From Paraphysomonas bandaiensis (taxonomy: Eukaryota; Protista; Chrysophyceae), in NCBI GenBank assembly GCA_965644295.1, contig CBFFRP010000162.1, forward strand, positions 1 to 64,000: a stretch of DNA of 64,000 nt, given 5' to 3'. This document shows positions 1 to 64,000 of this stretch, piece by piece. The notes under the pieces are model-generated. The model saw only the letters and a program-made list of their open reading frames with translations, was not told where the DNA came from and searched no databases. A program made the position numbers and the translations under genes. Numbering within the stretch: the first letter of the stretch is position 1; every line of letters starts with the position of its first letter.

Positions 1-785
1 GGGTTGTATACTTTGCCTATGGCATGTCCTACTACGGGATTATTCTATTCATATCCCGCTTGTATACTCGTGGTGCGACTGTTAGCACTGCAGAAGTGTC
101 GTTCGCTTACGGAGACATTCTCATGGACGCATCGGGGGAGTTGCTAGGTGTGTTTGTAGCGAGTTGCCTAATTGATCGCATAGGGAGACGCACCTCGTTT
201 GCTTGGTTTTACCTCATCTGTGGTGTGTCATGCATCTTAATGGTATTGCATGGCCCCCCAGGTCTCGTATTCTCTCTAATGGCTCGCGTCTTCAGCATGG
301 CTGCCGGAGGAGCAACGTGGGTAGCGACTCCTGAGCTCTTTCGTACATCGCTGCGTGCTTTAGGTCATTCCAGTGCATCCGCTTTATCTCGTATTGGTGC
401 CATGGCTGTTCCCTATATAGTGCAGAATGATGTGATTGATGTTGTTCATGTTGCTTGGGTGTTAGGGGCGCTCAACTTCCTCGCGGCGGTAGCCTCTGTA
501 GCACTCCCAGAAACTTTGGGAAAAGACATTGAATCAGACTTCGCACAATCATCCTCCCTTTCATGTGCCACATGCACCAACCTTTCGGAGACAGACCCTG
601 AGCTTCCTACTTACTCTGTTTCTGTGGTGGAGCTAAGTCAGACCACGTCTCCTAACACGGACCAACAAATGAATGTATTCAATGCACTCTCCTACGCCGA
701 TATGAACATAGGGCGACTATATCGCGCATCGTCATCGAAAAATACTTCGTATGAAAAGATCGATTGTGGAGATGAAATGAAGTAA
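1..785 (+). CDS. MFS transporter, SVOP/organic cation transporter-like (C-terminal part; gene begins before the window)
   Basis: Frame is open from the window edge (VVYFAYGMSYYG). MFS motif A IDRIGRR, PELFRTSLRA and LPET motifs, several hydrophobic helices. Confidence 0.85.
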   Translation, partial: VVYFAYGMSYYGIILFISRLYTRGATVSTAEVSFAYGDILMDASGELLGVFVASCLIDRIGRRTSFAWFYLICGVSCILMVLHGPPGLVFSLMARVFSMAAGGATWVATPELFRTSLRALGHSSASALSRIGAMAVPYIVQNDVIDVVHVAWVLGALNFLAAVASVALPETLGKDIESDFAQSSSLSCATCTNLSETDPELPTYSVSVVELSQTTSPNTDQQMNVFNALSYADMNIGRLYRASSSKNTSYEKIDCGDEMK

Positions 786-1093
786 ATATGTGTGTGTTGT
801 GGTGTTGATGCAGCTAGATTAGAAGGATATGCAGCAGTGCGATATCCTTATTTTTATTATTACACTTAATCCTATCAGAGATGCTAACCGTTTAACCGTG
901 TTGATTTGTTGAATTTCTAGCTAAAATTTGGATAATCACGACGGTGATGAAACTCGTCTTTGTAATAATCTGGGCATAATGTATGTATTTCGTCGTGTTA
1001 TCTGTGGGGTAGATACACATGTAGATGTAAGTCATCAAGTGCTTAGATAATGAAGCTATAGAATATTACAACTTTAGCAAGTAGGTCGCGTGA

Positions 1094-1195
1094 CAGGGCA
1101 AGGGAACAATAAGTTAGCTGGCCAATAATACTTTTTCAATAACTTTATTAACCAGTCCAACACTACTGCTGCAATATAGCAATATATTGCATGAG
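1094..1195 (+). mobile_element. Orphan left end of a hAT-family DNA transposon
   Basis: CAGGGCAAGGGAACAATA resembles the TIR CAGGGATAGGGAACAATA at 32895 and is followed by the same GCAATATA-type subterminal repeats. Confidence 0.45.
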
Positions 1196-1570
1196 CAGCT
1201 AAGTACATTCTATATATATGAAAAGTCAGCAAATGATAACTTCTGGGAGCCAACCGTCGAAATTTGGAAGTGTCATTTTCGGGATATACCACTGGAAGGT
1301 ATCATGATGCATTAACTACACATTATATTGTAGTGGCTTATTCCAACATATCTGTTGACTTGAAGAATACGTTGAATTAGTGTTCCTGGAGTGGTATTAG
1401 AGTAGGAAGGGTTCCTATTGTCAGATGAATCCACTAACTCTCTCAATCCAACGTTACGTCAACAATGTCGTAGTGTACACTGTACATTATGTACTGATAT
1501 TGATATGACATGTACTGGGCTGTGTACATATATACAAGCACATCTATGTACGTATGTACAATATAGCAGT

Positions 1571-2641
1571 AGGAAGTAATCAAATTTCTCCTTGTAACTC
1601 ACAATGCTTTCGAACGTTCCTTGTCGCACCTCTTGGTAATTGCGCCTAGTCTGCTTTCATTACTGCTCCCACTTGGCGGGTAAGTATATGGACACCTTGT
1701 TGTATATTTCATTCACATGTGTTGGCGCACTCTGTGTTCCTATTGTGAGGTCGTTAAGGTAGTTAGTTTTGAAATCGCCGTATCTCGCGTCATCTAGTCC
1801 GTTGAAAAAATCTATTGCCACATCGGTGTCTGACATTTTTGCGTTATCCATTTCTTCATATGCCTCTAGTATAAGTAATCAAATTTCTCCAACGCAGCTC
1901 CAATGTGGGAGCAGTAATGAAAGCAGAGACTAGGCGCAAATACCAAGAAGTTCGACAAGGAACGTTCGAAAGCATTGTGAGTTACAAGGAGAAATTTGAT
2001 TACTTACTAGAGGCATATAGCAAAGCTGCTATACCTGGAGAGTGCGACCAATTCCGACTCAGTGGAGTCCTTAGTGACAAGTTTCTGCTTTGTTGACCGA
2101 CAAAGCACTGCCGCGTCCACCACGCTGATCACCACTCCGGTATGCCCCTTTCCATCCTGAAATGATGCGTCAATGTACGCTTTTACCTGAGTCTTATCTC
2201 CTATCCGCAGGTGTAGATCCTGATTCTTGGTGGCCGCCAGGTACTTCAACACTCTTCCCAGCTTCCGCTTGTCTTCTTGCGTTGAGTATTTCACCCTAGT
2301 AGCCAGGTACGCAATAGACAGCGAAATATCCGGCCTCACCCTTGTCGCCTGACATACTGCCATGTGTGATGAAATTACATGAATTCCTGTGTGGTCAGGG
2401 GTGTATAACGGACTCACCTACAATATTCCAGGACAATGCGTCTACTCTCAGCCTCGTGACGAAGGGAGGAGGCAAATACCGATCGAAATATCTACGAGTC
2501 AGACAGGCTTTGATTAAAGAGCTGCACGATAATGGGGAAATCAAGCTGGTGTACTTACCCACTGGGGAAATGCTGGCAGATGTCTTGACTAAACCCCTGC
2601 AGGGTAACTTACTCCGTCATTTGATATGTATGTATGTCTAA
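1571..2641. mobile_element. Scrambled Ty1/Copia LTR-retrotransposon relic (gag and RT/RNase H fragments on both strands)
   Basis: Minus strand RPDISLSIAYLATR...AYIDASF...STKQKLVTKDSTESELVALS and plus strand IFQDNASTL...EMLADVLTKPLQG are Copia RT-end/RNase H motifs. Gag-like RQGTFESIVSYKEKF occurs in both orientations. Confidence 0.85.
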
Positions 2642-3321
2642 TCGTTGGAGATGTAGACACACCACAGAGCGAGGAATGAGAGGATGCTCTTTTCAGCGTA
2701 TCGGCATCCTTTGTATATTTTTGTTCCAAGATGCCTCTAATATTGAGACAATAATTATGTGTATTTTAGTCGTAGTTGTATTGGAGTAATATAGAGGAAT
2801 TTTGCTTCAATTTATTCCCGAAAAAAAAAGAGGGTGACTGCCTGCATAGGACACATAGAAGTTATGCAGTGTGTGTTTGTACGGCGGCGGCTGTAGGCTA
2901 GAAGCTTTTTGACTACCCGTACGAAGTGTAGACTGCTGCTGTGTGAAAAGGCAACGGGAGTATTCCGTCCGTTTATTGATCTGGCTTTACGTCCGAGTAT
3001 TGTGTTTTTTCTCTGTGTGTACATTTGTGTGCCCATCTTTGAAAGTTTGAATTAGTTGAACTTGATATTTTTTATCCCTTTTTCACTCCAATTCTAGGAA
3101 AATAATCCTGATTTTCGACTTATTTTTCTAAAAATTACAGATATTTATATTAACAATATGGAATTTATAGCTACAGGAGTATGCATTCTGTCTCTTAATG
3201 AAATGGCTTTCACTCTTAAACCATATAGACACTATACACTCCTACTTAACCCCACATTAAAATCTCACAATATAATCATATGTAAACATTATTATATTAA
3301 TATTATTATAATTAAATCAAT

Positions 3322-6300
3322 ATGAATTTATTAAAATCATTACAAAAGCATTGGGGATATCCATATTTTCGTCCATGGCAACAAGAAATATGTGAATATG
3401 TTTTATCTGGTAAAGATGTCTTTGCTATGATGTCAACTGGTGCAGGGAAATCATTATGTTATCAATTACCATCTATTACAAAATGTGATCAAGGAGTTAT
3501 GTCCTTTTCTCTTGTTGTTTGTCCTTTAGTTGCTTTAATGGAAGATCAGATTGCATCACTTAATGCTATTGGTATATCAGCCGGTCTAGTGGGAGGAGCT
3601 TCTTCTCTTGCTAATGAAAGGCGAGCACTTAATGGTGAATTTACTGTATTGTATATTACACCAGAAAAGTTGCCGTTTTGGCGAAATGAATTGCTAGAAA
3701 TATCTCGAAAGAGAAAGCTGGTGTGTATTGCTGTTGATGAGTGCCACTGTGTATCAGAGTGGGGGAATGACTTCAGACCATCCTATAGAAACCTTTATAT
3801 TCTGAGAGAGTGGTTTCCAGGTGTTCCATTTATGTCAATGACTGCTACAGCGACACCTGACGTGATGAGAGATGTTATTCAGTGTCTAAAGCTAGATAAT
3901 CCACTTGTAGTTCGTACCAGCCTAGATAGACCCAATCTCCACTACGCCGTGCGTCCTCGTGAGTCTGACCACTCTGTTGTAGCATTCGTAAATGGATTTT
4001 ACCGCAAAGCTTTCAGTGCTTTTGAAGGGGAGCATGTTGTTCCCTCCTCCCTCGTGTACACTCATACTAGAGCAGATGCAGAGAAGCTTGCGGGCGCTTT
4101 AGCTTCATATCAAACTCTAAATGAGTTGGGGGTAAGAGTAGACTACTATCACGCGGGTCTTCCTGTGGCCAGGAGAAGTGCCGTCCAACGAGCATTTGCT
4201 AGAGATGAAGTACACATCGTTGTAGCGACAGTTGCTTTCGGAATGGGTATCAATAAGCCTGACATTCGCCTGGTGCTTCACTCTGGAATGCCTGCATCTA
4301 TCGAAGACTACTTCCAGCAAACTGGAAGGGCGGGGCGAGATGGGTTACAATCTCAGTGTGTCCTCTTTTATAACAGGTATTATTTACAATGGTGTTTTTC
4401 ATCTCCCTTTGTGGTATAATGTGTTAAATAGGTCGGATGTCACCCGCATGCACAATCTAAAAATTTCATCATCTCCTGGTATGAAATCGGCTCTAATCAA
4501 CAGTACGGAGCAGCGACTCAAACTCATGGATAAATACTGTACTCGTAATCGGTCCGTGGTACAATGTCGACGAAAGTACCTTTTGAAATACTTCGATGTG
4601 GGTGCTCGGGAGGGACGTGCAGAAGGCTGCTGCGATATGTGTGATGACGCATTAATGGAAGAAAGGCATTGTGCCAGTGATGTTGGGGAAACCAATGGGT
4701 GGGTAGTGAAAGATTCGAGCTCTGGTTCAAGTATACTCAGAAAAGCTGTAGAGCCAGTAGATGTTGGGAAAGAAGTATTGCTGCTTCTCAGAGCTATCGT
4801 TGAGTGCGGCCAGTACTATGCTATATCGACACCCATAGGTATGAAATTACGTTGATTGTTAATGCGACTGTTTTTTGTTCTTGATCTCCGATGTATATTA
4901 TGACGGTATTGTGGTAGACCTCCTGACAGGCAGTAAAGATAAATCCCTCAGAAGGATACGTAACTACGAAAAACTTCCTTCATATGGAGCTGGGAAAATG
5001 CACCCAAAAGATTGGTGGAAGGCTCTCGGGAACGATCTTTGTGATTCTGGTGATCTACTCAATGATGTGCTAACACGATCGACTGGCACATCCAGTTTTT
5101 CATTCAAAAAATGTGTTGTAACCAGCAAGGGTATGGATTTTATTCGCACCCATACCAACTGGAAACAGGGGACTCCTTGCGGTGTTGCAGTGTCTTACAC
5201 AGTCATACCTTCATCGAAGTTTAGGGTGTTCTGCCTTACGTCACGCCCTATTGCGTCAAAGAAGCGTGCAGCTCCTGTGTCGTGTACACCAACAGCAGTC
5301 GCACGCAGCGGCCAGACAGCAACAGCAACAGCAAAGAAAAGTGGGACATTAGCCACCAAGTTCGACGTAAAATCTATAGCTCCTGACGGACATGTAAATA
5401 CAAATCTAGCAAGGTACGCCTGGTGTTGATATGAACATTACAGTTTGTGTAATCTGTTATTTGTAGGTTACAAGCGAAGAAAGAAGATAACGAAATATAT
5501 GATGAATTTATGTGTACACAACTTGAATCACGTCTACGTAAATGCCGGGGTGAAATATCTACCCGATTGGGGGAAAGTGTTGCGCCTTATACAATTCTAT
5601 CTACCGCAGACATGAAGCGCTTAGTAGAGTACCGCCCAATATCCTTGTCAGATCTAAAGAGAATCCCGGGATGGGGTGAGGGAAGGGTGGGTCGGTTTGG
5701 AAATGATTTTGTCTCTTGTATATTAGTGTTTATGGAGGACATGGGGTTGCCTGTTGAATCGAATATGGTTTCCTTGGAAAGCGAAACCAATATGACCAAC
5801 AATACCAGTAGTAGTGGAGTGGGAACCGCGTTCAAAGATAGTTGTGACAGTAGTCCGTGCAAGAGTATTACTTCTAAGTTAATAGATGGAAGTGAGCATG
5901 AAAAAGTTAATAATGCTCTGCCCATAACTACTGCTATGCACCAACGAACGCCACCTCTGAAGCCGCAAAATGGGTTGACTGAGTCAGTGATAAGTACATG
6001 TGTACAATCTCAACTCTCCGGCGACAATTCCACTATAAATTCAACTAAATGTGACGGCAGATTGGGCGATACTGCTCTGGGGCAGGAATATGTGAATGAG
6101 TCCGGCTCTTATCAGCCTCCACCTTCAGCTGTAAGTGGGTGTGACTCTCCGTCGTTTTCACCTATATTGAAAAATCCGTACACTGTATCTCATAGCATCA
6201 CTCCTACATCCGTACAGCAGCATCAAATTGGTGATTCTGCAGCAGTCCTCTCTACCAAAGCTTTATCTTACCCGCCAGATGCAGCAACGGAGCACAGCGT

Positions 6301-6881
6301 TGATATTAGCAATAAAAACTCGCCGGCCTTTGCCCACGGCGTGGAGGGCGGTTGCACCCCTACACTCAAAAGGAAGAGGTCAGGTTCGAAGCCCCCTGCC
6401 TTTGGTGAGTCCTGCCTTCACTGCTGTGTTGTAGATATTAACGCTGAGTTTGTATTCGCTTTTTGCTGATACTTATTTACATGTAGTCCGGAAAAGTATT
6501 CCCGGAACTCGACTAAAACGATCCGCATCTCACCCAGCTTCATCCACTTCTAATACCCAGCAGTGCGATACTGGAGGTAGTAGTTCTACTTCAGCAGGTG
6601 TTCCAGGTTCTTCATCGTCTGACACACAGCGGTGCACTATAGACCATAGTAGTTCCACTCGAAGTTGTCCTGTTTTCGGACCGAATTACAACTGGAACGA
6701 TGCTGTTATAAATTATTTACAAAAGCATAATAGCAGTTCATTTCTTGATATTGTTATAGGAATTGTAGGAACTGACAGTTCGGCGATATGTTCCCATTCC
6801 TGTCGAGTTCGAGAGGCGATTAATACGTTAGCACAAGATTTTTGTATTTACATGGATGGAGATAAGTATTGTACATTGTGA
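3322..6881 (+). CDS. RecQ-family ATP-dependent DNA helicase (WRN-like core, RQC, HRDC), 5 exons
   Basis: TGAGKSLCYQ, DECHCVSEWGNDFRPSY, TATAT, VATVAFGMGINKPDIR, QQTGRAGRDG, RQC zinc motif CRRKYLLKYF...CCDMC, HRDC-like segment at 5510-5740. Frame-preserving introns 4377-4431, 4839-4917, 5414-5466, 6405-6486. Confidence 0.93.
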
Positions 6882-7453
6882 CAGTGTTGTACATATAGCG
6901 CGTAGCGTTTATTTTGTTGTATTGCTATTTCTATTACTCTATGCCGTTCAACGTTGAGTAATAGTGGTATTCATCGTCCCCATGACTATTACAATTATTC
7001 TTCAACCGTTCAAACGTTCTTTGTCTCTTTTTACTTTTGTTGTCAAAATTGTGGTAATTTTAGTAAATAAGAAGTGGTTATTTTTGAATCTTTGTTGGTA
7101 ATTTCTTTCTAGTAAGGCCATGTACGGTTCCTTTGAACGGATCATTTAAAAGTCATAGCTTCAGACCATTGTTCAGTAAAAGAGTAATTTTCGATTTAAT
7201 AAATAATTGATTAATTGTTTTTGTGCAATATTCCCCCTGTTTCCATATGCACCTTCACAATATATTATCTTCGCAACATATTTTATCCCCATTGTGTCTC
7301 AAAGAATGCTTTTTTGACCTGATTTGGGCTCAACAGGGCGCTCATATCAGCACCGGGCAAATATAGACATTCAACTTCAATATCGGTTCCACAGAAGCTC
7401 ACTTCTATCTTTATTATGATATTGACAGTCAAATGTATGTGATTTCATTATAG

Positions 7454-7903
7454 TACACTATTATAGAGAAACCACTATCACGAGCAAAATATCAAGAGCA
7501 GACCATCAAACATTTCAAGTTATATTTCATTCTTCGACTGCTGTAGAAGATCATAATGGTGTCAGTGCAAGCGATCTATCTTCATAACCAGGACTTCGAC
7601 ACAATTACAAGAATGTTTCAGGAGAGTTTTAGTGCCATATCCCATATCTGATGCTGTATAGGTGGTTAAGGGCAGTGGTATCCAGTTCTTTCAGGATTTG
7701 AGTTACATTGTGCTTATCAGGATACAGTGGGCCTCAAATCATACTCACATCATTCAATCAGGTGCACTAGCAGAGGTGAAGTGCATTCTATATAAATGTG
7801 ATGATGATGCTAATTAAGGCAATAAAAAGCCTTTCGTGCGACTGTTCACATTCATCATCACACTTATGTACGACTTTCAACACTTCGCAGTTGCTATTCC
7901 CTC
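7454..7903 (+). repeat. Dispersed repeat family A, copy 1 (probable TE relic)
   Basis: Starts TACACTATTATAGAGAAACCAC, identical to 58285, and stays alignable to 58603. Its 3' part matches the reverse complement of 58909-58950. Confidence 0.75.
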
Positions 7904-8135
7904 AGTATCCTTCTGAGGTTAGAGTACATTTGTTGTCGCTACTATATTATATATTAATTTGGGGGTTTATTGTTTGAGTTTATCTATAGTGTAATTGCAA
8001 TATTCCCAAAGCATACACAGCCAGTATACATACCATTCATTTTTCTTAATGCTAATCAGGAAACACGTATTTCTTATTACAGCAAGCAAGCTACTAACAG
8101 TTATACAATCTAATATTATTTTTTCAATGTCATGA

Positions 8136-8317
8136 GGATAAGCTACAATTTGCCCTAGGGATAAGGAGTATCATCCCTTGACAAACTATAAAACTCGGGC
8201 TTTTCGCCCTCGTCTCAAAATTTGAGCGCGGGACGATATAGCCTCCTTATTGCCCGTGGTTAATATATATCTATATTGATTAATCATGCCACAAAATGTT
8301 CCACTATTAGCTTATCC
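8136..8317. mobile_element. Imperfect palindromic MITE-like element
   Basis: Nested complementary pairs GGATAAGCTA/TAGCTTATCC, ATAAGGAG/CTCCTTAT and TATCATCCC/GGGACGATA around a central GGGC-TTTTC-GCCC hairpin. Confidence 0.55.
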
Positions 8318-8349
8318 CGATTTAGTTACAAGATTATTGTCCCTTGGTA

Positions 8350-8439
8350 TATTGTTGGGTCGGTTAAATTTTAATGTAGTATTGCAATATTATTGTTGGG
8401 AGTAGCAATAGTATTGCAATATATTCTTCCCTAGTGCTG
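8350..8439 (+). mobile_element. Orphan right end of a hAT-family element
   Basis: Resembles 33640-33735 (TATTGTWGGGYCGGTT...CAATAGTA...GCAATATA...TTCCCTA-nnn-CTG). Confidence 0.45.
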
Positions 8440-9309
8440 CTTGGGAGAATATTGCCCTCCTCGTGACCTCTGTTTCAACTCCACTAAGAAGCAAACTATT
8501 GCAGTGAGAGGTTACTAAGTTGTCTCCAATAAATCATATCAAACTGATAGAGCTGTATCATCATTGCAACATAGGAGTATACTGCCGTACAATACAGTTA
8601 CTTGATATCAAATATGTGTTTTTTGCATATTTTATTGCAATGAACACAACGGACTGCATGTAATCATATCTATAGTAAAAAAGCCATACTACATATAAAG
8701 TGATTTTTATGGAGTTACTCCATTACAGACTGTGGATAAGTGTTAAAGTATATAGCATTAGATGAATTGTGTGTATGTAAGTGATATCATCAGCTCAGTA
8801 ACTGTCCAGTTTAACTGTGTGTATATATAGAGTCGAGTTATATACACTGCTGTATACACCCTTTTGTATATGAGGACATATTTCTTGTCCCTTTGATCTG
8901 AAGTCATGTTGCTGTATATTTTATACGTATGTATTCCACAGTATTTCAGTCGTAGGGAATACAGTGTACTTAGGGAATACAGTAGAGCTCTTTGTGTGGT
9001 GAGAAGTGGAGCTCATTGTTCTCATTCCATATAGACCTTCCCAACAGTCCTATGTATGTTGTACGTGTGGTATGTATGTCATGTATGGTATGTATATACG
9101 TGTGGTACTGTATGTATGGTATATATACGTGTGGTATGTATGGTACGTATATATACGTGTGGTAGTGTATGGTATGTATGGTATGAGGATGGATGTATGT
9201 ATTCTTTGTAATAGTGGCCTCATAACACCGTCATATACATAACTACATACACACTACTACTCCATTAATAGCATTACTTGTTCCATATAGTATAGTCCTA
9301 AGATCTACA

Positions 9310-9810
9310 ATGACTAAACCATCATCTTCTCCACTAAACATGGGCCAGAAGGTATGCTCGTTATCTATCTATCTACATAGTCTAACACATACATATATAT
9401 ACAGTGGTTCCAATGGATTACTAACACAACATCATCATTATTTTCAAGTGGAAGAGAATACGGACTTTATGTAATATTCTATTCTATTATCTAGTTGGTT
9501 GTGATGGTATTATGGGATAGGGATACATGGCTGCCAGATACATCGGATGGATTGTTGTTACAACTGGTATTATCACTCTACTGCCTCTTGTATTGGAGGT
9601 TAGTATTAATTACTAGATAGATTATTTATTACTTGTATCTGTCATATAGTTCGTATGAATAACATGATGCTATAGATTAAACGTGAGGCAGCAGTGGAAG
9701 AGCTCGAAGCTCTGCAGATTAGCGACGCGATAGGCAAAGGCGCAACCCCACAAGACCTGGCAAATGCTGGTGTGCAATCTGCAATGGACCCTAAGGTTCT
9801 TAAGGGATAA
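9310..9810 (+). CDS. TOM22: Mitochondrial import receptor Tom22 (short, Tom9-like), 4 exons, 106 aa
   Basis: Exons 9310-9351, 9405-9470, 9521-9598, 9676-9810 joined by GT-AG introns give MTKPSSSPLNMGQK-WFQWITNTTSSLFSSGREYGLY-GYMAARYIGWIVVTTGIITLLPLVLE-IKREAAVEELEALQ...VLKG*. The TM segment WIVVTTGIITLLPLVLEIKRE fits the Tom22 W..TT....P...E..RE pattern. Confidence 0.85.
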
Positions 9811-10315
9811 ATGGTCACCGCGTAAAGGAAGGTGGAGCTTTAGGCTGAACAGATATTAGAAATCACTTGGATTCGTCTATAGTGGCCAAGATTTTGTTTA
9901 TTTGTGGTCGTTTACAATTGAAATTACAGTGTCTTGGTTGATATTGAGATAGGTGAACTGGGTGCATAGTGGATGCAAAATAATGATAATATAATCCTAG
10001 TCTATTATGCGCAATGATTCATATTGATTCTGTACCGCTGGATCTTTCACAGCTGTGTCTGTGTACTATTTTCTCATTACTCCTATGTAATTAATGTTAC
10101 TTATATGGTTATACCAGTAGCTGTGGTGAGGATTCTACAGTCAAGTTAGAGGAAACTGAAATATCTTTATTAATTCCTCGAAAATGTCAGATATTAGGCA
10201 TATAGAGTTATTTATTAGTGTTCATATCGACTACTACTTGATAACCATGTCCCTTCACACAAAAAAATAGCTAAATAAATTCATACATAGTTATTATGAT
10301 AATTTCAATCTATGA

Positions 10316-11925
10316 TTAACAATTCCCACCACGCACAGAATCATCACATTTTAATGAATCAGAATAGATACTCCACGTTGCAATTGTACAATCTTTAGAT
10401 CCCGTGGCGAATATTCCCCTTGCTTGGGGGTGTGTCTTATTATTTCCACTATTAATACAAGTGCATTCCGGAGAAAAATCAACTGCATACACACTCTCCT
10501 GGTGATGCCTGAGAAGTAGTTATATCACATATCGAGACGTTGCTAACGCGCAATATCTACATTTAAAAAATATACTGCAGTTCCTTACAAATTCAAACAT
10601 TGATATCCCATATATAACATGTTGTCAATTACATAAAGGATATGATGCAATACCTCATTATAGCAAGTGGTTTCATTTTCTTCGTGGCAAAGATTCTCAC
10701 TGAGCCGTCCCAGTGTCCTGACACCACTACTCTACCATCACTTCTATATCGGACGGCGCCCGTTCCTGGAAATATATACAGTATATCAACAACCCTTACA
10801 CATCGGTAATGACGTGTTTAAAAACATTATTACACATTATAAACTATACCAGCGAATTATACAATAGCCACTCAGTAATAAAGGGTAAGTGTGAATATGA
10901 GAAAAACAAATCACCTGGCTTGGCCAACAGCGATGACGCAATAACATCAATGGTGCAGTCCTGAGAAGGAGATCTATAGACGCACACCTTGTTATCAGCA
11001 CTTCCAGAAATTACACTGTGCGTTGAAGTGAAAGACGCAAGGCACATCACGGGTTCCTTATGACCAGCGGCTTCACAAACGACTCTGTACATAAGGTAAT
11101 AAGCAGTGTAAGACGAGTATATATATACTTAGGCCAGTACCGAAGTCCCGTGCGAATGTCGAATGATAATACTACCCCACTTTCACACCCAGCTAACAGT
11201 AGCCCCCCAGCAGAAGCATCAGTACCAGAAATAGATGTACCGCAGAATGATGAATTATAGTGAAGACAGGTTATCATCCCATGCTCAGAAGGACAGGTTG
11301 ACTGCATCACGGGGGATCCACAACATCTCAAGTCCCACATCAGCATCTGCCGTTTAGTGTGCGTTTAGGTGCATAATTTTATTTGCACAGAACAAACCTT
11401 GCTTTCTTCTGCCGATGGTGTCACTAATGTATTAGGATCTAAAATGTATTTATTCTCTATAATGCAGTAAAGTTTTATATACATACCTTCATTACTTTCG
11501 TCAGTACATGCATTGCAAAAGTGTTCCACTCCACATGTCAAATGGTTGGTTTCTGCCAGTCCGTTATTTACATCCCATACACGAGCAATCCCATCCCTAG
11601 AGCATCTATAGTGCCCCATTACATAGTAAACACATATACACTACACAGTATCTTACGATATTAAATGCCCTCTCGATTTTATAAGTGATAAAGAAAGAAC
11701 AGATGCATCTGTGCTGTGCTTTCTTTCTATTTGTCTTCTATTCGTAGTATTCCATACACTAATTTCACCATCTCCGGATCTAATCATATGAATTAACTCA
11801 TTCGTATATATATACATATATATATGTATGTACCCTGATGCTAATAGTGAACATGATAGATACTTTAATGTATTTACTGTATTATGATGTCCACGTAAAA
11901 CAAAATCTGGACCTGGTTCAAGCAT
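10316..11925 (-). CDS. GNB1L: WD40 protein, GNB1L/Asa1-like, multi-exon
   Basis: N-terminal [48 protein letters not shown]...KPLAIM and C-terminal [11 protein letters not shown]...[16 protein letters not shown]; stop at 10316-10318. Confidence 0.8.
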
Positions 11926-12217
11926 ACTAAACCATCTAATTATTAGCTAACTAGTAAATATGTAGCAGGAATTAGTATGTAAAGGAGTATGTGTATATAT
12001 ATATATGTACATATATGTATAGAAACATTTTGCTTCCACTTAATTATTAGTAATCCAATCATATCACTGTATTCTATATTCATTGGTTAGATTAGACACG
12101 ATAGAGTGTTGTTTGGGTGTACATTACAGCAGAGTGCATAGGTACATACACTGTAGTACCGCTATGTATGTACAGTATGTATATTTGCGCTGTTGTATAC
12201 GTCTATGGTACGTATAT

Positions 12218-12592
12218 GCATCTAAGTTTTCGGAAATATAATGAAGTAAATATCCTCTATATTACTGCAATACAACTACGGCTGAAATACAGATAATTAT
12301 TCACTCAATATTAGAGGCATCTCTGAACAAAAATGTACGATGTATGTGCTACGATCGTACTGCTGTATATAGATATGGTGTGTGTATCTCACAGGGATTG
12401 TATACGTCACGGTCTAATCTAGTACACGTAACCGTATTTTTGTTATCGTATCGGCAGTCAGCATCTCATTTTGCGGAAATAAATTGAAGCGAAATTTTTC
12501 AATATTACTGAACTACAAGTACGGCTGGAATACACATAATTATTGTCTCAATATTAGAGGCATATTAGAACAAAAATAAACGAAGGATGCCG
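12218..12592 (+). repeat. Two tandem copies (12218-12334, 12461-12592) of dispersed repeat family B
   Basis: Shared GCATCT...TATTACTG...TACGGCTG-AATACA-ATAATT...CTCAATATTAGAGGCAT...GAACAAAAAT; third copy at 57832-57966. Confidence 0.85.
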
Positions 12593-12709
12593 ATACGATG
12601 GAGGTTTGGTTCACATGAGCGTGATACAGTTGTAGATATATCCATACTAGCTATAGATTGCTCATACATACTTACTGAAGTTATCAGTGGAGATAGAATA
12701 GCTAGTGCT

Positions 12710-14238
12710 ATGGGGCAGGTGTTCTGTCAAGCGATGACACCTGAACAACGGGAAGAATATGATAATTCTAAATTAATTGATAAGAGACTCAAGCAGGAAG
12801 CTGCGTGTGAGTCGGATAAAATTAAACTACTATTATTAGGCACTGGAGAGTCAGGGAAGAGTACCCTCTTTAAACAAATGAAGATACTCTATGGTGGTGG
12901 TTTTACTGACGAGGAATTAAGTCGTTATAAATGGCATATTTGGTCTAATATTGTCGAAAGTGTACACAATGGTACCACTAGCATAACTACTTCCAATATG
13001 TTGTTATTTATACTTTACCTATGCAGTATGTGATGCGGCGCTATCATTTGGATATTCTGAAGAAATAAGTGATCCAGAAGTACTGGCTGCATTTGATAAA
13101 ATGCGATCGCAGCAAAGAGAAGTTGTCGTTGAAATAGATGAAAATATGAAACATGCGATACAGTGTCTTTGGAAAGACCCAGCAATTGTCAAGACATTGG
13201 CACGACGAAATGAATTTCAGGTATGTAGCACATATGTCCACTTGATTTAAACTATGTGTTGACTAATATATAACTTGTATTTATCCAGATTGTTGCTTCT
13301 GCTCTTTCTTTCATTCCTCGACTGGACATCATTGCTAATTCGGATTATGTTCCAAGTGTGGAAGATGTACTATTATCGCGAGTGCGGACAGCGGGTATTA
13401 CTGAAGAATCCTTTGTAATTAACAAAAGGTATGTGCTCAGCTACGTCTGTCAGAGCTGCGGTGTCACCCTTACCTATTAATTTAATTTTGTAATTCTGAA
13501 GGGAATTTATCATCGTTGATGTTGGGGGACAAAAAAACGAAAGAAGAAAGTGGATTCATTGGTAAGTTGGCGGTGTGCTTGGTATCACCAACCCCTTCAC
13601 GTATTGACACTACCATTCTGACTATGTATAATTGTTTCCTAAATCTTACATCCCTGTAGTTTCGACAAAGTAAAAGCCATTGTGTTTGTTGTGGCACTGA
13701 GTGAATTCGATGAGTATTTGTTCGAAGACTCGAGTACAAACAGGTCAGTAAATACAACTGTACATAGTTATTGGTGTAAATATTTTGATACACTATATAC
13801 AGAATGACCGACGCCTTGACTTTGTTTGCCTCAATTGCGAGGAATCCTCACATGAAGGGCGTTTCTATTATTCTGTTTCTCAATAAGGTACGTGTAAAAA
13901 TTATGATGATATATATTATATCCACATTTTTTGTTGTTGATATCTCTCTAACTACCCGTTATTATTGGTTACAGTCAGATTTATTTCGGGAGAAGATAGC
14001 CCGGGTAAATTTAGGAGATGTTCCACAATGGTCGGATTACTCTGGTACCCCACACTCGTACGACGAAGGTGTAGATTACTTCATAAATAAATTCCTTGCC
14101 AGCAACCGGGATAAGACGCGTGACATATACTATCATGTCACATGTGCGACAGATACCAGTAATATACGGTTTGTGTGGTCGGCATGCACTGAAATCATTC
14201 TCAAAGAGGATCTAGACAAACTAGGGTTTGTGTATTAG
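12710..14238 (+). CDS. Heterotrimeric G-protein alpha subunit, multi-exon
   Basis: MGQVFC lipidation-type N-terminus, G1 GTGESGKST, G2 RVRTAG, G3 DVGGQKNERRKW, G4 NK|SD, G5 TCATDT. Confidence 0.95.
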
Positions 14239-15295
14239 TCTATAGAGCGAGTTGTTGTGCCTAGCAGATCTTACATGTGTAAATACCCTGAGTACTCTAG
14301 GAAGTCAACAGAATGTTGTTTACGTATTGCTAGTTTGTTTTCGAATGTCTATCTGTACCTTTATTGCTTTGCGGAAGTGCATCTCGCTCTTATATTAAGG
14401 GGGTAGTCGTGTTCTGTCTTGCAGTAATAATAATCTAATATATATTGAACCCATTCTTCAATGTTCGAAATGATAAAGCTTATATATAGCTATAGCGTGT
14501 TGATTATCGAAATAAGTTCGAGCATCGAAATAAGTCTTATCACTCAATGCCTTTTGCAATTAATCTGTTTGTGTAGAGAAATCTGACATAGTAGCTGGCT
14601 ACACTCAGCTGACAATTGATATTTCACGACTTTATACACTTGTTATTACATACTATACCTCATGACATGAGATGATCAGACACACAGTACACAGCTTACA
14701 ATGATCACAACTAACAACTATGGCGCTGTGGTGCTGTTCACACATTTGAAATGTTGAATTACTCTGATTGACTGTAGATTCTACTGCTAATGCACAGTTT
14801 GGATGGTAGATACATACACCACAGTGTGTGCATATCTTTCAGATCCTGCCTCACTGCAGTGTTATAAACAGGGAGATTTCTATACACATTCACAGGGTAT
14901 CTAGGTATAAAACCACCAATATCTAGATTTATGTGATATTTTTCTTAGTTTTCGACTATAATTCCTGAAATTTCTACCAATAGAATATGCAAAAACGCAA
15001 ACCAATTCTTTCAATCCATCCATTAAACCTCAATGAAAATCCAACCAATAGAATATAAAAATCCAATACAAACCCACATTTTTATTAATTTCTAGTAATA
15101 TTTTCCTTAGTTTTCAATTATAATATCTGAAATTCTAATTAATAATATATAAAAATCCCATCTATCCCTCCTTCTATATTGCATTATTAAACAGCACACA
15201 CCTTCCTTCCTCTATGCATCCACAAGTAGCTACATATATAAACAGCACACACTCACTCATTAAACTCATTCATTTAACCATCATATCAAACTATC

Positions 15296-17491
15296 ATGAC
15301 ACCATATATTATGATAATTAACATGTTATTTGAAATACTTGAATATAAATGTAGTGTATTGTTAGGTATGATTACATGGCCGATAGCACTGATATTAATA
15401 TCTATGGCTATCATTAAGAGACTATGGCATATAGGTACATATATACATATATATACATATATATACAGATATATTAACTAAGATATATTTATAGGTACTG
15501 TATATGATAATATCTCTCATCTTGTAAGTGATGATACCTCAATAATGGATCCATTGTTAAAACTATCAGCTACTGAGATCAGTTATCGTATAAGGGACCC
15601 TCATGATAAGTTAACATCACTTACTATGGTTGAATTATGTATACAACATATCAAAAAAGTTAATCCTTTCTTGCGAGCTGTTGTAGCAACACGATATAGA
15701 GATGCTAGAAAAGAAGCTATGAAAGCTGATCAGGCTGTAGCTGATGGTACAGTACCTCATGATGCACCCTTCTGGGGGGTACCAATTCTAGTTAAAGAGT
15801 GCTTTGAAATACCTGGTATGCCGTATACGGCTGGTATTTATGGTCGTAAAGGGGTAGTTGGTAGTTCACTTGCTCCTGCTTTGCAGAATTTACAGAAACA
15901 TGGAGGTGCTATCATTCTCGGTACTACTAATGTCTCTGAGGCATGTATGTACCACGAAAGTTCTAACCATGTATATGGCACGACAATGAATCCATACGAC
16001 TTTAGGCGCACTGCTGGGGGCTCCAGCGGTGGTTGTGGTGCGGCCGTTGCCGCATGCTGTGCACCATTTGCAGTCACATCTGATGTCGGTGGAAGCACTC
16101 GAATTCCAGCCTTGTACAATGGTCTTTTTGGCCATAAGCCGACTGGAGGCGCTGTGTCGAACGATAACTGCATGCCATGCTGCGGGACAGGAGATATACA
16201 GAGGTACTGTCAACTTGGGCCTACAAGTAAACATGCTGAGGATCTCTGGCCGCTGCTGCAGTGCTTGATGGGGAAACAGCCGAATTCACAGTTGAATAGC
16301 GCAGTGGAGGTAGGTGATGTCTACAATACGTGTTCAAACTCAGTATATTACGACGTTTATGTCATATTCCTATCATGTATGCAAAATGAACTATCATGTA
16401 ATTACAATAAACACTATTGTAGGAGACATTTGACCCCAAAAACCTTGAGGTGTACGTCTTGAAACGAAGCCTGCCTTCATCACTCTTTTCGTCCTCTATA
16501 CACGCTGATATATTGCGGGGCATAGATAAAACTGCTGCCCACCTTCAATCACTTGGTGCCACAGTTCGGTATGACATTGATACCTCATTGGAGCTGCAGG
16601 ACATGTTTACTAATGCTAACGCATTTCAAATATGGGCAGCATTGATGTCCCACCATAAATCGAAGCCTTTCTCGAAAGGTATGTCATGTACAGTCGATAA
16701 TGTTATTTTGTGTGACTGGATTTGCGTGTGATATACAAATAAGTAACTAACCATAATTTTCAGTTATCCGCGAAGGTCTGGATGATGTATGGCTCTGGCC
16801 ACTTGAGTTAATCAAAAGTTTGTTCGACTTGTCATACAATACTTTTCCCGCAGTCGGTTTAGCTGTGCTCGAAGCAATATCTGATATGAAGTTTATGAGT
16901 GCTGAGAATAGTGCCATGAGGGCAATGGGGATGCGGCTTAAGAAATCTTTGCACTCTTTTCTTGCACCTGAGTATGTGGTTCCGAAGGTCGCAAGTGTTG
17001 AGCACGCACCTGTCGCAGACTCCATTGAGTCTGAGTTGGAGAGTACCCCTGAGCATAAAAATATCAACACTTCACGTGTGAAGAAAGAAAAAATTATTCT
17101 CATGCCATCCCTTCCGACTCCCGCTCCATTCCACGGAGAGTCAATAATGCGCATACTGGATACTGCAAACACTGGTTTCTTCAATGTCATGGAGCTACCC
17201 GCCACTGCAGTTCCACTTGGCCTCGAGCGATCTAGTCCCGAAAGACAAACTGGGTGCAGAATGCCCGTTGGTATCCAAGTAAGGCTTGTGTTTGCTTGAG
17301 TTGAAAGTATATACACTGATATGAGTAGCTATTACATAACTTTGTTGTTCTGTAACAATATTGTATGACATCAGGTAATTGGTGGACATGGAAGAGATAA
17401 AGTTACAATAGATATCGCCGTAGAACTGCAGAAAGCAGGAATTGCAAAATGGGAGGCTCCTGTTGAGTTCAATCATGATTTGGATCAGTAG
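15296..17491 (+). CDS. Amidase-signature enzyme, fatty acid amide hydrolase 2-like, with N-terminal TM helix
   Basis: GVPILVKE (Lys), GGSSGG (cis-Ser), SDVGGSTRIPALYNGLFGHKPT (nucleophile Ser), LPATAVPLG...MPVGIQ|VIGGHGRD. The catalytic triad is intact. Confidence 0.9.
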
Positions 17492-17850
17492 CGTGTCGAT
17501 AGCGTGTCCATAGATATCAAAATCACTGCAAGATTTTTTTGGTTAAGGAAGTGTTTCTTCGCCATCCCATTCAACATTGTGTGTTTTATGTTTCAGTCAT
17601 TTTTGATTTGCTGATAATGATGATTGAAGGAAACGTGACACATAGGAGCTATGAACACGGGGATTAGAGTATTTACACCTCATAACATCACAGACATTTT
17701 ATTTTGTCATAAGTCTAGCGTAGTTTCAATTAATAATTACGCTATTCTAAGGCTGTTGAGAAACGAGAAATTATTCAGCATTAATAGTTAATAGAACAGT
17801 GTCAGGTATATCATCATTCTGCTAGTCTCACTACGTTTGCTTTGGGTGAT

Positions 17851-17929
17851 AGAGCGAAAGTGGTTGCACCTAGGTGCTTGCGGTCACGCACAAGCAGCTT
17901 TCATCGCCTTAAGTAGTAGGATATCAGAG
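17851..17929 (+). repeat. Dispersed repeat family C fragment (same as the arms at 47832-47904 and 48514-48592)
   Basis: AGAGCGAAAGTGGTTGCACC...CACGCACAAGCAGCTTTC...TAGTAGGATATCAGAG aligns without gaps to 48514-48592. Confidence 0.75.
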
Positions 17930-18286
17930 TTAAGCACTGACTCGCTCTCTTGCTAATAGTAAGACATTCACTACTACAGATCACTTTCTGTGGGTTCAGG
18001 ATATATATAGTAGCCTCAGCACCACACGTGGTGCCATATTTATATTGTACGGGCATCGCCTTCTATTAATGCGAACTATATTCAATTATGTAACTTCATA
18101 CGCATCGTCAGAATAGTCTTAAGTTGTTTATACTATTACAATTATCGGGAAACACTAGATTTCACTGCTACGATAGAATATAGAAATGAAAAATTGGATT
18201 ACTAAATCATTTTACCTGGTTCCACCGTATTGCAGAGATACACACAAACGTGTATTCAATAATTTCATACACTACTTTCACTGCAG

Positions 18287-19352
18287 TTATTTCCTTCCTT
18301 TAAAGTGATCCATTGACCTGCCGATCTCAAAGTAGTCCGCTAAGTACATCTGCGCGGAGTACGGGAAGCACTTTAGGAAGTACATGGTCGATACCAACCA
18401 TGGCATATAAACCACTGTGTTATTCTTACGGATACCCTGAATAACTCGCTTTACCACATACGCAGGCTCCAGCACAGGGAGGAAGAGATCATTGCTGTAG
18501 ATTGCAAAATTAGTCAAGTATAGGATGGCACATTATGAGGTATATATATATAACATGAGTTGTTATAAAAAGTAATATGCACACCTGGATTTGACACCGT
18601 CAAACATGCCGGTATTAATGAAAAAAGGGTTAACTAATGTGGTCTTAACGCCAAATTTTTTCATAGTATGCAATTCTGCAGCTACAGACTCATGAAATCC
18701 AATAGCTCCAAATTTGGAAGCGCAGTAGTCGGCCAGACCATTAACTCCAATCATGCCTGCAGACGAAGCGACAGTTACCAGGTGCCCGTGATTGCGCTCA
18801 ATCATAGACGGGAGGAACGCTTTGACAGTCCAGAAATGGGAAATTGTGTTCACTTCCATTGTTTTAACCATGTAGGCATCATTATTCTCCGGGTCGAATA
18901 TTTTCTTGCCTGACACAATGCCAGCATTGTTAATGAGCACTGTCACCTCACCAACTTCACTCCGTACACGATCAGCTACCGCATACACTTCATCCTTATT
19001 AGTAACATCAACTTTATATGTTGCAGCATGTCCTCCAGTACGTCTAATCATAGCTGCTGTATCTTCAGCTCCTTGTATATTAATATCCCATAGCACAACA
19101 ATGGCTCCTAGTTTAGCCAACTGTATATATACATACATATAACACATCAGTGATATGATACATGTATTCAATTACCTCAATTGCAATGCCTCTACCAATC
19201 CCTGAACCACCTCCAGTGATCAGACATATCTCTCCTTGTAGAGATTTTGGGGAGGAGAGTAATACTCTCATATGATCATATACTGAGATAGAGAGAAAGC
19301 CTGCTAGTTTAAAAGCAAGTTCAGGGAGAGCTAAAGCGAATTTAACGATCAT
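18287..19352 (-). CDS. Short-chain dehydrogenase/reductase, SDR16C (RDH10/17-beta-HSD11)-like, 3 exons
   Basis: TGGGSGIG, LINNAGI, VASSAG, catalytic YCASK, INTGMFDG; hydrophobic N-terminus. Confidence 0.92.
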
Positions 19353-19449
19353 TTTGATGGGTGAGAAGATGTGAGAGAATAGAGAGAGTTAATACCATAC
19401 ACAATATACATACATATGACAAGAACACACTGACTCAGAACACTCTGTC

Positions 19450-19523
19450 CATACATACATACATACATACATACATACATACATACATACATACATACAT
19501 ACATACATACATACATACATACA

Positions 19524-19553
<30 letters not shown>
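19450..19553. repeat. (CATA)n microsatellite, about 26 units
   Basis: Perfect tetranucleotide array about 97 bp upstream of the SDR ATG. Confidence 0.98.
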
Positions 19554-19554
<1 letters not shown>

Positions 19555-20229
19555 GTATGGTGGATGTGGTATACAGAGGTATACGTGTGCGTATATGGGA
19601 GTATACCTCTGAGTCACTTCGAAGTGAATGTGATGTGGATATATGCATATATGAGTACATGATTCAGAGGCTCTTCTGCCTCCTCTACTCACAGACACGA
19701 GTGAGGACTATCAACAGTGTGTGGGCATAGTGGTGTATAGTGGTGTGTGCTCCTCATGAGGAGAGAGACTCGTATGATCATATGAATAATACCGCAGCAG
19801 ATACACACACATACATACAGAACCCCCACACACATATACATGCATAGACCGCATGGAGCACCCTGAATAGTCATACAACTGAACCAGAAGCGTTCACCAC
19901 TAATGCGCTCCTGAGTGTGTTATTTTATATGGTGTATCTGCATTAATGGAGCTGTGGAAGCATAGTATCCGTTAGAAGACTGTGACGATGTTGTTAGTGG
20001 AGCTGGTGGTGATCATCCATATGAGGACTTCCTCTATAAGGATAACATATGAGTAATATGAGAGTGTGGATGAGTTGTGGGGGTGGTGAGAGTGTATGTA
20101 TGTGGTATAGGGACGCCTCTTACGACCCAACCAGTGAAGAGCCTGTCGACCATATGACTCCTAATGCTGTATCACTCGTAATGATCTGTTGTGTCCTGTA
20201 AATATGACTGAGGTTTACATATATCATTA

Positions 20230-20490
20230 ATCAAGATGTAGGTGCTGTCGTAGATAAGAGATGGATGTATATCGTATATTACATAATGCTATAGCATACA
20301 TCATACATATCCACTTACTTACAACTTATATCATATATTACTATCAGTGTTTATCAGACACTGTAATGTAGAGCTGTTTACTAACCCTTCATCAAGATGA
20401 AGGTACTGATGTCGATGAAAGATGGATGTAAGTGAATCGTATATTACATAATGTTATATCATATCTACTGTCAACTTATATAATATATAC
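20230..20490. repeat. Diverged tandem duplication, period about 160 bp
   Basis: ATCAAGATG-AGGT-CTG...AGATGGATGTA...ATCGTATATTACATAATG-TATA...CAACTTATAT occurs at 20230 and 20391. Confidence 0.65.
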
Positions 20491-20714
20491 ATATATACAT
20501 AAGGTGGTGCTTTTGCTAAGAAATTGTAGAGTTTGATATATACTACTTAAATTTAAATAAGTGTCATTTATCTATTCTATACACATTTCAACTTGCAGAT
20601 TGCATTGTACAAGCTACCGTACGAAACTGTATCCATCTGCTTTACCTTATGAACACTGACGATATGATTCACCACAATTATATCCAGCGCACTAGAAAAT
20701 GTTTCATTACTACT

Positions 20715-21460
20715 AGTCTTTCTTGTCCGGTTTGTGTCGTTGCTCTTGAACAAGCATTGCATCACCTTTCCAGTCACAATGTTCAATTATCAATCAAGCT
20801 ACTGAATCAGATCTACTCATTAAATTCCACATCAGTACAAAAGTACAAAACATGACCACATGAACTAGATATTAGACTAACTGCCTGCAATAGCGCAGGG
20901 AACTATCAACATCATCTTCGTTGCTAAAATAGCAATTCATTTTTAACGGACTTTTACCCTCTTCTGGTTTCATGAGTCCTTTCTTCTTCAGTTCATTGAT
21001 GTCTTTCTCGTAGCCATCTATCGCCTGGATTTGTTCTACGTCTAAGTCCACGTCCAGCTTCATTTCTTAAGGTATATAACTAGACGATGGGGCTTCTATA
21101 TCCCTTAATGTCGGATCTACTAGGGGGGTCAGGTTCACCTTCTGGAATGTCACCTGGGGCCCTTAACTTCCCTCTATCGTTCCTTCGTCAGCCGGTGTGA
21201 ACGTGTGAACAAATGGTCGAAGTAATCAAGATAGATGTCTTTCGGGAATGGATTATTCAAATTTTCATCATCATCTAGAGCTCCAGGGTACGCTGCAATT
21301 TGGCCAACCTTTGCTTGTATGCTGATTTCATTCCTCCTTTTGTTCGTTTCTTCTTCCATTCAGATACATTATCAGCATTGGAGTCAACAGATACAACCGG
21401 CTGTCTACCTCTTCCCCATTGAGGCAACTCTTCCTCCCTGTCTGAATCTGTCTCACTCAT
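20715..21460 (-). mobile_element. Degenerate Crypton-type tyrosine-recombinase transposon (N-terminal half)
   Basis: DGYEKDINELKKKGLMKPEEGKSPL followed, across frameshifts, by FVLMWNLMSRSDSVA*LIIEHCDWKGDAMLVQEQRHKPD, which matches the WNLMxR...HxxWxxD...K segment of Crypton recombinases. Confidence 0.72.
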
Positions 21461-21987
21461 GTTTGCAGTAACTATGGTCGAATATTGATATATACCGCTA
21501 ACGGCTGTCATGTTCCAGGAGAATAGTAGAGTATTCTAACAGTGTTTTACAACTAATAAAGTGGCTATTTCCCTATATAATGTTATTTTTGTTATATAAA
21601 AGTGCCAGTTTTGCGTGAAAGCAAATGTTTCACATATGCATTGAATAAGATTATCTACTATATATTTGTCCGTATTCGAAACATTTCCTTTCACGGGGGG
21701 GGTTTTGGATGAGGAAAAAACCCATGGAGTTTCACATATATGCAGTCCATACATAGATACATAATGTATATACTGTGGCATGAAACTCCGGGTTTTAGGT
21801 TTTTGAGGTTTCTTTCCTTCAGGGAACGTTGGGTTTCCCTTCAGGATACGGTAGTCTAGTGGCAGTACTTTCATGCCAGACTATCCATACATGATTCTTA
21901 TATTCATAATAATCATATATTCCTAGTCAAGCTCTTTTCTTGTCGTCTCACGTAGTTCGACTACAGTATCGATACTTTGAGTGAATT

Positions 21988-22653
21988 ATGGCTAGACGCA
22001 CGAGAAGTGCTAAGAAGGGTGAAGAGGAGAGAGAAGAGGAAGGGGTTCAAGATGATTCCATTGCTTCCACCTCAAAGGAGGAAGGGGAGGCAATAGTCTC
22101 CAGCTCGGAACTTCCAACGCAGAGGGATGCGGAGGAAGAGTCATCGACGACTCCGAACGTGGATAGAGTTGATGAAGGAAATTAGGGGAACCCAGAGGAG
22201 GATTCTGGGTGGGAAGTTGCAACCTGAGCTGCGCTAGGGAAGCGACAGTCGATGAGGAGGGACTGATACTTCCCATGGACTCTAGCTCTGAGAGGGAGCG
22301 CAAACATGACTCTCGGAGTGAGGATAGGGGTCAAAAACTGTCCCGAAGGAGGGAAGTGAAGTCTCAAATTAGAAAAAACAAAGAAAGGGAGGCTTCTAGA
22401 AGAAGCAGGGAAGCTTTTAAAGGAAGGGAAGAGAAGGATTCTTCCAAGAGATCTAGGGAGATATCTCCCTCGTCACTCACTCATATTCGTCTAGTTTGAG
22501 ACTTCACTTCCCTCCTTCGGGACAGTTTTTGACCCCTATCCTCACTCCGAGAGTAATGTTTGCTCTCCCTCTCAGAGCTAGAGTCCGTTGGAAGTATCAG
22601 TCCCTCCTCATCGACTGTCGTTTCCCCTAGCGCAGCCCAGGTTGCAACTTCCC
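21988..22653 (+). mobile_element. GA-rich coding relic (probable retroelement gag/ORF1 N-terminus) with fold-back inverted repeat
   Basis: E/R/S-rich frame with an in-frame stop and a composition unlike host genes; 22211-22372 is inverted-duplicated at 22491-22653. The family assignment is inference. Confidence 0.5.
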
Positions 22654-22666
22654 TCTCCCACCACTC

Positions 22667-22667
<1 letters not shown>

Positions 22668-22697
<30 letters not shown>

Positions 22698-22704
22698 CAT
22701 ACAT
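22668..22704. repeat. (CATA)n microsatellite, about 9 units
   Basis: Direct reading of the sequence. Confidence 0.95.
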
Positions 22705-24184
22705 TCCTGTATCTAGATATACAGTTCCCTCTATGGTAAGAGTATGGCGACTATCCATGCTATCTAGTGTAGTAACTCTTCATTCTCTATCTGATAAGGA
22801 ACTGAGAGTATTACAGTGTATACTGCTATATATGAATCATATACCAGGGATTTAAGCCATATAGCTATATAGCTACACACATGTATGTATATTCATCTAC
22901 ACTCTCTTGTAGGAAACTGTCTTGATAAGTACCTCATGTATCTTCAAGCTGTTAGCTGTTACCATATTCAACAGAGAAGTTTATATGCATAAATATCATA
23001 TACTTTAGTCATATAATTGTGTACAGTGGTATATATATTGACATGTAATAGGAATCTTAGTCATATTTTGGTATATATTATTCAGTTTGATTGAATTACT
23101 TTAATTAGTCACTCTAAATTCAGTGTCGATATTCAGAGTAATAACTATTGAAACCTTGTTAAGTTTGGTCATATATTGAAACAGTTATATTATATTGTAT
23201 TGTACTCGCATAGAGCTACGCATTTCTGAACAATATGAGGACACAGCAGGAAAGTAAAGCCAATGCAGTATAAATCAGAGCTTTCATTCAGCTATTTGAA
23301 GCCTTATAGGTTTCTTTGTGTCGTATTTTCCTTCCACTCTTAATATACACCTTTGAAGTATATATATAATATATTAATTTATTGCTTATCCTTGCAGATA
23401 AGTTTCTCTATTAGTATATAACTCTTCTAGCCGATTTATCATGCGCTCTATATTCTATAGTACCATATCCTGTGGTAATTGTACAGTACAAGAATTTTTC
23501 ACTCCTTCCAGCTGTTATTTTAGTTTTTTCATGCGATAATGGACTGATATTACTTGAAGAAAAAGGGAAGTGTGCAAGCCTTTACACCCCAAACCCCAAA
23601 GAGTTTTCGTTTAAGGAGTGTGGTTACGTAGTTTAAACGTTAAGAATTAAGAAGCTTATATATATGGAGGGATAAGAACATATTGCACATCGGAGTCCAC
23701 TCTCCATACCTCTAATAGCCTAATAGAGGAGTTAAAAAGCTTAGTACGAAAACTTATCATAAAAATAAAATTAACCATTAGATGACACACCACTATTTCA
23801 AATAATGCACCAGCGAACTTGCACTAATTTAACACACCAATTGGAATTGTGAACCCACTCTGCATCTGAGCACTACACTCTACTTTACTCATTGGAATTC
23901 ATAAACGACAAAATGCAAGGCAACACAATAAAAATGGTGAAGTGGATCGATATGCAAGACAGCTGGTCTGATCTGAAACTACATAACCGAATAGGTTAAT
24001 ATAAGTGGGCTATCCACGACACACTTTGGACGCAATGTTGTGTCTCTATCAGGACCGGAACATGGACTCCGAAACAAATGAAAAGGCACGCATGGGCATG
24101 GTTGTCCAGAGGCTCTTTCCTTCACAGCACCATATCTTTAGGGGTGGACTTACAGTGGTAATGTTGCATATGGCTAATATCGCA

Positions 24185-27100
24185 CTAAGCGAAACTCATT
24201 GAGGCCAAACTAGACAACAAGTGGATAAAATTAGTAGACAAGAGAGAGTGTTCCGATTACACACCTGGCTGTATCATCTTGGCTACGCACTGACATTGTG
24301 TCTGAGTCATCGTTCATATGTCTGTAACCACTCAGACTCTCCCCATCACCACCAAATATGTCAGCAACAGCTGGTCCTCCTTCCTCTATACCCTGATGAC
24401 CTATAGTCGCCCTATACAACATAAGTTATCTCGTTTTCTAGGATCAATATAAAAAAACTAACTGTGGCTGTCGATAGGCTCCGTCGTATCTAGCATCGAA
24501 TCTGCTGTCCGGCCCACCCTGAGGCCTTCTTCTGGAACTGATATGATCTGCACTGTAGTGCATAGAGTCTGGGTGCTCACCCCATGCCCGACCTCCGATT
24601 CCTACCAATATAGGTCAATAACAAGCACGTAAGGTGTATTATATGCCGTGATAGTACACTCCATGCTGTGCGTACAAGTAGTGCCATTACCTTGTGCAGG
24701 TGGTGGTCCACCATATCCTGTGTCGTATGAAGGATGGAAGGAAGGTCCTGGAGGAGGACCATACATCCCGCTCGTCGGGCCTTGCTGCTGTTGCATTGCA
24801 CCTGGAATGCCCGTGCCAAGTGCAGTCATATAAAGGCGTTTGTCGTTAAGGGCGGTGCGGGGCTTTGGTAAGCTGATCATAGATGGCTGGAGATTGTTTA
24901 GCGGTCCCTCTACTAAGCACTCCCTTTCTTGAAAATGAAGTAAAAGAGAGTTCCAAAGAGCGTTGCGTGCCAGCAATCGAGCATTTCCGATGATAACAAC
25001 CCCATATTTGGCTCGGGTGAGGGCGACGTTGAGACGCCTCGGGTCACGCAAAAACCCAATGCCCTGTTGCTCATTGGAACGTACACATGACACAATGATG
25101 AAGTCCTTCTCACGACCTTGAAAAGAATCAACAGAAGCAACTTCGATATCAGTGTAAAGCTCGGTACGCATAGGGCCGTTGCGCTCCATATGAGTTATCA
25201 CATAAGCCCTTTGCCCCTCATAAGGGGTGACAACACCGATTTGTTCCGGCATAATGCCATTCTTGAGCATCATAGTCACTAACTTTTCAACTGATGCTGC
25301 CTCAGTTCTATTCAGGAAAGACGTGCCAGAGGGTCCAATTTCTTCGATGCCATTAGAACAGAGGAAAAACATTGGGCGGGAAGGATTCGGCCATGGGAGG
25401 TCGACACCAGGCAAACTACGTTCGACATCACTCACACCATTCTGCAATGTCCCCTCATAAAACATGTTGGACGGGAATTCCGAAAGCGAGGGGTGCATGC
25501 GATACTGCACCTGCAAACGGATGGGGCGGACGCCGAGGCGCACAAGCCGCTCGAACAGACTCTGCGTGAGTCCAGCCTTAGCTGCCTGTTTGCACATCAC
25601 CACTGGCCCCAGCTGACAGTGGTCGCCAACTAGCACCAACTGCTTCGCACCCATCACTATCGGGATAAGGCACTCACTCTCCATGGCCTGAGTGGATTCG
25701 TCAATGAGGACCTGACGAAATCGAAAATCCATTAGTCTCTTATCCCCTGCTCCGACACAAGTTGTGCATATGACATCAGCAGCTTGCAAAATATCAAATT
25801 CTGCCTTGGATTTCAATGCGCGAAATCTCCTCGCATCCGCAGCAGTTAGGTCACCCAATTCTTCCTTGAGCAAGAAATATTTGCGAAGCTCTGCTGGTGT
25901 CTCCAGGTGGCGCACCATGTAGTGTAGAGTAAGGTGGTCGATAGAAGACGATATGGCTTCTCTTGATTTCGCGGACATACGCACCACTTTGAGTCCTGAC
26001 ATGTGAATCTTTTCGCATAGTTGGTCAACAGCAACATTGGAAGGGGAGCACACCAGTACTTGACCCATATTCTGCTTGGCGAGATGGTACACAATAGAAG
26101 CGCTAGTTACAGTTTTCCCGGTTCCAGGAGGTCCTTGGATAAGACTCAGAGGTTTTTGAATAACAGATCGCACAGCAGAAAGCTGAGAATGGTTCAATTC
26201 CGGTAGACCGGGTACAGAGAGTTTCGATGGCACGTTAACTCTGAGTGCCTGAGGGTCCACCTCGTGGCCAAGAATCCTGTGGTAAAGGTATCCTGACACT
26301 GATGTGTCATCCACTGCAAAAGTCTTCAGTGCAGCTTGCATCCTATCGTATGATGTACTCTTCCATACAAACGTGATAACATACCCTTCCACAATATCAA
26401 TCGGCACAACATTATGCCTCATCTCAAGATGAATGTCACCATGCTCTATTTTCAGGACATGGCCTGTTCCATTCCAGGGCTTGCCGTATAGGCGCGTAGA
26501 AGTAGGATCCAAACTGAGCCGCAGCTCATCTCCAGGAACTAATCGTAGCTCAGTCTCATCTCGACCCAAAAATTGGAATATAGCTACACGTTTTTTGTTT
26601 AATCCCATATCCCATCTAATGGTGATGTCTTCAATGCGGGTATTTTCTTTGATCCTCCGGTCGTACTCGGCCTCCAGCTTTACTAGCGGGCCCAGAATGT
26701 TTTGGTAATTATACCCGTCCTCATAAGCCAGTAGTACTGACTGTACTTCTTCATCTACTCCAGGTCTTTCTAGGTCAAAGAGTGTGGCATCTGGTTTCTC
26801 CCGCCAGAGTTCTTCCAGCTTATTTATCTGGGAAGTTGTGATTTGGCGAGCACGTAGCTGTTCTTGCTCAGTGGGAACCTGCACCAACCAGGGCAAAAAG
26901 GCGCGGTCCTCTATTAACGGCATCCACTGGGAAAGATCCCAATCCATATCCTTCAATGCACCTAGACCAAGACAGGGCTCACGACAGAGTAAAACCACAA
27001 CGGAGTCATTCTTTGCAGGGATGAAGCCTAAGAGAAAGACATTTCTTCCTCCACAGTTGTAGCACTCGAGTACAGTCTCACCCAAGGGGGAGTCCGGATG

Positions 27101-27638
27101 CAGACTAACCTGCTTGTTTCGAGACCGTACTAGATGCTGAATAATATGTGAGGCTGATGTGTTGCCTCTGCCATTACAAAACCACTTGGATGAGTCCACA
27201 CATTTGACAACACAAGCTGGGTCTGACAAGCCGCAATAAGAGCACGCATATTCCGACATATCACCATTAAACCCTTCTTCATCTCCATCTCCACCCATAC
27301 CACTATACATACTCGCGGTCTATAATATCTATCATACAAGTATAGCATATAGATTATATACATACATCAAAGTCGTTGTTACCACCCGTTCCATTCATCT
27401 GTGAGAAGGGCTGTGATAGGGCAGATATTTCCGACCTTTCATCAGGCCAATCACGCTCTTCAGTATTGGTATTACTCTGTTATATAATGAATTCTATGGT
27501 TACTTCTATAATATATGATTATATCACCTGTTCAGCTCCATCTTGCAGTAAATCATTAATATCCAAATGAGATGCTTGAGAGGATATATCCCAAAATCCA
27601 CTGGTATCTTCTGATTGACTGTAAACAGATTTATCCAT
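24185..27638 (-). CDS. UPF1: Regulator of nonsense transcripts 1 (SF1 RNA helicase)
   Basis: CH domain ACSYCG...[69 protein letters not shown]. Two short 5' exons from the ATG at 27638; spliced 3' tail inferred to stop at 24185. Confidence 0.97.
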
Positions 27639-28099
27639 AATATATAAGAGTCTAATATAATGGTATGATCTATATAGTAATTACTGTAAGTGGTACTATA
27701 TATAGATATGTACGTATGTATGTATGAGTGGGTATGTATGGATTTCAACACCACTGGCCCCATACAAAAAGAACACTTCACATACTTCGACACTCCATAC
27801 AGCTGCTGTATATGTATATATTGAGTCACTTCTCATACATACTTCGACTTCTTTTTTTTTACTATATATATACAAGTTTAGTGGCTCTTATTGAGTGAGT
27901 GTGTATGTGGTGATGATGAGTGAGAAATATTTCCATATGTTTAAAAATGAAAAAAAAAGACCCTTGTATTCTGTATAATACACACTGTAGTCCAGACAGA
28001 TTTTTATTCACTGTATTCTAAGATATACACATGAAGAATACACTGTAGTCATGTGTATATCTTAGAATAAAACGGACGGTTTTGTTTTTACTTGTGTGT

Positions 28100-28250
28100 T
28101 ATACATACATACACACACACAGCAGACTACACATACATACATATACATATACACATACCCACACATACACATACATACATATACATACATACACATACAT
28201 ATAGATACATACACACACCCATCTCTCACTATGTATATATATACACACCT
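28100..28250. repeat. Degenerate CATA/CACA low-complexity tract in the UPF1/calpain divergent promoter
   Basis: Mixed ACAT/ACAC units ending about 70 bp upstream of the calpain ATG. Confidence 0.8.
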
Positions 28251-28318
28251 CTTAGCAGTTGTTACACTTATCATACATATTCATATATCACACATAATAC
28301 ACTCTCTCTTATTCAAAC

Positions 28319-31300
28319 ATGAGTTATGATGAAGAAGATGAGCGTACAGAGGAAGATAAGATCATAGAGATCATTAATATTGAAGGGGATGGTGCACTCT
28401 ATGAAGACTCTGATTTTATCCCTAATAGACAAAGTCTATATGAAAATGAAGGTTTTGTACCATATTATGATGCTGATGTTGCAAGTTTAATTGTATGGAG
28501 ACGTCCTCATGATATTGCCAATTATCCTGTATACTTTAGTGAGTCGTATGGTTATCCGAGTGTTACACAGGGAACGTAAGTTCATTTCTATATATAGAAC
28601 ACTATGTATTTAATCTAATTTATAATATAGTCTTTCAGATGAAGTATTTATTGGGGTATTAATGGCTGTCTGTACATACGATGATAGTGAATTGATTGAG
28701 AACATTATATACTCCCGACCTGATGACTTTAAGACTTATGGTGTATTTACTTGCCGGTTCTATGTGGAAGGTGAATGGGTGGAGGTTATTACGGACACAA
28801 GAATTCCGTGTTTAATGGATGAAGAGGATGATCGTGTGCTTCCAGTGTATAGCAGGTCTCCTGTCCGGAAAGAGATGTGGGTGTGTTTGGTAGAGAAAGC
28901 CTATGCGAAGGCGCTGGGGTCATACGAGGCTATCTCGAAAGTAAAGATCCATGAGGCACTACTTCACCTGACGGGGGGCAGTGTGCAGGAGCTGCGTTTT
29001 ACTGAAGATCAACTGGGTGATCAACACAAACTAGCCGCATTCTGGGCTCGTCTCAAGCAGCTTTTGAGTCAGAGAACACTTATCCTGGCTAGGCCCACTG
29101 ACATGGAATGTAATAGGAACGGTGAGGACGACGCTGAGGCAGGTGGGAACAAGGACGAGCCTGAAAATTATGAAGGCATAATCCCGGATCGTCTCTACAC
29201 AGTCGTAGCTTACAAAGAGGTAGGCATGAACGAGCTTGTGTTATTGCGGTGCCCTTGGGAGCTGGAAGACAAGCGGATCGAGTGGGAAGGAGATTGGAGC
29301 GAGAGTTCTTCTAAATGGGACGAGTATCCTGATATGTTGGCGGCAGTACAGGATGATCCCAACATTAAGTGGAGACGCAACAATCCCAGAGGATTTATGT
29401 GGGTGGCATACAAGGACTTCATGAAGCTCTTTCAGGCCATATTCGTCTGCAAATTGTTCCGAGGGGATTCCTCTCATTGCCACTATTACTGCGCAAAGGG
29501 AGAGTGGCGAGATAAACAAGCGGGAGGGCCCATGCTTTCCATTCGAGATAGGGGTGAGGGTGTAAAACTGGCGATGAAAGAAGAGATGCGATCTTTGCAA
29601 AAGGTACCCGTCTGTGATATGTTATGGTGTTTGGTAAACTAACTCTATCCAATTTTCTCTGCAGGCGACAGCTGCCGTGATAGTTGACGGAGATGCTTCC
29701 TGGTTCAACAATCCTCAGTACAAGGTTGTTCCTAGTGCAAATGCGGTGCTCAATATATCCCTCTGTCCTGTTAATGTGGGTAGCGATGACCCAGACTCCG
29801 CGGATCCAAGTCCGAATACGTTGCCAATGGTATCAATTAATGTAGTGCGTATTAATAGCACAATGGACATGAACCATCCCAGTGTCGGTGATTCGTTGAT
29901 GTGCAATGTAATAGCGAATGAGAAACAAGAGGGCGTGCATAGACAGAAGGCTCAGGAGGCGTCAATATGGAACCTACGAGTGCAAGGCAATGCGACATAT
30001 TTCATTGTTCCAAGCACAGCCAGAAGGGGCCAGAGATGTGGGTTTTTATAGTAATATGTAATTAACAGGTTTGATGTGTTCTTATCTATAGGTGGGTATG
30101 TCCTGCGTGTGTTTTCATCGGAGCCACTTACTCTTGAGCGCGTGCCCCCACGCATTATCCGGACTACCACAGGAGAGTGGACCAAGAGCTCTGCAATGGA
30201 CAGTACTGGCGGCCCTCCTCTCCTTGCCCTCCAGTCAGAAGATAAAGCTGCTGCTGCCACTATGGTTGAAAACTCAAAGTGGTGCCAAAATCCACAATAC
30301 CACTTGAAAGTTACAGATGACTCTGAACGTGATAATTTATATATTAAAATAGTGGTTCGACGAACGGATAAAGTATCACAGAACACTCGATCAACTGCGG
30401 CATCTGAGCACACGAAAGATGCCTTCATTGGGTTGGTTGTTTGTAAACCCGAGATTCAGGAAGAGGTAAAGTCGCACGGGTCTAAAGTTGGCAAGCCGCG
30501 CTTGAATCCATTCGGCGAGGTGATCGAGTGTAAAGCTTCCTCACTTAAAAAACCTCAGTCACGGAGTTCTAGTCGCCGTCCACAAACTGCTCCAAAGCCG
30601 AATGACGAGGAGCGGAAAGTAACTCGAAAGATTGCACTTAATCCGCTGTACTATTCTCAGACAACAACATTCAACAGTCGCACTGAAGCGTCCGTGTTCT
30701 TTCCGAAGCTCCCTCGAGCATGGATGCCAGATGGTCTACTTCTGATTCCATGTTTAAGTGAACGAGGTGTGCGGGGTATATTTGAACTGGAGGTGTACGC
30801 TAATTGCCGAGTGTCATTGGAACAGCTTCCCGAAACACGTTCACGCAGCATTGCAGGCGAGTGGGTCGAGAACCTTTGTGGTGGGTCGCACATATGCCCG
30901 ACTTACAAAAAGAACCCGAGATTTCAACTCGATCTCATTCCGCCATCTGCTCCCTCCAAGGGAAGTAAAGAACCTTTTCCCACACGAATTGGTGTTCGAA
31001 TATCACTGTCGAAAACGGGTTCCTCATGGCGGTCACAGTGTCGCAAAGATGCGGTCGGCTGTATGGTAGGCTTCTATGTCTTTATCGTATCTCGCAGTGA
31101 GAACGGACCAGAGTCACTCAGACAGATATACGAGAGTCCTTTTGCCCCTACTGAGGAAGTCAGCACGGACATAGGGTTCGAACTGGAGTTTCTGCCTGCG
31201 TCAACAGACACTTACATTATCATGCCCACCACTTTCGATGAAGGAAAAGTGGGGTCTTTTGTGTTGTCGGTATCAGCGGATTGTGACTTTACGCTGACTC

Positions 31301-31329
31301 GCGACACACCAGCTTCCACTCATAAGTAG
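28319..31329 (+). CDS. Calpain-like protein (CysPc plus three domain-III repeats), catalytically inactive
   Basis: WRRP, GVFTCRFYVEGEWVEVITDTRIP, WVCLVEKAYAKALGSYE, LTGG, EWEGDWS; three GEW...GG...NPQY/NPRF repeats. Introns at 28576-28630 and near 29604-29664 and 30039-30091. Confidence 0.88.
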
Positions 31330-32190
31330 TAGTTCGTATTTTTAATGCGGCTGTAACTATATTGCTAGGATGATGTGTAGACTGTATTGCGGGATTTTGT
31401 GAACGAGTGATGCTGTGGTACTGTAGTGTGATGCTTTCTGTTGTTACAGGATTAATAAATAGTTTTTATACATATTCGATGAATAATACGTACAATCATG
31501 ACTGTTTCACGAACGAAATTGTTCGTAATCTACGAATAATGTACTCTTGTATTTTTTTGCTCTGTGCTCTTTACATACAAATACGTATAGCATTCCTTTT
31601 CATTATTTTCGTTTCTGGGGGATTATTGGACCTAGTAAATTAGATGCAATTTCTTGGTGACACCACACGTAGTGAATAGTGAAACTATGCTGGACAAGGC
31701 AGGGATTGAAAATCTAGTCATTAGTTATTAGTGACTGGGGTGACTATAGGATGACTAGGTGTTTATGGTATTCACCTAGCCATTAAGTAATTTATTACTT
31801 AGAGATTCACAAGTAGATTCTTACACCTAAATTAGTGTGACTAATTTATATCACCAAATTCATGTTGTATCAACTACCAATAATCGTTTCCATACAATAT
31901 TAGATATCACGATCTTAAACGGTCAATATATTTCAGCTTCACTACACGATAGCTATTATAACATTAGTTCCCATAGTACAGTGTTGCCAGTTAACCACTT
32001 CTTTATCTTTCCATTAACAGTCATAATTCAAAAATCTTTGAACCACAGCTTTTCATTTCTTTCAAACAGCAAAACTCAACGTATTGTAATCATTTTTTTG
32101 AAGCGTACTGGATTTAGTTATCATAGAACCCAAAACACTTTTGATAGGCCTTCGTATCAATTAAGTGTCCATTATTGAAATCGTAATAAA

Positions 32191-32486
32191 AAGTCGATGT
32201 GATGCCCAAACCTGGTAAAGTGATTTTACCAGGTTTTGTTGGTGGATAGTAGATACTAAAAGTAACGTTGTTATATGTTTAAACAATTACAGGTGTGAGT
32301 TGTCAACGCAATTATTATTAACTTAAACTGCTATAAGTGTTATATTTCTACAGAAGTAGATAAAAATAGCAGTACAAGTTAATAATAAGCAGTACAAGTG
32401 CAAAAAACTTCAATTTAAATCAACATTTTCAAAATTTCACCAGGTTTCGAACGCTTTACCAGGTCATTTGGGCATCACATCGACTT
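32191..32486. mobile_element. MITE with about 30-bp terminal inverted repeats
   Basis: AAGTCGATGTGATGCCCAAA-CCTGGTAAAG at the left and its reverse complement (with a 3-bp insertion) at the right; AT-rich non-coding interior. Confidence 0.8.
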
Positions 32487-32589
32487 ATAATAGAAACTGG
32501 GACCTCAAATCATAATAGACATTATAATTGACTCCAGCTCGTTTCAATTGGTATAAATATACCCTTTTTTTATATTAAAGAGTTGGTAT

Positions 32590-33864
32590 AAAACGGCTCT
32601 ATGAAGATGAAGAAGATGATGACAGTGAGAGTCTAGTTCAGAATGACGGCGCAGCGCACTGTTAGATTGGTGGTAGTAGCCGAAGCGAGCACGTCTTAAT
32701 CAGAAAATTCGTTCCCGCAGCATGAAGCACTTGCATTCCACCACCAATAAGATTGAAAGATTGTTCAGTAGAGCTAAGATTGATATATGACTAATATGCA
32801 CAAGAGTATTACTTATGTTTTCACGCATAAACCATCGCGTCTGGAATGAAATGATAGTTGAGATAGCTATATTGGCCGCTAATGTAGTTTATAACAGGGA
32901 TAGGGAACAATATATTGTATTGCAATACATTGTACAATATATTTCAATATATTATTATAAAATATATTGATTGGTGGACTGGTCAAATATTCCATCAATA
33001 TTGTTTCTGTTAAAAAGTATCTCACAATACATTGCAATATATTGCAATCAGTATTATGATAGTCATATTATACAGAAAGATTCTTATTCTTAACTGTAGG
33101 GTAAAAATTATAAGTCCACGTGTATAAATCTCCGTTCAGACGTTCAGATAGTGATTATTGCAACAATACGGAAGATGATGAAACTGAAGTTGGATATGCG
33201 GAGAAAATTCTTCAATCAGCTCAAAAGTTTAAGAAACCGAAAGTTGAAATAATATCTAAGTACAGGTGCACGAGTCATGTAGTATGTACTTCCAATACAT
33301 GTGAACGCCTGTTCAGCGCAGCAAAACTGATTATATCAGTGTTGCGCAAACGTATGTATCCTACTACACTTAAAGTACTGCTATTTCTGAAAGCTAACCG
33401 ACAGTTGTGGCCGGATGCAAGCATGCTTCAATTAATATGGGATGAATATATATGATGATGTCACCGATGATGGCTCAGACGAATAGTATGAGGAAAATTT
33501 TAATCAGTTAAGTGTAGTGGGTCTGATTATCAAGTGACCTTAGATCTTATAATGACAAGTACTAAAAACTACGGATGTGTTTACTGTTTACTTACTGATT
33601 ATAGTCATACTAATATATGGCAATATATTATTGCAATAGTATTGTAGGGCCGGTTTAAAAACTTCATCAATACTTTTGATGGAACGCTATCTAACAATAG
33701 TACTGCATACTGCAATATAATTTTCCCTATCCCTGGTTTATAGTTTAGTATTAAATAATTGCAATAAATTGCAGTTAATTGCAACAATTGAAATTGAGAC
33801 AGCAAGTAATAATTGCAATTACAATTTACTACAACCTGCGTCAATTAATTGATACGCAGCCCTG
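32590..33864 (+). mobile_element. Older hAT relic (dimerisation-domain fragment and right end) interrupted by a younger hAT
   Basis: HSTTNKIERLFSRAK at about 32735-32780; right end ...GCAGCCCTG at 33864 with AATTGCA subterminal repeats. Confidence 0.55.
32895..33735 (+). mobile_element. Non-autonomous hAT transposon with TIRs and 8-bp TSD
   Basis: TIRs CAGGGATAGGGAA/TTCCCTATCCCTG, flanks GTTTATAA/GTTTATAG (7 of 8 match), internal hATC fragment TSNTCERLFSAAKLII...LLFLKAN (33120-33455). Confidence 0.9.
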
Positions 33865-34386
33865 CTTTTTGAGGATAATCACGTATCAGTTTTTAAATTC
33901 TTCGTGAGTCTGTTCGCTTATGAGAAAATTTTAGCTGTGGCTTTATCATCGTTATGTATTATGTATGTATAAGTTACAATTCTGTAAGATATAGTAAATA
34001 TGTAAATATAATGCAACACATTTCCTAACTAGCACATTTCCTCAGGGAAAGGAATTATTAGTTATATCTGATACATATTGATAGTGTGTAGTTCGACGCA
34101 ACAGCGTTCTTTCAATTTCTCTTCGCACATGGTACTCACTCAATTCCAAACAATATAAAAAGTGCACTGAAAGATCATATCGGCATACACTTCACTACCG
34201 GAGTGCATACAGGACACTGTTCTCGGCATATAACACCACATCTTCAAGTAGGCATTGTAAAATACTGATAGTACATAAATTCAATTGTCATCAAATCAAG
34301 TCAGAAATAGAATGAATGCTATGTGATTCCCCAATGCACGTAGCATATTTGACACCATCCACAATAGTAAATGTGAAACTGTGAAC

Positions 34387-36943
34387 TTACAATCCTAAAA
34401 TAGCGGATTGTCTCATTCTGTTTGTACTATCGGTTGCTTCCAAAAGAGGTGATGGTTTCATTTTGTGAATCGAAGTGTACACATCTGTTCACACAATAAA
34501 ATATTTTATCAGACCGAATGTACACACACCTACCTAGTAAAACATGCTCGATTTCTGAAACTACGAAAGGTCGTTTTAGAACGACATCACCACCACAGCG
34601 CACAAACCTCTCGTTGGTGTCGGGCATGTTCTCATTTGATAATAACACAGTCTTTCCAGTAAATCCAACTTTTCTAATGTTTGAAATAACTGCAAGGGGA
34701 TTGCGTCCGGGCAAATCGCAATGGATAAATATGACGTCGATAGGATCCGCCAGACTAACTGACATATCTGCCGCCGATATCGTCTCGTTTCCATTGCATG
34801 TTTCTACGGTTTCCTCAATGTGTCCGCAGTTACCAAGGGCAGCCCGCACTAGCTCCCGCGTTTCTCGGCAGGTGGACGCAATTAGTACGCGCTTCAGCTC
34901 TACATCAACAATTGTTATCACCTTCTCCTCAACGTTGTATCCCATTTCTACATCTCCAGCGTCGTCGTCGGAGGTCATCAAAGTGGGGTGTTTCCGCTCC
35001 GAACCCGTGGTCAGATCGTCTACTGTGTTGATCAAAGATATGGTGGGGTCCACAGTCTGAAGCTCAATGAAAAACATGCAACCCTTTCCACATTCAGACA
35101 CCACCCCCAAATTACCATTATGCAGTTTGACAAGAGTATTGGATACTACAAGGAAAATGTATGAGCAAAAAAATATGTGCTTATATTTTGCAGACAACAT
35201 AGTCAGCTACTATTAACACAGTTATATTACAGCGGAGGAATCTACTCACTCCAAACTCCTACTCCCGACCCTTCAGCTGCTGCTGACGCGGCATTGTCCT
35301 GCATTGTCCTTCTAAATATTTCAGCTTGCTTCTCCTATGTGATTACGACGTAATCAGATATATTCGGAAATAGGTCTAGGAGTTACGATACGGCGGTTTA
35401 CCTCAGGTATGCCAGGACCAGTGTCGTGAATCTCAATCCGTAATATATCGTCCTTCGACCTTAAACCATTTTCCTCATCACCAACTTCCTCCGCTGTCGT
35501 ATCACGTTTTATGAAACAGAATACACTTACTTGTCCCCCCGAGGGGGTATATTTCAAGGCATTGGACACTAAATTCCGAATGACTTGCGTTATCTTATTC
35601 TCATCTACATCTATCATCGCATTGAGTGCATTGTCGTGGATGTATTCTGCTCCACGGTACGCCAGAGTTATATCAGCCCGTCTGGCCTGCACGGAAAAGT
35701 AATACCATGAGACAGTCATAAACACAATTACAGAATACGCACCATAAACTCCATCGGCTTCATGGCATTGCAGATCACATCCACAGCTCGCACTATTCGC
35801 CGATATAGAAACAGCTTATTATCTTCCATATCGTCCACAATAAATATATCGTCCAGGACGCGGTCAACCAGTCCACATGAAACTTTAATATCTGACACCA
35901 AACGCTCTAATTCTTCGGCATTAGCCAGCCGGCGGCTCATATCAATGGCCAGATCTAGACCGATGTAGACAGTATCAAGCGTCATCCGTACTTCTCTGGA
36001 TACGTATTTGACAAACCGTTTTTTGATAGAAAACAAGTTCTGTACCAAGAACACGTAAATTAAATGTAAAGTAACTTCATCAGATCACCTCAGCAGTAGA
36101 CTTTTCTTTGCGCGCAATATAAGCAGGTATCATGGCGCCTAGTACACTTACAACCACGTCGTTGAGTATATTTTGCGCAGTGTTGACGTATAGTCGCTCC
36201 AGATTCATTGGTTCTGATTCTCCCGGCTGCTCAAGGCTCAACTTCAGAATAACCTTGATAAGCAAGTTGATGATTAGCAGTACAGAGTAATAATGGCTGT
36301 ACTGCGCATCGTGGGTGTCCACATTCCTTGATTTGCATGACTGCACTAGTCGGGATACGACTACGTACAAGAACGTGGCCATCCAGGAAAGATACACAAA
36401 GTTTACCACTGTGTACACTACGATAGGAATGCGGTCAGGGAAGAAAGGGTACCAAACACGTGCATTAAGGTCACAAGAAACAACAAGTACCCCAACTTCA
36501 TAAACTCTTCTGGAAAATAAAGAAAAATGTTTAATATCATGATACATATGACTCATAAGAGCAGATCGTAATAGAATACTCTTTGCAATAGTACTTGATA
36601 TAAATAATACTTTAGAATGTGATTTAAAATACATTATTGCACTAGGTACTAATAATGATAATATATGAGTAAATCTTGGTAGTGTGATAGTATATGGAAG
36701 ATTGACATCTAAGAAAGCCTCTAACATGATTGGTATCGTTACAGCCATTGCAACTAATTCAGAACGTACAGCAAATTCAAAAGCATGATCTGATATACCA
36801 TCTTTAATATCCTCATCTATAAGATACCCCATAAAATAAGGGATATATATAGAAAATGCGGATATATATGCACATCCCAGAAAATAATAGATTGAGAAAT
36901 CTTTTTTACTTTTACGTGTATTAAGTATGTGATATGTAGTCAT
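34387..36943 (-). CDS. Membrane hybrid histidine kinase-like protein (multi-TM, HisKA, HATPase_c, REC) with degenerate phospho-sites
   Basis: About 7 hydrophobic helices, KKRFVKYVSREVR, N box QVIRNLVSNALKYTP, G1 DTGPGI, G2 GSGVGVW, KLHNG, REC-like RVLIA...DVIFIHCDLP...VLKRPF. The last exon is inferred; the alternative unspliced stop is at 34427. Confidence 0.85.
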
Positions 36944-37015
36944 TAGTAATATCAAAGAATGATAAAAGAGAAGAATAGAAGGATATGATTGTATATAGAA
37001 GTTATAGAGTGTTTA

Positions 37016-37075
37016 ATGTATGTATGTATGTATGTATGTATGTATGTATGAATAGTGAGAGAGAGTGTTACCTTC

Positions 37076-37111
<36 letters not shown>

Positions 37112-37117
37112 TGTATG
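37016..37117. repeat. Two short (TATG)n arrays
   Basis: 37016-37050 and 37082-37117, starting about 72 bp upstream of the histidine kinase ATG. Confidence 0.95.
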
Positions 37118-39073
37118 GACGACTGGGTATGATTCTCTGTCTTACGATCTACTAGAGTATACTTCAACCATTACATGGATATGTCGAGACATACGATACA
37201 ATATAAAAATCAGAGAAAATCTGGAGATATAGATGAAAACTTCTATTTTTTATTAAATTATGGAAAATATTGTTTTAGAAAGGTAGGATTTTCTACTTAG
37301 AACAGGTAACGTACATATACGTAATTGCAGGATTCTGAGGGAATATAAAATAATTTGAAAGTACAATTTCAAACTAGTAAATGTGACCAAGATTTGGCTA
37401 TTAGTCTAAAAATACGGAATTCATGGAAATGTGTACTACAAAATACAGCATTTCAACAGCATTAAATTCGAAAAAGTATTTTTTTGTATAAAACTACACT
37501 ATGTTAAGAAACCTATGGTTTACGAACATTAAAAGCGCAAAACATAGGTTTTTTAAGCATTGCAAAACTAGAAAAATATATTATGCAAACTCTGGAGCTG
37601 CCTGAGAGGTACGTGCCCATCAGCGGTCCATCTTGAGGTGCATAATCCAGCAGTGCACTTGCATCAAGGTATGCATGGGAAACTAACTGCAACTTTTGCT
37701 TCAATGGAGCAAGATATCATGTGATAGTAAGATATGAATACATGCAACAATCAATGATTAGGAATATATTCATGCAACAGTGTGTCGTGTGCAATATTAA
37801 CAGCCTTTCGAAAGTAACTACGAGCTCCTTACCGGGCACTCACAACTCAGACTCATTCATGCATAAGCGTAAGAGGTATGACTCCTATAATGGGATTGTA
37901 AGCATGACATAGTTATATGGTGTTGTCACGCAGTGTAGCAGCCCGCTGGCATGCACTTTGAATCTCTTTAAGACTCTCATAGATAAAGCTTTTTGCCTTT
38001 TCAAGCATATCGTGGTGCAAGTCCAGGGTAGGCAACTGTGCTACACCTCGCCACTGTATCAGCATCAGCAGGTAAATCTTGGAGTAAAAGTGCCTTTTTT
38101 ATTTGAGCAGCAAGCCCATGCGGATAGCTGCACTAGCATTCTTGCTTACCTGCACCCGAAGATTCACAGGGGCATTCAGCATAGAAGTCCAGAGTAGTTT
38201 GACGAACCTCACTCTTTTTTCTGTTTTGAAGCTGCAGTATCAGGATTTATATACGCATATAAATCTCTACACTGTACTGGTGGTTAATACTGTATACATC
38301 ACTATTATACAGATTGCAAACTAAGACAGAGCGTATAGGCAGTACCTCCATGCCAGATAGATAGTCGATTGAATTTCCATGGGTCGGCACAAAGTTCTAC
38401 CTCTGATTTACAAGTACTTCAATAGCATCATGCTGTAGCACAATTCTAGTACTACCTGACTTGATCCATGGTCCTAGTATCTCATGTGAGAACTTTATAT
38501 GTCGTAAGCGTACATGTGACTAAATAGATTAAAAAATTGGGAAATATTTCTTATTGAAACTTATTATAAAATAGAGAAGTTGGTGAGCTGTAATATGTAG
38601 AAGGATTTCGTCTACCGGCTCAATATAAGAGTTCTGTTGAACCACAACGGGTCAAAAAACGCATTTATGAGACTACTAAATATGGATAATAGTCGTATTG
38701 ACTCGAACTATTACGATACAAAAACCCTTTTCTTAAGTTGTTTTTGGGTGTATCTGTTGCACTTGTTATAAATTTCGGCGAGTTCCAAGCAGTATTGTGC
38801 AAGGGAACAGATTGTTATTAGAAATTATCTTTTTATTGCAGATAGATTAACAAGTACTTATTTTCTTACAGCATTCTCTCGTTATATATTATGTATAATT
38901 GTCTTAGCTCGTTCAGAGGCGATAAAACTAGTGGTACTTATAAAAGTTACTATCATAGCGATGAGAGATACACCATTATAGCATAGCCACTTACAATCGA
39001 AATTAGCCACATCAAATATACATACTTCTATTTACTCTAAATTACGATCCAAAGCGATGTTTGTACCAACAAT

Positions 39074-42000
39074 CTACTCATCATTTCGTCGGAGATAAGA
39101 CGCTGGTGCCCACCCAACCTGTCCATAAGTGTTCCGTACAGACCACCAATCCTCCTTGGTGGCATCTTCTATAATCACCGTCTCACCTGCGCGCATATTA
39201 AGCATACCCTCCTGTGCTGCGGCACAATCGAACATAACGGTTGCAGAAGGAGGGAGTGATACTTTTGGTTTGCTTCTCGCTACAGGACGTGGTACGATTG
39301 GTGGCGCTGGGACATCGGAAGATTCCTTTGCAGGCCGAGGTGGTGGTGGAGGCGGGGCATCAGAAGATTCCTTTCCAGGCCGAGGTGGTGGTGGAGGAGG
39401 GACATCTTCTGCTTCGGATTCAGCCCTAGATGTTGAATGCTCGAATGATTTCTTTGCAGTATTTCCTGAAGATATAATATTCCCACCAGCAGATACCATG
39501 GTTACATTAGGAGTAACGGAGCGACGAGGCTTCGCAACACCGGTTGCTGAATTGCTGCCAGCACCGGACAACATCGATGGAGCAAGACTGGAAGTTACTG
39601 CATCTGTGACAGCACGGCCAGTCTTAGACGGAGATTTACCAGCTTGTATAACTACAACATCATGTTCGCGAAATTTTTCGTCTATGATTTTGCCTTGAAA
39701 CTCTTGCAGAAGGTGGTTTAAATCCTCGTTGTTCACTCGCTGGGTTCGGTGACCACTATATGAACAATAATGAAGATAAAGTTTGAAACGATCCTTGGAT
39801 TCTACTGGAGCCTGTCGGACACTATGAATAACTCTATATATGAATGGAAACATCTCACCTGCTGCCGAATGAACATAGCGACGTAGTTGTCAATAGCAAC
39901 GGGGGGTGGGAAGCAGGACAACAGCAGCGATAACATTTTCCACCCCATTGCCAAGGACTCATGAGACGGGTTGTCCGAGAGCTGTTTCATGGTTTGCACA
40001 TACATCTCGGTGCGCATGGCCTCAGATCCTTCAATGCCCGTGTTGAGATATTCCACAGCAAGCATTGCGGGGTCTGCGCAAATATATCGTTAATGTACTA
40101 TCACATTAAAACCAAATACGCACATTGATACTTTCTGTCTCCCATGTAGCCCATTAGGTTCTTGAATTGTTTCACAGCTTCCTTTGCTTCCTTGTTATCA
40201 TGCATTGCAGTCAAAGACTGATGGATCGGTGCCGTTGTGTACTTGAGCATTCCTTTGCAAAGTTCAGTTTTGTTAGTGCCTATTCCGAAAAATTTGCTCG
40301 AGGCCCACTCCATCCCATTTCTGAGTACACCGCATGCTGGGCCAAACTCGAACATAGTGCCATGCATGTCCAGAATTAAATCCTTCAAGCGAATCTCCCT
40401 GTTGATTCGCCGGTCCTCATCACCCATTTCAGTCGCCCTAGTCAATTGCTTTCGTACGAATTTATCTTCAGGGAGCCCCAATGTAGTCTGAATCTCAGTT
40501 ATAGTAGGGCTGTTGTAGGTGTAATCCCTGGCCTGCTCGACTGCAGTCTCCATGTCGGGCTTACTTAGGCGGTTTAGTGCCTCCATCGCCATACGTTCAA
40601 TTTCAGCAACCGCATCTAGCCACGACTTGACTTCCTGTACACAGGGGCTGCTGTAAGAGTACCCTTCTGCCTCCGCAAGAACTTTCTCCATCTCTGACTT
40701 GTCACGAGCGTCGTAAGCCCTCTCAGCCCAAGGATCTATCTTGTTACTGATCTCAAGCCACCTTTCCACCTCTTCTATTTTTGGGCTACTGTAGGCATAC
40801 GCTTTCGCCTCTTGTACAACAAGAATCATCTCACATTTATCAAAAACCTCTAGCGCCTCTTTCGCCCAAGGTTCTAACTTGGCACTGGCAGCCTTTCTAA
40901 GTTTGTCCCTTACTATTTTCTCGGCTTTACTATCACCTCCCTGCCCAGGTATGTGGGAAATAGCATTCGAACGCGTCACAGCAGAGGCGAAATCAGCGAA
41001 GTGCACAGAGGCATCCATGTCCTGCAGCCGACGGAACTCCTGTTCCAACTCAGTCCACTCTTGCAGGGCAAAACGGCGTTCACGACAGGCGACCAGGTAA
41101 TGCGGATCGAAATTGTATATCGCACGATACGGAGCAAATGCATCATTGCTCAGCTGGATAGCATTATCGAACAGAGACACATCATTGCCATTCTTGAGTG
41201 CGCGGTCGCATATTACTTTAACGCGCTTGAGGGCTGCTATACACCGCCGAGATATATACCTCCGCACTTGTCGTTGTGCGATGGCATATATGGTATCGAG
41301 ATAGAGATTGCGCAGCAACTCTAGCACTCTGTGCTCTTCTGCCCGATATAAAACCATTGTACGCCCGATAGCAACTCCAGAGAAGTCTTGTGGTACACTC
41401 TCCAGGATAGTTACACAAGCAGTTTCCATATCCTGGCCTCGGGGAATAGTGATGGAACCATGCTTCTTCTTGAGTAAATAGTGATACCGTGATACAAATT
41501 CTGCGTGAGGAAGCCGAAAAGGATACCCAGTTTTTCGAATCTGTACAGCTTCAAATACCCCGGCGTATGTGAGCTGCTCCAGACACATTACGGCGTTGAA
41601 CTGTTGTGGTCGCTTCGCGTCATTGGGTTTGATACAGCGGATATAGTGAGGGTGTGTCAGGTTACAAACATCCATGAGGTTATTAAGTTGCTTCCTAAAG
41701 GCACCACCCAGTGTATCCACACGCCTAGGGTTGCTGTCTTTGACAGGGAAAAGCTGTTGGAAGTTGGGATGACTTGCGGATGACATTAAATCATAAAGAT
41801 CACGAAATACACTGTCTCTATTCTTATCGCAAAACCCGGTACAATCATACCCCACAGCACCTGCGATGAAGAGAATTTAGTTTTATAGCAGATATTAACT
41901 GCACTACCCACCAGCGTAGTGAAGTACAAAGAAAGAAGTCTTTGATTTAGACTGCACCTTTAACCAGTTCGGGTGGTTGGCGTGGTGAGTGGAGCACTTG

Positions 42001-44159
42001 GCAAGCCACTTTAGCTCGTCTCCTTTTGGTAACCTCACCTCTTCATCTAAGAGATTCATCAAACCGTAGGGTTTCTTCTCGATCAGATCCAGGACTGTCT
42101 GGTTATCGATGAAAGTGACTGGCTCGTACGGCACGCCTTCAGACTCGTAAACATGCTCTTCCTCTTTGAAAGTGTGGGCATTGAAATGTTGCTGCAGCTT
42201 TTCGTTTGTGAAATTGATGCACAGCTGCTCAAAAGAATTCTTCTCAAAAATTTCGAAACCAAATATGTCAAGGACCCCTATGAAGTGTCCAGACTCTCCT
42301 TTCACGGAGGCATTAATCCGCATCACTAGCCAATTAAACAGCTCGTTGTATACTGCCTTAGCAAGGGCATCAGCAGCTTCCTGAGCCTCTTTCGGTTTGT
42401 GTAGAATGTGATTAACTTCGCCACGTATCTCCAAGGTACGATGGCAGAGCGCATTTATTAGTCGCGTGGTCTCGATCTACAAAAAATATGTACCGCGTTG
42501 TCAGAGTACTGTACAAGGATAAATACCCAACCTTCAAGTATTTAGCGGCAGCGTCAACTGCAGTGTTGCACGATGGATCCACTACACTGCCTTCATCATC
42601 AGGCAAAAAAGTCACATTTCCCAGATGCAGTATTCCTGCCACACACTCCATTACCCACTGGATATCGCTCTCAGAAAACTCCAGCTGGTGGAACGCAGCA
42701 CTACAACGATATCACTGTAAGTGAGCAGCACAATATAAGGACTACGAACGTACGTGAGATCAGAGAAATCATCGCTATCGTTGATACCAGGAACAGTGAT
42801 GCACCCGCTGCTACAGAGGTAACGAAAACCCATCGGTCCGCACGACAAACCAAAAGATGATGCCATGTTAGCACAGAGCTACAGATTACGAACTTTAGTT
42901 GAGGACTGCGCAGACATAAGGTCATCATCAATCACCTGATAAAACACATGATAATTTCTTTCGCCTTTATTCTGGAAAACAACTCGACTCTTTTCAAGTA
43001 GGTAATTTTCAATGGCTGCCCCGATGATGCTTCCTCGCCCAGAAAAGTGGACGGCTGTCCATCGGCCAAATCTCGAAGAGTTATTATTTCTGAGAGTCTT
43101 GGCATTTCCGAAGGCCTCAAGGACAGGGTTAGCGTTTAGAATTTTCTGCTCAAGTGCGGATTCCGACCCCGCTATTTCGGCCAAAAAATTGAAACATTGC
43201 TTGGTTGCCTCCGTTTTTCCAGCACCTGACTCGCCCGATATCAGGATAGCTTGATTCCGGAGCTCCGACCTCAAATTTTCATAAGCAGAAGAAGCGATAG
43301 CGAAAGTATGAGGGGGGTCCAATTTATTTGGTGACGGATGGGCAAATTCTGTCATTGTTGAAACAGTGTATATAGGTAGCTGTTTGAATGGATTGATGCT
43401 CACCAATACACTATGAGATGCCCCGACCCAAGTATAGATCTGGTCAGCATTGTACCGTTCCCTAAGTAAATGAATCATCTGTGCCTGGTTGAGGCTGTCC
43501 ACCATGACCATATCGTCCACCTGACTTCCCAGACTAGATTTACTCAGATTCCACAAAGGCTCTTTGGCAGACTGTGTTACAGTCGTCATCGACTTGTCGG
43601 GAAGTACAACAGTGACGTTCGCCCCTGATCTTTCCTTTACTCGCACAGGAATCCAAGCCTCCACAGGATCCGATAACCACACCCATTCTCCGTCATCTTC
43701 CGCGCGTTCTGCGTCACTTTTAAGTGCATACGGTTTGTCCCATGTGACCGATTCAGACAACGTATTGTAATAATAACACACACCATCAGCAGTCAAGCGC
43801 TCTTGCCACATCTTATCAACATCTACACCACTTCTATGAGTAGAAGAAGGTCGACGACAAGGACGTGAAGGAGGAGGTGGTGGTGGTGGTGGATTGGGAC
43901 GATCAATTACTGATACTAACTCTTCAATCTCTTCTATAGGGGTCCAATTACTCATACCATCACACCAAGCCATATTACTACGACCAATACACTGTATACA
44001 TACAATATATACCGTATTAATAGATTATCTTCATAGATATACTGTAGTTATATATATATCTACCTTAGCTTTAACGAGAGAGATAATAGCCTCAGCTGTC
44101 ATTGGATCAGAGGCCTGATTACCAGCGTTATCTACGTAGTAATAATACTTATCTGGCAT
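39074..44159 (-). CDS. Unconventional myosin, class IV-like: GYF_2 - WW - motor - IQ - MyTH4 - Pro-rich - SH3
   Basis: P-loop GESGAGKT, NNNSSRFG, DIFGFE, HYIRCIKPN; WW WQERLTADGVCYYYNTLSESVTWDKP; MyTH4 RTEMYVQTMKQLSDNP...GWKMLSLLLSCFPP; SH3 DWWSV...GWAPASY. First intron 43992-44063. Confidence 0.93.
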
Positions 44160-44352
44160 GGGGATTATATGGAGGGGTAGGAGGATAGGTAGTGTGTATT
44201 GTGGTATGTGTATGGTATGATGAGATGAGAGGTGTGATTGAGATAGATATGAGGATGCCTGTGCTGTGTATATGCATACCCACAGCTACTCCTGTACTGC
44301 TGTATATGAGTGTAAAGATGGTGTAGTGTACTACACAACTAACACTCGATGG

Positions 44353-44439
44353 ATGTATGTATGTATGTATGTATGTATGTATGTATGTATGTATGTATGT
44401 ATGTATGTATGTATGTATGTATGTATGTATGTATGTATG

Positions 44440-44473
<34 letters not shown>

Positions 44474-44736
44474 TGTATGTATGTATGTATGTATGTATGT
44501 ATGTATGTATGTATGTATGTATGTATGTATGTATGTATGTATGTATGTATGTATGTATGTATGTATGTATGTATGTATGTATGTATGTATGTATGTATGT
44601 ATGTATGTATGTATGTATGTATGTATGTATGTATGTATGTATGTATGTATGTATGTATGTATGTATGTATGTATGTATGTATGTATGTATGTATGTATGT
44701 ATGTATGTATGTATGTATGTATGTATGTATGTATGT
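44353..44736. repeat. (TATG)n microsatellite, about 96 units, between divergent myosin and TAF5 starts
   Basis: Near-perfect array with one TATA variant near 44441. Confidence 0.98.
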
Positions 44737-44818
44737 CCAGATCATCTCTCATTCATGTTTATTTCTTCATCCATCTCATCTCGTACCTTAACATACACCC
44801 CCCTACCCCCTTATCTAA

Positions 44819-47148
44819 ATGTCAGATGTCTTACTATTCATTAAGGCGTATCTTAAAAAGAAAGGATACGATAAAGCAGCTAGTGAATTAGATGAAGAGA
44901 TAAGAGAGAAGCATCCCTCACGGTCCAGTCAAATATCTCATACATCACCATTCGGTACAGCTACTAAACTCATAATGGAATTATATGAAAATGAAGATAG
45001 ACATCGTGTATTAGTGGGGGATTATGAGATATATCGTAACTGGGTGTATGAGTCGATTGATATGGTCAGACCTGAGCTACAGGCTACATGTTTCCCTCTA
45101 TTTGTAGGCAGGTATGTATATATATGTATATATATGTATATATATATGTGTATATGGATATATGTATAGATGTGTGTGAGTATGTATCTTATAAAAAGGT
45201 TATTATAATCATTTTGTTTATGTGTTTTGTATACAGTTATATTCTTATGATACGGTCAGCGCTCTACACTGAAGCAAGACAGTTATGGGATGCTGTGAAT
45301 GGCGATTTCATCGATTCTCATGCAGTAGAGATACGGGCACTTTCCCAATTTAATAATGTGTCGCAGTTGAACACTTCATTCATACAAGATAATACTTTCG
45401 TGTACGTATGTTGAGTCGCGGTCGTGTTGTATGTTTACATTTGCTGCTGCAGGAGGCGCGCTCTCCGCGGTAAATTTTGTCTGCAAATATCAGTCCTCGC
45501 TTTTGAGCTACTAAAACGTTTCTTAGTTGAGCGTGGCCTCTTGTCCATCCTTTATGTACTCAACTCAACTATCGAATTCAATATATATCAAAATGGGATG
45601 ACAGAAACAACCGCCTGTTCTGCGAAATTGGAGGACCGTAATTCTACTGGTAAGTCTAATTGCAGTGCGAAGAGTACATCTTATCGATGGATATATGCAG
45701 CAAACCATCAGTCGTTGGATCTTCCCAAAATGACCTGGGGCGTTATGGGCAAGGGTCCATACACAGTGGAGGGGTTGACTTCGTCTGACATCCTTCCTGA
45801 CTTGTCGGACCCTTATTTCAGTAACATTTTAGAGAAGCTTGTGTACCCTAAAATTTTACTTCGGGGGAGAAAGGAAGACGAAGATGGTGACGAGGGCGAT
45901 GATGACTCTGGCGATGCTCTTGAGCCTTCTGTAGTTTTTGCTTCTTTTGGCAATACCTACGGCGGCATGACATGTCTTTCTATGTCCCGTGACGCGAAGC
46001 AGGTGGTAGGTGGATTTGACGACTCTTCTGTTCGTGTGTGGAGCTACAGTGCTAACACTTTCCAGAAGCAGTCGGAAAATGAAGGGGACGATTTTGTCGG
46101 AAATATGACCGAGATACTACCGAGGTATACGTCAGAAGGAAGTATGGAAGAGAGCAGTAATGTTGAGGGTAATTCGTCGACCCCATCCCTACATCGTACA
46201 ACTTCAGCGGGGTCTCAGGTCGGAAATAAGGATGGCAGCACCTATCCATACACATTGACTTTGCGTGGGCACGTGCGTCGCGTATATGGTGTATCCCAGG
46301 AAGAATACAGCGGAGAATTACGACAGGTATTATCGTGTTCAGCTGACGAGACAGTGCGCCTCTGGGACACGCACCTAGGCCGGTGCGTAGCGCGGTATGA
46401 CGTATGCGAAGGGGTGCCTTGGGATGTGAGCATGAGCCCACTTGGCTACTACTTCCTCACTGCCAATCAGTGTAAAACGGCCTCACTCTTCTCGACAGAC
46501 CGACTATTCAGTTTGCGAGTATTCAGTGGACACACCAGTGATGTAACATGTGTGGCTTGGCACCCTAACATGGCTTACGCAGCCGCCGGTAGTGACGATA
46601 GATGCGTTCGCCTTTGGGACATTCGTGCCAAAGGAGAATGTGTACGCTGCTTCGGTCCAGGAAGGGTGCGAGGGACGGGACTTCATGATGGTGCTGCAGC
46701 TGCGGCGTCTTTGTCACCTGTCACCGCTATACAGTGTTCACCTTGCGGCGCCATGCTGGCTGCTGGATACGAGGACGGTACCATCGCATTGTGGGATGTG
46801 CCCTCTCAACAGCTGTCTGCTATACTTTCCGGTAGTGTAGACGGCGGGAATAAGCTGAAGAAAGGATTAAAGCGAATGCGAAGAGATCCCACTGCACCGG
46901 TGTACTCGGTCGCATTTAGTGCTGACAGTTCGGCTATAGTTGCGGGTGGGAGGTCTGGAGTTTTAGGTATATGGAATATCTCACCGGCCTCTAGGTGGAG
47001 TACTGAAAATGGAACCTGTCCCCAGGATCAGCTGCTTATATCTCCACACAAATCATTTCTCACGAAACATACACCTGTATACTACGTTGGATATGGTACC
47101 AACAACATAGTTTATGCGGGAGGAGCAATTGACATACCGTCGTACTGA
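44819..47148 (+). CDS. TAF5: TFIID subunit 5 (LisH, NTD2, WD40)
   Basis: YLKKKGY LisH; NTD2 YRNWVYESIDMVRPELQATCFPLFV; WD40 PWDVSMSPLGYYF, LRVFSGHTSDVTCVAWHPN, FLTKHTPVY. Confidence 0.9.
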
Positions 47149-47429
47149 CGTAATAGCATGTAGAACGCTTAGTTGTAGATTTTTTGCTTTTGTGCTTGCA
47201 AATGCGATTGTGTCCATGTGGAAATGCGGTCGCGAGGGTGGCGCGATTATGTTACTATCATCCAAAGTTATTTTTATCCTCAGTAGGAGATGACCTATAA
47301 AAAGAAAATTATATCTCAAAAACTCTTGCCTTTTTAGCATAAGATAGCCGTAGATAGTAGGTAGTACTTCCCTCCTCTCTTCCGTGATAAATTTGTACGC
47401 TGCTTGACATTCTGTGTATTTTACTAGCT

Positions 47430-47771
47430 ACTGGCTACTGTTGAAACGAATAGAAAAACGATTATTTATTGATGATGAAACAATTAAAAAACGCACTTCG
47501 GAGTTTGGTGAATGTGAGTAAATATATCATGAAAAAGAATTTAAACGAGAGAAACGGCTGCGCTTTTAGATTATAGATTTTGTGTGACTCTTGTAATATC
47601 ATGTTTTTTGACAGGACATCTCGTCTCAACTTTGTATTATCAAAGCAAACGCTGAGAAGAAATGTAGACTACAACGAAAGAAATGTTGGTAACGTTTTAG
47701 TAGAAAGCTATATTGAACGTCTTTTTATTTAGCAATAGGCGTTAAAAACTCGTTCCGATACAGTGGCTAGT
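47430..47771. mobile_element. Possible old MITE
   Basis: Imperfect terminal inverted similarity ACTGGCTACTGTTGAAACGA / TCGTTCCGATACAGTGGCTAGT around an AT-rich interior; no clear TSD. Confidence 0.3.
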
Positions 47772-47831
47772 TGAATACTAGATCTACTAGTTAGACCTCT
47801 ACCCATAATAACTAATCAGCACAAATTCAAT

Positions 47832-48592
47832 TATCCTACTATTTAGCGCTACAGAAGCTGCTTGTGCGTCGCCGCAAGCACCAAGGTGCAACCACTTCCG
47901 TTCTTAATGTTGTGTGTGTCAGGCATAGGTGGAGTTGCCGGAGACGTCGTCGCCGTTGTCTAGGGCCTGATGGTTTCATACGGTCCGGTGCTATGGTCCT
48001 TTGCGTATGGTTGGTGGGGTTCATATGTGCGGTTGGCGGTGTTCCAGTCTCGGTTCGTCTGTGGATTCCTAGTAATCTTAGCACCCTTGGGCGTTTCAAT
48101 TTCTGTCTGTGTTTTGGACACGGCCGCGGTAGTAGCCTTGGGGAACCTTTCTGTAGGGTAACGTATCGTCTACTTCGGTCTTAGATCATTAGCTTCGCTG
48201 CAGCGAAAAGCGGTAGAAGTAATCTGATGACCGCTGATTCGATGCTGCGCAGTCCTTGGGATGTCAGTGACTCATGGATTTGATCTCCAAAAACCATTTC
48301 AAACTGTATAGTTGTGATGGTACCCGTCCAGAATCTCTCCACCTGTGGCACGGAAGGGTTCCAGGCCCTGCTGGAGAGCCGCTGGAGTACAGTGGTGGTC
48401 CATTGGGGTAGTTCAGGATTTCTCAGTTCTTCTCGAAGCGCATTTTTGTGGCTGTGAAATGCAGACTCCCTTATCTGCGTTATGGTGTCATTTGTACTGT
48501 ACTTTAAGGACATAGAGTGAAAGTGATTGCACCTTGGTGTATGAGGTGACGCACAAGCAGCTTTCGTGGCGGAAAATAGTAGGATATCAGAG
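47832..48592 (-). mobile_element. GC-richer coding relic, possibly the 3' part of a non-LTR retrotransposon ORF, bracketed by inverted 73-bp family C repeats
   Basis: Long minus frame broken by one stop (TITQIRESAF...ERFWTGT...); arms 47832-47904 and 48514-48586 match at 60 of 73 positions. The LINE origin is inference. Confidence 0.5.
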
Positions 48593-49489
48593 AACACTAG
48601 ATAGTTAAATTAATTTGCTACACTAGTTCAGAAGTAATAATATCAAATGATTTCTTCGCCTTTTTACATACATACATATTGTACGTATAAATATGAAAGA
48701 GGTTATAACCGAATAGTTTGGAACCGTATGCTGTACAGTGCTAGTTTTGTGTAATAATAGTTTCGGCAGATATGGCAATCATTTTATTGACATCTTGCTT
48801 TTATTGACTGTTTAGACTGGCATTCTACTATAGATCACAAGAAAACATATTTATATGAGGATGATAGCATCAATGTAAGCAGTTTGGAGTTTACTATTTG
48901 GTGAATAGCTTGTTGACAGAGACACAGACAGTACAAATTCTAATATTGAACATGGATAGCGTTCTTCGTTGCAGGTATGTATCAGAATTGTTCGATGTTA
49001 TAATATATATATAGAATATAGTAGATGAGTTAGGTGATTATGAAGTGTAGTTTATGATTAAATCAAATAGATTTCTAAGATACACAAGCATAATCAATAT
49101 AATATATCAAAATTTGCTTAAATAATAACCAATATATTGTTCCAAGCAAAACTAAACAATTGCAACCCAATTTAATTTTACCTGGCCCTGCTAGTTCTGA
49201 CTCTTACACGCCTATTGCTAATAACGAGACATTCACTACTGCAGCAGTAAGTATAAACCAATTCAAGTTATGGAAATATTGAGCAAATATTCGACAAGAC
49301 CAAATGGCCTATGTGACATACCCATTTCAAACTTCCTATATTTTAAACTTATAAAACACTACTTACAACACAACATCAATGACTACAAGATATAGAGTGG
49401 AGTAAGTACCACACAGGCTAGGTATAGCACTTAAATAAATGTAGCTGGTTCTAATTATCACCTCATACTAGAAGCTGCTTGGAACACAG

Positions 49490-52400
49490 CTATTCTTCCA
49501 AGTCATCATTTCTTTGATGTATACCCACACGAGCGTGCAATGTAAAAATTTCCATAATTGGACAATGTACTTTCATCAACGCCGCCAGTCCACGAAGCAA
49601 ACCAACAGTGCGGCTAATAAAGTAGTACTCTTCCGGAATGTGTCTTACGGAGCGAATACTACTACTCTTGTGACCAGAGGCCCTGTCTTCCGCACGTTGA
49701 GCACTTCGCATGTCATTGAACAGTTTACGTTCTGTATGTGAAGTCTTCAAGTCCTGCAAGTATCTATAAAGTCATATACGATAACACAGGGCTGCATACG
49801 CCGCGCATCACATACTCACATTGGCATCACGAAAAAGGAATTCAAAAAATTCCCTGTCTCTTTCTGGTGCTCGATCGGACTGGTTGTTTGCGTACCCAAG
49901 ACTCTTAAGTGCCCGGTCGACCCCTGCTATATCCTCCTCCTGAATACTAATTAGCAGATGGCAGTATGCCAGTCGTGTTTCGTCATTGATTCTGGATATG
50001 AAAATATGAGTCAACAGAGTTACAGAAACAAAATTATAACAGTATATTAGAGAGCGAGCCACAAAAACTATCTACCTTTTCGTAATCCCAAAATCTAAGA
50101 GCCCGGGGTGCCATAACTGGTTTCTCATAGAAGGTAATTCTTCAACTGGCAAGATTTTCGACTCTATTCCTCCTCCCTTTTTAGTCGCAGCAGGTGCGTA
50201 TGCAACAGGCGGTGCACAGTCGTCTACCGAAGATTCTACACAGAATACATTCCCAGGGTGGGGGTCGGCTGCGACACGTTCAATACATAATAGGTAAAGG
50301 AAATGACAGAGGCTTACCGTTAAAACATCCAGCAACAAGCATATGGTAGGCGAGGGAATGTGCCAATCTGCACAGCAAGGAAGACTTGTCCACATTATGT
50401 AAGGATAAAGCGAAATCGTCTGTAATCTAAATTGATGTCAACAAGACTCCACGAATGCCAACTGTTTATCTACCTTAAACCCTTTAAGCTTGGTCATTAC
50501 AAATACTCTACGGTGAACATATCCCCTGATAGGTGAGGGAATAAGCGTTCCAAATCCTGCCTCCTGCATAGCGTTTTGTGCCTATAATACCGTTACGCAT
50601 ACACATATGTGCACGGATAGCGTTGTACACATATAAACCTAAGCAGGTGCGGTAATCAATATACCTCTACTAGATTTTTAGCCTCTATTCTGAAATCTAG
50701 CTCCTCAGCTATAGTTCGTTGCCACACTTTTATCACCGTCAAAAGTGCCTACGCCACCAGAAACACAATTAAATTACAAAAAAATATTGGATAGTGATAC
50801 CTCCCACTTGGGATCCATTCTGCTTGCAACCTTTGCAATAAATAGGGCGGCGCTAATGTCAGTCATCAGCAGAGTTTCTACCCCAGGGTGCTGGACTTTC
50901 ACAACAACATCGCGGACAATGCCATCCACAAGCATCGTTGCATTATGCACCTGCGCTACGCTACCAGATGATTGAGGATTCATGTCGAAGCTCTCAAACA
51001 TCTCTTCTATTGTCCGAATACGGTTTCCATGTCGGTACCCAAATATCTGTTCTTCTCTACGACTGCTAGCACTTAGGCAAAACTCGACTGTAGAGCGCAC
51101 ATGTAGAGCCGACGACTGGGGACAGTTGTCGTGTAAACATCCCAGTGTCGTAGACCAGAGGGCAGACACCAAGTCTGGGCGGCCAGCCACATATTGCGCG
51201 ACCTTAATAAACACAGACTTCAGAGAACGAACTTCCGTCAGTACATATGCCGCCAACACACGGTCCAGCGCGTCGAAGGCAGCCGTATACATATTTCTGT
51301 TTTCATTTTTAGATTCTGCATACACCAAAGCACTCGAAGAGTCCGCGGCGACATGCTTCCGGCAGCCGCAGAGCCGTAAGATAATAGTTAGGTATAGGTA
51401 TGCCGATACCACAGTAGCTGTAGGAGTGTATATAGTGAACATCCGCTCCACAGTCATGATCCATGTAAGAACTCTCGCTTGTGCACTCCAGGTGCAGCAC
51501 TGTTCTCCATAAATTTTCACTTGTGATATTGAGTGATGTAGAGCGGTCGATAAGATCCAGGTACAAAAAATAACACCGAAACCAGGTCTAAACACTACTG
51601 TAGACACTGCCGCTTTAGCAAGATCGTACACAATTACCAGAGGCGGGGAGCACGATCGGAACACAGTCGGTATCTGTTGGGTGACTATGGAGGCGCATAA
51701 TACAGAAAGAAGAGAGGTAAATATTGGAAATATTAGGTAGCCTACCAGGGCAACTGCGGCAGGTGCCCGGGTATACTGCATGGCACACACGAGGGTGAGG
51801 AACCCAAAGCCTACTACAGAGAGTGGGAGAGGGACCACCAAACCCACACACACCTCCCATATTAGCACTAGCATAGGTTTCTCAGACAGATGAGACTGAT
51901 TTAAAATAGCGTAGAGTGTGGATATAAAAGTATCGGTTGACGACATCAGCAGAGGCAGACTAACCCCAATAACAAGGACAAATATTGTGCCCCAAAGTGT
52001 TACTCTAGGCAAGAGGTACAAGAACACCGACGCAGCAGCCGCAGTCACAGATTTCTCACCGTCACTACTACGAGGCCAAAAAGACGATTCCTCTGCCTTC
52101 TCCAATCGTCGGCGCAAAGAGAACACCTCTTCGCGCAAAGCTGTACTAGGACTGTGTGAACGGGAAACAATTGGCCCTGTGTTCTGCACATGAGCAGCCC
52201 ATTGGCATTCACGATGCAAGGATTCAGTACTGTGAGTGACTGACGACGGATGAAAATACTCCACAGTGGGCGAATCGTTGCTAATTGTAGAAGCAGCATG
52301 ATGTCGTGCCCGTATCAGGGCTTGATGTCGCCTCACATTCTCACCATCATCTCCCTCAAATTCGCCATTACCACTAACCTGTCGACCCTGCTCTTCGCTC

Positions 52401-53167
52401 TCAGCAGACTCGCTATGTCCCTCAGATCCAGGAACTGCCCCAAGGAACTGAAGAACCGCCTCATCCATGGACCCTATCTGAATTATTACCAGCTGCACGA
52501 ATAATGAAAGGTCTTCCATTCGACGGCGAACAACTTTAGGGTCTACTGATGAATTGGACATCAGGTGTCGTCGGGGAAGTTGAGGCAAGTTAGGATAACC
52601 CTTGCTTTCCAACTGCTTCCGAAAAGTCACAAAATCAGAAAAGCGATGCGATGTTTCCCAGTATATACCACCTATTCTATCTATTGATCGAATCACATAC
52701 ACTGTATGGCGGTTGCCACCTTCATCAATCTTTTCAAATGTTTTCTTAATTGAAACATCGAGATTAAAATTCATACGATTCTTTTCCATCATAACTTTTA
52801 CTGCCGCACGAAGATGTATACTTAATTCACCAAATACATTAGTATCACCATATAATTTAATATGTCCACCCATTAAAGCTGACATGGGCTTTAATATCCC
52901 TCTGGATATCTTTGCCATTGAATAAGAGTCTGTTAATACAATACAATCTATATTAGATTTCTCAATTCCACGTGATGAGATACGTTCCGTTCCTTCCCCT
53001 ATCTTAACAAGCCAATTAAAATCTTCTTCAACACGAAATACAAGTGTTTTCATATGATTATTATGAGATGCTTGAAGAACTTGTTCATGAAGATATTTAA
53101 AGTATTTAGAGATACAAACACGATTATCATCAAGTGAAAAGATCTTCTCAGGTGAAGAAATAGACAT
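49490..53167 (-). CDS. ABC1/UbiB (ADCK) atypical kinase fused to N-terminal SCP2 and PX domains and a multi-TM region
   Basis: Kinase motifs FIKVAQ...RPDL, SGSVAQVH, VVKVQHPG, ELDFRIEA, ADPHPGN, LLDFG; SCP2-like RGILKPMSALMGGHIKLYGD; PX-like HTVYVI...WETSHRFSDFVTFRKQL...PQLPRR...RRRMEDL. Confidence 0.88.
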
Positions 53168-53269
53168 GATGATTGATGAGGATGTGGAGATTATGGTGTG
53201 AGATTGAGTGAGTTTGGTGCGTATACAGATACTGACTGCTATAGATCTCTATGCGTGATGATAAGGAGC

Positions 53270-53270
<1 letters not shown>

Positions 53271-53300
<30 letters not shown>

Positions 53301-53792
53301 TGTATGTATGTATGTATGTATGTATGTATGTATGTATGTATGTATGTATGTATGTATGTATGTATGTATGTATGTATGTATGTATGTATGTATGTATGTA
53401 TGTATGTATGTATGTATGTATGTATGTATGTATGTATGTATGTATGTACGTATGTATGTATGTATGTATGTATGTATGTATGTATGTATGTATGTATGTA
53501 TGTATGTATGTATGTATGTATGTATGTATGTATGTATGTATGTGTATGTATGTATGTATGTATGTATGTATGTATGTATGTATGTATGTATGTATGTATG
53601 TATGTATGTATGTATGTATGTATGTATGTATGTATGTATGTATGTATGTATGTATGTATGTATGTATGTATGTATGTATGTATGTATGTATGTATGTATG
53701 TATGTATGTATGTATGTATGTATGTATGTATGTATGTATGTATGTATGTATGTATGTATGTATGTATGTATGTATGTATGTATGTATGTATG

Positions 53793-53826
<34 letters not shown>

Positions 53827-53872
53827 TGTATGTATGTATGTATGTATGTATGTATGTATGTATGTATGTATG
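53271..53872. repeat. (TATG)n microsatellite, about 150 units
   Basis: Near-perfect array beginning about 103 bp upstream of the ABC1-kinase ATG. Confidence 0.98.
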
Positions 53873-55463
53873 AATGTATGCATGTACCCCTGTACCTAAA
53901 TGAGAGTACAGGAGTACGATTCCTGTCCCTCAACAACTTCTGATTGGTTGGGTGGATATATGGCACACAGGTACAAGTACATATGGAAGTGGCGTACCCA
54001 CAGAAAAAAACTGTAGAAACTTCCCAGTTTTTTTTTTCAGTTTATTTCCCATCCAGACACCGTATTACACACAGTTTCATACGTTAAGGTCCCCAACATA
54101 TGTCAATCATATGCTCAAACAGTGATACATATCACATAAACACACTAGGTTACCAATAGAACATGCAATTCTGGAGGTGTGGGGTCCAACTTCCACAAGT
54201 TTTGGTGGAAATTTTCTTGTAAGATTGCAATTGTTATCCTGCATCAAAATTATGGAGAGCTCCTGAACTCACTGTGAGGTACATAGCAGAGACCAGTTGC
54301 TGAAAACAATGTTGTGATTGCAAAGATTAGATTGTGAATACTGATTTTGGATTCGTTAATAAACGGTCAAGAAGTATGCACAGGTCATTATAGGAGGATC
54401 TGTCCTAATTGCACCATCCTTGTTGCACTTAATGATCCCATATGCCCTCCAATTCAATGAATCGTGATCATTCTTACTGTTTGAGTGATATGAATATGAT
54501 ATTGGCATTCATCTCTTATTTTGTTGGAATTATGTGCATTCGTTGACAGATCTCTATATCTGTATTGACATCCATAGTCCCAAACCCCTTATAACCACAG
54601 GTGTAGTTGTCCAATTATATTACTTTATTATGTTGCAGTGTTTATGATACTGTTTTAATGATTTGACTAATATAAGTATGCTTTGATGAAATATTGAGGC
54701 CATATTGGATGGAGTTGCTACTTTGCAGATGCAATATAATACGCACGTATGTCGCCTTTGAAGCAATGAAAACGGAGTTAAAATAGTTATAATAACTCAC
54801 TACAAACATCCAATTTGATTGGGTAAAGTTGATATCATGTCATACATCCTTCACTGTTGGTGAGGAATTACGATTACATGTATAAAACTTATGCGAGTTT
54901 ATAGATATACTTATGCGAGTTGTGACATTGTAAGAGTGGCAGACAACATTTACAGCGACTTGTACAATACGTAACCCCTTTATTATTCATCCTTAGACAG
55001 TGTGGCTTTAATATATTTGCAATAGGCTTCTGTCATTTACGTTTCAATAGCTACTATTACTACAGCACCGTTATATATCACCTCTGATAAATTCACCACA
55101 ACCTATATCCTATATATATTATTGTTATCCTGACTGTTTACTTGATCATTTGTGGTTCAAAAAAACAACCTTCTTGTTCCAATCGTTATATTATACTAAT
55201 ATACTACTAAAAAAGGTATACTGTCAAAGGACGACATCAGATAAATGACGCCACAGCAGTGCCACATATTAAATACTAAATACAAGCTCTTGTTACAAAA
55301 AGTCTCATGTGAGCAAAATTAAATCACGAGATACAAATACAAACAAACTTCGATAGCAAATAAAAGATTCGATAGGAAATACAAAAGCGGTAACAAATAC
55401 AAAAGCGATAGCAAATACAAAGGCGATAAAATGTGCACATACGTGTTGCGTGTAATCAATAAT

Positions 55464-57455
55464 TCACGCCATATCAACTTGCTCGATGCCACAGCAAGTC
55501 TCCATATGAATATTCAGTTGGTCTCTACACAACTTCCCGCAAAAACTTTGGCCACAGTTTTTAGCGGCACAGCTGACCCACCTATTGTTTGGTATACCAG
55601 GATCTGTTGTTCCGCATACCAACACAGAGTACCGCCGTAACATGGTAGTTTTCACTGTTTTCTGTTTTTTATTTGCTGTATACCTTTCAGACATCCACTT
55701 GGCATTTGAATCATCATCCCCTTTCATCATTTGATGATGCTCGTATAGACTGTCCACTTCATACTGGAGTAGATAGTTCGAAGATCAAGTGAATTTTCTT
55801 CTAGGTACTTTACCTCGATTCTCAAAAGTTTTTGAGGAGTATCGTTATATACCAAAAAATATAGACTTTGGTATATAACGATACTCCTCAAAAACTTTTT
55901 GGTATATAACGATACTCCTCAAAAAATTTTGAGAATCGAGGTAAAGTACCTAGAAGAAAATTCACTTGATCTTCGAACTATTCTCTGAAGTGTGGGCAGT
56001 GACTCAAAATGGTAACAGGATCACATCTCCCAGTTGCAGTCATGACTACTCCAGCATTATAGAAGACGTGCTGAATTGACTACTTATTATTGAATGCTTT
56101 GCTCAGGAATGGTCTTAAGAGTACGAAGCACTTATGGGCGAAGTACGCAGCAGGATGATACAAACTTCCTTCTCAAGGGCCCATTCCTGTCCTGGAGGGT
56201 CAGTTGTGTCATCATACTTGAAATGTGGTGATCGAAATTGCCTATGCAGCGTACGATGACATGAGCCCTTATCATAGGCAGCTTGTATCATACTGCACTT
56301 TCCTGCATATTTCGCCCATAAGTGCTTCATACTCTTTTGTTGGCTGCGTGGATGCAAGTAATTAATCTGTCCACTGGCACGATCGCAGGCTAGAACAAGA
56401 TATTCATGCGGTAAAGAATCGCTATGTCTGTTTTCTGAAGAAACCACTCCAGGGAAAACGGCTGCGCCATCCCCAGGAGATAAAAAAAACTTCAATCTCT
56501 CTGTGAGAATTCTCAAGAGTTTCGCGGCGAGAATTAATCACCCTGGTAGACATGTCTATCTACTGTTACATCTGGAATACCATACGGATATAAGCATATA
56601 TAAAGGCCAGTATCCACACTATAAAGCCGTGGTTTCCCATCAAAGTCTGAAAATCTTCTATCCAAACTTAATAACGGTGCAAATAAGGCGCCTATCTCCA
56701 GCAATAGTGCAGGTGAACGACACGGCTCTCTGTTTTTGATGAGTTTCCTGACTTGATACGGATAAATTTAATGATTTTAATTGTAGGAGAGCAGCCTCGG
56801 TTGTCAGAACGACTGGCTTTTCGTGCATACCATTCAACAATATCGAAACGTCATCACTGCTAAAAAATAGCTCCCTTGGTACATTGTCTGCAAGTAGGTG
56901 AGCATTGCACAAAAAGAAAATGGCGTTCTTAAATTCCTGTATGCGTCAATTCTACCCTGGGGCGTTTTCTCCGATTGATAGGTGAGTAGATGTGCCCGCT
57001 GTTTATATTTCCTCTATGTTCTAGTCGAATACATGACTTTGGCAATGCTATTATAGCGTTCTTGATCGAGCGAATCTTGAAAGAGTTTTCCAAATTCTAT
57101 ATTAGATTACGGACTACCAAGGTCCATCGACAAGTCAGTGATCATTTTCTGAAGTTTAAGCACACCACTATCCGATAATAATCGTTTTCTCTCAACGGAA
57201 ACATGGACTGGCTTTCATTCTTCTTCCTCTGAAGAGCACTGCATTGAAATTTGAATGAACAACTTACTCACCGCGATAAAGTTTTTCTGTTTACAGAATC
57301 TACAGTCGCAGCCTTTTTCACACTCATACTCAGCTTTTCATGATAGTATATTGCATTGTTCAGCCGTTCTTCATGTGTTTTTCTTGTTGGAGACACTCGA
57401 CTTACTCCTGAACATGTTGAGAGCATTCTTCAACTTCAGTCAATATATCACTTAA
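55464..57455 (-). mobile_element. Degenerate DDE transposase, pogo/DDE_1-like, with Cys-rich C-terminus
   Basis: Frameshifted fragments in pogo order: RELFFSSDDVSI, LVLACDRA, KYAGKCSMIQAAYDKG, then CGTTD...WVSCAAKNCGQSFC...HMETC. Confidence 0.55.
55773..55981. repeat. Near-perfect 86-bp inverted repeat with an extra internal partial copy
   Basis: 55773-55858 vs 55896-55981 (one mismatch); 55867-55900 duplicates the inner part of the arm. Confidence 0.92.
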
Positions 57456-57831
57456 ACAATAGCATACCCTTACCAAAGATACACTGAGAGTTACACAATA
57501 GTCACAGGGAGGTTAGCATTTCAAGCATATATCAGTGGAATAGAGTGTCAGAAAAGTGACCCCATTGGCTTGATTTGTTCAGGTATCAAGAAGTTGCTTC
57601 TTGGTCATCATTTTTTTCAAAGTCCTTATTTTTTAATTGAAAAGTAGCTTTTTAACAACGAAAATGACAAACAAAATCAATGCAAATCAAAAACTACCCC
57701 TTTATATACAGTTTTTTCCTCTAGGTACAGTTTTTACCGCCCCTAAAAGTGTGTGAAATCTCACAGCAAATCATCTACACGACTGTCATCAACTCCATAT
57801 CCGTATGGATATTCAGTTCGTATAGATATGT

Positions 57832-57966
57832 GCATCTAAGTTTTCGGGAATAAATTGAATCAAAAATCTACTATATTACTGATATACAACTACGGCTGGA
57901 ATACACATAATTGTTGTCTCAATATTAGAGGCATCTCTGAACAAAAATATACAAACAAGGATGCCG
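57832..57966 (+). repeat. Dispersed repeat family B, copy 3
   Basis: Aligns to 12218-12334 and 12461-12592. Confidence 0.85.
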
Positions 57967-58284
57967 GTGTGATGTCCGTATATACACATGTACAACATAC
58001 AGTCTCCTGAGCTGATTCCTTAATACCACAATGAGTGATAGAACTTATAGATTCCTCATCATTAGCATTAAGAAGTAACTCATGTCTAAGTAAATACAAA
58101 CCATATATGTGATAGATCTGACAGCATCAACTAACACTGCAGTAAGCCACATATGAGGCATTACTCTATCAAGGACTGTGTTTATAGAATTGGAAGAATA
58201 CAAACACTTATCCTGTCTGAATACCCCTAATATACATAGTAATAAAGTCCTGGCATATCTTGAGGGGGTACACGACCCTTATAT

Positions 58285-59310
58285 TACACTATTATAGAGA
58301 AACCACAATGATGACTCCACTTTCAAAATCAGATTATTAAACATTCCAAGCTATACTCCATCCTTCGTCTGATGTGGAAGATCAGAATGATATGAGTGGA
58401 TGCGATCTATCTGCATAACAACCAAGACTTCGCAACAACACTTCAAGAATATTACAGGAGAGTTCAAGTGCCACATCTGATGCTGTATTGGCGGTTAGGA
58501 GCAGTGGCACCCAGTCCTTTCAGGGTTAGGGTCACGTCGTGCTTATCTGGATTGTGTGTCTCTTATCATACACACAGCATTCAAATCAGGTACACTAGCA
58601 GAGTTAAAGGAACGGTTCTTCTTATCCGTAGGTTTAAACTGCAACGTATCCTTCTTATGATGTTGAAATACTAATATATCCACACCGTATAGCTATTAGT
58701 GGCTTACTTGCTGTTGGAAATAGTTGTACCCTAATGAATATTATTAAGAAAAAATTAAAAATCAATGCATTGATTCAATGTGACCCACATCTCGAAATAA
58801 TGCATTGATTCAATGTGACCACATCTCGAAATAGTACTGGATTAACTCAAAGAATTCCGAACTTTAATTATAGCTACAACTACTGTAGCCTTACCACATA
58901 AGGGTGACGAGGGAATAGCAACTGCGAAATACTGAAATTCGTACATAAATGGGAAGATAAATTTCAAAACTTGTGGTCGCATGAAGCTTGCTTCTTGTTG
59001 TTATTGGTTGTTGGCATCATTACATTGTGTATGTACAACGGCACACGCTTAACCCCTGATGTATGGTAAGTAGCACTCAAACCTGATGCGCACGACTTGG
59101 CCCTACCCCTGAAAGGACTGGGGCCCGTTATTGGTTATTGGAATCATTACATTGTTTATATACAACACGCTTAACCCCTGATGTATGATAAGTAGCACAC
59201 AAACCTGCCCCTGAAAGGACTGGGTCCCCTGTTCGAAATCTCATTAAGCGTCAGATGTGACATTTGAAATCTCTAGTAAAATTCTTGACGTATTGTTGCA
59301 AAGCCTTGTT
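58285..59310. repeat. Dispersed repeat family A, copies 2 (+, 58285-58603) and 3 (-, 58909-59310, internally duplicated)
   Basis: CCCAGTCCTTTCAGGG at about 58510 and its reverse complement CCCTGAAAGGACTGGG twice (about 59107 and 59209); further alignment to 7454-7903. Confidence 0.75.
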
Positions 59311-59661
59311 TTTTTAGACAAGGGGTAATGTGGTAATGTAAAGTGTAAACAATGTTAATTACACAATAGTGTCAGTTGAAATCCAACACTCTGAACTTGA
59401 GTATTTGTTAGATATTTCTTGGTTACGAAATCAAATGGCGATCAGGTCACTTTATGGTAGAATTTTAGGTAATTACGCACAATGTATATTATGTCAACCA
59501 TGGCATAAATAGACAATACTCCAGTCATATATATTTCGGGTTCCTAATTGGTTATCATTGTTATTAGATGTACTCACAGGCGAATTCTCACTCACGACAG
59601 AAATGATAAATGGATTTCACGAGTTATGAATAAAACTACTCCCTGATTACATTAAAAGTTT

Positions 59662-62600
59662 TTAACTGACTGTCACATCAACACTGTCCTCAAGGTGCAT
59701 CCGTTCTGCTGACCACTCTGCCACCAGTTTGTCCAGTTGATTGACATACCTATCAGGTAGATGGTCCATGACCATAGAGGAAGATATCAAGATTTCATCG
59801 AAGTATCTTCTGCTGGCAATGAAAGGAGCAAAGATCCGATGTTTCACTGGAAGAGGTCCGTAGCGTTTCACCTCTGACGAACAAAAATGCATTAAATATG
59901 GATACAGGCTTCGCAAATCGATAAACCTTTGCCGATTTTTCTTAGATGAATAATTCTCCCAGGATGGGTAAGTCTCTCCTTCACAACACTCGCCAATCTT
60001 TTCCTCATGTGTTTCTGCATCGATTAGAGAAAGTTACCGGGTTACGAGATATCACTGTACCTTGTATTGCTCTACCATAATGCTGAAGTGTGACGTAGGC
60101 TCTTCACCAGGAGGATACATTAGCTCATCGAGTGAGTCGATATGATCCTGATATAGCACACTCAAAATTACTCCATGTTTATGCATATGCCCTACCTTGA
60201 ACATCATTGTCTGCATAATAACCATCTTGTTCACTCTACAGCGGACGATGGCATCCAGCACCTATGATGTATCCAAGTCAGAATTATTTGGACGCAACCT
60301 GATGATGAGATAAAACCTGTTCTCTCATCACTGCAAGCGAGCTTATGGACAAACTCGCAACCAAATCATGACCGAGAATACAGCTAGTCATATATTTACT
60401 GATATCTGAACAAGAGTGAGCAGAACCACGTCGTAACATGTGGTGTCCTTACCGTGAGATGTTTTGGCATCAAATACACTTCCAGGAGTGCTGAAAATAC
60501 TGCGGTTAGAAACAGAATGACACGATGTTAACCACGTTGCTCACCCATAGCCGAATACCCTAACAGTAGGAAATTCGTTCTTTAGAAGCATACCAAGGAC
60601 CGCCGCTGTCCCAGCCCCTAGACTATGTCCCACAACGATGAGCTTATTGTACGTCACTGGTTGCTACACAAACTTCTTCAAACAGATAAAAATATGGTGA
60701 GAGATTCGTACTTCGACCTGATTAAGAGGAGTCTCAATGCCGGCGCACATCCCATGTCCACTACCTCTCTCCAGCTGCCCTCCTTTTGGGTTAGGACCTG
60801 CCACCGCCTCAAGCAGCTCGGCAACTTTAGGATTGTTACTTAAGTCTTCCCGAATCCACATGGCAGACCGGAGCATTCCGCTGTGGCAAAGACGACCAGC
60901 CCCGTCAAATCCCCAGGTAAGCCCTACATATACAAATAATTTGACAACTTTCACACTTCGCTTATCATACTAGACTTAATCAAACTATCAGCACAGGACC
61001 AAAATACATTATTCTGGAACCGCATTTCTGAATACCTGCTTCCTCCATGGACTCCGGGTTCGCCACTGCATCAGTGACACAGTCCTCTAGAGAAAGAGTA
61101 CCTCGAACTGTAATCACCAGTGCCTGCATATCATAACTTCACTATCATACGTTTGCAAACACACTGTGCATAGTCAAACCTTTCGTTTGAAATCTACAAA
61201 AACGGCGTACGGTTTAATGTAGAGGTCGTTGCTAAAGTTTGCATAAACCAGCTCTGACTGGTCAAGATGTGCCATCTGCAGACATATCGTAAGGGCAACA
61301 CTTGTATGGAGAGGAACACACCCAACCTTTAATATCGCGGCCTCGTGAAGGTGACACACATTATCACCTTGCACAAATCCATTTGATGCTGGCCTGCAAG
61401 TGCAATCTATCAGCACGGCATCAATACCAAAATACTGCGCACACCTTCCGCAAAGACACCCGTCTGAATCACTTGGAGGACATCTTTTCTTCCCTTTTCC
61501 AAAACAACACTTTAGATTGCAGGTACCCATTGGAGGTGCGCAACAGCAAAAGTGACAGAGTCTGCATGTCCCGCAGCAGGGATGCATGTAGAGAAACATG
61601 AGTGTAGAGTACACTGCCAGGGCGTAGTGAGCGTAGTGAGCAATTTCTGCATGAGGAATATCGGTCATCCGAAAGGAAATATCCGTGAAACACACAAACC
61701 TTCTATCTCATCGTAATCAGTCGCCACAACAGAGCGTTTGCTTTCCAGAACCCGATTCCTCGTCTCCCCCAATATGTGTTTCTCCGTTTCATCTTTTAGG
61801 TGCTCTAGATTCTCCTTCACTTCCTTGGTTTCCTCAGCAGTACCAATTTCATCCTCGAGCGTCAATTCAACCCCCGCGTCATTGGCGACAGCATCACTGT
61901 CATCTGCACTATTTCTACCCATTACACCAGCTTCATTACTGCCTTGGCGAGATCGATAGGACAACTCCAATTGCAGCTTCTGATCAGCCATCACCTCCAG
62001 CGCAGAGAGATAGTTAGAGTGGGTCTTTAACAAAGTCAAGTTTCGATCATCGAGATCTACATTACTCGCATACTGCATCACCACTTTAGCAGCACTGGAG
62101 GTGCTCGGTGGCAAGTCCTCGGCCTCTACACTATCGCCTTCTACCTCCCCATGCCGGTCTAGTTTCAGCTTCTTCAATTGGCGGATGCGGGTCTTGCGGT
62201 TCTGCGTAAAAAAATAAATAACGAGGTAGTAAATATACAGTGTCACACATACCTCGATGGCGCGAAGCTTTTGTTGAAAACGTAATAGCATTACCCCAGC
62301 CACAACATCAGAAGGTACGACATCAAGAAATCCCTGCACAGAAGTCACACATTGCTTACACATGGATTGAACGCAGCCCACCTCATGATGAAAGAAGTTG
62401 GAGAAAATTTTTCCAACTAAATACAAAATAAATTAGCGTCAGTACTAAAACCACTGAACTGTAGTGGTCACAATGTAATAACTTTCCATCGAAAGATGAA
62501 CGAGTATAGGAACAACACGACACCACTATTTGATATGAGCCCTACCCGCCTCGAGATCCTCGCCGACCCCACTGCCACCGAATATATTACAGGTGCACAA

Positions 62601-63433
62601 TTGAACTCTGCGACAGAGGGACTGACAACGGCGTTCCCATGCGTGCGCATCCTCCAGAATGAGTGAGTCATCCATAACACTCATGCTCTTGGGTCGCGAG
62701 GCATCCACTTCATTCGTGTAGTACTGCTCCAAATCCGCACTGAATATTTTTACGCAAATCACAAAACAAAATATATAATACAGAAACTACCTTCTAGATG
62801 AAAACATAGTCCAACAGCACACAATTCCAAATATATCTACAAGCTGAGAAATGATGACCAGATATAGAAGCGCCTCTATCATCTCTTCGTTGAACTTCTC
62901 CGTACACGGCAATGCACTAACCCGTGCCACGCAGATGCTGTCGAAAACCGTGAACAAAAAGTATAAGTCTACTACTAAATTTACACACCCAAAGATTGCA
63001 CAGAAGAACTGACACACACCAAGAATCATGTGTGAATTCAGATAGAAAGAAATATTGTTTCTGCTTTCAGTTTGAACCATTGTGCCCTAATGAGGATATT
63101 AGTACAGTGTATCCATTAAGTATTTCGTGAACCTTCATTGATATGCGCGTCAAGCAAATTTCACATAACACAGATACAAGAGAAACAACTATTGAAAAGG
63201 CGAGATAAAGCATAATTCCCCATCCATTTGAACAGTCATGAAGATATCCAGTTGTCATAGCTATAATAATTGATAGTAATATAGTCCAAAATATTCTAAA
63301 CACCTATAGAGAATATGAGTATGAGATAGTAATTTCTCAGTATAAAGGATCATACCGCAGCACAGGCTGATGGAATAGAGAGTTCATCACTAGCTAAACG
63401 CCATAAACGACCAAAATATACTAAATGTGGCAT
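59662..63433 (-). CDS. DAGL: Diacylglycerol lipase alpha/beta-like (4 TM plus Lipase_3), multi-exon
   Basis: N-terminus MPHLVYFGRLWRLASDE, DVVPSDVVAG, ITVRGTLSLEDCVTD, HSGM, GHSLGAG (Ser), GHDLV (Asp), MVMDHLPD (His). Confidence 0.9.
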
Positions 63434-64000
63434 ATCTCTGTATAGATCTTACTAGTTAACTAGTATAATAGTAAGTAACTAACTGAAGATGATCATCATG
63501 ATATCATCATATTAATTATAAGTAAGTTTATTGTTTGAATGAATCATATGATGAATTAGATCTGAGGAGTGGTAGTAGTTAGGTTACATGTATGGAGATA
63601 TGTATGTTTATATAACTAACACACTGCTGTGGAGAGTATTGCCCGTATGTACGTATGTACGTAGGTACGTACGACATAGATACAAGTACAGAAATCGAAT
63701 ATATGATATGACGTATATGGTACGTATATACATGTAGATGGTACCTACATACACGTAAATACTTGTAAAAAAATTGCTGATATCTTCTTTTTTTAACTTT
63801 CTTTTCCAATTTCGAAGTACAAAATCCCCATAATCACTAAAAACTAGCGATTTCGAGATTTTATCATTGAGAATACTACGATTTCCATTTCCATAAACAA
63901 GTACAATACACGTGGCAAATAACAAAATCCATCACGAGTAGCAGTTCCAACGGCTTTTCTGTAAAATGTGGAAGGTACCGTACTCAAGCCCGCACCATAA

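Follow-up and report, generated by a model that had tools for sequence, protein, structure and literature searches.

UbiB proteins are ancient and disease-linked, as the cases of COQ8A and COQ8B illustrate, and their mechanism is not settled. How CoQ leaves mitochondria is likewise a long-standing mystery (PMC8346625). A locus in the chrysophyte Paraphysomonas bandaiensis, lying within the 64,000-nucleotide stretch of contig CBFFRP010000162.1 that forms the window analysed here, raises the question of what a UbiB (ABC1) enzyme might do when the same polypeptide also carries an SCP2-like lipid-binding domain, a PX domain and several membrane spans. An earlier note, written from the DNA letters, had proposed this fusion as a candidate lipid-handling machine working outside mitochondria and plastids.

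Any answer depends on whether the fusion is a single gene. The coding region runs from ATG to TAG at 49490..53167 on the minus strand, in seven exons separated by GT..AG introns, and encodes an integral membrane protein of 1098 aa (Table 1); this independently built, RNA-backed model has exactly the span that the earlier note had given. The uninterrupted 797-codon frame that it described is also there, at 50774-53167 on the minus strand, and the DPHPGN and DFG motifs that it placed in later exons both fall in exon 5. Two studies supply spliced RNA contigs that extend over the entire CDS and lack all six introns; contigs of 3516 and 3663 nt match every joint of the model, and the joints are seen again in a polyA marine metatranscriptome. 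Transcripts begin upstream of the ATG, where a start downstream of PX had been named as fatal to the proposal. That two or three adjacent genes have been joined by mis-assembly or a read-through frame is vanishingly improbable, since the SCP2 domain, PX domain, TM block and kinase N-lobe share one open frame, single RNA contigs cross the whole CDS, and about 25 distant relatives, sampled independently, have their domains in the same order. The gene is confirmed as real, expressed and derived from a marine protist. It is present in a single copy in the genome, and a 4-nt indel at 53178, in the 5' UTR, tells the sequence of a second organism apart.

Table 1. Features of the SCP2-PX-TM-ABC1 gene (positions in the window)
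Feature	Position	Strand	Content	Evidence
5' UTR	53168..53260	-	at least 93 nt	RNA contigs
Exon 1	50801..53167	-	aa 1-789: SCP2, PX, linker, TM block, N-terminal kinase part	
SCP2 domain	52772..53146	-	aa ~8-132	Pfam, family profile, AF2, Foldseek
PX domain	52433..52768	-	aa 134-245	Pfam, PDB profile, Foldseek, conserved R175/R216
Low-complexity linker	52052..52432	-	aa 246-372, ~125 aa	orthologue alignment, low pLDDT
Hydrophobic multi-span block	51350..52051	-	aa 373-606	hydropathy, invariant columns
Kinase, N-terminal part	50801..51295	-	exon 1, aa 625-789	Pfam, motifs, UbiB alignment
Exon 2	50665..50748	-	aa 790-817; alphaC Glu motif EELDFRIEA	gene model, RNA, motifs
Exon 3	50474..50581	-	aa 818-853	gene model, RNA
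Exon 4	50318..50426	-	aa 854-890, final codon split	gene model, RNA
Exon 5	50076..50268	-	NADPHPGN catalytic loop (DPHPGN 50249-50266), DFG 50087-50095	
Exon 6	49820..49991	-	kinase C-lobe	gene model, RNA, UbiB alignment
Exon 7	49490..49753	-	end of kinase C-lobe; TAG stop 49490-49492	
3' UTR	49300..49489	-		transcript contigs

The N-terminal module combines two lipid-recognition domains. The Pfam matches on exon 1 (ABC1, PX and SCP2) all exceed their curated cut-offs, with that of SCP2 (PF02036) marginal when taken alone: E 1.6e-4 and 22.4 bits against 21.3, over aa 38-113. The SCP2 domains of relatives reach E 2e-8 in Pfam, and a 24-sequence family profile searched against the PDB retrieves mammalian SCP2 (1c44, 1qnd) at 3e-9 across nearly the entire SCP2 chain. 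The C-terminal signature of the domain reads G.LKPMSA..GG.(I/L)K..GD. An AlphaFold model of aa 1-250 has a mean pLDDT of 88.4, with the SCP2 part at about 90, and Foldseek aligns the latter to SCP2 of yeast, Thermus, mosquito and rabbit at TM-target 0.54-0.68. The PX domain (PF00787) is recognized more readily, at E 1.8e-8 and 35.3 bits against 21.6 over aa 169-242; the same family profile reaches SGK3/CISK-PX at 1e-19, and the modeled fold matches 4oxw and SNX24 with TM-target 0.85 and 0.82. Both domains that the earlier note had read from the translation (SCP2 at about aa 20-117, PX at about aa 135-243) are accordingly present, and for each there exist the profile and structure matches whose lack it had named as counting against it. 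Compact and confidently folded, the module is suited to ligand identification.

Which ligand the PX domain might read can be approached through its residues. The HRF, PQLPRR and distal Arg noted earlier are all found, as H174-R175-F176 (RFSDF), residues 195-200 and R216, with a further arginine at R214. We take R175-F176, PxxPx[KR] and R216 to be the PI3P-contact positions of PX domains. Across about 24 aligned relatives R175 never varies and at least 90% keep R216; the PxxPx[KR] motif is not retained in all distant PX-type members. Some PX domains bind other phosphoinositides, and some bind none. On these conserved positions the domain has the canonical phosphoinositide-binding residues and is predicted to belong to the PI3P class.

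There is no N-terminal targeting peptide, whether presequence or signal, in agreement with the suggestion that none was obvious. Followed upstream from the ATG, the reading frame runs into a stop at 28 codons and passes no Met on the way, and the SCP2 fold begins at about residue 12 in the AlphaFold model, leaving no room for one; residues 7, 13 and 14 are acidic.

Beyond PX, a conserved charged helix (aa ~343-360) ends the low-complexity linker immediately before the first membrane span. Hydropathy picks out clear hydrophobic spans near aa 388-408, 434-460, 470-490 and 584-602 and weaker ones at 506-540 and 560-575, so that the several TM helices claimed from the translation appear as five or six hydrophobic segments within aa 380-602. 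R575 and Y590 in this block are invariant across the family, and the corresponding spacer of every relative holds three to eight hydrophobic segments. The positive-inside rule, applied by eye, left both counts standing; five spans would place the kinase on the lumenal side, away from SCP2 and PX. For complete exon 1 (789 aa), AlphaFold with five sequences reaches a mean pLDDT of 39.6, too low for use.

The kinase is divided between exon 1 and the six exons that follow. ABC1 (PF03109) matches exon 1 at E 1e-14 and 54.7 bits (cut-off 22.9), over aa 718-788. Small ORFs of the downstream exons, taken alone, gave no Pfam match; the C-terminal part was checked by aligning the spliced model to full UbiB, with which aa 631-1071 align over aa 47-436 at E 7e-31. 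A kinase-domain profile of the clade described below matches the COQ8A/COQ8B and Mtb ABC1 structures at E about 1e-43 to 1e-44. The KxGQ motif takes the variant form K655-V-A-Q658, a G-to-A change found also in relatives P0009 and P0042 and in a bacterial member, and an A-rich loop, SGSVAQVH (734-741), stands in place of the Gly-rich loop. All phosphoryl-transfer residues are kept: K757 (VVVKVQH), EELDFRIE (804-811), D891 and N896 of DPHPGN (aa 891-896), and D948 of DFG (aa 948-950, LLDFG). K655, Q658, Q739, H741 and K757 occupy invariant or near-invariant columns, and a variable 50-residue insert in exon 5 separates the catalytic loop from DFG. Alignment and motifs show a complete predicted UbiB/ABC1 kinase domain with every catalytic motif intact. 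The protein stops at aa 1098, about 150 residues beyond DFG, and the full 1098-aa model contains no beta-lactamase or other domain C-terminal to the kinase. The kinase of the close relative P0009 does not reach the bacterial UbiB equivalogs, scoring 177.8 against 487.55 for TIGR01982 and 145.9 against 667 for NF003404.

An intact set of phosphoryl-transfer residues, together with a PX domain closest in both sequence and fold to SGK3/CISK-PX, invites an interpretation in terms of signaling: on PI3P membranes the ABC1 domain would phosphorylate either proteins or the head group of a lipid, with SCP2 as a gating lipid sensor rather than a carrier, making the protein a UbiB-fold counterpart of SGK3. 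The two share a logic, by which a PI3P reader brings a kinase-fold enzyme to endosomes. SGK3/CISK, however, is soluble and has a canonical AGC protein-kinase domain, whereas the Paraphysomonas protein combines a UbiB fold with a membrane block and SCP2. Some plant ABC1K proteins are reported as genuine protein kinases, and plastoglobule ABC1K6 as a Mn2+-dependent kinase (PMC8956952). Against this, in COQ8 the UbiB fold keeps protein substrates out and lends itself to ATPase activity (PMC8346625), and KxGQ and the A-rich loop, which define the occluded site in COQ8, are retained here. Relatives also gather lipid modules such as ACBP and SCP2, a tendency that fits lipid handling better. A signaling role is, on balance, unlikely.

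Those relatives place the protein in a wider context. A deep profile search, read through Pfam architectures, yields SCP2, PX and ABC1 together in about 25 diverse representatives of clusters built at 50% identity, all of them from metagenome or SRA assemblies. Ten family clusters hold sequences from ENA, Logan or JGI only, and the one name that a pipeline has given them is 'putative sterol carrier protein'. In a kinase tree the family falls within a 22-row clade supported at 100/99, and again at 100/99 with a sister group added; within it the Paraphysomonas kinase groups with P0009, P0016 and P0042 at 100/100. In other members of the clade the place of PX is taken by a FYVE finger, in many cases alongside a beta-lactamase domain at the C-terminus, and the clade's architectures include ABC1+beta-lactamase, FYVE+ABC1+beta-lactamase and SCP2+FYVE+ABC1+beta-lactamase. 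Extra lipid modules occur as well: an acyl-CoA-binding domain in P0009 and a PH domain in P0035. The protein is not unique, then, but belongs as a derived form to a broad ABC1 subfamily in whose other members beta-lactamase is usual. That domain is also missing in P0009, P0016 and P0042, and its lack is a lineage-specific loss or absence.

FYVE fingers are PI3P readers. The use of two unrelated PI3P readers, PX and FYVE, in one slot argues, at the level of domain architecture, that targeting to PI3P membranes has probably been under selection. The FYVE finger of sister proteins also lends independent support to the cytosol-facing phosphoinositide membranes that the earlier note had envisaged.

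The family is widespread in protists. Our literature search found no paper on the SCP2-PX-TM-ABC1 architecture, in keeping with the suggestion that it was undescribed, and no functional study of the ABC1/beta-lactamase subfamily. The Paraphysomonas gene exemplifies a widespread protist family known, in the collections searched, from unannotated metagenome and SRA assemblies only. Querying the ESM Atlas gave no usable match with exon 1 and generic ABC1 clusters only with P0042. Word-indexed protein searches returned four close orthologues only, and a word search from the SCP2-PX region of P0016 returned P0016 itself only; both say little about named relatives.

The same evidence bears on where the protein works. 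Conceivably it is a conventional UbiB serving mitochondrial (or relict-plastid) CoQ biosynthesis or distribution, its TM block inserted in that organelle and its PX and SCP2 domains binding organellar lipids in place of PI3P. COQ8, Cqd1 and Cqd2, as characterized, are mitochondrial (PMC8346625), plant ABC1Ks are reported as plastidial, and internal TM segments are able to target organelles without a presequence. An organellar home is nonetheless quite improbable given the lack of a presequence or signal peptide, the acidic residues at the N-terminus, the early start of the SCP2 fold, the canonical PI3P-type residues kept in PX and the FYVE finger of sister proteins in the same slot. The genome, moreover, contains at least four further ABC1 loci that could serve organellar roles.

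Comparison with COQ8-type UbiB proteins points to what has been retained and what added. KxGQ, the A-rich loop, the beta3 Lys, the HPGN catalytic loop and DFG are all common to both, as is a membrane span directly N-terminal of the KxGQ domain, and both may share the proposed use of ATPase activity to draw very hydrophobic lipids out of a membrane or place them in it (PMC8346625). COQ8-type proteins, in contrast, reside in mitochondria, have at most one TM and lack SCP2, PX and FYVE, whereas the Paraphysomonas protein pairs the absence of a presequence with a multi-span block and two added lipid-recognition domains. Its kinase also belongs to a separate clade, alongside the ABC1/beta-lactamase proteins that automatic annotation records in streptophytes and many protists; from these, members of the same well-supported kinase clade, it differs in lacking beta-lactamase and in having PX rather than FYVE.

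Escherichia coli offers a second precedent, and the one that the earlier note had drawn on. There, UbiB is an ATPase encoded beside UbiJ (ubiE-ubiJ-ubiB), whose SCP2 domain binds hydrophobic UQ intermediates (PMC6747719); UbiT is a further SCP2 accessory factor. In Paraphysomonas both activities would reside in one polypeptide, a Rosetta-stone-like fusion, whereas the bacterial proteins are separate, with no established physical coupling between them. In the PDB profile search the SCP2 domain here is closest to eukaryotic SCP2, and four family SCP2 modules compared with the curated bacterial models of NCBIfam gave no match at E <= 0.01. By curated models it is therefore not UbiJ/UbiT-like, and the proposed echo of the UbiJ-UbiB pairing holds as analogy, not homology. 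To our knowledge, bacteria have no PI3P reader.

We can now suggest how the parts might work together. Lacking a signal or transit peptide, the N-terminal module would be kept in the cytosol, and PX may hold or concentrate the protein on PI3P-rich membranes, be they endosomal, vacuolar/lysosomal or autophagic. ATPase activity has been proposed to drive CoQ extraction or deposition by Coq8, Cqd1 and Cqd2 (PMC8346625). By analogy, the UbiB domain would hydrolyse ATP to pull a very hydrophobic lipid out of the bilayer or to insert one, and the SCP2 pocket would take up or hand over that lipid in cis. The likeliest cargo class would be polyprenyl quinones such as CoQ, with sterols or neutral lipids as alternatives. 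This scheme of a UbiB ATPase on PI3P membranes, exchanging a hydrophobic lipid with its own SCP2 domain, seems to us about evenly poised between right and wrong. Of what the earlier note proposed, the location at an endosome/ER contact site, the carriage of lipid and its transfer by an ATPase remain at the level of inference.

The covalent tie between UbiB and an SCP2 carrier would support the lipid-extraction model and suggests a recipient for the UbiB substrate, while the PX/FYVE address label would place a UbiB enzyme on endomembranes rather than in mitochondria or plastids. A bolder and rather doubtful extension is that the clade as a whole represents the long-sought machinery that handles very hydrophobic prenyl lipids outside mitochondria. 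In it, a membrane-embedded, PI3P-addressed UbiB ATPase at endolysosomal or autophagic membranes would load CoQ or related lipids onto the SCP2 domain of the same chain, or unload them from it. Were that extramitochondrial role to hold, the SCP2-UbiB fusion would constitute direct genetic evidence of UbiB handing lipids to SCP2-type carriers, and would account for the pairing of UbiB with UbiJ in bacteria as well.

With regard to the wider genome, LHC and PsbO were searched for and not found, and silicon transporters are present. The same sequence is also found in marine sequencing runs.

A single mRNA encodes the whole of this SCP2-PX-UbiB fusion. A frame scan of the window found 797 uninterrupted codons at 50774-53167 on the minus strand, and reading the DNA downstream of that frame gave seven exons, separated by introns of 47-84 nt with canonical GT..AG borders, and a product of 1098 aa; the span of this model is exactly the 49490-53167 claimed in the earlier note. 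The gene region is present in public sequencing runs, both seawater metagenomes and marine polyA metatranscriptomes, and RNA contigs were compared with 49300-53260 of the window. Two contigs from different studies, of 3516 and 3663 nt, each run from 5' of the ATG to past the stop and lack all six predicted introns, with every joint falling on the bases of the model (CT..AC read on the plus strand). Five of the six exon joints were seen in a third run, and five in a polyA metatranscriptome, spread there over two separate contigs. The full-length contigs begin upstream of the ATG, not downstream of PX as in the refuting outcome that the note had set out; an in-frame stop lies 28 codons 5' of the ATG, within the sequenced 5' UTR and with no intervening Met, and the model misses no N-terminal extension. 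The assembly, of 62.5 Mb, has one copy of the gene, and an assembly or gene-fusion artefact is excluded.

Immediately upstream of the 5' UTR lies a near-perfect tetranucleotide microsatellite of ~770 bp (ACAT/ATGT type; 53198-53966), open in several frames and translating as YIHT or MYVC repeats. Runs under a second organism label carry a 4-nt AGGA insertion at 53178, in the 5' UTR, relative to the window, and single-base changes at up to four sites (49434, 53190, 53196, 53225). All differences between the two labels fall outside the CDS, and both labels probably belong to one species, as strains or as alternative names.

Exons and neighbouring genes in the window, and domain architectures among relatives (P numbers) from the profile search
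Feature	Position or representatives	Strand	Basis
Exon 1	53167-50801	minus	gene model
Exon 2	50748-50665	minus	gene model
Exon 3	50581-50474	minus	gene model
Exon 4	50426-50318	minus	gene model
Exon 5	50268-50076	minus	gene model
Exon 6	49991-49820	minus	gene model
Exon 7	49753-49490	minus	gene model, ends in TAG
RecQ-like helicase with HRDC	3322-6469		neighbour gene
Amidase	15545-16462		neighbour gene
UPF1 helicase	24602-27310		neighbour gene
Calpain with domain III	28662-31329		neighbour gene
Myosin with N-terminal WW and SH3-like domains	40101-43973		neighbour gene
WD40 protein	45424-47148		neighbour gene
SCP2+PX+ABC1	~25 representatives of clusters at 50% identity		Pfam
PX+ABC1	P0038, P0049, P0058, P0082		Pfam
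SCP2+FYVE+ABC1(+beta-lactamase)	P0033, P0035, P0037, P0039, P0040, P0074, P0080		Pfam
FYVE+ABC1	P0053, P0067, P0077		Pfam
SCP2+PX+ABC1+beta-lactamase	P0044, P0095		Pfam
ABC1+beta-lactamase	P0046, P0076, P0106		Pfam
Added C-terminal acyl-CoA-binding (ACBP) domain	P0009 (L016:1563-5519), 1318 aa		Pfam
Added PH domain	P0035		Pfam

On the unbroken frame, Pfam places all three domains above their curated cut-offs: SCP2 at aa 38-113 (E 1.6e-4; 22.4 bits vs 21.3), PX at aa 169-242 (E 1.8e-8) and ABC1 at aa 718-788 (E 1e-14). The SCP2 match is marginal for the window sequence alone but robust at family level, where relatives reach E 2e-8 and the alignment holds the C-terminal signature G.LKPM.A.L.G.LK..GD. 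A 24-sequence profile of the N-terminal module matched rabbit and human SCP2 structures (1c44, 1qnd, 2c0l; 3e-9) over almost the entire chain, and PX structures led by CISK/SGK3 (1e-19), with Nischarin, SNX11, SNX3 and KIF16B also found. An AlphaFold model of aa 1-250 from the same alignment (mean pLDDT 88.4, pTM 0.67) returned Foldseek matches, all at probability 1.00, to PX domains—4oxw (TM-target 0.85), SNX24 (0.82), PI3P-bound Grd19p/SNX3 and p40phox—and to SCP2 proteins of Yarrowia, Thermus, mosquito (with bound C16 fatty acid, 0.67) and rabbit (0.60). Predicted PI3P-binding positions are kept, namely R175-F176 in RFSDF, P195..P198-R199-R200 and R216; R175 does not vary among 24 relatives at 20-50% identity, and R216 varies little or not at all.

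The protein is a UbiB/ABC1 family member with every defining feature. The spliced kinase (aa 631-1071) aligns with a bona fide 570-aa UbiB over the whole domain (E 7e-31) and keeps KVAQ (KxGQ), SGSVAQVH (the A-rich loop), VVVKVQH (K757), EELDFRIE, NADPHPGN and LLDFG, while a full-domain profile of its clade finds COQ8A/COQ8B and mycobacterial ABC1 structures at ~1e-43. The protein does not count as a bacterial UbiB orthologue: the clade, scored on the P0009 kinase domain, reaches 178 bits against the 488 required by the curated equivalog. A 50-residue low-complexity insert (50096-50248; aa 897-947) separates the HPGN catalytic loop from DFG; the insert measures 57-91 residues in P0009, P0016 and P0053 and 11-17 in FYVE-type and bacterial members, and some PX+ABC1 relatives have DWG for DFG.

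Between PX and kinase, a low-complexity linker (aa 246-372) precedes a hydrophobic block, in which the mean hydropathy of five orthologues gives clear spans at ~aa 388-408, 434-460, 470-490 and 584-602, and weaker ones at ~506-540 and 560-575. The block's sequence is conserved only among close orthologues; an equivalent spacer of 3-8 hydrophobic segments occurs in every relative examined, FYVE-type members included. Two residues of the final segment ahead of the kinase, R575 and Y590, are the same in all family members.

The architecture is a family, not a one-off. Four orthologues, 38-48% identical and with the same three Pfam domains, came from a word-indexed search; they lie on metagenome contigs, where prokaryote-style gene calls end at the first intron and read through it into junk tails. 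All four share the codon position of that intron, after K-W-[E/K/T] (window boundary 50800-50801; contigs L001, L002, L003). A profile run against 1.84 billion cluster representatives returned 119 proteins at E <= 1e-10, and per-protein Pfam scans gave the architectures in the table; ten family clusters consist solely of ENA, Logan or JGI sequences. The ACBP of P0009 gives the same scaffold a third module for lipid binding.

In a maximum-likelihood tree built on 433 columns from 49 full-length kinase domains, a 22-row clade (100/99) takes in all proteins with these N-terminal modules. Its five-row sister group (100/98) shows architectures of a similar type, and the two join at 100/99; within the clade, the window protein groups with P0009, P0016 and P0042 (100/100), and the PX-bearing group has only moderate support (82/76). 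An ancestral FYVE and beta-lactamase form, followed by a swap to PX and then loss of beta-lactamase, is a suggestion rather than a result, since the root was not inferred. Four further ABC1/UbiB loci in the assembly (C127:30820-31605, C141:92393-93309, C201:16881-17820, C277:186407-187334) match the window kinase weakly (E 1e-6 to 7e-4); C127, alone among them in the tree, lies outside the SCP2/PX/FYVE clade, and all four are presumably organellar paralogues such as COQ8.

PX and FYVE have unrelated folds; the main ligand of each is PI3P on endosomal, vacuolar and autophagic membranes that face the cytosol. That either occupies the same slot between homologous SCP2 and kinase domains argues that selection has maintained the combination of SCP2, PI3P reader and UbiB. 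This interchange is the strongest evidence here, albeit indirect, for the note's proposal of action outside mitochondria and plastids. Should shuffling of PI3P readers be common in this lineage, a further PX fusion would be less remarkable on its own; the conservation of the architecture across lineages is independent of that. The main rival, a true kinase with a signalling role, would likewise sit at PI3P membranes; we consider it unlikely, and a conventional organellar role distinctly improbable. E. coli UbiB has ATPase activity, and UbiJ binds UQ intermediates through its SCP2 domain (PMC6747719). By a reading that we hold to be evenly poised, the spans would anchor the protein, PX would address it to PI3P membranes, and the UbiB domain would spend ATP on moving a very hydrophobic lipid out of or into the membrane, for which the SCP2 pocket would serve in cis as acceptor or donor. 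Polyprenyl quinones are our best guess at cargo, by analogy; sterols and acyl lipids stay candidates given the ACBP of P0009 and the structures of sterol and fatty-acid carriers that the SCP2 domain matched.

The echo of UbiJ-UbiB drawn in the earlier note holds as functional analogy, akin to a Rosetta-stone fusion, and not as shared ancestry, because curated bacterial models gave no UbiJ/UbiT-like match for four of the family's SCP2 modules. The closest annotated kin are streptophyte 'ABC1/beta-lactamase domain-containing proteins' together with an unnamed Atlas cluster of 80 members, 55% of which also carry SCP2; no functional study of them turned up in the searched literature. Nor did that literature yield a paper joining ABC1/UbiB with PX, FYVE or SCP2 in one protein, and reference proteomes or InterPro may list the architecture. 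The observation behind the note is confirmed, and its interpretation is supported in part and extended. The protein represents a UbiB subfamily of an architecture not found described in the searched literature, which implies an endomembrane site of action.

The assembly holds several full-length, apparently intronless silicon-transporter loci (C348, C406, C398, C150, C405, C298, C149) and has no match to chlorophyll a/b-binding (LHC/FCP) or PsbO families, which points to a marine protist that is heterotrophic and silicifying, or else to an assembly without those genes. The genes that neighbour the fusion gene in the window are of ordinary eukaryotic types.
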